Shown piece by piece: positions 1 through 64,000 of a stretch of 64,000 bases of DNA. Each line of letters starts with the position of its first letter. The first letter of the stretch is position 1. Below the pieces are notes generated by a model. The model had not been told where the DNA came from. It worked only from the letters and a program-made list of their open reading frames with translations, and did no database searches. The position numbers and the translations under genes were made by a program. Source of the DNA: Paraphysomonas bandaiensis (lineage: Eukaryota > Protista > Chrysophyceae); contig CBFFRP010000366.1 of the NCBI GenBank assembly GCA_965644295.1, positions 1 to 64,000 on the forward strand, read 5' to 3'.

Positions 1-89
1 ATGTTCTATTGACTGTATAATGTATAACGTATAACGTTATGTCAATCTAATATCTAAGACCTGATAATATTGACTGGTAGCAGTGAGAG

Positions 90-169
90 CAGGGCCTGGT
101 AACCGTTAATGGTAATGGGCCATTAATGGTAATGCCATTATAATTGCCGGGAATGGTTACCAGACCCGG
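90..169. mobile_element. Very short MITE-like inverted-repeat element
   Basis: cagggcctggtaaccgtt (90-107) is an imperfect inverted repeat of aatggttaccagacccgg (152-169). Internal direct repeat ttaatggtaatg x2. No clear TSD. Confidence 0.35.
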
Positions 170-685
170 AATGAGTGATTAAGAGATGTTGATCACAACT
201 TAATAATTAATTATCGAGAAAGTGTTTAAAGTTCAGTGATCTAAAATACAAAATAATATCCCATTCCAATAATGTCAGTTTCAAATTAAATATACACATC
301 TACATTCTAAGTACACCAGGCTATTACATTAATTGTCAAAACAATATGTATTAAATTAGAATCCAAGAATCCAAAACGAAAAATATAAACACTAAAACTA
401 AAAAATTAGTGACTTTGTGACCTCAATATTCTCGTTGTGGTTTACAAATATCAAATACATTCAAATTATTGATTTCTTTCAAACAATGTGTTAGTGATTC
501 ATTTTCAACACATTTTGATTCACTTTTTCTTTCTTCATGTCCCTTAAGTAATATATATGAATAACATGCCGAATGAACATGTCGCAAACTTACCTGGCGA
601 TGTTCCGAGAAATCAGATATGCCCTGAATAGACTTGGACAGGATATTACATTTTTCCGTCCATTTTTGTGTTGGATGCAGAGTCA

Positions 686-3615
686 TTATTCCCGGTCCAA
701 AAACAAGGACGATCTAAGTACCTTTGCAGTAGCGATGCTGCTAATAATTCCACTATTTTTTTTCGCCTGTTCCCCTCCACTGCGAAGACGGTAAAGCCGG
801 TCCCGCAGTGTGCCTTGAGATAGAACCTGCTGTGCCAGAAGGCAATTGTGGGCGGCTAGCAGAGGATGGAGAAGGGTTCCACTTTCTTCGTCAAGTTGTT
901 CACTTGCATTCATATTGTAGAGTCGCTCAAATGGGTCCTCGATAGGGATAAACTGCTCGGTAAAGCCTTGTAGTACACATCAAAATTAGTTATTTGTTCC
1001 TGGCAAATGCTGTGGGCGTACCTTCTGAATACTTTCAAACTCCAATTCAAACGCAGGGCAATCGAGCATTATTTCCATCAACTGATGTCTGTCAATAGAA
1101 CCTGGTCGCTTAGCCTCCACGCCAGACAGAGAACTCCTGAGCTTGAATCAGCTGGTGTGCTCACTACAAGCCCCTCTTCGCTCAACGATAAATACGGTGC
1201 GAGTCATCCACCTCAGACGGTATTTATCAACATCACCTAGTAAGCGATCATATATACGCCACACTTCGCAGCCGTATAATTTGTGGAGGGAGCGCAAATA
1301 CGAGCAGACAAACATTACCAGCCCACTAATGAGTTGTAAGCTATAAAACGGCCTCCGGAGTCGACATAGTTTCCAACGGAAAAGCCAGCCAGAAATCTTC
1401 CATTGCGAGTACCATTGGAAGGGATAACACTGCTTCCTGGCGCCAAATGACGACAAAGTGTTTCCTGTGCAACGCTTAATTAATATATATTCAAACAAGT
1501 ACAACAAAAATATTAAATACATCGGCACGTTTAATCAGAGCAATGGCAAGTCATACTTGTAGGCTCCATACGGCCTTTACTGGCAGCATGGCACTGCCCT
1601 CCAATCTCCCCTGCATGTGAACATAGCACACTGAAGATCGCATCGTGAAGTATCACATTCCGCTGCTGTAAAACAGAATTCGCGATAGCCGTTTCGTCGT
1701 TGCTGCTCCACGATGGACGTCCTCAGAGCCGCATGAACCTCCGAGTTACGCACCCGTGTAAGGGAAATAAGCGCGCTCTCAGCACATGCGTGAGGGTACA
1801 AAAAACAATGGAAAGAGAGTGAGAGATAGCGTTGTATCGGCCGTCCATGGACTGAATGTATACACACAGTTGACAAGTATCCTGTAAATAAGAACAACTG
1901 TACAGAGTTGACAGTAAAGAATGACTGTGAGGGAATGACGGAGGAGACTTCTTCCTGTTCCCTACCCAATTCTGAAGAACCTTGGCCGAGTACAGAGAGT
2001 ATCACAAAGGCGTTCCATGACCAGACACGCCGAATACAAGAGAAGTATCCTGGATACACCTAGAAGTGCCGTCGGATCGGACTGTCGTCGTCCCTCCACT
2101 ACTGAGAGCGCCCTACACAATTTCTGTGGCTAGGGATGCAGTGAATCGCACTAGGCGGTCCGCCCGAGCTATCCACGACGCATCACACAATGCGGTGCTT
2201 TGAATTAAATCCAGAAGTGCGTTGTCTCTCTCTCTTGCTCGACTGTCTTCCTCATTGGCTGACGAGTACGACACCGCCTCGGCCCAAGGAAACTTCATGG
2301 TTTTGCTATTGCAAGTCTCTATCATCTTGGGCCATATCGCGGAGAACGTCTCGAAGATGCCTTGCACAGAAGTTGAGTACAATAATCAGATTTCCCCAGT
2401 CGCTTTCTAAGAATGCAAGAAGAGGGTAGAAATCACCCGATAGAGAAGACTGTATCGGAGTACGGCAGCAGCACAGGAGGTGATTTTCGTCAAGATCTCA
2501 CATCGCTTCCACCAGTGTGCGGTGCACCTGCTTCTGACCCGCGCTCCGAACGCAGCTGAATATACCATATTTAAAATATTCACGCTCTATGCGACTACTA
2601 CTTAGCACAGCACTTATCGAAAACCAGAATATATACTATACAAGTGCAAACTATTACTACAGTGATACTCACTTGAACTTCATCAATGCGTGGTGTGAAA
2701 GAACATGGCCTCACAGTAGATGGCGATGGAGATGAGTTAGCTTCAGGGAGGGCAAGGATAGTCATATTCCGCGCGTGTGATACGAGAACATGGCTAGTGG
2801 AGCCTGGTGCCAGCCAAGCTTAGCAGAAGAAAGTGTAAATATATTTCCAGTATAGACTGTATAGGCTCCAGGGGCTCCCATGCATTAATGTGTCGAACAC
2901 TGAAATAAGGGCAGCAACTATGTGCACCACAGTGGTGGGGGAGGGGTTCATAGATAAAGCAAAGAAGACAAGAACGAGCTGCAGAATAAGGGGTCAGGGT
3001 GCCATCATCGTCAATGAACAGCTCTTCTGTTGAATGACCGGTCTCAGACTTGTAGTGATCAAATACTACAGCAACTATACTATGTAAACATTTCTCCAGT
3101 TCACCAGTCCGTGGGGATAGTACACCAATTAAGGATGACATAAATCTCAATCCTATTGTGGCTAAATCAGCAGATTGTGACAAAAATTTTGCGCGGTTGC
3201 AAAGGTTTTCTATAGGGTTCACGAATTGCCCAATATCACAAGCATCACAGCAGTCCGTATAATCTAAAAACGCATCATAGGCTATAGATAAATATGCTAA
3301 CTCATCACTATGCATTAACAGCAGTATAGTGCGGGATATATACACCTCTATCACCTCTGATAGATCAGTGTACATAGCAGCTCTACACAGAGCCCTGAAT
3401 GCATCAATCCCCACACGAACATTGTCTAGTTTAGACTTCCCGTAATCTTTTTTTATTCTAGCCTCTAGTTTACGGCATGTGAGATGCAGTTTCCGGGGAT
3501 ACATCACACTGTATTCCACCAGAGCCTTTATACGTGAAGCACTCGAAGCAGGGGGATAGATGCTGTTGAGAAGCCTTGAGGAGGTGGAGGGACGACAGCA
3601 GGGAGAAGACAACAT
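686..3615 (-). CDS. EFR3: EFR3-family (PI4K-anchoring ARM-repeat) protein, multi-exon
   Basis: ATG at 3615 gives MLSSPCCRP..LLNSIYP..LVEYSVMYPRKLHLTCRKLEARIKKD..NVRVGIDAFRALC, matching the EFR3 N-terminal Cys cluster and first helical motifs. Downstream minus-strand ORF pieces (2113-2382, 686-913) are separated by short GT-AG introns. Exact exon structure and 3' end not fully resolved. Confidence 0.7.
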
Positions 3616-4178
3616 TCGGTCATAATGAGGTGTGAAGGGGTGGGAGAGGGATGCAGATTTATGTATGTTTAGTTTATAGTTCGATATCATGCACACCTGC
3701 CGGTCTATACAATCAGATATGATTATACACAACTGTATTGGGGGATGTATATGTACAGTGCATGTATGTAGTATGTTGTATGATATACAGTAGAATTCAT
3801 CAGGTAGGCTCGAAAAATAACCTAAAATTGTGCATTTTGGGGGTAAATTTGCAAGTAATTTCCCTCAATAATATAGGGCCCCCAAAAAGAGCTACAGAGG
3901 TCATACACTCGTACAAAGAATCTAGGGTCCTAAAAATCCGGGTATTTGGTAACTGGCTACAGAGTATTACAATATAGAATTTAGAAATGCAGGATTTTGG
4001 GAAATGTATATGCATATATTACATCACTATGACATTGCCCGCATTGATGATCATAACCAAGGGGCGAGGTGTTCCTCCCTATGATCTCAGAGACAACAAT
4101 ACAAGAGGTACGACACACATGATGGTAGCATAAGGCGAATACAGCATTAGCTGAAGCCCCTACAGCAACCAGTGTGGC

Positions 4179-4262
4179 TATGTATGTATGTATGTATGTA
4201 TGTATGTATATATGGGTTAGGGAGCATACACACACTATGTATGTGTATATATATGTATGTAT
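4179..4262. repeat. (TATG)n microsatellite, short and imperfect
   Basis: Visible tatgtatgtatg run. Confidence 0.8.
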
Positions 4263-5069
4263 TCCACTAATTGTCTCATAGCATTGACATCAGCCTGTAT
4301 GTACAGGACGATGACTACGACTGAGGTCTTATATATAGATTACAAGTATGATATTCCAGCTATGGATGGTTTGTAGAGAGGATTTTATCAAAGAATTCAC
4401 CCCACTCGAAGTCATCCACAGAACACTTGCAATGTATGTATCACTGAATTGTATGATGATCATATATAGCTTCTTTTGTGTGGCGAGTTCTACATCTTAA
4501 GCCTTATAGCATGTATATCACCAGTTAATTAATGTACGTACAATACATATGTATGTATACATGCTTGTAAGTATTTTGCATCACTAACTTATAGGCTATG
4601 ATACAGACAATATCACGACTCACAACTGGGGAGTACTCACAGATACTCCGCACCATGAATTACGAAAAGAGGTGCGTATTAGTTGTGGCATGATGTATGT
4701 ATTATAATATAGTAACGTATGATACTATGTATTACATACAATACCTTTTATATGTGATAAATATGGTATAGTATATTGCCAGCAAGACGACGCTGGGTGA
4801 TATGTAATTGATGTAGGATGACGAAACATCTCAGACTCTTTCTTGGCAACAAGCTTCGGATATGCTGGGAGTGGAAGTGTAATTTGCGTGTTTAGTTGTG
4901 TGTGGTGCAAAATCTCTGTTACCCCATGTTTGATGTAGTTATTAGTTACGTGTTAATATATTTGGTTGTATGATATGTGCTTTGCTCCATATAGTAGTAA
5001 TTTACTTTAAAGTGCCGAACTATATCATTACTTTTACGTTTTAACTGTCTTTTAGAAAGTAGTAAACGT

Positions 5070-5260
5070 GACTCACTGTCATCTAAACTGTTCCATGTAC
5101 TTTCATATGTACCGTGGTATAAAATGTCATATGTACTGTTGCATGCACTCTCATATGAACTGTCATACGAAATGCCGATTAACTATTGCGTGCACTGTCA
5201 TCTAAACTGTTGCATAAAATGTCATATGAACTGCCGATGGACTGTAATATGAACTGCCTC
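5070..5260. repeat. Cluster of short degenerate direct repeats (ctgtcatctaaactgtt x2; catatg[a/t]actg about x5)
   Basis: Repeated motifs visible at about 5077, 5104, 5128, 5153, 5195 and 5223. Confidence 0.55.
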
Positions 5261-5695
5261 TATTTTACCGGATATTTTTTACTGAGTTGTAGAAACATTT
5301 TCTTCATCCATAATGTAGTCACCTCCGTTACCAATACATACGACCAAAAACTTAAATCAAAGTATCATTCGAATGCTCTCCAGTATGAGAGTGGTACAAT
5401 GACGAGACTACTGGTGGTTCTCCATGTATGTCTCGTATCCACCATTCAGAATAGTCTTATCATGCCGCCGAAATACCTTTCTGTCATCGTGCATAGACGC
5501 TTTGAGACCACCTTCTGAGCGTTTTCGAACGCTGTTCTCTGCCTTATTCTCAGTGATATGTAACAATTGGACCGTAAGTATAATGATATGATTCCACTCT
5601 TCTAAGACATGTATACCATACCACTATACAGTGTACTACTACATACATAATCCACGAGACAGTACATATATTTCCTAAAATCCTAAAATTATTTA

Positions 5696-6204
5696 AGTAT
5701 GTGTAAAGCTTGCGCCAAATCAAAGATGACAAGAAAATCATTCACGGTGAAGAGGGACGACGAGCTACAAGCCACGAAGTTCCTCGAGAAGGATTCTGTG
5801 GATATTGCTGTATATTTCAATTGTCCTCTTCCAGACAGGGATATAGGTATGTCCTAACGTTATCAGATATTGCCACCAAGGAGTTTTGGGAATATCCGTT
5901 GAAGGCGCGGTCTGCTAATGAGGTGTTGAGTTGAGTGAAGGACTGGGTTGAGTGTGAACTCCCCATATGTCCCGATTCACACTGGCTGATACAGTATCAT
6001 TCGGGTGGAGGTGCTGAACTGATCGACAATCCATTCAGCAATACTTAATTAGCAAGTTCGAGACCCAGCAACACCTGGAGCTCTACGGACAGCCCTGAGA
6101 TGAATGGTGTATCTGAGCGTCGGTATCGCACATTGGGAGAAATCAAACTGGCTCTGTTAATGGGCTGAAGACTTTCCGTAATATTTTGGTGGACACTTAC
6201 ATAT
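5696..6204 (+). pseudogene. Ty1/Copia retrotransposon integrase remnant
   Basis: Frameshifted reading gives C..CAKSKMTRKSF...FLEKxSVDIAVYFNCPSRQGYRYVLTLSDIATKEFWEYPLK...YHSGGGAEL...PEMNGVSERRYRTL, resembling the zinc-finger end and D,D35E core of Copia integrase. Contains stops and frameshifts. Confidence 0.8.
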
Positions 6205-8760
6205 ATACTTGACGAAAAAAAACTCACAGAAAAACCTACCGAAAAAATCTACCTCACAGTTTTTTTTGGGTGTGTGAGGTAGGTTTCAAAATTCGTGAAT
6301 TTGAGCACCCAAAAACCTCCTGATTCCACTTGACCTCACACCCCAGATCTAGATATGTGACCTCACATTGGAGTCTTGTTAACTCTACATATTACTATAT
6401 ATGGAGAGAAATATTAATGGAGCAATGAGCTAATATTGATGGGGAGCAAGACACAATAGCTGGAGACTTGGGGTTGCAAACAGATTTGGAGGGCAAGGTC
6501 TTTCACACCCACACTTGTCCAGGTCTGAGAGAACAATATGCACTCTAGGCTGCATAACCCAAGCCAGGAATGCAAGTTATCCACGGCGAGAGTAATATTG
6601 TTGGATAGGCGCTATAGCATATCATTGAAGGGCACTGTGAGTGGTGTGTTGTTGAGTGTAAGACCAACCCCAGTGTGAACACAACTCTCCGAATGCCCAG
6701 ACCAATCCGACTCCAGTCGAACGCACTGGCCACTTTGCCCAACCTAGGGAAAGGAAGGTTAGAAACGTTTTGTGTGCCTCTAGCTATCCCAAACCTTGTA
6801 CTCATTAGGCTTGAACAATACTATAGAATTATCTTAGCTTTGTGTCGAGACACTTGTCAGTCTAAGTAGATCGTGCAGAGTGTGTCGTACACTGCAATCC
6901 AGGTAGTAGCATAGTGGTATAAGGATGTAGAGATAATAATGACAATGTTAATGTACAGTATAGTATGTAGTACATGTATAATATATATACATATCTGTGT
7001 GTATGGCAGAGCTTGCGGTATCATATATCATATAAGATCCCTAATGACGCACAATCATACTACTGCACATTATACTATGTAGGTTGATATGTACCTGTAT
7101 GTATCTAGCAGTACCATATAAAATCCTAATTGCACTGTTCGACTATTCGATTACAAATTGATATAACTAAAAGTTCATTGTTCCAAACTCGGTCAACACA
7201 TCAACCCTTACCACCGCGGACCGTGGATATCATGATATCCGAAACTGATACGACAGCAGTACTGTATTTTCCTCATAGTCATGTTATTCAGTAGATCTTG
7301 ATTCATAGAGAGTTGATACTCATCATAATTGTATCTATTCAAGCATAAGAATATACGAAATACGAATACACAAATAGAGAGCTCATAGCATAGAGTAACT
7401 CGATAGCTGGTTATTAGTAAAACATATAATATCCTGTTTTCTTAGGAGCCAATTCTTTTGAATTGTATATCGAGTTATAGTAGTCATTATTTTTACTCTT
7501 ATATTTACTGCGGTAGTGCTACAGGAATTGGAAGGATAATGAAAGAAGTAGTTTTTGATTGTCGAAGTGCTCCGGGTTTTATAGCATGACAGAGTAACTA
7601 CTATACGGTGATGTGATAAACACGATGTCATCACGTAAACTGTGATTTATACATTATTCATGTGAACAATCCTGTTCAAGCACTTAATGAGGAAAGGCCG
7701 AACCTCGTACAGTTGGGAGTTTATACGTTTAAACAGTATTTTAAAAAGTACAAGCACTTAATGAGGAAAGGCCGAACCTCGTACAGTTGGGAGTTTATAC
7801 GTTGAAACAGTATTTTAAAAGTACGACTTCAATTGCATAGATAATGCATGGATACACAACAGCGGACACAAATATGAGGAAAGTAAGAGACCTAGACTCC
7901 GTGTTTACGATACTGTGACTATATAGTACGCCTCGGTTACTCTTAGCTTTGAGTATTAACTGAAGTGGCTTGGATGAGGTGTCATCAAATTTGATACTGG
8001 ACGTTATATGCCGAAACCCAGATTCAAGAACAAGCTGTGAAGGATATCCCCTTCATGTCAGATAAGGAATCTCTTGCAAATCACTATGTACGCTGGAATC
8101 TCTTGCAAATCTAATCAGGGTACGAGGACTTCCTCGTTGATATTAATTCTCTGCGAAGTGCTTTTTGATAGAGAAACGGATCCAGTGAGCATATGTGAGT
8201 ATGATATTAGATTTAATTTAAACTTTCCATGCAGGCTTTGGGTGGTTGAGCTACCCACGAAAGAAGTTCAAGATGTTGTGACTTCTAGATATTATCATTC
8301 CAAGTTTCGATAAGGCGCCATGGAAAAAGAACTCTTCCCAAGTTTTTCTATCAGGTGACAATATCTTACTGCTGTTCTTACTCCAAACAAACGCTATCTT
8401 GAATGTAAAAGATATAGGAAGCTTTTATCTGGAAAATCGTCCAGTATCTCACCAGGATATGTCACAATAATCACAATTAGACTCAGTATTATCCCACAAG
8501 AGGGTTTCCAAGTCTTCGCTATTACTATTTGTCATGGTTAGTGATGCTATAATCATATATAGATGGTTATAGTGGCTCTCTGTGTGATTGGAATGAAAAT
8601 CGGTAGGTCAAACTGTGAGGTCACTTTTCCCAACCTCACAGGTGGGAAAACTAACCTCACCTCACAAAATCGTGAGGTAGGTTTTGAAAAAAAATTGTGA
8701 GGTAGGTCAACAGGGAGGTCAAATTGGTAGGTTTTTTGTGAGGTTTTTTTCGTCAAATAT
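6205..8760 (-). mobile_element. DNA transposon with ~35-bp TIRs and a decayed PIF/Harbinger-like transposase
   Basis: Left atacttgacgaaaaaaaactcacagaaaaacctacc and right ggtaggttttttgtgaggtttttttcgtcaaatat are inverted repeats, with many subterminal acctcaca/tgtgaggt motifs. Degenerate minus-strand pieces (DIHGP about 7225; WAFGEL..HW about 6685; PIQQYY/LAVDNLHSW about 6590) resemble the DDE_Tnp_4 C-terminus. TIRs are secure; the superfamily call is tentative. Confidence 0.65.
7677..7823. repeat. Tandem duplication, 2 x ~74 bp
   Basis: caagcacttaatgaggaaaggccgaacc...aaagta starts at both 7677 and 7751. Confidence 0.9.
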
Positions 8761-8769
8761 GGCTGTTAA

Positions 8770-9109
8770 GTAGCGGTTGTGTGTTGCAACACAGTGTGGC
8801 ATGGATGACGTTGTGTGAGTGCAGCTCTACAGTTTTTTTCAAATATTATAACTCTGTTGTGACTTCTTGTTTGTTTATCTATACTTGAGTACTAGCGACC
8901 TGACACCACTAGCGGTGGTGTTTGCGTGCTGGTTCTTCGCGGGAGTCAGTCACTCGAGTATAGTTGATCTGAACAAAAGTTTTCTTGTAATAATATCACA
9001 TCTTTGGTTTCATTTACTTGATACCCATATAGTGATAGTAGTTTAGTGTTGTCACGAGCCATAGTCTTGGTTATCAAACCACACTGTGAGTCACAGCTGA
9101 GTTGTCATA
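8770..9109. mobile_element. Terminal fragment of the element family inserted at 47687-48874 (opposite orientation)
   Basis: Reverse complement aligns by eye with about 47704-48045 (e.g. actcgagtgactgactcccgcgaagaa, gcacgcaaacaccaccgctagt, ggtttgataaccaagactatggctcgtga). Ends in GTCATA like that element. Confidence 0.8.
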
Positions 9110-9181
9110 GTAATTAATAAATGACAACTCAGCCGTGACTCACAGTGTGGTTTGATAACCAAGACTACGGCTCGTGATAAC
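9048..9181. repeat. Long hairpin: 61-bp arms, 12-nt spacer
   Basis: 9048-9108 and 9121-9181 are near-perfect reverse complements (about 3 mismatches). Confidence 0.9.
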
Positions 9182-9299
9182 AAAACTGTTAGCAGGTTAC
9201 GTAAGTAAAGTAACTTAGGTTATCACTTAAATCTGAAAATTATAAAATTATAAAATTATAGGAGATATCATTCATCATTCATTGTCATTCACCAACTCG

Positions 9300-9522
9300 T
9301 TTTATCTCTACTACACCGAACATTTCTAGTACGCTAGTACGATCTCACATCATCACTACCTTGTACAGTCAATATATTTCAGTTTCAGTACTACAATAGC
9401 TATCACATCACTGGTTCTCATATTACGGTTAGCTACTACTGTATTCTTTGAGTAACGGCTATAATTCAAATATCTTAGAAACTACAGCTTTTAATTTATC
9501 AAAAAACAGCAAAACTCAACAG
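9300..9522. repeat. Dispersed repeat, inverted homologue of about 29935-30090
   Basis: Shared blocks ttatctctacta, catttctagtacg, ctactgtattct, aatatcttagaa-tacagcttttaatt, aaacagcaaaactcaaca. Confidence 0.7.
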
Positions 9523-10290
9523 TATAAGCTGCAATTGTTTGGGTATAACATACCGACTGCGTATATATATTTTCCCAGATGCAGTTGGTAGGTACTTCTC
9601 AACATAGCCCCATCTAAATACGGCACTTCATAAACCATTTTACCGTTCACAATTGTAGTAAACCTTCCAACGCCCCGCAAGCAATTTTGTACATAGCATA
9701 ATATATAGCCTCTTCCAGTTCTTTATTTACACTTTATCATGAAATCGAACTGGCAATGATACTCGCAAGAAAACTTCGTAACACTGTAGGCCGATGCTTA
9801 GAATGTACAAGGCAATAAATGACACCGGTAAAAATGCTTTACAAATATAGTTCGATGTTCTAAAGTAAAGAGCAACTCCAACAACTTTAGAACGCAAAAT
9901 TTCCATAAAGATATATATACTCCAAGCACGTAGAGAACAACAAAAGAATCATCAAACTTTACTCATACAATTACGACATATATTTACTATTAGAGAAACG
10001 TAATTAATTACATCTATCGCTATATATACGAAATAAAAAACTAACAACATGGTTTGCTGAACGTCACTATAGTTGACATACCACAACAATTGCGTCTCTG
10101 ATACGCATAACTCCATACCATTACGTACACAACACAACCACAAAAACACAATAATGTATATTTCTGTACCGCACTACACTCATTTCCTTGCATAGAACAA
10201 GCACTGGAAGCGCGGGAACTGTAACAAGAATCTCCTGATGCGTTCGTTTGACTGCATCGACGACTGATATTGTTTTAACCTATAAACTGG

Positions 10291-13200
10291 TTAGTTGCCT
10301 TCACTCTCACAATGAGATTCAGGTGACAAAATGCGAGATGTATGGCCTAAAAAGGCATCATCTTCCCACTGTATTTCCCCCATAACGTCGCCAAAACCCT
10401 CCAGCCCTGTCTCATTTTTAGTTTCCACAGTAGCATCCTCTCCATTCAGTGAACAGCTATCAATCGACATGATTGCATCTTTACTGAGTACCCACGAATC
10501 AGAAACAGATCTCTGGTTCATAAATCCACCCAATGAATTACTCGATTCCTCTAATTCAATTTTATCTTCATTGTGATTAAACTCTCCAGATTTTGTTCCT
10601 CCCACACAGTGTGTTGAAATATCATCCTGCTTTCGGAATTCCTGGCATTCTCTCAAACTTCCAATATGTAGAATCTGTTCCAACCATTCCGACACAACCC
10701 GGTCACCGAAGAAGTCTGATTCATCTCCTACCGGGCCAGGCCACCGCAACCCATTCTGCACCATATAAATCGAATCAGGATCATATTCATCACTATCCTC
10801 CCACGACACATGTCCATCATGCACCGTTCCAGTATCTGATGGAGCTGACGAACTCACACTTAAGTGTGCATGTTCAGAACCGCCACCTAGAACTATTCCT
10901 ATAGATCCCGTGCGCTCATCTTCACAGGTTGAAAGAGACGAACATCTTCGTATACGTGTAGTAATCTCGTTTGACGGAGAATGGGATTCTCTTTGCACCG
11001 TACCGACATTACTCTTCCTCGGCTCGTTGTCAAAATCGCTCTCAGCTTCAGCAGGATGCACACTACGAGGTGATACAGACGGCGGGTCAACTGAAACACT
11101 CTCGCTGGACGGAAGCGCGCCTGCGAAATCCAATCTAGTTGATCCTCTTCCTGAAATCGTCATAAAATGAAGTATGACAGCGACTGTCACACATGGAACA
11201 AAGGCTAACACTGGATTCAGTCTGAAGAGTCGTACGTGTAAGACAACTATATAACCCAATCCAAATGTACTGACAATCTCCAGGGCCATGTCTTGAATCG
11301 GTTCAGGCAGCTCAATCATACTCGTAACCGCAAATAACAGCACTCTACTGAAGGCTTGGGTCAAAAACTGAAACCTCGTATCGTAATTACGCTGCATCGA
11401 TCGGGTCTTGGTCTTCACTGATTTCTTCGGCCACGGTGTGGAATATTGCTCTATTAGTCTACTCTCTGGAAGATTTGGATACAATGATGCCAATCTAACG
11501 GAGGGGTAAAGATACCTAGCAGCGTTGAATCCGTCATCAGAAACACTCAAAAGAGATCTGTAATTTTTCGAATTTTGTTTGAATGAAACTATATCATGTG
11601 TCACTTTCCTTTTAATCTTCATGACATCTTTCATTGTCATAAATGGAATGACAATATGTTGAATAATTACCATACCAGTACAAACAAGTGTTACATTAAA
11701 TATAAGCCATACAACAAAACTGTAAAACCAAGCCTTCTGCCGAGTTTCTGTTTGTCGCATTGCGAATAGGTATATATACAGCAACATCGCAGCCGCCACC
11801 ACAGAGAGAAAAACCCACGTGCAAACTTTCGCAAATAGCGTAGCCTTTCTCTTGGGGACATTATCTCGGCGATCTTTAGCATCCAATATCTGACCATTTG
11901 CACTGTCCATAAGGTCCTTGATGAATAGGTAAACTAACCTCTTGTTCTTATCTTCTCTGGTTATACTTGGATTGCCAAAATATAAAGCTTCGCGCTGTAC
12001 ACGCTTACGAACATTACTCAACTCTGAGAGGATCACCGCTTGCCCAGTGTTTTCGGAATGCTCAGTAAAACTGGCGAATAATTTCGTTAGTTTCAAAATC
12101 ATGCTGTCTTTGACATCAGCAGTAAGTTCTTCCCCCCAAACACCTACAAAACAAAAGCACTATCAGCACAATATACACCACATCACAAAAATACTTACAA
12201 TCGAACTCCTCCCGCTCAGAATCCGATAGTACACTTCGAAATCGTTTGATATCGTTCAAAAGGCGGGCATAATCTTCATGAAGAGTAGATTCATATACAT
12301 TACCCGAAATTTCAACCATAGGGGCACTATTATTATATGATGTGGAATTCTCAATATGTGCTGCGTCATGACTGTCTCCACGCTCCAGTGTGCTAATTCT
12401 CGACAATTGTCGTCTCCGCTGTGCTATGCCCTCTTGTCTTCTCTCAGCCGATAAAATGAACATAATTAAACTTTGCAATGATATCGCTATCGGTGTACTA
12501 ATAGCTGCTGCAAATAGTGCTACCATGAGCACACGCTCGAAATCGTTACTTATCGGTCGAATAGAGCAACTTTCTTCCGCAGCATCCCAGTAACACTTAC
12601 TCTCACTTCTAGACAACGATGACTTCTCTTTCAAGCACTCTTTCCTACTAGTGTAGGTTTCACACGAACCATCATCAGGATCAGCGATGTCATAAGTGAT
12701 GGCCTCAATGAAGAGCATCGTCAGAATGTTCATAAGAAGTGACATGATACGGATGGGACGTGCATATGTCGGTGAATAATGACATACCACACCGATCCAG
12801 CGGTGATATATCTGTACTTCATTCGACACTTTCTTCCAGAGTGGAACTCGTCTCAATACCATCGGAAGTGCATCTTCGATCATCTGAACATCTTTATTAC
12901 TGACAGAGTTTTGAACCTTTGCTTGTGCCAACTTTGCCCTGCCAAATTGCGGCTGTACAGTTACATTACTGCTGGACCGAAACACGCGTGCAATTATCGC
13001 ATCCGTTAAGGAAGTTGACTTTGTTATTAACTGTCGACCGCTTCTACTGCTGCTGGGAGTAACTCTATTACGTCGTGATAAAAGTGATGACATCTTGTAA
13101 ATTCCTTCACTTTCTATACTCTTCACATAATCCTTTTCAGATGCTTTATCACGATTGTCCAAATGATAGGCACCTATAACAGAGAGTATTCCAAAAAGAC

Positions 13201-16200
13201 CTATGAACCCAACCGTGAGTAGAACGCGAATACTTCCCACAACATCACGTCCACTTAAATCATCTGCACTTGTCCATGTATCTACAAACTCAATCAATAT
13301 AGAGCGACTCACTGAAGCAAAGTCAACAGACACCGCACTGTCGTCAGATGACTCTGACTCCTGCATTCGTCGCCTCTGCCTCTCCAATGGAAGCGTGCAT
13401 TCACATGTTGTATTGAAGCCAGTGTACTCTATCATCGTACATGATACATTATCGTCCCCAATAGCATCACACGTAACTGAGAAATCATGAACAGGGCATG
13501 AACGGGATACAGTTCCTGATGAAGACCCGTTACATGATAGAGTGATAATATCACCTGCCAGACATTTGTACTCTTGCGATATCGGTTCTCCTTTCTCACA
13601 ATCTAAATAGAGTGTGCCGATATCATTATCATCAGACACATGACTATCGGGGATACTCTTCACATTCTGTAGGACAACAGTCAGGTTGCAGGCATCAGAT
13701 GAAGAAGAATTACAGGGGGAGTTGTCAAAGCGAAGACCAAAAGGAACACTTAAAGAATACGTATCATTACTGAAGTGAGACACTAATGATTCAACAACAG
13801 CAACTTTAAACGCAGTTTGATACGCACTCTGAGGTATCACTGCAGTCTGAGAGCTCGAGCCTACCAAATCTTCAAGAATAGTTCGAGGTGAAGTGACAGT
13901 AGAATTGTCCCGTCCATCAAGAGATAAACATGTAAAGCGAAACAAATTACTCACTACATCAATTGAGTTCTGTCCTTCAACCATATCCAGCAATATGAAG
14001 TCGTAATAGGCTTGATATAACACGAAGGATGTTCTCCCGGCAGATGGGTCGGCATCAAGAACTAAGTCTAAAACAGTGCTCACTGCAGTGATGTCTTCAT
14101 AAGACAAGCCAAGGTCGATGGCATCTGCAATGAACTCCACTGTCATGGATGCTATCAAATCTTTCGTTTTATCCTCAATACCGCTTGAATCGCTGCATAT
14201 AGAGGCCAAACCTTCTATCCAAGAGACAAGAGTATCTGCTGAAGGGTCTTCCAGAAGCGAGACACTACGAATCGCTTCCGCAAGCTGATGCCGTGTTTGC
14301 AAAGTCTGATTAAATTCATCTACGCTATACTCACACGACTGACCAGTGAAGCCATCGTAACAAGCGCAGATAGCTTTGCAGTGAACACTCAGCACATTGC
14401 AAGTGGTGTACGTGACATTGACATCGTATACAGATACATATTGGCAATACCCAGAATACGAACACTCTCCAGGACAGGCCTTAGGCATGATAACACATAT
14501 ATTGGAATCGCACATTTCCCACTGCGTGACGTCACAGTCACTGTTTCGGGTGCATGACGTCGGAATCGACGAACCCATTGAAAGGCGTCTTCTCTTGTCA
14601 TCGCTCAAGTGTAAACAGTACGTATTCGCATGTCCACTTTCTCCAGCATATCCTTCCAAACACTCTCCACATGTACTCGCAGTTGTCGTGCAGTCGAACC
14701 TATTCAGACTTGTACAATTAGGGGCGGAAGAGCAATTCACACTGTTTAGAATTGAGGTTGTGGTTGCAATTGCCTTTTTCATCTCATCAGCATAGCCATT
14801 CGAGTTCGCAAGAGCATCTGCAAGGTAGTTCCGTTTGTCCTCTGCAGAGAGCTCCTGCCTCTTTACCTCCACAGACCGATAGGAAGCAATCTTGGCATCA
14901 AGAATGTCAAAAACTTGTAATCTTGTTCTAAGCATGAAATCCGCAGAATCTTTCCCTGCCGGCAAGTCGGTAGACACGTAAGAGAGCTCCAACCGCGACC
15001 GGTGAACAAGATACGCTCCAGATGAGCCTTGATAAGCGAATTCGTAAGATAACGGAATATCAGAATCTTCCCACTTTGAAGCCAAAAATGTAAAATCCGT
15101 GTCAAGCATGGTGCCTGTGGGTGGCGAAACAGAGTAGCTACCCGGATATGGAGGAGAATTAGTCGATATCGTAATGCCAGCAGTCGCAGCGTACCCTGTA
15201 TCTAGGCTGCACGCAAGTTGGAAGCTAAATTTCGACTCCTGGGGTAGATTGTTAGGTGGTAGCACCAGACTCAAGGTATACACTTCCCGAGATGACGCTG
15301 GAGGTGCTATCGCTTTTGTCACTTCGGACAGTGAAACCGATTGCAGGTGTATTGACGGATCATCAACAGACCAAGTTGCTGTACCACCAGCGGCAACTTC
15401 CACGGTGGCAAGTAGTTTGAATTTCTGAGAGGGATTGATTCGAGTCCCGCTTGACGATGAAAGGGTCACTAATGGAGCCAGAGATGGAAGAACAGTGACT
15501 ACAACTGTTGTGGTAGAAGATCGAAAATCTTTTGTGTGAAAAACCTTCACAGTCAGCTGATGAACGCTATTGATCATCGTATCACTGGCATTCTGAGGAA
15601 CAGATAATGACACCTGTGAAGGTGAAATAGCTGACATAACCAAGTCGCTGACAGCTTTGTATGACGGATAGGTTTGTGCACAGGTAAAGGCAAACGACAA
15701 TTCCGCACCAATGCCTGTGGCTTCGTTATTATCTTCGTCGTAGCTTCCAGACGCATCAACATATGCTGAGCTATCCGTTCGAACACCCCTACTAGATGAT
15801 CCAGACACCTTCGCAACAACCAACCCTTTGACCACTGTCACTGACACCGAAGCGGAGGAATACTTCAACGAATTTGTGTGCTGAGCTGTCAGGGTTACAG
15901 TATATACAGTCCCAACTTCCAGAGTGTAAGGCAACAACTTGAACGTCCGCGGGTCACTCGCTAGAGATACTAAGCTGAGAGGGGCCCCTTGTGCAAATAT
16001 TTTCCACGAATATAGTATATTCGCAGTGCTGGTCGCCCCACCACATACGGAGGTGTAAGCTTGACCAGTGACTGATAGCGGAGAATATCTGTACTGCAAC
16101 CTCAGCTTCTTAGAATTCAAAGATACTACAGGAACATTCTCAGATGAAGAAACAACAAAAGGGTGCGTTGACCTCCCACAACCACCGATAAAATTACACA

Positions 16201-19200
16201 TAACTACAGAAATACTGTATGCAACTCCTGGATACAGTAAGTCCCGTGGCACTATCAGGACGCCTGATGCTTCGTAATTGGTGTTCAAATAAGCAGTAAC
16301 CAAGGAAACATTCTCATGAGTTCCATAAACATTAAATGATACATTCACAAAGGGGCGCCCCCCTGATCCCTTGGATCCAGAAATATCTATAGGTAGTGAG
16401 TCACATGGTCCAATCTGAGAAGGTGATATAATCGATAGAGCGGGAACAATAGGCGTTTGCGGAGCATGTACTCTGATAGAGGCCAATGACCTAAATTGCC
16501 AAGTACTGCAAGCAGGACCGTTGTTCAGGACTTTACATTTAGCTCGAATCTTATTCGCTCGCAGTGTAATTACATCAGACACACCAACTACTCCACTCGC
16601 CCCAGGAAATATCGACACTCTGGAATCATCGACCCATAGACATCTCGTATCCTTCTGAATACCGGGAAACGAAAACACATCCATGCAGTTGAAATTATTG
16701 GTATATCCTGCACGATTGGTGGGTGCATCAAACAGCACTAGAATCTTAGTTCCATCTTTAAGAAAGGTCGCAGATTTCAATACTGGAACCGCAGGTTCCG
16801 CATCAACAGCAAGCACAGTGATAAAACTTGAGGGAATATAGGAAATGACATAATCACTTGCTGATAATCCTGACATTGTAAATGCCAAGGCGTACACACC
16901 AGCGTTCTGGCGAATATACGCCACATACTCAACAGACGACGAAGTGAAAGCCACAGACGATGGGACAAACGGATATACTGTTGAGTTTTGAAAGGCAGCC
17001 AGTGATACATTTAAATCATTAGGTATTACATCACCAGCATCGAGCTTCAATGCAACAGCCATGTCTTCTCCACTCGAGTACGAGGTCGCAATCAATTCAA
17101 CACTTAAAATTCGACAGCATGCCGTTTTTGCCGCTGATTTGGTCCCACGCATTAAATCAAAATCCATTGGAGTGTCTAATGCAGAGTATGTAGCGCAGTA
17201 CACATCATAATCTGAAGACGCAATTAAACCGTCAATGATAAATGGCACAGTCGTTGATGTAATCGATATCAAGTCGTTGTGAAGAAGAAGAGTACTAACA
17301 GTAGATGGAACAAATGAATCCGACGTTAGATACGCTGCGCAAACGAGAGACCCTTCCGGTACATCGACAGCTACTGTGGCTGTAATCGAGTTAGTTGTGC
17401 TGGATACAGTTACGCTCAATATATCCGATGCCACTGATAACTCGGTAAAAGCTATGTGCAATATGTTTAATATCGTAGGATAAAGGGGTTTCTCAACCTC
17501 ATCACATGGACTATCGTATATGATCGCAGATGGGGTAACAGTTGATGGCGTGCATGGAGAGCTAGTACAGTTCGCACACAGGAATGCAGAAGTCATGCTC
17601 CCACAACGACCTACCATCCACCTCGTATCATGACATTTGAACGACATGGAAGAAGACACGGTTGCCTTGGATACTGACAGAAGTGTGGCCACAATATCAG
17701 CAGCAGTTGCGCTATCGTTACAAGTCACAGTCACTGATTCGAGGTCAGCTGAGTAGTCTACTGTCGATATCATACTGAGAGAAGAAGCTGCATAGGTAAT
17801 CAATGTTGTCACAATATCGTCATTGACGAAGACATCCCATTCGTCACATGTACCGTACCCACGTTCACCTTTGACTACTAAGCTCGCAAAAGTACTTCTC
17901 GCTCCAAGGTCAATGCCATTGATATATGTATCATATTTATCTTTCCACAGCGTCATGAATGATATGGACGGAGACAGAGAAGGTACAAACGTAGGACTCA
18001 TGGAGAGTGTTGGTGGCAAAGTTGGATAGTGAGTAACTGTAGGAACTGGCGCGTATGTCGGTCGGCAAGTTGGAGATGACGTCGGTACCCTAGTAGGAAT
18101 ACTAGTAGGTGAAAATGTGGGAAACCTTGTAGGTGATATTGTAGGTTTAGATGATGGCACTGAGGTGGGATACGAGCTGGGATCATAAGTGGGAATGTAC
18201 GTGGGGTGCCCAGTCGGCTCCCCACTTGGCTGCCAACTCGGAACTACTGTTGGCATAGCAGATGGTATTCTCGAAGGTTGACTACTAGGCGAGGCACTTG
18301 GGAAAGATGAAGGCTGCCCAGAAGGAACAGTTGAAGGCAAGGTTGTTGGTAAACCAGATGGTCTACAACTTGGTTGACCTGTAGGCAATCCTGTAGGCTG
18401 ACCAGAAGGTTCGCCAGTGGGTTGGCCAGTTGGTTCCCCTGACGGCTGAGCACTAGGTTGGCTGGAAGGTTCGCCCGTCGGTTGTCCTGTAGGTTCCGCT
18501 GAAGGCAGGCCGGACGGTTCAACTGTGGGTTGCCCTGTAGGCTCCCCTGAAGGTTGGCTGGAAGGTACACCTGTGGGTTGACATGATGGCTGTTCTGTAG
18601 GTTCACTCGATGGCTGTCCAGTAGGATAACCAGATGGCCCACCTGTGGGTTGACATGATGGCTCACCTGTTGGTTCACCAGATGGTTTTCCTGTCGGCAG
18701 ATATGACGGCAGTTCAGAAGGGATCCCAGATGGCTGTCCTGTTGGTGGACACGATGGCTGTCCAGTAGGGATACCAGATGGCCCACCTGTGGGTTGACAT
18801 GATGGCTGCCCTGTTGGTTCACCAGATGGTTGTCCTGTCGGCAGATATGACGGCAGTCCAGAAGGGATCCCAGATGGCTCACCTGTTGGTTCACCAGATG
18901 GTTGTCCTGTTGGTGAACACGATGGCTGTCCAGTAGGATAACCAGATGGCCCACCTGTGGGTTGACATGATGGCTCACCTGTTGGTTCACCAGATGGTTT
19001 TCCTGTCGGCAGATATGACGGCAGTTCAGAAGGGATCCCAGATGGCTGTCCTGTTGGTGGACACGATGGCTGTCCAGTAGGGATACCAGATGGCCCACCT
19101 GTGGGTTGACATGATGGCTGCCCTGTTGGTTCACCAGATGGTTGTCCTGTCGGCAGATATGACGGCAGTCCAGAAGGGATCCCAGATGGCTCACCTGTTG

Positions 19201-22200
19201 GTTCACCAGATGGTTGTCCTGTTGGTGAACACGATGGCTGTCCAGTAGGGATACCAGATGGCCCACCTGTGGGTTGACATGATGGTTGGCCTGTTGGTTC
19301 ACCAGATGGCTGTCCTGTTGGTGGACACGATGGCTGTCCAGTAGGGATCCCAGATGGCTGACCTGTTGGTTCACCAGATGGTTGTCCTGTCGGCAGATAT
19401 GACGGCAGTTCAGAAGGGATCCCAGATGGCTGTCCTGTTGGTGAACACGATGGCTGTCCAGTAGGGATACCAGATGGCCCACCTGTGGGTTGACATGATG
19501 GCTGCCCTGTTGGTTCACCAGATGGTTGTCCTGTCGGCAGATATGACGGCAGTCCAGAAGGGATCCCAGATGGCTGTTCTGTTGGTTCACCAGATGGTTG
19601 TCCAGTAGGGATACCAGATGGCCCACCTGTGGGTTGACATGATGGCTCACCTGTTGGTTCACCAGATGGTTGTCCTGTCGGCAGATATGACGGCAGTTCA
19701 GAAGGGATCCCAGATGGCTGTCCTGTTGGTTCACCAGATGGTTGTCCTGTCGGCAGATATGACGGCAATCCAGTAGGGATCCCAGATGGCTGTTCTGTTG
19801 GTGGACACGATGGCTGTCCAGTAGGGATACCAGATGGCCCACCTGTGGGTTGACATGATGGTTGGCCTGTTGGTTCACCAGATGGTTGTCCTGTCGGCAG
19901 ATATGACGGCAGTCCAGAAGGGATACCAGATGGCTGTCCTGTTGGTGAACACGATGGCTGTCCAGTAGGGATCCCAGATGGCTCACCTGTTGGTTCACCA
20001 GATGGTTGTCCTGTCGGCAGATATGACGGCAGTCCAGTAGGGATCCCAGATGGCTGTCCTGTTGGTGGACACGATGGCTGTCCAGTTGGGATCTCAGATG
20101 GCCCACCTGTGGGTTGACATGATGGCTGCCCTGTTGGTGAACTCGATGGCTGTCCAGTAGGGATACCAGATGGCTGCCCTGTTGGTTCACCAGATGGTTG
20201 TCCTGTCGGCAGATATGACGGCAGTCCAGAAGGGATACCAGATGGCTGTCCTGTTGGTGAACACGATGGCTGTCCAGTAGGGATCCCAGATGGCTCACCT
20301 GTTGGTTCACCAGATGGTTGTCCTGTCGGCAGATATGACGGCAGTCCAGTAGGGATCCCAGATGGCTGTCCTGTTGGTGGACACGATGGCTGTCCAGTTG
20401 GGATCTCAGATGGCCCACCTGTGGGTTGACATGATGGCTGCCCTGTTGGTGAACTCGATGGCTGTCCAGTAGGGATACCAGATGGCTGCCCTGTTGGTTC
20501 ACCGGATGGTTGTCCTGTCGGCAGATATGACGGCAGTCCAGAAGGGATCCCAGATGGCTGTTCTGTTGGTGGACACGATGGCTGTCCAGTAGGGATACCA
20601 GATGGCCCACCTGTGGGTTGACATGATGGCTGCCCTGTTGGTTCACCAGATGGTTGTCCTGTCGGCAGATATGACGGCAGTCCAGAAGGGATACCAGATG
20701 GCTCACCTGTTGGTTCACCAGATGGTTGTCCTGTCGGCAGATATGACGGCAGTCCAGAAGGGATCCCAGATGGCTGTTCTGTTGGTGGACACGATGGCTG
20801 TCCAGTAGGGATACCAGATGGCTGTTCTGTTGGTGGACACGATGGCTGTCCAGTAGGGATCCCAGATGGCTCACCTGTTGGTTCACCAGATGGTTGTCCT
20901 GTCGGCAGATATGACGGCAGTCCAGAAGGGATACCAGATGGCTGTCCTGTTGGTGAACACGATGGCTGTCCAGTAGGGATCCCGGATGGCTGCCCTGTTG
21001 GTTCACCAGATGGTTGTCCTGTCGGCAGATATGACGGCAGTCCAGAAGGGATCCCAGATGGCTGTTCTGTTGGTGGACACGATGGCTGTCCAGTTGGGAT
21101 CTCAGATGGCCCACCTGTGGGTTGACATGACGGTAGTCCTGAAGGGAAAGGAGTCGGTGCAGGTGTCGGTCTCAAGCATTCATGGTAACTGGATTGTGTG
21201 AGGAAGAATGTTGTTAATTTCGTCTTTGAACATAGTTCGGAAGGGTAGACACCTGTGAACATATTGTTATCACCCATTAGAAGTTGTAATTTGGTTAGAC
21301 TGGAAAAAGAGTTGGGGAGAGAACCCGTAAAGGAATTGTATTGCAAATAGAGATTAACAAGAAAAGACATCTGACCCAATGATGAGGGGAGAGAACCCGT
21401 TAAGGAATTGTCATATAGGCCGAGATAACCAAGAGAAGTCATCTGACCTAGTGATGAAGGGAGAGTACCGATGAGAGAGTTGGAACCAATATTCAAATAT
21501 GTCAATGCAGTCATATTACCGATAAATGAGGGGAGAGGACCCGTTAAGGAATTGCTATGTAGATCGAGATAACCAAGAAAAGACATCTGACCCAATGATG
21601 AGGGGAGAGAACCCGTTAAGGAATTATCATATAGATTGAGATAACTAAGAGATGTCATCTGACCTAGTGATGAAGGGAGAGTACCGATGAGAGAGTTGGA
21701 ACTAATATTCAAATATGTCAACGCAGTCATATCACCGAATGATGAGGGGAGAGATCCTGATATCCCATAACTAGATAAGCTCACGCTGGTTATGTCTGAT
21801 CCTGTACAAGTGACTCCAATGAAACTGCACTTATTCCCCACATTCGCACAGGTCCATTCAGACCGTTTGGAGGTAACATCAGTAGCCTCAATGAAATCAC
21901 ACAGCACTGCCTCTTCCAGGCTAATTGTCGGTTCATCAGATGGTTGTCCTGAAGGAAAAGGAGTCGGTGCAGATGTCGGTCTCAAGCATTCATGGTAACT
22001 GCTTTGTGTGAGGTAGAATTCTGATAATATAGTCATTGTGCATAGCTCGGAAGGGTAGACACCTGTGAACATATTGCCATCACCCCCTAGGACTTGTAAT
22101 TCGGTTAGACTGGAAAAAGAGTCGGGGAGAGGACCCACTAAGGAGTTGTCATTTAGAATGAGAGCAGTAAGAGAAATCATCTGACCAAATGATGAGGGAA

Positions 22201-23092
22201 GAGGACCCGTTAAGGAATTGCTATGTAGATCGAGATAACCAAGAGAAGTCATCTGACCCAATGATGAGGGGAGAGAACCCGTTAAGGAATTGTCATATAG
22301 ACAGAGACCATGAAGAGTAGTCATCTGACCCAATGATGAGGGGAGAGTACCGATGAGAGAGTTGGAACTAATATTCAAATATGTCAACGCAGTCATATTA
22401 CCGAAAGATGAGGGGAGAGGACCCGTTAAGGAATTGCTATGTAGATCGAGATAACCAAGAGAAGTCATCTGACCCAATGATGAGGGGAGAGAACCCGCTA
22501 AGGAATTGTCATATAGACAGAGACCATGAAGAGTAGTCATCTGACCCAATGATGAGGGGAGAGGACCCGTTAAGGAATTGCTATGTAGATCGAGATAACC
22601 AAGAGAAGTCATCTGACCAAATGATGAGGGGAGAGGACCCGTTAAGGAATTATCATATAGATTGAGATAACCAAGAGAAGTCATCTGACCCAATGATGAG
22701 GGGAGAGGACCCGTTAAGGAATTGTCATATAGATTGAGATAACCAAGAGTAGTCATCTGACCCAATGATGAGGGAAGGGTACCGATGAGAGAGTTGGAAC
22801 CAATATTCAAATATGTCAATGCAGTCATATAACTGATAGATGAGGGGAGAGATCCTGATATCCCATCATAATATAAGTTCACTCCGGTTATGTCCGATCC
22901 TGTACAGGTGACTCCACTGAAACTGCATTTATTCCCCACATTCGCACAGGTCCATTCAGACCGTTTGGAGGTAACATTAGTAGCCTCAATGAATTCACAC
23001 AGCGCTTCCTCTTGTGAGGCAACTGTGAGAGTTATCAATTGAAAAATAAGTAAACTGATCAACAGAAATATACAGCGAATGAAAAGATTCAT
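10291..23092 (-). CDS. Giant LRR / PT-repeat / REJ-domain polycystin-1-like multi-pass membrane receptor (~4248 aa; exons 23092-12199 and 12143-10291)
   Basis: Signal peptide; two capped plant-type LRR modules (LxxLxLxxNSLTGPLP); about 1100 aa of PT/PS repeats; REJ-like region (VDASGSYDED); Cys-rich EGF-like segments; GPS-like C..TTCEC motif before a TM helix; further TM helices. A 55-nt gtaagt..tgtag intron (12144-12198) joins the two ORFs in frame (FDCVWGEE...MILKL). Confidence 0.85.
18030..21170 (-). repeat. Coding minisatellite (12-bp PTGQ/PSGE-type units in higher-order blocks)
   Basis: Tetrapeptide repeats PSGI/PTGQ/PSCP/PSYL/PSGE within the giant ORF. Confidence 0.95.
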
Positions 23093-23329
23093 ATGTATAC
23101 AAACATATACACAAACATATATACGAGAGAATAGAATGAAATATATGAGAGGTTATTGTGTGGATTATCATTACAATTGCTCGGGATAGGGTAGCCCAGC
23201 ACCCCAAAGCATGGAGTAGATGTACCAAGGGGATGATGTGATACTAGTATATTTCTATCATCACAGTAGCACAGTAGGCCCCCCCAATATACCATATGAT
23301 TACAGCACTGTATGTCTTACAGAGTACAC

Positions 23330-23860
23330 GTATGTATGTATGTATGTAGGTATGTAGGTATGTATGTAGGTATGTAGGTAGGTAGGTAGGTATGTATTTA
23401 TGTATGTATGTATGTATGTATGTATGTATGTATGTATGTATGTATGTATGTATGTATGTATGTATGTATGTATGTATGTATGTATGTATGTATGTATGTA
23501 TGTATGTATGTATGTATGTATGTATGTATGTATGTATGTATGTATGTATGTATGTATGTATGTATGTATGTATGTATGTATGTATGTATGTATGTATGTA
23601 TGTATGTATGTATGTATGTATGTATGTATGTATGTATGTATGTATGTATGTATGTATGTATGTATGTATGTATGTATGTATGTATGTATGTATGTATGTA
23701 TGTATGTATGTATGTATGTATGTATGTATGTATGTATGTATGTATGTATGTATGTATGTATGTATGTATGTATGTATGTATGTATGTATGTATGTATGTA
23801 TGTATGTATGTATGTATGTATGTATGTATGTATGTATGTATGTATTGTATGTATGTATGT
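23330..23860. repeat. (TATG)n microsatellite, about 530 bp
   Basis: Near-perfect TATG run at about 23399-23844 with TAGG variants at the left edge. Confidence 0.98.
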
Positions 23861-23875
23861 ACTCATTGTGGTATA

Positions 23876-24103
23876 CACTGGTTGACTACCTAAATTGCAC
23901 AAACACATAAATGCATAAAAAATAGGCTGCATAAACTCATGAATTTATGCAGATTTATGTTTTTTTAGGAGACCCCTCCGGACCCCTCGTACAAACTATC
24001 CTATATGCATAAACATATGCAGAAACTGGGTCTGAATAGATTTCTATAATCCCAGATTTTTTATGCATTTATGTATTTATGCAATTTAGGTAGTCACCCA
24101 CTG
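23876..24103. mobile_element. Tc1/mariner/pogo-type MITE (228 bp)
   Basis: TA|cactggttgactacctaaattgcacaaacacataaatgcataaaa ... ttttatgcatttatgtatttatgcaatttaggtagtcacccactg|TA: ~45-bp TIRs, TA TSD, CAGTGG-type end. Confidence 0.88.
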
Positions 24104-24403
24104 TAAGGTATTGTGTGTATAACAGAAATTCAGGAAAAGATGGCACCAAACTTCCTCCATACCCCCATATATATATATGTATAGGTCCAGTGACACCTCA
24201 ACGAAGTGTGACTTTCACTGCAGTAACAATGCAGCACATACAGTATTTCTTTGAAGAAAGTGCAGGTATCTATTAGTGTCATAGTATCGTGTATATAAAG
24301 AAGTGTAACATGACTATGAGGATTCATATACCCCTTCAAGATATATATCCATCTATTCAATAGGTTCATATCTCCATACATAAAACACCATCCAAACCTC
24401 ATA

Positions 24404-27400
24404 ATGAAGAGAGCAAAATCTTCTAAAATCCGTGTAGAGGAACCGGTAGCAAAGATCAGGAGATCATCATGGATTGATCAGTTACTGTTTCCATCTCTAC
24501 CAGACCATTATACACTACGAAAGAAATTTCAGATAGCAAAGAACACCTCAACTCTGGGAGTGTGTTATGATATATCGCAAGATATATGCTCTATACTAAT
24601 GTGTGCAGTATATGTAACTACAACGTATTATCGCTCTTATGATGTGGTGCACCTCCTGCTGATGTTAGATATCGCCATATCTGGATATGTGATGGTAGAT
24701 ATATTATTTAATTGGTATCTCAATGGTAGTGTACTGTATTTATTGGAGTTTACGGCTATAGTGGACTTGTTATCAGTGTTTCCAACTTTCTTCGGAGTTG
24801 TATTCGTTATCATATTGAAGCAAGATATTAGCTTTATACTGACACAGCTTGTATCGACTCTACGATTGATTCGAGTCATTCGAATATTTAAAACTTTGCG
24901 CTTTTTTCATGGCATTAGAAGAGCAGAGTTGAAATTGATCTTGACTCTTGCGTGTATGGTATTTGTTACTGCTGGAATTATTCAGTTCTTGGAAAGTGAC
25001 TTCAAGCAGAGCCAACTGGATTGCCGGTATATTAATGAAGACACGAACTGGCAACCGTCGTGTAGCCGCACGGTTCCAAGCGTGGAGTTGGACTCCTGTG
25101 ACTGTAACGAAAATTTTTGCGAGGGCTTGTATGATGTAAGTTTGTGTATTAGTTTTGTATTGAATTTACCTTGTCTGTAGTATAAAAACGAGCGTGGAAA
25201 GCCTTCAATGGTTCGTTGTCAAACGCTCAAATATCACACAGCAGTATACTATATCATCATTACTACCGCTATGGTTGGGTACGGCGACATTTTACCTTCA
25301 ACTATTTACTCCAAGGCGATAATTATTCTCTTAATCATGGTATCTTTGGTAACTATCCCGGCCCAAATCAACGAGTTAAACATGCTACTCAGCAAGAAGT
25401 CCTCCTATCGAGAAGCATACAAGCCAGGCAGGGGCGATAACCATGTGATTGTATGCGGTTTCGTGAACAATAAACATAAAGTGGAACAGTTCTTCAAGGA
25501 GTTCTTTCATCCAGATAGAATGTTTTCTTCTGGGCCTGAGTTTCATGCCGTTCTTCTTTGTCCCGTTGAACCCACAGAAGAAGTTAAGAATCTGATATTT
25601 AGCCCAATGCTAGACTCCCGCGTCACTTATGTGATTGGGTCTGCACTCTCTGTAGAGGACCTCAAGAAAGTGAGGGCAGATGTAGCGTCGGGAATGTTTT
25701 TTTTGTGTAATACTGAGGTTTCAACAGCTGCGGCTCAGATTGAGGATGCTACCACGGTGATGCGTACCTTGTCTGTGTCTAATTTCAACCCAGACTTGGA
25801 GTGTTTTGTTCAGGTTCTACGCCCTGAAGATAGAGTAATCCTCAAAGATAGTGATGTAGAGGTCATCCTTTGTCTGGATGAATTCAAAACGACGCTTATG
25901 GCACGTAATTCTTTATGTCCAGGATTCTCTACGTTTGTGGAAAATATATTTCATAGCTTTGGCAACGTGCCTGCGGAAATGGAAGCAGCTCTACCTCCAT
26001 GGTACGGAGAGTACCTCTATGGTGCTCGCATGGAATTTTATTATGTTCCCCTGGACCAAGATTTCCTTAGGGCTATAGATTTCAGCTTTGACCAGTTATG
26101 TGAAAGCGTATACCTTGAGTGGGGAATTGTTGTATTGGGTTTGTGTAATGCTGAGCAAGACTCGATAACTTTCAACCCTAGCCGGAAAGACCTGGGATCA
26201 CACAAGTCTCTTAAGTCTTTTTTCCAAGAATTTAATGTTGCCCTTATCATGGCTGACGACAAGTTCCAGGCAGAAGACGTATCTCGAGGACTTTCGGATG
26301 TTGCAAAGGTGGGATCTATACTACAGAAAATCGAACTTGAGGAGGATAAGTTTCCTGTTAGACATCGTGTGTCTCGAATGGGAAAGACGGTTGGAGAAAG
26401 GGGTAAGAAGAGGGGACTCCAGCGGAATAGGGTACTGGCGCCCCAACAGCGCAGCCCGGGAGCCGATATCGGGAAGCTGGGAATGTCATTTCTCCAAAAA
26501 CTTCAGACGAAGTCTTTTAAGGGTAACGCAGTGCGCACTGCGTCACAGTGTGGAGACTTCATGTCGGATTCGGATGATTCGGACAACGATGAGCATTATA
26601 TTGGCTATGCCAAGAAAGCGACAGAAGTAAATGCGACTGATGTTTTGGAGGGAGGGGAGGATGGGTTTACCCGTGCCTCCGTCATGTACACTAAAAGTCA
26701 CAGCAACGTTAGCAATATCTCTGATCCATTCTTGAAGATAGAAGTGAATAACGAAACGAAGAAACCAGTACGGAAGGCAAGACAGTCCATTATATCTAAG
26801 GCAATGAGTAGTGTGCCAATTGTACGCAGCATATCTAATGAGACCACTTTATCTGGTGGTTCCAGGGCAGCTAGAAAGAGTATGGTCATCCCAGCTCTAA
26901 AGAAGAAACCCATCCGGCGTGGATCCAAGATGCCCATAAAGGAGGTCGAAGATGACAGCGGTTCAAATGAGTCAGACGACATGAACAAGACCCAAACTGA
27001 GAATGAAGGTACGGATAAACCTGCTGATGCCGTTCCTGCGAATGGGGATATGGCCGTTGAAGAAACTGTTTCTTCCACTCCAGCCAAGAACTCAGGGCCG
27101 GAAACTACGAAACCTTCTCCCCAAACGAACACTTTGTGGCCGTCACATCGTGACGAGAAGAAAATTCACCCCACAGCGGATAATTCTTCTGGTGAACATA
27201 CACCAATGATATCTGTTGGCTCAATCTCTGAAGGCACGAATTCCTCTCCAAGTCGAACAACAGCCCCTTTTGCCAGCCCTTTGGCGACCCCTGTATCTCG
27301 CACTAAACTTCCCCCACTAGTGATTAGTACAGAAAAGACTATAAAGCATAAGCCGAAGAAAAAGTCGAAGAAAAAAGTAGCAGGCCCAAGTTCCGACCTC

Positions 27401-29399
27401 GTTAGTGCTGAGAAATTAGCTTCTGTCAAAAAGAAGAAGATAGCGAAAATTAAAGTAGCTAAGAACACTGTAACCAGAGGTTAGTGTCAATACTCTTTGT
27501 TAAATAAAATATAATTGGGTGTATAGGAAGCATGAAAGATGTACTGAACGAATTGCAGATGCGAGTTCCACCTGAAGGTACGAAAAGGAGCACTCGTTCA
27601 GGAAGTCAGGATTATGTTGTTCCTAACATTGAACCTGGAGAGAAGACACGGCAGTATCATGATGAAGAAATAAAAGAGCACGTCGCCACTCCGGATATAG
27701 AAACTTGTAAGAAGCCTGAAAAGGAGTTGGAGCTAACTCCAAACAAATTTAATTCAGTCAAAGAGGAAAGACACCTGACAGCAAGTATCAAGGCACCGAT
27801 ATGAATTCTAAGCGACAAAGTCTGCTTACCCGGTCTGCTCGTGCCTTTTCCTCGTTCATTAAATCTCAGGGAGGAAGTAGTCGAATCAGTCCTGGTCCTG
27901 CTGAAAAATCGAACGAACATGTCGATGAAAGTGAGTCAACATCACCGAATATCATAGGCCGGACCCGATCAACTAGCACAGACGCCCTTACCCCCGGGAA
28001 TTATGGTAAGGACTTATATATCAGTTTCGTTTGATATGTCACACTGGTTATCGCAGGGTTGGAATCAAAGGAAGTTTCAGATCTGACAATGCTCAGAAAC
28101 CACATTATTGTCTTTGGAAACACAGATTGCCTGTCAATTTTTATTCCGGAGTTAAGAAGACCTGCGGTTCGTGGTGAAACATATCACCCCTTGGTTATCG
28201 TCTCCCCGACAGAGCCTCAAGGTTGGAAGATAATCAAGGAGAGATACAATGATATATACTTTTTGCGGGGATCTCTTACAAGGAGTGCAGTTTTCAATAG
28301 CGCGAATATCCCCAAGGCTTTCGCCGTAATTCTTTTTGCAGATAGGGACCGCACTTCGCTAGAGTTGTTAGACACGAATATTGACTCACAGACTCTATTT
28401 ACCTACCTCAAGCTGGAACAGCACATTCCTCCAGACGTTTTCTTTTCTGTAGAGTTAACTTGCAGCTCCAATGTGGCAGGTAGCAGTTGTTCGAGTATTG
28501 ATTGCTCCGTTAATATTGCTTTTCAGTTTTAAACTCTACTATCATGCGACGCGTGCAAAAGTCTGGAACGGATGGAACAAGGGCAATTGTACGGGACAAA
28601 TCCAAAGATAGCATCGCAATATTCGGGAATATAGAGGAAGGGTTGAGTGCAGGAGAAAGTCAAACAGGCCGGTTTACAACCAAACGCACGACGTTGCGTC
28701 ACTCTCTGGCTGGGTCTTCTCCCGGAGCCCGTCCGAGACAGTCTCTTGTGGGACTCCCGCGACCGAGTGTTGTCGAGCGCCGCTCTTCAACAATGCACCG
28801 GCGTTTTAGCATTACAGAGGTTGAAGATGACGTAGAGATGTCACGTGAGGGCAATACACCTGGTGGAATGTCGTCTCAGGATGATAATTCCTTCTGGGAC
28901 GCGACGGACACACACCATGTTCTTCCCGTGTTTGCTTCTGCCAGAACTTATGTGCCTTCTAGCTTCGAATCCCTATTGGTTCAGAGCTTTTTTGGAGTTC
29001 TGACGCCTCTAATCTGTGAGAAGTTGGTGTGTGGGCAGGCTGGTCAATCCGTAGTTCAAATCTCTATGCCCACATCCCTTGTGGGTAGAATATTTGTAGA
29101 TATGTTTAGAATATTTTCCTATCACCATGTAAGTGCTATCACAATATCCCTCTTTTCTTGTTTTATTATGATATTTAGGTTATTTGTTTCGGGTTGTATC
29201 GAGCGCCGCAGAAGCGTCTTGGGGCTGCCCTACCATACATATATATTGCACCATCGGTTCGTATGTTTTGCTTTGGGTTTAAATCGTTAAACATTGTGTG
29301 TAGGCTGTGAGTGTTCTTCATAAGCACGATAGAGTTTTTTTATACGGTAAACCATCTAGGATTGCTAGGGCGGTAGCTGCATGCAAAACTGTGAAGTGA
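24404..29399 (+). CDS. Slo/BK-family (RCK-domain) potassium channel, multi-exon
   Basis: S1-S4 with RLIRVIRIFK voltage-sensor arginines; pore helix and filter TTAMVGYGD; RCK1 (HVIVCG..FFKEFFHPDR..GSAL..DL.KVRA); RCK2 (NHIIVFG..RGSL); C-terminal GLYRAP..PYIYIAP. Introns at about 25136-25180, 27480-27526, 28006-28057, 28480-28527, 29129-29178 and 29257-29303. One junction near 27650-27800 is unresolved. Confidence 0.88.
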
Positions 29400-29934
29400 A
29401 GTGTTTTGCTGCGGATACGGAGACTGGTAGTAGCCTGGTGGTTTGTGAGTAGTATGCACCAGCTGATATATTTTGTACCGTTACACTATTTTTCTACCAG
29501 GGGAGTGTGTTATCGACTCCTTTGATTATGTATATATACGTAAATCAATATATTGATCGGAATGCTCGTCTGAAACGCTTTTACAAAGGTTCAGGAGTAA
29601 ATTGTGATGGGGAAACATTGTTTCATCATCACCACTAACAACGCATGCATCCTGTCATAGGTGTCGAGTAGCCCTAAGAAATAGTACAATAAAGCAGAAA
29701 CGTTTCACAAGTATTGGGTATAGAGAATAATATTTGTACATCTATAGCAGGATTTTTCACTTTTTGTTCCTTATCCCGATGCTGTGTATGATTAACATCT
29801 ATTCTGCGTTACCACTTACGTATATCTAGTGCTAGAGGTGAATTGCCCCTACTAAATTTCATCTATTCAACTGCAAGTACCATTTCTTCCAACTAAATTA
29901 AATGGCAGCTAAGCCTACTAAATTTTTCACACAT

Positions 29935-30090
29935 TTGTTGAGTTTTGCTGTTTGAGCAATTAAAAGCTGTAATTCTAAGATATTGGAATTATGACGGTTA
30001 CTGGAGAATACAGTAGTGATGCTGTATTATGAGAAGTGATATCATGACGATGTAAGATCGTACTAGAAATGAGTGGTAGTAGAGATAACG
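29935..30090. repeat. Dispersed repeat, inverted homologue of about 9300-9522
   Basis: See the 9300-9522 feature. Confidence 0.7.
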
Positions 30091-30217
30091 TGACATATTG
30101 TTTATTATATTTATTATAATCTTCTCTTATATTAACTTGATTAATGAGTGAATACTCGTCCAGTTAACTTAGTAATCATCCAATTGTGTCATAACTTGAC
30201 AACATTCCTATTAGAAT

Positions 30218-30338
30218 TTGACATTATTTGCTAGGGTTTGCTATTGGTTCTTGTCAAACAACCGTAGCGTCTTGTCATCTTCCCCATCCCTACAACTACC
30301 ATATCAGAAGTTGACATTATTTGCTAGGGTTTGCTATT
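30218..30338. repeat. 28-bp direct repeat containing TAGGGTTT (telo-box)
   Basis: ttgacattatttgctagggtttgctatt at about 30218 and 30311. Confidence 0.75.
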
Positions 30339-30622
30339 ATCAATTGATAAGATGAAATTATAATCATTACATGATAAAGAACCTCAGTTGTATTCGATGT
30401 GTTCAACACCATTCATTTACTACTAAGTGTACAAACCACACACTCAGTGATCGTATCCTGTATAGTCACAACTTCTGCTTCAGTTTCATACTACACAATA
30501 TAATGCACTAATTACATATATATCTTTCGATCCTTGCATCTCAATTGCAAGAATAAAGAATCTTCAGATCTCAACTAACCTTACAGAGCTAAACACCATA
30601 TCGATCAGATAGAAAAAGATAT

Positions 30623-33600
30623 TACACAACATATATGATTCCGGATGTAAGCAATTTCCATCACGAACTGTCGGAAGAGGGAGCTATGTTAATCATCGAG
30701 GCCAATAAACATCACACCACATAACATTATACAATATAAAACTACAACATCATCATACATACGGGTGCACATATAAATCATTCCGAATGGGTGGCCTCTC
30801 ATACACAACATATATGATTCCGGATGTAAGCAATTTCCATCACGAACTGTCGGAAGAGGGAGCTATGTTAATCATCGAGGCCAATAAACATCACACCACA
30901 TAACATTATACAATATAAAACTACAACATCATCACACATACGGGTGCACATATAAATCATTCCGAATGGGTGGCCTCTCATACACAACATATATGATTCC
31001 GGATGTAAGCAATTTCCATCACGAACTGTCGGAAGAGGGAGCTATGTTAATCATCGAGGCCAATAAACATCACACCACATAACATTATACAATATAAAAC
31101 TACAACATCATCATACATACGGGTGCACATATAAATCATTCCGAATGGGTGGCCTCTCATACACAACATATATGATTCCGGATGTAAGCAATTTCCATCA
31201 CGAACTGTCGGAAGAGGGAGCTATGTTAATCATCGAGGCCAATAAACATCACACCACATAACATTATACAATATAAAACTACAACATCATCACACATACG
31301 GGTGCACATATAAATCATTCCGAATGGGTGGCCTCTCATACACAACATATATGATTCCGGATGTAAGCAATTTCCATCACGAACTGTCGGAAGAGGGAGC
31401 TATGTTAATCATCGAGGCCAATAAACATCACACCACATAACATTATACAATATAAAACTACAACATCATCACACATACGGGTGCACATATAAATCATTCC
31501 GAATGGGTGGCCTCTCATACACAACATATATGATTCCGGATGTAAGCAATTTCCATCACGAACTGTCGGAAGAGGGAGCTATGTTAATCATCGAGGCCAA
31601 TAAACATCACACCACATAACATTATACAATATAAAACAACAACATCATCATACATACGGGTGCACATATAAATCATTCCGAATGGGTGGCCTCTCATACA
31701 CAACATATATGATTCCGGATGTAAGCAATTTCCATCACGAACTGTCGGAAGAGGGAGCTATGTTAATCATCGAGGCCAATAAACATCACACCACATAACA
31801 TTATACAATATAAAACTACAACATCATCACACATACGGGTGCACATATAAATCATTCCGAATGGGTGGCCTCTCATACACAACATATATGATTCCGGATG
31901 TAAGCAATTTCCATCACGAACTGTCGGAAGAGGGAGCTATGTTAATCATCGAGGCCAATAAACATCACACCACATAACATTATACAATATAAAACTACAA
32001 CATCATCACACATACGGGTGCACATATAAATCATTCCGAATGGGTGGCCTCTCATACACAACATATATGATTCCGGATGTAAGCAATTTCCATCACGAAC
32101 TGTCGGAAGAGGGAGCTATGTTAATCATCGAGGCCAATAAACATCACACCACATAACATTATACAATATAACAAACATCATCACACATACGGGTGCACAT
32201 ATAAATCATTCCGAATGGGTGGCCTCTCATACACAACATATATGATTCCGGATGTAAGCAATTTCCATCACGAACTGTCGGAAGAGGGAGCTATGTTAAT
32301 CATCGAGGCCAATAAACATCACACCACATAACATTATACAATATAAAACTACAACATCATCACACATACGGGTGCACATATAAATCATTCCGAATGGGTG
32401 GCCTCTCATACACAACATATATGATTCCGGATGTAAGCAATTTCCATCACGAACTGTCGGAAGAGGGAGCTATGTTAATCATCGAGGCCAATAAACATCA
32501 CACCACATAACATTATACAATATAAAACAACAACATCATCATACATACGGGTGCACATATAAATCATTCCGAATGGGTGGCCTCTCATACACAACATATA
32601 TGATTCCGGATGTAAGCAATTTCCATCACGAACTGTCGGAAGAGGGAGCTATGTTAATCATCGAGGCCAATAAACATCACACCACATAACATTATACAAT
32701 ATAAAACTACAACATCATCACACATACGGGTGCACATATAAATCATTCCGAATGGGTGGCCTCTCATACACAACATATATGATTCCGGATGTAAGCAATT
32801 TCCATCACGAACTGTCGGAAGAGGGAGCTATGTTAATCATCGAGGCCAATAAACATCACACCACATAACATTATACAATATAAAACTACAACATCATCAC
32901 ACATACGGGTGCACATATAAATCATTCCGAATGGGTGGCCTCTCATACACAACATATATGATTCCGGATGTAAGCAATTTCCATCACGAACTGTCGGAAG
33001 AGGGAGCTATGTTAATCATCGAGGCCAATAAACATCACACCACATAACATTATACAATATAAAACAACAACATCATCATACATACGGGTGCACATATAAA
33101 TCATTCCGAATGGGTGGCCTCTCATACACAACATATATGATTCCGGATGTAAGCAATTTCCATCACGAACTGTCGGAAGAGGGAGCTATGTTAATCATCG
33201 AGGCCAATAAACATCACACCACATAACAAACATCATCACACATACGGGTGCACATATAAATCATTCCGAATGGGTGGCCTCTCATACACAACATATATGA
33301 TTCCGGATGTAAGCAATTTCCATCACGAACTGTCGGAAGAGGGAGCTATGTTAATCATCGAGGCCAATAAACATCACACCACATAACATTATACAATATA
33401 AAACAACAACATCATCATACATACGGGTGCACATATAAATCATTCCGAATGGGTGGCCTCTCATACACAACATATATGATTCCGGATGTAAGCAATTTCC
33501 ATCACGAACTGTCGGAAGAGGGAGCTATGTTAATCATCGAGGCCAATAAACATCACACCACATAACAAACATCATCACACATACGGGTGCACATATAAAT

Positions 33601-33880
33601 CATTCCGAATGGGTGGCCTCTCATACACAACATATATGATTCCGGATGTAAGCAATTTCCATCACGAACTGTCGGAAGAGGGAGCTATGTTAATCATCGA
33701 GGCCAATAAACATCACACCACATAACATTATACAATATAAAACTACAACATCATCACACATACGGGTGCACATATAAATCATTCCGAATGGGTGGCCTCT
33801 CATACACAACATATATGATTCCGGATGTAAGCAATTTCCATCACGAACTGTCGGAAGAGGGAGCTATGTTAATCATCGAG
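30623..33880. repeat. Tandem array of 179-bp units (18 units plus a partial; one 174-bp and two 160-bp deletion variants)
   Basis: The motif ggaagagggagctatg recurs 19 times at about 179-bp spacing from about 30673 to 33853. Confidence 0.98.
30623..33880 (-). ncRNA. Tandem array of box C/D snoRNA genes (SNORD100-like, 18S rRNA 2'-O-methylation guide); 19 guide-bearing copies, 17 with a complete terminal stem
   Basis: Minus-strand unit: GGCCUC-G-AUGAUUA(C)-ACAUAGCUCCCUCUU-CCGA(D')-CAGUUC-GUGAUGG(C')-...-U-AUGA(D)-GAGGCC. It has a 6-bp terminal stem in correct k-turn register, and guide GCUCCCUCU is complementary to conserved 18S AGAGGGAGC. Confidence 0.8.
30793..30882 (-). ncRNA. Representative single snoRNA copy (90 nt)
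   Basis: ggcctcgatgattaacatagctccctcttccgacagttcgtgatggaaattgcttacatccggaatcatatatgttgtgtatgagaggcc. Confidence 0.8.
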
Positions 33881-34011
33881 CATATAACACTCATTAGACA
33901 TGTTAATCATGGTATGGGTCTGCAGTCTATCACTGTGGTTGCATGTGATGGAGTATGAGGTTAGGATGTCCTGAGCTGATTTGAATTATTGCACTGGGAG
34001 GGCTAAAAACG

Positions 34012-34019
34012 TAGGGTTT
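34012..34019. promoter_or_regulatory. Telo-box (AAACCCTA) in the putative bidirectional promoter between the snoRNA array and PSMA5
   Basis: tagggttt at 34012. Function is inferred only from plant precedent. Confidence 0.3.
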
Positions 34020-34332
34020 TTAGATAAAGAATGGATTTTGGATATCCACAGAGTCGCTATTTTTATAATACAGTTGTCCGTATGATAAGTGTAGGTGTGG
34101 ATATCTACAATATATCTACTGCACAGCTATGTACGTATGCTGGCGTACTTCGATAGGAGGAGATAGATAGTATACAGCAGTACATGTCTAGCAGAGTACT
34201 CTACACAAGCAGTGCATAATAGTCGCATCACAGTTCATTCCTCTACCTGCCTGTCTGCCTATCCAGCTTACTCTTTCACCAATTACGGCTCAACTCAATC
34301 ATTTGATTGTGCCACTATAGTGAATATATTAA

Positions 34333-35493
<1,161 letters not shown>

Positions 35494-37061
35494 GATTGAC
35501 TACGTTCTTACGAAGTACTTTGCGAAAGCAGTAATGATATTTAGCGATTCAGTTGAATTAGTGTGTTCAAGAGAAAGTTATGTTGCCCATTGTACTTCAT
35601 CTAGCATTAGCGTGTTTATGGAGCGATGCTCTAATTAAAAAATCGTAGCTTTTATTACTTCACGCATTATTGTTACGTACACACTCACTTCACGGTATAA
35701 CATAAAACCAACCGAATGATACATATTTGCTGTAAAGAAATAAAATACATAGTAAAAGGTGTGAAGTATGAATGCTGCACAAGACATAGTATACAACAGC
35801 ATCACACATGCCGGTGTGCATATATTCCTTGTCTTCGATAAGAATCTGTACATCTTTATTCCCAACATGAATAGGAAGCAGCATGAATTTGCTGCCAGCA
35901 ACTGCAGTCATTTGTTTAGGTAACATACAATATTTGTTTTGGCATTCTCGCTTTTTATCACTAGTATTGCTGCTTCAATACGACACTCATGAAGTGTTAG
36001 TATTAAGTATCATATTTAACATAGATTTAGTAGGCTTGCTATCCTGAGGTGAGGCGGTATAATAGAGATGACTTCCGTGTGACACGCACTAATTCCCGTC
36101 CGTGAGTTTCACATTAATTTCAGTTTTTACTAGATATATAGATTTCACACATATATATGAAAAGAAATAGCTAAGAGTAAAACAAGCAGTCTGTAAAATA
36201 CAGTTCCTCACCCCACCACTACATGTCATATACGTCATTATCGCAATGAAAAGACTCTCAGGGATTCTATTGACGTGAAGTAACAACTATTGCAGGTCAG
36301 AGCCTACATTGGATATATAGACTCCACTCCACTCCACCACAGGCTCCTCGACACAGAGACGTAGCTACAGACAAACTCCGCCGAGGCTGTGATGTGGTCT
36401 CTGCAGGCACAGCTATCAGCCTGCCTGGCAATCCATATTGCTGTCGGCGACGCTTGCATCGGAGATCGACGTCTTGTATAAGTAAATCCTAAACGTCATC
36501 GAAGCAGTAAACAACAACAATATCATTCTAAACAATATCACTACAAGATGCGAAAGGCAGCCCACAAGATAATAATTGAGGAGTAATAATATACTGAGAT
36601 AAAAATCTGACGTGGAGCGCATCTCGAGGAAGCTGGCGTCGAGTACTCGGACACGGAGCGCAAGTTGGCTGCACTGAAGACGTCTTCCACCGAGCGCATC
36701 CGGATATTGACTGAAAGCGCCTGCTAGAAAGGGAGAACATCAGGATAGTGTTGCCGTGACACTAACCCTAATCCCCCTCTCCGAATGAAAGCCATCGTGT
36801 ACCTGATGCGGTACGGAGAGGAGATGATGGCGGAGGACGGTAAGGCCAAGCAGATGTCATGTACAAGTAGCGGTGTGTTGCATGTAGATATAAAGGTTGC
36901 TACTAGCACGGCTAGACTGGCGTTTGCTAACACATTAACACATCTGTTTATCTAGACGTCTCACATCACACTTAAGATGATCAAAATGGAGCCCTACATT
37001 TCGCTGTCCTTTCATGAACACTGTGCACCCACCTTGCTGACTACGTACGAGTTGTAGGGCA

Positions 37062-37470
37062 TGTATGTAGGAAGTATGTATGTATGTATGTATGTATGTA
37101 TGTATGTATGTATGTATGTATGTATGTATGTATGTATGTATGTATGTATGTATGTATGTATGTATGTATGTATGTATGTATGTATGTATGTATGTATGTA
37201 TGTATGTATGTATGTATGTATGTATGTATGTATGTATGTATGTATGTATGTATGTAGGAAGTATGTATGTATGTAGGAAGTATGTATGTATGTATGTATG
37301 TATGTATGTATGTATGTATGTATGTATGTATGTATGTATGTATGTATGTACTGTAGGTAGGTAGGTACAGCAGGTAGGTAGGTACGTATGCATGTAGGTA
37401 TGTATGTGCAGGAGGTATGTATGTAGGTATGTAGGTATGTAGGTAGGTAGGTAGGTAGGTAGTGTGTATG
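37062..37470. repeat. (TATG)n/(TAGG)n microsatellite
   Basis: Visible run. Confidence 0.97.
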
Positions 37471-37582
37471 TATATTCACAGCTAGTGGAATGCAGAGTGC
37501 AGGAGTGGATTTCCAGTCACTTTAACAGTCTCTTCCATGTAATTCTACACACAAATTCTTTAACTCCAGCTCTTATAGCCTC

Positions 37583-40500
37583 ATGAAAAGGAGCACCTTA
37601 ATAGTCCTCACATGTGCGGGTCTTATCGTGCTCTGCTTCATGGTCTATATGTCGCTGCAGATTGCTCCGAACTTCTCACTCTGTATTATGACTATCGTCT
37701 TAATGGTTCTTCTATATGTCCTTACGGAGCAATGGATAACACATGCTGCCAATGAATTTGAAAATAGATTTTGGACATTCATATCATGCGCTCTGTCGTT
37801 TGTGTGTATGTTTGTTGATGATTCACCACTCCGACTATCTCATAATGCCCCTGTATTATCCTGGCTCATTGTAATTGTGTTTACCTTCTTAGCCCATAAC
37901 TACGATCGACATATTCGAAGAGGGCGTCTGAAGCGTGTCACAACATTGAAACGAGTCTCAAGTAGTGATATCATGATGGAATCGCGCGATAAGCTCCACA
38001 CAACTTTGAAACGACTCAATGAATTGCTGGACGGTATTGATAATGTATGGCTATCCAGCACATTTCTCAATATATTTATGCTGCCACGAGTACTTTATAT
38101 TGAGAGTCAGATTATTGCAATATTTACAGAAATTGACCACCATGAGCTGAACTATGTGGTTTCGAATGCTCATCTGGGATTGCTGTTCTATAAGGTTAAG
38201 GACCATAAAATTGCACAGAAATTCAATCGCACGAAAATTTTGGAAACCTTAGCTATTCAAAGATTGAGTGAGCTTACTACGCTATCGAGAGCTCTCTTGA
38301 TAGATGGTCTGCAGCGAATGAAATTGTCCGCACACCCTAAGTCCGATATATATGTACGGAACATTATCCTCAAAACCTTTGGTGACGATCTCAGTGATCT
38401 CAAATCCATCACAGATTCGAAAGGCGATTTTAATTCCCTACATAAACTCATATACTGCGATATTCGAGATGATCAAGTAAAGAAAGCGATACTGGATCAC
38501 ATTGCTCATCAAGCACGGGTTCAAAAGGCGCATATGAAAATAAAGACGTCAAACACGAGTAAGCGCCGAGGACAATACGCGTGGCGCAAAATTCTCTCAG
38601 ATGTAGACGATACTCTATCCTGTTCGGGGGGTTCGTATCCCGCTGGTATTGATACATCTTATCCTCGTAAAGTTCTTTATCCCGGGGTGTTGGCATTCTA
38701 TAGAGAGCTAGACATGGGTGCGACTGGACCGGATATGTGGAGTCAGGTGCTGAATTGAATATTTGTGATGCTATTATTTTATGCAAGTGCGTACTAATCT
38801 ATGGCTTATTGATATGGCAGGATCGCGTTGGAAACCTTGTATTTCTTTCCGCCCGACCCCATGTATATCAAGATACATCTGAGAAGCACTCGTACGACAT
38901 GTTTAAGATGCTCCAAGTAAGTCAGTGCGTGTTTCATGTTTTTTCTGATGGAGAGTACCCTGTATTTCTTCTAACACCATAGTAGGTAGTGTATAGCTAA
39001 ATACCAATTATGCAATCATAGAATGTATGCTACTTTCAATACTACCGTTACTGTTGGAGTGCGCGTATTGATTTTTCCTGTATTCTGCTTTCTATTCACG
39101 GTACCCGTATGTAACTGAAACACCTTGTAGGATACTCGTGGCATGCACACGTCACCTTCGCTACTAGCTGGAAGTCTTGAGACGGGGGGGAAATTTATTG
39201 TGGCGGGGGAAATGGAGCCCCTTGCACAGAAGAAATACGAAAATTTTAGGGAGTATGCTTCTCTGTAAGTGAAATGACTTCCTTGTGTGTTGCTTTGAAA
39301 TTATAGGGTTGATGTGTTACATAACCACAAGATAGACCAGAGAATTTTTATGTTGCTGTTGTTGTGTAGGTACACGGAGTTCGAGTTTGTTTTGATAGGG
39401 GACAACGGGCAAGGAGATGTCCGTGCGGCAGAATTAATATCCACAGACAATGAATTTTCTGGGAACATGCTTCGTGCCTATGTTCATGAAGTGCAGCCTC
39501 TGCACTTAACGCATGCGAAGAACCCCTGTACTCTTACGAGGAAGTGTCCTTACGTATACTACTTCGTTACTTATGTGGACGCTGCCATAGACGCCTATCA
39601 ACACAAACTCATACGGCTGTCAGGTTTGCAACGAGTTGCCCAAGAGGCGGTTCTGGACTTTGAGCGTATACCTTGGGATCTCTTTGGACGATCTTACAAA
39701 CACAACAGCTCGATACGATCTGATACCTCTGTTGGTACGCAGAAGAACAAAAATGCGTCTGCTCGCCCGGGACCAGAGCGCAAAGCTCCCACGTCCATTA
39801 GTGTAGCCTTGAAAGAGTCTTTTCGAAAGCGATCGACTCGGCTGTTGGAGCTAAATAGTGCTCTCACTCGAGCAAATGAAATATTATCCAAGGGAGGATT
39901 GAAGCCAGTTAAACTGTTGAAGTTTCAGTGTCTCTATCGACGCGGAACTGCAGTAGACACTAAATTTGGTTTTGGGGTTGTAGAGCGGTTCCGCCCACAT
40001 GATGGGACTTACGAGGTTCTGCTTCAAATGGGTATTAGGAGCGACTGTACGGGTGGTTTCAAGGCCTATTTAAGAGGCGACGCGATATCGAAGACATCTG
40101 TGACTCCCAAAAGGCGAGGTTCACTAATACGCTCTTTTTTTAGGCGCTCTGTTACTCCATCAGAACACTCAGCTCCCAGTCCTTCCCCAGTGATTCAGCA
40201 CAGTTTATCGACACAGAGTATTTTAAGCGAGTCGTCTGACCTATTGACCCAAAAACAGTGGATAGCATGGACACCATATGGTCTCGCCAAACAAATTGCT
40301 GAGCGGCCCAGTGATGATATTGCAATTTTAACGTTTCCTTGGGGGGCTGTGCTATATACACCTACGAACAAGATAGTTAAACTCAAAGAGGTACCATTGG
40401 TCCAAGCGGCGCGCAATTCTCCAGAGAGTTGTTCCGACACAGTTCCAAATACTCCTGCACGTCCCCGGGCTTTATCTTTCACTTCTCCGTTCCGCATTCT

Positions 40501-41284
40501 TTCAACTGACCATACCCAGCGATCTGCTTCGAATGACACTCCACCCAAGTTTCCTGCCACTCCAGGGTTTTGGATGAGACTCTTTGGGTATGGGCAAGGT
40601 CCTCCATCCCGTATTCCAAGTGCACCCGGGACAGTGGATATCGATAAATCTGAAGTAGAACTCCCCCCCAGTTTGTCTGAGAACATGAGAGCAATCGAAA
40701 GCTTCCTTGCAGATGTGGAAAATATTTTGACAACTAACAATGCTTCAAATGATGAGTCTGCGATTTTGGATCTTAATGAAACCAGGGTAGTCGAGAACGA
40801 AGATAATGTTCTTGATACATCTTCACAGGAGTACGATATGTTTGAGGGTTCGCTTCAACATATAGAAGTGGATACTGCTTATGGCCACGGTAGGGTATTA
40901 TGCTTGATTGACAGAGGGAGTGCAGTCTTTGTGAAAGTGCGCTTGTTTTGGAATGGAGTGGGTTATTTATCACTAAAAACTCTCAATGGTCATACTGTTT
41001 GCGGTACCACTCCACCATCTACATCAGAATCGGTTCTACGTGACCCACATCGTGTGAACCGTACTGCACGATGCCTGCGCATTATCCGTCGACTTAATCA
41101 AGCACTCTCTTCGGGTAGCACTGCGTGTGAAACCGATCACCTGGAGCTTCCTCTCTCGACGCCTGGCAACGACAGCGACGCTATACACACTGGGACTTCT
41201 GCTTTCCATTCAGTGCAAGATAATGGATTTTCTCCCCCACCGTCTTTTCATATTGAATCAATGACGAATGATCTGAAATCCTAG
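37583..41284 (+). CDS. Membrane protein with App1-like (HAD-type) phosphatidate phosphatase domain
   Basis: Four N-terminal TM helices; ILSDVDDTL (DxDxT), YPGVLAFY, FLSARP, LIGDNGQGD motifs. Exons about 37583-38746, 38821-38916, 39131-39264 and 39371-41284. C-terminal T[PK][FY]GxG-type short repeats. Confidence 0.8.
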
Positions 41285-42048
41285 TTTGCAATGTCACCAT
41301 ACTGCAGTCTTAATATCAACTTCATCGCAGTTTGGAATTTACATGTGTATAAAATATTAATGATTACTGTGTGCTTTAAGCATTTGGTTTTGAAGCAACT
41401 GTTGCATCGGTACTATATTATTAGTGAGAGAAGGTTGATAATAAATTGCTTCCGAAATACATCTTGTAATGGGTTAAATTTTTGACCAGTAGGCTTTGTT
41501 TTTACCATATATAGAATGTCTGATTATTTAGCAATAGGCATGTAAGTATTAAACCTAAACAGAGAGTCTTTCTAGCACTTAATATTGATACCTGATATCC
41601 TACTATTTGACACTACAGAGGCTGCTTGTTGTTTCACTGTCTCAACAATCCGGTAGTTTCTCTACCAACGATGGCATAGAATATTATGAAACTCAAGTGT
41701 CTCATGCTTTTTCAAGATAGCAAATAGTGAATTCATATTCTCCTCAAATAGTTGAATCCTATCTAGTAATTCGGAAAAGGTATTATTTCATAAGTTGAAT
41801 TTTTTACATATATCACTACAATTCCGTGATATTTATTCAGTTAAACTGATACCACAAAGAATAGGTGACATATTAGGAAAATTTACCAGTAATTTAAGCT
41901 ACAACCCATTATGTCAACTGGGTTAAAAAAAGAACGAATATACGACTGAGTCAAAAAAACAAACGCACCACATCGTTGTGTGCACAAACAAAAACTAATC
42001 TTGTAAAAAAACAGCTATTCATATATAGCAGATGACGCTATCATGTAT

Positions 42049-44499
42049 TCAGGAAGCAGTCTGTAATCGATGGTATATAGCCCTGTGTGCTACTAAAATC
42101 ACACTTGTTATAAAAGTACAAAACAACAAAAACTATATACCTGTCAGAACTCCTTGAAGATCCATGAAAGTACAGGGTTTAATTAAGACATCATCTCCTC
42201 CAGCAGCGAAGAAAGATGGTCGTTCTTCTGGCATCGCATTTCCAGTAAGGAATGAAATATATCCTTTATATCCACCCTCTCTCATCATACGAGTTGCCTC
42301 CACGCCATTCATGACAGGCATGTTTACATCCATAAAAACAATATCGTAAGGGTCTCTAACATCAGATGCGTCTTTCACTAATTTAACTGCTTCTGCACCA
42401 TCGCTTGCTGGAGAAACAGATCCCACCAGCGGTGACAACATGCGACACATCATCTTCCGGTTAACGGCCGAGTCGTCCACTACTAGCACTCGACCTATTT
42501 CCACGTCGTTCACAGTTAGCTCTTCTACATCATTCTTACAACTTGAGGCCTCTGAAACGGCTTCCGTATTTCCCATAATATCTACTATGGCAGGCTTACG
42601 CATCATAGAGCGCAACATGTATGTAACAGATGGAAACATATTTACACGGGGAAACTGAGACTGTTGTGCTGGTGAATCTACTGGGTCATGAGAAAGGTAT
42701 TCTCGAGGTAGTACATCCACCTCGACGTAAAATACTGAACCCTTGCCAGGAATAGATGATACGCCTAATCTACCTCCATGATGATCTATTATTTCCTTAG
42801 ATATCCATAAACCTAGACCAGAACCACCACCATCTTGAAGTTCTGCCGCATTGAACTGAACAATTTCGTTAAACAAACGCTTCTGGTTCTCCTACACATT
42901 TCCATTAGTACATTCACATGACACAAGGCACAGTCATTTTTACCTCAGATATACCAGGCCCAGTGTCATGCACCTCAATCCGTAGTATACTTGCAGTCTC
43001 AACACTCTGTGAGCTTCGCGGCACATGGTACTGTGATCCAGAGGATCGATCATCCACACCCGAGCTCTTCCGGAATAACGACAGGGTATTTCTATTCCCA
43101 GGAGCTGATTGCTCATATTTGTCCAGTTGATCGGAAGAATGTCTTGTTGTAAGAAAAGCATACACGTCTACCCTTCCTCCAGTAGGAGTAAACTTCAGTG
43201 CATTCGATACTAGGTTACGGAGTACTTGGCTGAATTTCATTACATCGACATAAATATGACTATCTTCGGCATCGATGGAAGGGTCAATGTGCGTGTCATC
43301 ACTGTGCGCAAATATTATATCTTTTTGCTGGGCCTGACACACATCAATTTAGTGTCACAAATAATCCAGCTATCAACGTACCTGTATGCCGAAGGGGTCA
43401 ATGACAGTGGATAGTAAATCTCGGATGGATACATCCTTCCGATCCAACTGCATGTTTCCACCCTCGATTTTGTTAACCACAAGAAGATCACTCAGAATAT
43501 TTATTGCAATACAACACGATGATTCTATGTCCTTCACAATGTCGTGCACCTCGGTCTTTCTTTCTTTCGTCGATGGCGCAGTGCGAGTTGAGAGCAGCTG
43601 GATACCCATATAAACAGTGTTAAGAGGGGTTCGGAGTTCATGGGAAATGTAACTAACAAAATCTCTTTTGGACTTAAGGGTATGCTATAATATGTTAGAA
43701 TATTGATTATGACAACGTATATTTTTACCTGTGCTATTGTACTTTCATGTCTAGCTTGTCGTCCTGGAACAACGGTTGCAATTATGCATATGAATATATC
43801 GACAGCGACCATGAATGTTAGCTGCTCTGCTCCGTAAACAACTATCGCTTTTAACACCGCCCCCAAAAAGGGAAGAGACGCGTATAGAGTATTAATATAT
43901 TCCTCATTATTGATCCGGTAACTCATAAATCGTTTAAGGCACATCATAAACAGCAATGCATGACTGATAGCGCTGACAACAAATGTTGCAGAAATCCATT
44001 TAACATTTACATTTGGCAAGCCGAATATGAAGCAGAGCCGGACGTACAACCGAAGCATTGATGTAACAGCTATAATAGTTGTACCAATGACTGTAGTAGT
44101 GCTACAGCGTGGGTGTAGAAGAAAGCTCAACAGGGCACCTTTCATTAGAAACTCACGACAAAACACACAACATACAGTGATAGATATCGTGGTAGAGGTC
44201 ACATGCCGAGTTGAATAAAAACTTATCGAGTTGGGAACAATAAGAGCCGCAAGAAACACCCATCGAGGGCCAGTGATGTGAAAGGGTAATTTATAATCCA
44301 ATACAGTGTCGAGAAGAAGCGGAAGTGATGTGGAGACAGCAGCCATACAGAGGAATCGATGCATCTGCCAATCATAACTCGAGTTGGAATCAAAGTAACT
44401 GAAATCAGCATCAGTTGATGTTAAATAGAGAGGAAGGAAACAGGTGACACTTCCGATGATGAAGATAGACAGACAGATCTGCTTATAAGGACGAGACAT
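42049..44499 (-). CDS. Hybrid sensor histidine kinase, copy A (multi-TM sensor, HisKA, HATPase, receiver); intact
   Basis: SHELRTPL H-box, NLVSNALKFT N-box, VHDTGPGI G1, GSGLGL G2; receiver VLVVDDS..FMDVNMPVMNG..KP. Introns at about 43673-43730, 43334-43381, 42892-42943 and probably one near 42140, so the last exon is tentative. Confidence 0.92.
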
Positions 44500-44875
44500 G
44501 GCGATAGATGCGGCTTCTGATAGCTACTTAAACATTACCTTGATATGATATATATGAGCTCTACCACTCCATTGTGTTGGTGTGGTATAGGAGGGAGTTC
44601 GTTTTGGTGTCATAGGGAATCCCTTCCGCAGGACAATGATGATGTATGTGTATCTCTCTATATATCAGGGAACTGGTGGATTATATATGGAGATCTACAT
44701 ACATAGAGAGGACACATACGAACCTGGAGGAAAATATATGGGAAGAGTATTGTCATAGAAGTAATCGAATCATATAGAAGTATATAGAATTGCATGGATT
44801 TAATTGGTGGAGGTTAGATCTAGTGTAGTCGTATGTAACCCGTTCATTCGTATCCTTCTGCACATGTTTTCTATA

Positions 44876-46468
44876 CAGTCAGCTCGCGTTAAGATAGCAG
44901 ATATATGGTGACGAATCTCGTTTTGATAGCGGAATTTTGCTTGGTACGGGATTTTCTGCAAAAAACCCTATTTTTTGTTTAAAACCCTGCTTTTTATGAT
45001 TTTAATGTGGAAAACCTTATTTTTGGTGATATTTATGATATATCATATACGGGATACGTGCAGAGAGTACAATAGACATGAATGCATTATTCATTACATA
45101 TACTTACATTACTTCATCTGCTGTATGTGGCGATGTCAGAGAAGTGCAGCATTGGTACCAAGCGCAAGAAATCGTTGAGAAGCTACTCCGATGTTGAGAA
45201 ATGTAATTTTGTGAAAGAATATATAGAGGGTCATTTCAAATCTTTCAGCCAATTCGTTGCGTACAAGGAGAACATTTTCAGCCGTGCAGCATTCTCTACT
45301 TGGATGAAAGCCTGGAATGATGGTAATCTTAAGTATGAAACTTGCACAGGCCGCAAGAAGCAAAAGAAGGGTTCATTTCCTGAGGTGGAGGAGAAGCTTG
45401 TTGAGTACATTACCTTTCGCCAGGAAAACTATAAGTCCGATAAATGCGGTTTGAGCTGGTTCTATCTCCAGCAGAAGGCTAAGGACTATGCAAAGGTTTA
45501 CAAAATTATGCAACAATAGGAAGATGCTGGCGCAAAGCGAATTGTTTGCCAGTACCAATGCAGCAGCAACTTAATAATGACTTCGGCTCAGTAGATCGAT
45601 ATACATCTAAGATACCAAAGGAGAATGTCGAATCCTTGTGCAACCTAGTGTCAACTTTGTGTATCAAAGTTAAGGACCTTCCTGATGTTCCTGATATAGC
45701 TTCAGGTATTACTGAGATGAGTACTTATAGTGCTCAACAGCGAGCTAGCGCTATCGAGTTATGGTGTGACATTGAAAGTGAGCCATTGGTAGTCGAAACT
45801 GAAATTGAGGAAGCCAAGGAACGCTTTGAAGCTTTATCTATTTCTCCACCAACAGCTACGGTAGAAGATGACGATGATCAAGCTGACACAAATCTTGACA
45901 GTACCACAACATCGAAGGTAAGTTTAAATCAGTTCAATGATGCCATGAGTGTTGTATACGACTTCATCGTGCAAAGAAGTAGTTATGAAAATGTTGCTAC
46001 CTTGCACTACCAGTGGATTAAGACCGCTTCCGAATTGACTAAAAGTTACTTAGAGGAGCGCGCCAAATCTTCGTCACAACCAACAATACAGCAATTTTTC
46101 TCCGTGCAAAAATCTAATTCTACACTGTAGTAGCGTTATGTGGAACTCTTGTTAGAGAGCGTTAAGTAATAACAAGGCTTTTTATATTATTATTTATTGG
46201 TACTGTGATAATGGAAAGTTTTCCAGCCTTAAGCTCAATAACTTGCCATATTGGAGTGTAGTATACGAAATTTTAAAGAAAGACTCAGGTTTTAAGTATA
46301 AAACCATGGTTTTACTATCTAAAAACCGTTTTTTTTTAAAAAAACTAGATTTTTGTACAAAACCCCCGTTTTTGGAAACAAAAACCAGGGTTTTTTATGG
46401 TGACGACTTCCGTTTTGATGACGACTTCTGCCATGGTACATGTCCGTCAGCTTAACGCGAGCTGACTG
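44876..46468 (+). mobile_element. pogo/Tigger-like DNA transposon, internally deleted (no DDE domain)
   Basis: TA|cagtcagctcgcgttaag ... cttaacgcgagctgactg|TA: 18-bp perfect TIR and TA TSD. The ORF from 45133 has a CENP-B/Tc5 HTH (FPEVEEKLVEYI..LSWFYLQQKA). ORF 45546-46130 has an acidic tail ending QPTIQQFF. Confidence 0.9.
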
Positions 46469-47686
46469 TATCATATATTCGCCCGGTAACGGATGGATAT
46501 CGTATGTACGGGTTGCATATAGGGAACAGTTGGACCATCCATCAGTCTTATCTTCCCACATCCCTCCGACGTAAGTTCACTTTAACAGAACCAAACCTTC
46601 TAATGCACTATCCACTTAAATTAACAATACCATAAGGTCCCATTGCATGATCTAGCACATCTCTTCATACAGCAATGGATGAGCAGTGGAAGAAGCTGTG
46701 TCTCTTGTTATTTGTAACAGCAAGTGTGACTTGTTTTCTACCGTTATATTTAACTGACAACGATGCGAACTTCGAATATTTTGATCCAAACTCTAAATTT
46801 GATTGGAAAGAACATAGACTACTATGTTTGGCAGCTGTCTCTACTGCACTGCCACTGCTGTTAGATACCGCATTGGATTATAAGCTTCCATTTAACACGA
46901 TTGGGCCTCGATGGGTATTCGTCATATCTCTTATCATTCCTAACGTGATATGCTTTCATGCTACAAAGATTGTATCTTCTCGTACGATATCAATTGGTGT
47001 TTGTTGTGTATTTTGTCGAGAACTCTTGACGAAAGGCGCTCTGTTGAGCTTTCTTCTGCATCGTAATTGCAGTAAGGGCACTGTACAGATAACGACATTC
47101 ATTTCACTAGCTCTAATCTTCCAACTACTTTGCCGATTGTGGTACATATTTCAAGTACCTGGCCTTGGTGATGTATGGATGATTGTTGCATTTGTAGCTG
47201 ATGTGTGCGCTGAGCTAATGTTGGGTTGGGTATGTATAACGCGCTTCCTCACACATAAGAAAGGGGTGGAAAATAATACTGATACATTTTATGCATTTCT
47301 GTCTTTGGTTGGTCATATCATGAAGTATATCATGGTATTTGGACCTCAAGAGCCTACATACATTGTTGTGGTGGATATATTCATAGGTATTATTGCAACC
47401 GTTGTTCCAGGGCGACAAGCTAGACATCAGAAATCCGTTGCTGAGGTGAACTACAACATCTATACTTTTAACATCGAATAATTTGTTTATGCAGCATACT
47501 ATTCAGTCAAAGAGAGACTTCGTTAGTTACATTTCCCATGAACTCCGAACCCCTCTTAACACTGTTTATATGGGTATCCAGCTGCTCTCAACTCGCACTG
47601 CGCCATCGACGAAAGAAAGAAAGACCGAGGTGCACGACATTGTGAAGGACATAGAATCATCGTGTTGTATTGCAATAAATATTCTG

Positions 47687-48874
47687 TATGACGCAGCCTC
47701 GTTTGACAACTCAACTGTCACCTCACAGTTTGGTTTGATAACCAAGACTATGGCTCGTGATAACGCTAACTACTATCACTGTATAGGAATCAAGACAATG
47801 AGACCAAAGAAGTGATATTATTACAGGTAAACTTATGTTTCAATCAACTATACTCGAGTGACTGACTCCCGCGAAGAATCAGCACGCAAACACCACCGCT
47901 AGTGATGTCAGGTCGCTAGTACCCAAGTATGGTTAACATAAACAAAACTGAGTCACAACAGAAACATAAAGTATGAAAACAACCGCAGAGCTGCACACAC
48001 ACAACGTCATCCATGTTACACTGTGTTGCAACACACAACCACAACGCAGGCTGTGTCATACAAGCAGTATAACAATATACAGTCATGTCAACTACTCTAT
48101 CAAATACGGTTGTACAACACTGTATAATGTATATCGTGTTGCATTCCTCATAACTACAATTGTACTTGGAAAATACTAGCTAACGTACACTTTCATAACA
48201 TAACAACAATCTTGCAGCAACATGCCACCTGCACGTCCTTAAGCTCAGAGTGTATGTCTAAGGCGAAGAGATCCAAGAAAAGACGTGGTAAAGCCTCCCT
48301 GCAAAGGTATGAGGAGTCTCGGAGAAAGGCTATCCGAGAATATGCTGCAGAGCGCCGTGCACATGATATTGCTGCACGATGTCCTCAAGGTGTCTTAGAC
48401 AAGTCTGGTAAGCTCTGCAAAGTAGTTCCTTATCTCTACAGTTCTTCCGCAGAATGTGCACCCGAGGTTTGTTCCGCCGTATTGGACTTCTACCTCCAGT
48501 GCCTGCTCGCAATTTGCTTCATGCCCCACCTAATCATGGCCGGTACGTAAACACTCTGTATGATGCTGACCTCGCTGCCGGTATGGATTACAACTGTGAG
48601 TTTAGCGTTGATGAGTCTGGGTTGGATGTGGTCTGGGTGAAGACTCTGAGACCTATATCCGAAGGTGAGGAGCTGATTGCTGACTATGGTGAGTGGTATC
48701 ACCGCAAGAGTAAGCTACGCCTTAAGTGAGTAGTCATTTCTCCTTTTGTGGTAACTAATAATTGTTGTTATCTCTGAGTGTTTTCTTGGTAGTTAGTCTA
48801 TCTAGTGTCTTGTAGCCCCTTAGGAGAACACTATAGCCACGTAAGTAAGGCACGCGAGATGCCACGTGGTCACA
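47687..48874. mobile_element. 1188-bp insertion with 4-bp TSD (TCTG) and TATGAC...GTCACA ends; solo-LTR-like
   Basis: The empty site in paralog A reads aatattctgagtgatc. Here it reads aatatTCTG|tatgac...gtcaca|TCTGagtgatc. A related fragment lies at 8770-9109. Confidence 0.88.
48454..48729 (+). CDS. SET-domain-like ORF carried inside the insertion (possibly with an upstream basic exon from 48254)
   Basis: GRYVNT...NCEF...VWVKTLRPISEGEELIADYG matches the SET C-terminal signature RxxNH..N...xRxIxxGEELxxDYG. Confidence 0.6.
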   Translation: MCTRGLFRRIGLLPPVPARNLLHAPPNHGRYVNTLYDADLAAGMDYNCEFSVDESGLDVVWVKTLRPISEGEELIADYGEWYHRKSKLRLK

Positions 48875-50729
48875 TCTGAGTGATCTTCTTGTGGTTAACA
48901 AAATCGAGGGTGGAAACATGCAGTTGGATCGGAAGGATGTATCCATCCGAGATTTACTATCCACTGTCATTGATCCATTCGGCATACAGGTACGTAAATA
49001 GCTGGATTATTTGTAACACTAAATTGATGTGTGTCAGGCCCAGCAAAAAGATATAATATTTGCGCACAGTGATGACACACACATTGACCCTTCCATCGAT
49101 GCCGAAGATAGTCATATTTATGTCGATGTAATGAAATTCAGCCAAGTACTCCGTAACCTAGTATCGAATGCACTGAAGTTTACTCCTACTGGAGGAAGGG
49201 TAGACGTGTATGCTTTTCTTACAACAAGGCATTCTTCCGATCAACTGGACAAATATGAGCAATCAGCTCCTGGGAATAGAAATACCCTGTCGTTATTCCG
49301 GAAGAGCTCGGGTGTGGATGATCGATCCTCTGGATCACAATACCATGTGCCGCGAAGCTCACAGAGTGTTGAGACTGCAAGTATACTACGGATTGAGGTG
49401 CATGACACTGGGCCTGGTATATCTGAGGTAAAAATGACTGTACCTTGCGTCATGTGAATGTACTAATGGAAATGCGTAGGAGAACCAGAAGCGTTTGTTT
49501 AACGAAATTGTTCAGTTCAATGCGGCAGAACTTCAAGATGGTGGTGGTTCTGGTCTAGGTTTATGGATATCTAAGGCAATAATAGATCATCATGGAGGTA
49601 GATTAGGCGTATCATCTATTCCTGGCAAGGGTTCAGTATTTTACGTCGAGGTGGATGTACTACCTCGAGAATACCTTTCTCATGACCCAGTAGATTCACC
49701 AGCACAACAGTCTCAGTTTCCCCGTGTAAATATGTTTCCATCTGTTACATACATGTTGCGCTCTATGATGCGTAAGCCTATCAAAGTAGATATTATGGGA
49801 AATGCAGTTGAGCTGTCAGAGGCCTCAAGTAGTTCGAATGATGTAGAAGAGTTAACTGTGAACGACGTGGAAATAGGTCGAGTGCTAGTAGTGGATGACT
49901 CGGCTGTTAACCGGAAGATGATGTGTCGCATGTTGTCACCGCTGGTGGGATCTGTTTCTCAAGCAAGCGATGGTGCAGAAGCAGTTAAATTAGTACAAGA
50001 CGCATCTGATGTTAGAGACCCTTACGATATTGTATTTATGGATGTAAACATGCCTGTCATGAATGGCGTGGAGGCAACTCGTATGATGAGAGAGGGTGGA
50101 TATAAAGGATATATTTCATTCCTTACTGGAAATGCGATGCCAGAAGAACGACCATCTTTCTTCGCTGCTGGAGGAGATGATGTCTTAATTAAACCCTGTA
50201 CTTTCATGGATCTTCAAGGAGTTCTGACAGGTTTGTCACATATTCTATTGTCCGGTTTCGACGTCAATAATTTTGTATACAGCTGCACATAAAACTTCCT
50301 TGGCGTCGATTGTACAATCCGCACCATAGTACATGAGAAGGCTCTTGTGATATATTCAGAGTTAGTTTGTATCAATGATATTTTATTACCATTCTGTTTC
50401 TTGAGTTGTCGTTTTTGTAGACTGAATATTTATGCTCAATATTCTGCTGATAATGAGTGTACAGGAGTTACTTTCGTTTAAATTGAAAACCTTTAAATTA
50501 GTAAATAATATTTCATAAAAGTCAACGTGTTCTACTTTAACGATAGCAGTTTGTGGGTGTTCTGTATTAACTATTTATAGTGATGTGCTTTCGTATAGGA
50601 GTCGCTATATCATAGATACATTCACCGGATAGCGAGTATTAGATGCCCTACGCATTTGAGGGATCACTGTGCTCTCGGGGATTGGGAGCAACTGTGTTAT
50701 GAAACAATATTTCGTGATATGCGAGAAAG

Positions 50730-51275
50730 TCTGATTATTAGCAGTAGGCGTCAAGAAACGACACCATTCAAGAAAGCCTGATTATTACATGAGAACGGTT
50801 GGGTACAGAAACCAGTATTATAGATCAAGAAACAGAAGAATCGACACCAGATAAGTAGCTAGATGAAGACTAGTCATGCTAGATCGACCTCTACCTGAAA
50901 CTAACTAGCACAAATTCTCATATCCTACTCTATTTAACGCTACAGAAGCTGCTTGTGCGTCACCGTAAGCACCAAGGTGCAACCACTGTCGCTATATCAC
51001 ACTCAAACTCGCAAACGCAGTGAGCTAGCAGAATGTTGATATACCTGACACATGCTGACTTCAGAATTTTTGAATGCTTAAGGTGCACAGCCCGAATGCT
51101 TGACTTCAGTAGGCAGCCCATACACCCGGTTACCCTTCAAATGGGCCTCTTTGTTCGTCTGGGCCCAAAGACGTCTACACAAGTGACACTTCTATTAGTG
51201 TCCCTTGAAGAACCTTGAACCACGCAAGCATTTGGCTATGAGTGGGCAGAATAAATATCTATATATCTATATATG
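50730..51275. repeat. Dispersed repeat family, copy 1 (copy 2 at about 58450-58850; fragment at about 41595-41640)
   Basis: Shared blocks attattagcagtaggcgt, tatcctact, gctgcttgtgcgtcaccg, ctgacttcag, aaagacgtctacacaagtgacactt, aagcatttggctatgagtgggcagaa, followed by a (TA)-rich tail. Confidence 0.8.
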
Positions 51276-51782
51276 CGGTTCACATTAATTTTTCGAATAA
51301 ATCTCGCTGGTACTTATCCCACAGAACACCACCAAAACGTGCGAGTCCGACTTTGTCGAGGGGGTCTTATAATGCACCACATTGTGACTGACACATTCCA
51401 TCAATAAATATTACAATATAACGGGAGACCTTCCCACTACACAATCTACACCCTGCCCACTATACCATCTACAGTATCAAATAAGATAAATAATAAATTA
51501 AAAGTTCAGGTGACAGTACTGAAAAACCGTTTGCTATTATGTTAGATGTGCACACCTTATGGATCTTATATATAGATATATTCTTTGTTTTGTGGAAACA
51601 ATTTATTTTCTTATACTACATACAATATATTGATATTGTTGTGCACTAAATGAAGCGCCATCAACGGCACTGACAATACTTCGTAATGCGCTGAGATTAC
51701 ATCATCTGAGAATAGTGAGATGGTGTTTTCACGTTTTTTTACTGCAGTAGTCTTAACAATTTCATATTTAACCACTTTATAT

Positions 51783-53524
51783 TTAGATTAAACCATAGTC
51801 TGCAACCATACTGAAAAAAATTGAAAAAAAACTGAAAATAACGTCGATTTTCATACATAAAATAACTGTCATAAAATCAGTCGAAATCAGACAATGTGAA
51901 CCACACTTCACACTTCATATCACAGTGTTGAGTCAGCGAATTGCAGGTCAAATTAATGTGCTGGTAAGTTCATTGTATCCCCCATTCACTCATAGTTTGA
52001 CATGGCATTTCGAAAGCGCAAATCAGGTTCTCTTTGCAACGATGAAGATGACGCGACAAGAAGCTCAGAGCGTGCTCAGGAAATAGAGATCATTGGGCGT
52101 TGGAGACCAGTTGATTCGGCCAATGAGTCATTCCATCTGCCTCATACGGTTGATGCAGATCGATACCCTACGTTTAATTTTCGCACTGCCAGCTTCCTCA
52201 AGATATTCTTGCGTTTTGTTACAGTATCCCTTGTGACGAAAATAGCCCAGGATATTGACCCTGCCGACTTGACATATGACTGTGGATCGGTAATTTTGCT
52301 TTCATTGTGTTCTATATATAAGCTTCTTGCAATTTGGATTCGAATTTATGGAGAACAACATGCCCCAAGAGGTGTAATACGTCATTCGCGACCATTGCGT
52401 GAGCAACTTATATGGTACCGAGACCACTTTAAGGATTGTTATCCAAGGATTGATTCTCTGGGCATACGATTCATGGAAATTGTGACAACGAACTTTTTAT
52501 TTGATAGTCGATATTCAAAGCAGTTGTCTCATAATTTTAGATCTATTTTACGTGGTATTGGCAATGTTGTAGCTGGCGATGAGAAGTTGCTGCATTTCTC
52601 AGGTGTGTATATTGATCAATTGAATACTATTATTAACAAGTGATTTATAGGCTATAGTCCTAATATAAGAGTAGTTTATATGAAGCCTGAACGAATGGGC
52701 TTGTGGGTGTATGAGTTGTGTGTGAAGCTCTCCAATAAACACGCATATATGCTGGACATGTGGTTGCATGATGCAATAGCTGATCTAGGAGAGTCTATAC
52801 CTGTCAGCGCTGTAGTGGAACACTGGGGCAAAATCATACACTCTTTTAATTCTACACGAATGAGTAGCACTGTTCTTGTATTCGACTCGTATTATCTTGA
52901 TGAAGCTGCACGAGAGGGACTTGCAAGGAAGAAAGTAAAATATATCGGGGCTGTGAATCCACAGCGCTTCCAAGCACTCACTCGTAAAGTTCGTGAAGGT
53001 GTCAATATACGAGGACAGTGGAATGGACTGTGGAATCAACAGCGTAAAGAACTCATAGTTCATTCTTATACGAAGGATGGCAAGAAATATACCGCCTTGT
53101 CCAATGCTTATCATAGATCACCTACGAGGTCTACCACCAATTCTGTGCCTGTGTGCTCCGACTATGGTAAGATGTTTGCAGCATGTGATGTATTCAATTT
53201 ACAGATTAAAGAGAGGATATGGCCTCATCGGCATGGTGGTGGAGGGCATCTAGGCGAAAGAGGAAAGTTTAGCTCGTTTGCGTTCGGCTGTGTTCTGCAA
53301 AATACATTCCATGCGTATTGTAATATTCGTTCGATAGATACAAATAGTATTGATTATTATAGTTTCTGTAACGCGTTAGCTAGCGAACTGTACACACATG
53401 CTGATACTCTATCTAAGGAAACTATAGAATAGAGGGGTACCGTGATTGCTTTGCTCAGTGTTGTAATAATTCCACTTTATATCATTGGTTACAGACTATG
53501 GTTACAGACTATGGTTTAGTCTAA
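51783..53524 (+). mobile_element. piggyBac-like element 1 with ~28-bp TIRs
   Basis: ttagattaaaccatagtctgcaaccata and tatggttacagactatggtttagtctaa are inverted repeats flanking the transposase. Exact TTAA boundaries are not clear. Confidence 0.75.
52002..53432 (+). CDS. piggyBac-family transposase (DDE_Tnp_1_7), 460 aa, one intron (52603-52650)
   Basis: VAGDEKLLHFSG-YSP..YMKPERMGLW, LVFDSYY and DYGKMFAACDVFN match piggyBac DDD motifs. The 48-nt GT-AG intron joins the ORFs in frame. Confidence 0.85.
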
Positions 53525-53599
53525 TTTTTAACATTGTTGACACATCATTTATATTCACTTAAAATAAGTGATGCTAACGAAGATAGCAATTGGTCTTAA

Positions 53600-55293
53600 T
53601 CACACTCATTAACCACAGTCAGTAACCACACTTTTATAAGAAGTAATATATTTACATTCAATTAAACTTATTGTACTACTCTACTGAATAGTACTATCAG
53701 AGAGTGTGCTTGCATGCACATACAAATCGTTTGCTAGTGTTTGACTATAACTAAAGTACTCAAAATCTTCGGAATCGACATTCATTATATGACGATATAA
53801 TACGTTGAAAGTGTTTTGAAGTATACAACCGAACATAAACGAATTATGCTTTGCCACCATTCCTGTGTGGCCATCATACCCTGTGTTTGATTTGCATGTT
53901 GTATCTGTCACAGGCATGTAACAGCTTGGAATAGTCATCACAAACAGGAATATATGTTGTAAAGGCTTTGGTTGCCCTCCTCGTGAACGCATTACTTAAT
54001 GCTGTGCGTTGCATCCCATCATTTCTATGAGCGTGCACAATTATTTGCTTCTGTCTCTCGTTCCACAACCCATTCCATTACCCCTCATATCTACTTCGTC
54101 TCGCATCAGTCGTGTCAACGCAGGAAATTGCTTTGGATTAATAGCTCCTATAAATTTCACTCCCTTATTATATGCAATATTTGCCACCCAGCATCATCCA
54201 AGTAATACGAGTCAAAAACCAGGACTGACTCAGTCTTATGGGCAGAATTAAATTGATGTATGATATTGCCCCCCAGTTGCTGACAACGTTGTTGGAAACA
54301 GGTATAGACTCCCCCAGTGGTTTGATAGCATCGTGCAGCCATACATCCAACATGTAAGTCAACTTGTGTTTCAGAGGTGCACATATATAGCTCATACAGC
54401 CACAACCCTTCCTTGTCCGGTTTCATGTAAACAGCACGTACATCCGGACTTTTACCTTCAAATCAATATTTTATTACGTATAGTAAGCAATATTTTGCTA
54501 GCACCTGAAAACTGTAGAAGCTTCTAATCTCCAGCAAAAGCACGACCAAAATCCCTCTAAGGATGCTTCTGAAGTTCGAAGATATATTTTCAGAGTAGCA
54601 CTTGTCGAACGTAAAGTTGGAAGTGAATATTTCGGCAAATCGTATGCCAACGACGAAATCGTAAGATAATTTCTTCTGAACTCTTTCGGTAATACTCAAG
54701 TTGTGAACGCAGTGGACGGATCTTCTTCTGGACACCAGTAAACACGAACTGTTCGCCATAAATCCAAATTGCAAGCATCTTGTATATCTTACTCACAGAT
54801 AACAGCACAGAGTCCCCTCTGTTGCAAAGGAGGTGCTCAGGATCTATATCTCGGGCAATTGTCGTGACAAGTGCAGGTGTAACAAACGTTAGAAATATGC
54901 TCAGAAGCGTTGGTCCTTCGCAGCTTAAACGTCGGATATTGGCTGAGAAGGTCTGAATCTGGCTAATGAAACGATTCATGTCTCCAATCAATCCGCTTCC
55001 ACTGCTTTTGAAGCTTCTTCGACTCAGCCCTAATTTTGGCTTGTCGTGCATCCTTCTCTGTGCGCTCTTATGGAGACATCTTTCAGTATAAGAATGAGTC
55101 GAATATAATGAAGTTACCAGCACATTGCACATCATTTTGCCCTGTGATTGGGTCACTGGGAGTGTTGTCTGCTGGTGTCATATAAATTCACATACTTCAT
55201 TTGAGTCGAGTCCGAATTGACTGTTACGTTTTTTCCGTACATAGCAACAGTATTTTCTGTTTTTTTGAGCTGTGATGGTGAGTTTGAGTGTGG
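53600..55293 (-). mobile_element. piggyBac-like element 2 with frameshifted transposase
   Basis: Paralogous fragments MKPDKEGLWLYEL, VLVFDSYY, CDDYSKLLHACDRYN, FMFGCILQNTF lie in shifting frames. Ends ttaa|tcacactca and tgagtgtgg|ttaa give TTAA on both sides. Confidence 0.8.
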
Positions 55294-55721
55294 TTAAACC
55301 AAATACAGATGTTAGCCACTAGGACGAGTTGATGAACAAATCAATTTCTTGAGAAGGAGATTGAAAGAATCTTAATTCAGGAGTGATTCCCGTTTAGGCA
55401 TTGCGTAAGGTTATGTCACGTTAGAATTTATATTATTGATAAAATTTCTGAAGCTAATGGGAACGCAATGCCGGATGTATGAATATTTCAATATATGACG
55501 AACGACATAAATGAGCAGAGAAGACAATAAGGGAAAATATTGACGGGATATAGTTATAGCAATGTAAATAAGCATGCTTCAAGGTAGTAATTATTTCAGC
55601 CATGGGAAAACAGGGAGAATATAAATACCACGCAGGAGTCACAGTCACGAAAATACAACGCCAGTATACTACGTGACACACTGTGACAACAACACTGCAT
55701 TGACATAATTATTGGATGCCA

Positions 55722-56271
55722 TTAGTTAGAGTTGCAAACGCCGCAAGTTGAGCAAGTAGACCAGTACTTCCAGGTGTTGCCGCCCCACCCGAACACCATT
55801 TTAGCTGAAAAATATAAACATTAAAACATTAAATATATACACTCAGTATTGAATAGCCATACAGTATGTGTGAGACTATCAACATGAGTCACACTTACCG
55901 CAATTAAGATTAGTGCTGGGGTCACATGGAGCCTTCCCACCACTGCAAGATGACCAGTTCATGTCGTTGACCTGCCACAGACCAACATCATAACTGCCCC
56001 CGTTACCATTCTGATTAACAGCATTCGCATTTCCACCGCTCTCGTGATTCATGATACACTCACAGCTCGACTGCTTCCAACCAGAGTACTTCGAACACCA
56101 TGAGCTGACACTCTGATAGTTAGTGGATGACCCGCACGGGCATGATCCACATCCTCCCGGACAATTCCCTCCACAGGTAGACGACGTCACGTTAAAGTCC
56201 ACATGAGGGTTAGTGGTGCCTGCACAGGCGATAGCAAGAGAGCACAGGAGAAGAACAACGGCTTTAATCAT
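55722..56271 (-). CDS. Secreted lysozyme-like (SLT/C-type fold) protein, copy 1 (151 aa; intron 55805-55898)
   Basis: Signal peptide MIKAVVLLLCSLAIACA; Cys-rich CGGNCPGGCGSCPCG; catalytic-like HESGGNANAVN..YDVGLWQVND. Confidence 0.82.
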
Positions 56272-56749
56272 TCTTTTAGTTATTAATGAGACTGTATTTA
56301 TCTTAGCAGATATACACACTCATATCATCTCATATCATACGTATGGTATCATCACTCATACATGCGTACCACATGCAGCAGTACACCATACTGGTACAGT
56401 ACAGTATATACGCTACCGGATATCTGAGATATCCCCATGCAGCTTTTGTGCCTGTATTTCGAAGGATAGAAAGTTCTTTTTCTTCAACTAAAACTGAAAC
56501 TGAAAACCATATGAATCGCCTGTACACAGCAACCTCTCGACCATATTCAAGGAATATTCATGTACAGGTGTGTCCAATACTAGTACCAGACATCTAGTTG
56601 TGCCTGTATCCAGTGAAATACAATAGCAATGAACACATATATACAGACGTCACTGTGTCGATATAATACAGTAATTAGGATTTTAGGGGTAAGCAAAAAT
56701 GCTTACCACAAAAATGCTTACCCTTGTAACAGAAAATGACCTAACATAT

Positions 56750-56778
56750 GCATGTATGTATGTATGTATGTATGTATG
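56750..56778. repeat. (TATG)n microsatellite, short
   Basis: Visible run upstream of lysozyme copy 2. Confidence 0.85.
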
Positions 56779-56856
56779 AATGCCAAGACAACAACTGCCT
56801 GTTATTATAACACAACTCTACAACACACACATACATTCATCCAATCAACTAAAAGA

Positions 56857-57406
56857 ATGATTAAAGCCGTTGTTCTTCTCCTGTGCTCTCTTGCTATCGC
56901 CTGTGCAGGCACCACTAACCCTCATGTGGACTTTAACGTGACGTCGTCTACCTGTGGAGGGAATTGTCCGGGAGGATGTGGATCATGCCCGTGCGGGTCA
57001 TCCACTAACTATCAGAGTGTCAGCTCATGGTGTTCGAAGTACTCTGGTTGGAAGCAGTCGAGCTGTGAGTGTATCATGAATCACGAGAGCGGTGGAAATG
57101 CGAATGCTGTTAATCAGAATGGTAACGGGGGCAGTTATGATGTTGGTCTGTGGCAGGTCAACGACATGAACTGGTCATCTTGCAGTGGTGGGAAGGCTCC
57201 ATGTGACCCCAGCACTAATCTTAATTGCGGTAAGTGTGACTCATGTTGATAGTCTCACACATACTGTATCGCCATTCAAAACTGAATGTATATATTTAAT
57301 GTTTTAATGTTTATATTTTTCAGCTAAAATGGTGTTCGGATGGGGCGGCAACACCTGGAAGTACTGGTCTACTTGCTCAACTTGCGGTGTTTGCAACTCC
57401 AAGTAA
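56857..57406 (+). CDS. Secreted lysozyme-like protein, copy 2 (151 aa; intron 57230-57323)
   Basis: Near-identical inverted copy of 55722-56271; ends NSK* versus NSN*. Confidence 0.82.
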
Positions 57407-58449
57407 AATCACTTCTGGGCTAGTTTGCGTTACTGCATTTGTCCATGCCTACATCTATTAAATGTTGATGTTACATTTATGAATTTAGGCTCTGACCGAT
57501 ATGTTTTTTTTATGTAGTTAGAGTTATGCCTGATCTCGATGCAGTCATTTTGCCATGTGTGTGTATTACTGAAGTCGGTATGATTATACACTATTCAAGT
57601 TTTATTAATGCAAAAATTCAAGTGTTTGCCACGAATAATATGCAGCAAAGCCATTGTAGATGAAGCATAACCTAAACTTCGAAACAACTTCAAGAATATT
57701 TCAAGAGAGTTTAAGTGCCATATCTGAAGCTGTACAGGTGGTTAAGGGTAGTGGCATCCAGTTCTTTTAGGGTTTGGGTTGCATTGTGTTTACAAGGACA
57801 TTTTGTACCTCATATCATACACACATCATTCTATCAGGTGCACTAGCAGAGATTAAGCGTATTGTATATAAATGTGATGATAACTCTAATTAAGGCAATA
57901 AGAAGCCTTTCGTGCGACTACCACTGTTCATATTCATCATCACACTTATGTACGAATTTCAACACCTCACAGTTGTCATTTCCTCACAGTTGTCATTCCC
58001 TCAGTTTCCTTCTGTGGTAGGAGTGCATTTGTTGTAGCTGTTATATATATAAATTTGGGGGTTTCTTGCTATTCCCAAAGCATACACAGTATATACATTC
58101 AATATGAATCTCATTTGTTTTCGTAATGTTAATCAGGAAACAACTATTTCTTCTTACAGCAATCAAGCTACTAATAGCTTTACAATCTAATATGAAGTTT
58201 TCAACATCATGAGGATAAGCTACAATTTAACATAGTGATAAGGAGTATCGTCCCTTGTCTATACTTTAAAACTCTGAATTTTCGCCCTCGTTTCAAAACT
58301 TGAGCGCGGGACGATATAGCCTCCTTATTACCTGGGGTTAAATATAGCTAAAAGCATACGATATATCATTAGCAATTCTGTCTGGGTATGTTACCGGGAA
58401 AATTTTGTATCGTGACGAAATGGGCTCGTATCAGTAGTCGTGAATGTCT

Positions 58450-58850
58450 TATTATTATTAGCAGTAGGCGTGTACGGTGTACTATTCAGAACTAATGTAG
58501 CATTGCAATTTAAATAACTAGTGCTTAACTCTGATATCCTACTATTTAGCGCTACGAAAGCTGCTTGTGCGTCACCGCTAGAGCACCAACGAGTAACCAT
58601 TCTGACTTCAGGATTTTTGAGTCCTTAAGGTGAACAGCCGATGCGTGACTTCAGCAAGCAGTCCAATACCGAGGATGCCCTTGAGGTGGGCCCATTCCCG
58701 GATGCCTGTTTATTCGTCAAGAAGGCCTAAAGACGTCTACACAAGTGACACTTATATTAGATATTAGTGTCCCTTGTACCACACAAGCATTTGGCTATGA
58801 GTGGGCAGAACAATATCTGCTGACTATATATGCATATATATATATATTTC
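58450..58850. repeat. Dispersed repeat family, copy 2
   Basis: Homologous to 50730-51275 in the same orientation. Confidence 0.8.
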
Positions 58851-59854
58851 TAGTACAACATCACTACTAGTTGATAGTTGAGTAGTTTGTAATACCAAGG
58901 CATCAGGTAGCTGGCTATTACAAGTGTAGCAATCTTGGGTGTAGTGGAGATGGTGGATTATAAGGTTGTTGTGATATGAGGGCCAAGGCGAAGTAGTATA
59001 GGCAATAGCGTGAGATAAGAGGTAGAAGATGGTTAAGACAAGGTCACGAGATACGAGTATTAAGGCCAGATACAGGGTTGGAGTGTACCGGGACTATCCG
59101 TACATACGGACGTAACGGACGTTTATTGTAACCCGTACAGTATTATGGTAGTATAAGTAGTATGTAGACGTTGTATGAGACAATATGGAGTAGATATCAA
59201 AGGACAATAAGAGATTGCTGTAGGGATATTTCTGGAAGTAGAAATTAGCTATTTATGGCTAGAAACCCATCTCTAGAACAGCTATGGAAAAATAGGCTAA
59301 GTTATACGAGTTTTTAGATAGGACAGAATCATAAGGTAAAAGGGATATAATAAGCACAGTTAAGTGTTAGTGAAATTAAGCGCTATCTATCTGCCTACTG
59401 TCCATTGCGCGCATGGATAAAGAAGGTATGTCCGCTGAAACCCGTATGGATGACACTCAATTATCCGACGTCGCCACACAAGTTTATAATTTGGGGGATT
59501 TTAGAATATCCAAATAGTGTTGTTGTTGCTATTAGCGCTCAATACTCAATACAGTACAATACTTGCTGTAGCTTAGAAGCTGTAGACATGCAACTGAGAT
59601 AATTGTGATCGTAGGTAAAAATAAGTTTTACCGTTTTGGGAGCAAGTGAATGTATGGTCCAAAGTCCAAACGTCCATAGAAGTCAGTAGATTTATAAAAT
59701 CAAAATAAACGAACTTTATAACATCGCTTTATTGTTTACTCTGAGTATTAGTTGTTGATTTAACCTCATGTCATATCAACGTCAAAAATACACACCAACA
59801 AGTACCCGACGAGTTGATTCTGCACTCAATAATTAGTCATAGAATTTAAAAATC

Positions 59855-62800
59855 TCAATTTTCAAAACACAAATTTTCGACAACGTTATCTCCTGTTACA
59901 CGTCCAGAACTATCCGAACTGGACACCCGAAGCAGTTGATTTTCGACCCGTTCAACGTTATCGTCAGCTGAACTGTCATGTAAATATTCCGCACTCATGT
60001 TATCCTTATCTGAACCGTCATCTTGTAAATACTCCTCACATATGACATAAGGAACAGCAGATGAGGAATACTTTCGGTTCTCGCCGGCGGGGTTGTTTTC
60101 ACGGCTGAATGTGCTCTCCTGGCTACTTCTACTGGTACATTTTGATACCGGTGATATTTCAATAGACTGGACTCCTCCAGTGCTATGAGACGGAGACCTC
60201 ACGGAGTCAAAACTAAGTGTGAGTGTTCCACACCTCCCCTCATCATCCACTGAGCTCGTGTCTACCTCGGAAGAGCTTCTGTTCAAGTGCTGCCGGAAAC
60301 TCATACCCAGCTTCGTGACACATGGCGTTTGTGACGCACGGCGTGTATGATGCCGTCCTCCACTCTTGGACGCCCTCCGAGCTCCACTTACACTGGTCTT
60401 CCGAATATTTCCACGCGAATCTTCTTCGGAGGATTTAATTGAGTGATTGTGAGGGGTGCCCTGTGGGCTACACACTGTATGGACACGTTGAGTGTTCTTC
60501 GTTCCGATAGTAGAAAGCACCAAACTACGTATGCTTGTCCTAGTTGCTTTGATACTCTTCTTCTGATCGTAGCTGCTGAGTATATCTCGCCGCCTCTGTA
60601 AATGCCAGATTTTCATTCAGTTAAAACTTAGCAAAATATATCCACCTGTAAATCTTCGGTAACAGCATCGTCTGGGAAAATAACTCTGTTCAGGTCACGA
60701 ATCGATAGTTCACCCGTCTTCGCAATATCAATTCTAGAAAAAAGCCTCTTATACCTTTCGTCACTACATAAAAAATATTTTTAGCACAACAGGTACGCAT
60801 CCAGAATCGCTACCAAACCTATAATGTAAATTAAGTACACTCAACATCTCCCTAAATTCAACGGGACTAATAGCCCCACTCATATCTGAGTCAATCTCGT
60901 TGAATAGACACCTCAGAACCTATAAACGAAGGTGAGTTGTTAAAATAAGCACGACATTTGGAGTTAAGCCACCTGTTTTTGATCACCCACCGCTCCTCTT
61001 AATCTGCGCAGAACTTTTTCTCTTAGTTCATTGCAAAGGTTTTGGTTTTTTTCCTCTTCCTCAACGATTGTACCTATACAGTGTACAAAACAAGACATAA
61101 TATTTTAACATTTTCAATATAAGCACTGTAAAAAGGGAATGCTCACCTATTACGTCAACATTCAGCTCTGCTATAGCAGATATAACTGATGCAATCTTGA
61201 CTGTCTCTCCTATCAGAGGTATCACCAGTACCAGTGGAACAAGCCTGAAACTATCGATTACCAAACTAAATGGCCTTCCACACATGGATTGCAAATACGA
61301 TATAACACTCACATTAGTATCTGCCACAACCATGAGTGTGGTAGTGCCCTTTCAACTGCAGTCACAAAGTTCGATATCCAAAGTGATAAATACAAGGAGT
61401 TAAGCATAATTGCTATTTCAACAGCCCTGCACGTATCGTATCACCCTCAGGAATATTAGCAATATATAGATACAAAGGAAAGCACCTGAAGAAGAGCTCG
61501 GGGCTGTTAAAGAGGAAAATAGAGCTCAAATCTTCACTCAGTTTTACATCAGCATCATCAGTGGATATCTCGTTATTGTGAGCTCGTTTGAAAAATGACA
61601 TACCAAAATTTCCTTTGGGGTTCTTATCCAATCTCCCAATACCACCAATAACGGTAGATTCATTAGACTGTAGTGGCTTTGGTCGTACTGTCTTTACCAT
61701 TTTCCCAATGACAGCTGAAATGGACGATCTCCGTCTACCATTTACGGGACTTGTTTCACTGGGTGAATGACGAATAGTAGTATCAGACACAGCGTCATTC
61801 TTGAGATACTCGTCGCTGCCTAATGAGGGGCGGAAAATAAGCTGTCGTGGATTACGGTTATCAGTTACACCAGTAGATTGCATTGGTGCAGCAGGAAGCC
61901 CTGAGATATCATAACCACCTCATTAAATCGGAAACATAGCGGCAAGACGCTATACTTACCCTCGCGAATTCGATTTGTATTTCCTCCAATCCATATTTTC
62001 ATTTTAGTTTTCTTGGTTTTGTTCTGTAGATCTCGAAAGGACTGCGACAACGCAATTGATGAATGCAAAGTTTATGGAGACATCTAGTCGAACAGTGTGA
62101 GTAGTGAATTCACCTGACCGAGACCACCACTTCTGACACTTTTCTCTACATGTATACACACGATAATCATATTCATTCGAGAACAGGAAATAGCTTACTC
62201 ATATTCTTCGCAACTGTTTGAATGATATTGGGTTTCTTTTTGTTATATCGTCTGGGTATCTTTACATCAGCAAGACGTTCTTCGTCGGCCTGAAATGAAA
62301 GCAAGGTATAAAAAACGCCCCTGTATTATGCTCAGTGTCCCACCTTGAGGTGGTTGGCTTCAACAAAAATGAGAAATTCTTCATAGTCATCTGTGGAAAC
62401 TACTCCTGCCCTAGCCATGAGCCTAGCATACAAACTCATCAGTGTCAGCACTCTAAACCAAGTGGAAAAGAGAATACTCATGTAGACGGCGATGTACGTA
62501 CTCTTACATATAGAGTTGAACAAATTGAGGTCAATACTTCCACAACAAAGAGTAAGTATACACAGAAGTGTGATATTCAACTTACTGTTCCTCATAAAAC
62601 TTCCCCACAAAGTAAAGTGCAAGAGCATACACACATATAAAAAATCCACAGAAGAAAAATAGTTTCAAGTGCTGCTTGGTGCATTTATTGGAGACCTGAC
62701 GTAGTTCTCTTCCAACAGCAACATACACGCTCCACTCGAGGCCTTCGCCAATATGTTGGGGAGAGGAGAAGTCCTCAGACTCTGTATATGTTTACCTTAG

Positions 62801-63555
62801 TAATATCAAATGTCTGAACGAAAAATATATGACGTGCCTTGCTTCTCTTCCACATACTTGAAGTCGCGGCAGTTACCAAACTCGTTGCCGAGATAGTTTA
62901 ATCGAATATAATTAGCACCACAAAGCAACACCATGATCACCCAACTAGAATTTTGCACATTAATTAGCTTGAGTGAATATCGGGCCAGACACCCGCTTAG
63001 ATATGCACCATAGTCAAAACTCCCAGGCAGCCAATAAGTGTTTCGAAAAAGCGCATATATGATCTTGAACTCGATGACTGTGCGCTGGGGTGAGAATGGC
63101 AGCAAACGCATCGTGAAAAGGTACCAACTGAGCCACGTCTCCTGCGCACGATCGCAGAGTTCCAATGTATCCGCTAGAGACATCGCATGCAGTCTGGAGT
63201 ACGTTTTTGAGGTCATCATCGACACCATCATTATATACAAGGAATGAGCAACAATAAATGTAGCAAGAAAAAAGAGAACATATCCCACAAAATCAATAGC
63301 TGTGAACCAAGAATCTGTCTCAGAAGGATGCTTGGTAGCCTGATACATAGCCACAGTAAATGACACAAACCCCATTATCATGAGCTCCTTGTATATCTTC
63401 TGAAGCATTTGATTATATATAACCGACCCCTTTAAAGCATTTTCAGCAATTCGTGTAAAGTTTTCAAAGAGAATGAGAAAAAGTATCGTACCAACGAATG
63501 CAATTGACGCAACATCACTATCAACTTTACTTAATATCCCAAATTGGAATGGCAT
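59855..63555 (-). CDS. MLO-like multi-pass membrane protein with a C-terminal EF-hand pair, multi-exon
   Basis: LQKIYKELMIMGFVSF resembles MLO LEKIKxELMLLGFIS; FDYGAYL..INVQNSSW resembles MLO FDFHKY..VGIS..W. EF-hand loops DSDMSGAISPVE (about 60857-60892) and DIAKTGELSIRD (about 60694-60729). Confidence 0.72.
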
Positions 63556-63585
63556 ATCTACAAGGATCTCACCCTCCCTCCCTCT

Positions 63586-63722
63586 GTATGTATGTATGTA
63601 TGTATGTATGTATGTATGTATGTATGTATGTATGTATGTATGTATGTATGTATGTATGTATGTATGTATGTATGTATGTATGTATGTATGTATGTATGTA
63701 TGTATGTATGTATGTATGTATG
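63586..63722. repeat. (TATG)n microsatellite
   Basis: Visible run about 30 bp upstream of the MLO-like ATG. Confidence 0.97.
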
Positions 63723-64000
63723 TGTGTTAGTCTCTGCAGATGATCACATCATCTTCACTAGTAAGCGATGGGCTATAGCAGGTATAAGTAGAAGACCCTT
63801 TCCGTTCATGTGTAGATTATAATACATACATAGCTATATGGAGAAGTTGAAAGGAATGTGTGCTTTAACGCCTACTGCCATATTCATACCCCCCCCTGCC
63901 CTGTACTGTGGGCCCGTCTGTAACCGAGACACTCTATATGTACTGCTGTATACTCCATATGTACTGTACTGTACCACCTGCTGCTGGAGCTGCAGTACTA

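Follow-up and report, generated by a model that had tools for sequence, protein, structure and literature searches.

The 179-bp satellite-like repeat in the window, i.e. the stretch of 64,000 nucleotides of Paraphysomonas bandaiensis DNA analysed here, is very probably a working locus of a SNORD100-like box C/D guide RNA, which was amplified in place and is likely expressed as one unspliced, multi-copy precursor from the minus strand. Sequence evidence supports the reading of the array core as a SNORD100-like guide for the methylation of 18S G381, and polycistronic expression is supported indirectly.

Organization of the array

Tandem Repeats Finder returned a 179-bp array at 30623–33880 with 98–99% matches. 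When parsed on the minus strand, the repeat resolves into 19 occurrences of the core that follow each other head-to-tail from 33883 down to about 30623 (Table 1), as the initial annotation had proposed. Its further claim of a 90-nt element in each unit stands for the 17 internal copies 2–18, whose cores are identical; it fails for copies 1 and 19, both of which are damaged. The perfect terminal stem is confined to the internal copies and missing from the end copies, and copy 19, judging from its sequence, is probably non-functional. Units measure 179 bp in 15 cases, 160 bp in two and 175 bp in one, with spacers of 89 nt (n = 15), 70 nt (n = 2) and 85 nt (n = 1), 18 in total; the 19th unit is cut short. 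Five spacer variants are interspersed along the array, and no variant falls inside any core. This spacer-only variation, resting on about four events, is weak evidence for selection. In the 62.6-Mb assembly, the array DNA was found at this one place only.

We identified no processing signal in the spacer, and its fold was not significant (z 0.55). In a fold modelled for three units, a near-palindrome of neighbouring spacers would pair, which may serve as a lead only. A perfect RUGAUGA in the spacer was considered as part of a second snoRNA and rejected: it has neither a matching D box nor a stem, and the 19-nt deletion hits it. About 25 nt upstream of copy 1, at 33900–33910 of the minus strand, an isolated ATGATTAACAT (box C and 4 further nt) is possibly the remnant of a 20th copy.

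Table 1. Coordinates of the array, of its elements and of its neighbours in the window
Feature	Position	Strand	Basis or remark
Tandem array, 19 snoRNA cores and 18 spacers	30623–33883	−	Minus-strand parsing
Copy 1, intact boxes and guides, terminal stem of only 3 bp	33794–33883	−	Unique 5′ flank
Copies 2–18, 17 identical 90-nt box C/D snoRNA cores with 6-bp terminal stem	30793–33704	−	Model R1, E 7e-7 genome-wide
Copy 19, cut off within the D box, lacks the 3′ stem	30623–30703	−	
Box C AUGAUUA (example: copy 3), U in place of G at position 6	33531–33537	−	k-turn geometry test
D′ guide (copy 3), duplex of 10 bp with 377–386 of the own 18S	33516–33525	−	−21.1 kcal/mol
Box D′ CCGA (copy 3)	33512–33515	−	SNORD100 model alignment; homologues have CCGA or CUGA (included in the search pattern)
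Box C′ GUGAUGG (copy 3)	33499–33505	−	SNORD100 model alignment
Extra element UCCGGAAUC (copy 3), 9 bp with own 18S 370–378	33478–33486	−	Pairing to own 18S
Box D AUGA (copy 3), A at position 1 compensates U at C-box position 6	33461–33464	−	
Spacer (example), GU-rich, site of all sequence variation between internal copies	33366–33454	−	
Single-copy gap between array and PSMA5, candidate bidirectional promoter	33884–34232		
Proteasome alpha subunit gene, alpha-5 (PSMA5), 6 exons	34233–35657	+	Recognisable sequence; head-to-head with the array
Decayed dispersed repeat, ~88% to many copies	30244–30576	−	47 nt past the 3′ end of the array

Box C/D anatomy

The elements first read into the unit, i.e. 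the GGCCUC/GAGGCC stem and the boxes C AUGAUUA, D′ CCGA, C′ GUGAUGG and D AUGA, are all present as claimed. D′ and C′ are spaced by 6 nt, and both align to the SNORD100 model. Boxes C and D each depart from the consensus at one paired position. With U at C-box position 6 and A at D-box position 1, the usual G-C pair becomes U-A, and by their pairing the two odd boxes are a compensatory pair. The k-turn consists of the 6-bp stem, a 3-nt bulge, GA/AG, U·U and then U-A in place of G-C.

An ordinary satellite might resemble a snoRNA by chance, or a repeat might have been inflated during assembly. To a chance likeness, single rRNA matches lend some weight: among 20,000 dinucleotide shuffles of the 179-nt unit, 87% contained one 18S-complementary 9-mer. 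Such a 9-mer followed by a D-like box was found in 3.2% of the shuffles and two adjacent 9-mers in 3.5%; k-turn geometry of C and D boxes with a closing stem of 6 bp, which speaks against coincidence, arose in 0.015%. The real unit combines all these features on one strand.

Ribosomal target and relation to SNORD100

The guide given in the initial annotation does pair with 18S, although its first A remains unpaired; the duplex therefore has 10 bp, of which nine are Watson–Crick and one is G·U, or 11 bp if the first C of D′ is included. The genome's own 18S contains both target segments, 377–386 and 370–378, and on it the D′+5 rule selects G381, which bears out the predicted target. As the guides align in register, G381 would be the equivalent of human G436, and SNORD100 is the listed guide for 18S G436 (PMC12288042).

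At gathering cut-offs, an Rfam search of the window returned nothing. The best sub-threshold family was SNORD100 (RF00609) with 24–26.9 bits against a cut-off of 58 (E 0.002–0.013); box C, guide, D′ and C′ are in register with its consensus, and its top 18 matches in the 62.6-Mb genome are array copies. The SNORD100 match that had been expected was hence obtained with respect to family and register, but not to score. Because the score lies under the gathering cut-off, which may be counted in favour of a chance likeness, we file the gene as SNORD100-like and not as a member of the Rfam family. The SNORD100-like identity as such is upheld by the best Rfam family, the guide register and the target in the own 18S. 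A plant homologue had been expected to match as well. With the covariance model of snoR30 (RF00046), presumably the plant family that is the clan partner of SNORD100 (clan CL00073), no array copy appeared among the genome matches up to E 10.

For a D-side guide, we found only weak, G·U-rich rRNA matches, the LSU assembly being fragmentary. The rDNA is probably mis-assembled: the 18S gene is directly preceded by a fragment of LSU rRNA at L015 (G000:C525) 9731–10000, the 5.8S gene has no LSU after it, and LSU pieces are scattered over several contigs.

UCCGGAAUC sits between C′ and D, and its 18S duplex abuts that of the guide. HBII-429 is another name of SNORD100. Extra rRNA pairing in an unused second guide region has been described, with HBII-429 among the human cases; in the reported cases it overlaps the guide duplex by one or two nucleotides, and in yeast it boosts methylation up to five-fold (PMC3116282). 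We considered whether UCCGGAAUC might by itself guide methylation of the adjacent U and rejected this, because there is no D-like box at +5 and because homologues place the element 6–13 nt before box D.

Homologues and the DDX6 intron

Metagenomes were searched with a pattern of C box, guide, D′ and the start of C′ only, from which the vertebrate-type guide was excluded; this yielded 40 loci with 33 distinct matches. The extra element, which was no part of the pattern, or a close variant of it is found in 24 of the 33 (about 8 sequence types), 13–17 nt after C′. Most of the homologues have canonical UGAUGA/CUGA boxes. One locus (L054), with UGAUUA, CUGA and no extra element, may from its sequence be a chance match. 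The closest homologue, L041, carries the identical UGAUUA/AUGA swap on a different 5-bp stem. Common to the array and this relative, the C6/D1 swap provides natural covariation support for the k-turn pair.

In L041, the gene is a single copy (L041:1189–1279, minus strand) inside an intron of a DEAD-box helicase, which from its sequence we read as DDX6/Dhh1. The orthologous DDX6 intron of the present genome (L066:1116–1165) has the same position, is about 50 nt long and holds no snoRNA. From an intronic copy in L041 and an empty matching intron here it follows that the gene relocated in one of the two lineages, in either direction. PSMA5 synteny was found at none of the 40 homologue loci.

A sequence-only model was built from 13 metagenomic homologues, L041 included and the window excluded. 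It recovered each of the 19 copies at E ≤ 1e-6, and no further match in the genome fell below E 0.15; as far as such models reach, the array is the genome's only credible source of a SNORD100-like guide. Near the main match, the model gave a second, weaker one at L024:3461–3526 (−) and at L049:5–45 (+), possibly neighbouring paralogues. In another eukaryote, the same guide occurs in 2–6 tandem copies that have diverged and are interspersed with truncated ones (L063:317–1666, L032, L036, L055, L044), and local multiplication of a SNORD100-like gene is thus not unique.

Sequencing runs and expression

We compared four sequencing runs with one unit and its upstream flank; the runs with this DNA are marine. 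In X8, a DNA run from another sample and another study, the head-to-tail joint reached a depth of 205 versus 2.6–4.6 in the single-copy flank, i.e. about 45 times more. This tandem joint at high depth establishes that the array is real and not an assembly artefact. The X8 strain may have about 45 copies or more, depth being not equal to copy number. Spacer variants occur in the runs too, and as in the assembly all variation lies in the spacer. Taken with the interspersed variants, the independent reads, the conserved homologues with both guide and extra pairing and the search with the homologue model largely refute a fortuitous or assembly-inflated satellite, a reading we hold to be exceedingly improbable.

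The runs X9, X14 and X17, from three studies, contain spliced PSMA5 without intron contigs, with a poly(A) tail in X9. Since PSMA5 is spliced, we read all three as RNA, though two are labelled as probably DNA. In each of them, the repeat unit is present unspliced, spacer fully included, together with the tandem joint. Unit depth was 43 in X9, 9 in X14 and about 5 in X17, against 1175, 21 and 9–13 for PSMA5. A 19-nt gap in X14 is the 160-bp DNA variant and not an intron. Over the unique 5′ gap (33893–34227), no RNA contig was found in the three RNA runs. The contigs, which are strandless, fit an unspliced multi-copy precursor, and DNA carry-over of 1–2× could also produce the unit signal, most easily in X9.

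Carry-over would suit a mostly silent, snoRNA-derived satellite, in which expression is limited to one copy or a few and the copy number reflects neutral drift. Such a satellite might well have damaged end copies and a transposon-like remnant adjoining it, and recent amplification alone explains near-identical units. However, with no other copy of the guide in the genome and none in the matching DDX6 intron, and with the perfect stem kept in the internal copies only, we consider this improbable. It alters the number of working copies, not the identity of the gene.

Genomic neighbourhood

The initial annotation described the array as non-intronic. This agrees with our finding that none of the coding genes on its strand extends across the array, that the unit has no usable splice sites and that the RNA contigs are unspliced. 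A layout with one copy per intron was rejected, because 7 of the 18 spacers lack the sole AG that the unit has outside its core and because the RNA contigs keep the whole spacer.

Alternatively, an unstable, non-coding host transcript of the minus strand might contain the whole array within a single intron, with the copies being freed from its lariat and then separated by cleavage. Such an intron would be framed by a donor-like site (34148) and by a branch/acceptor-like stretch whose last position is 30591, and an intronic location is what the closest relative has. Yet the would-be 5′ exon (34149–34227) has no RNA contig in three runs, including the one in which PSMA5 reaches a depth of 1175, there is no loose contig end at the donor, and the would-be 3′ exon enters the decayed repeat after 15 nt. 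A single host intron thus has little probability, and we prefer an array that is transcribed on its own.

On the opposite strand, some 350 nt separate the start of PSMA5 from copy 1. Within the intervening gap, AAACCCTA occurs at 34012–34019 on the minus strand; it is a motif known from plant snoRNA promoters and here only a lead. A sigma-70 promoter scan is irrelevant in this context, the host being a eukaryote.

Beyond the 3′ end of the array, the decayed repeat appears LTR-like, as suggested by intact copies that begin with TGTTG. Two different dispersed repeats lie side by side at 29936–30576 on the minus strand and adjoin the array; the 266-bp element (96–98%) next to the LTR-like piece is often found on other contigs as a pair spaced by about 1.5–2 kb. 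A BK-type potassium channel gene follows on the plus strand at about 25200–29300. At 12119–23152 of the minus strand, the window has one open frame of about 3,660 amino acids with a signal-peptide-like start, leucine-rich repeats, PT repeats and a REJ domain, and the 72/144/216-bp repeats at 18455–22851 are coding repeats of this frame and not RNA genes. Two similar, inverted histidine-kinase-like genes are located at 42136–44523 (−) and 46651–50289 (+), of which one appears to be interrupted near 47700–48900. TATG microsatellites of 35–133 copies occur at 23330–23861, 37061–37473 and 63585–63727.

Discussion

We propose that transcription of the minus strand likely starts in the gap shared with PSMA5 and runs through several units, probably by RNA polymerase II. 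By analogy with known box C/D biogenesis, the precursor would be cut in the spacers and trimmed to ends protected by the k-turn, and the resulting RNA of about 80–90 nt would be bound by Snu13, Nop56, Nop58 and fibrillarin. With the guide on 18S 377–386 and the extra element on 370–378, this particle might then 2′-O-methylate G381, the extra pairing presumably aiding the reaction. The array may have expanded by unequal crossing-over with ongoing homogenisation. Unequal crossing-over fits, because the core–spacer repeats end on a core and because the end copies are damaged.

The vertebrate SNORD100 gene is a single intronic copy. The array resembles SNORD100/HBII-429 in the guide and its place between box C and D′, in the D′–C′ spacing, in the target and in having an extra rRNA-pairing element; it differs by its compensatory, non-canonical C/D boxes, its sub-cut-off score and its 19 tandem intergenic copies. 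Polycistronic snoRNA clusters of trypanosomatids, plants and yeast usually mix different snoRNAs, whereas here one gene recurs with identical cores in a satellite-like manner. In the mammalian imprinted arrays SNORD115 and SNORD116, one box C/D gene is repeated in tandem tens of times, with one copy per intron and, to our knowledge, no rRNA target. In contrast, the array unit is unspliced and has a canonical housekeeping target in 18S. SNORD116 has been classed as non-canonical (PMC12288042). In trypanosomatids, several snoRNAs derive from one Pol II precursor (PMC6562600), and the title of a reference cited in PMC2784804 names repeated snoRNA clusters in Leptomonas. In the literature searched, whose coverage is incomplete, we found no report of snoRNA arrays or homoclusters in protists or in Paraphysomonas.

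On contig C434 of the same genome, 57 tandem U14 matches are spaced by about 255 bp, likewise head-to-tail, near-identical copies of one conserved snoRNA. The uniqueness that the initial annotation implied is thus overstated, given both this U14 array of about 57 copies and the 4–6 tandem copies of the guide in another eukaryote. Compared with known snoRNA clusters and arrays, identical housekeeping guides in an unspliced and apparently intergenic array represent a variant, and the locus is one case of a genome-wide tendency towards tandem snoRNA gene arrays. We may speculate further, and with more doubt than confidence, that much of the housekeeping snoRNA set has moved into rDNA-like, concertedly evolving arrays under dosage selection. 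This guide would then have left its DDX6 intron for a stand-alone array with a promoter shared with PSMA5 and with a previously undescribed route of spacer cutting in these protists.

The RNA and its target are ordinary. Its amplified array is the unusual part, and the genome-wide pattern is the stronger result. The locus looks like a satellite and is missed at the Rfam cut-off, so that repeat-masking can conceal working housekeeping RNA genes. Together with the other arrays of this genome, it offers a system for asking why the copy number of a guide RNA would climb 20–50-fold and how one precursor is processed into identical copies.
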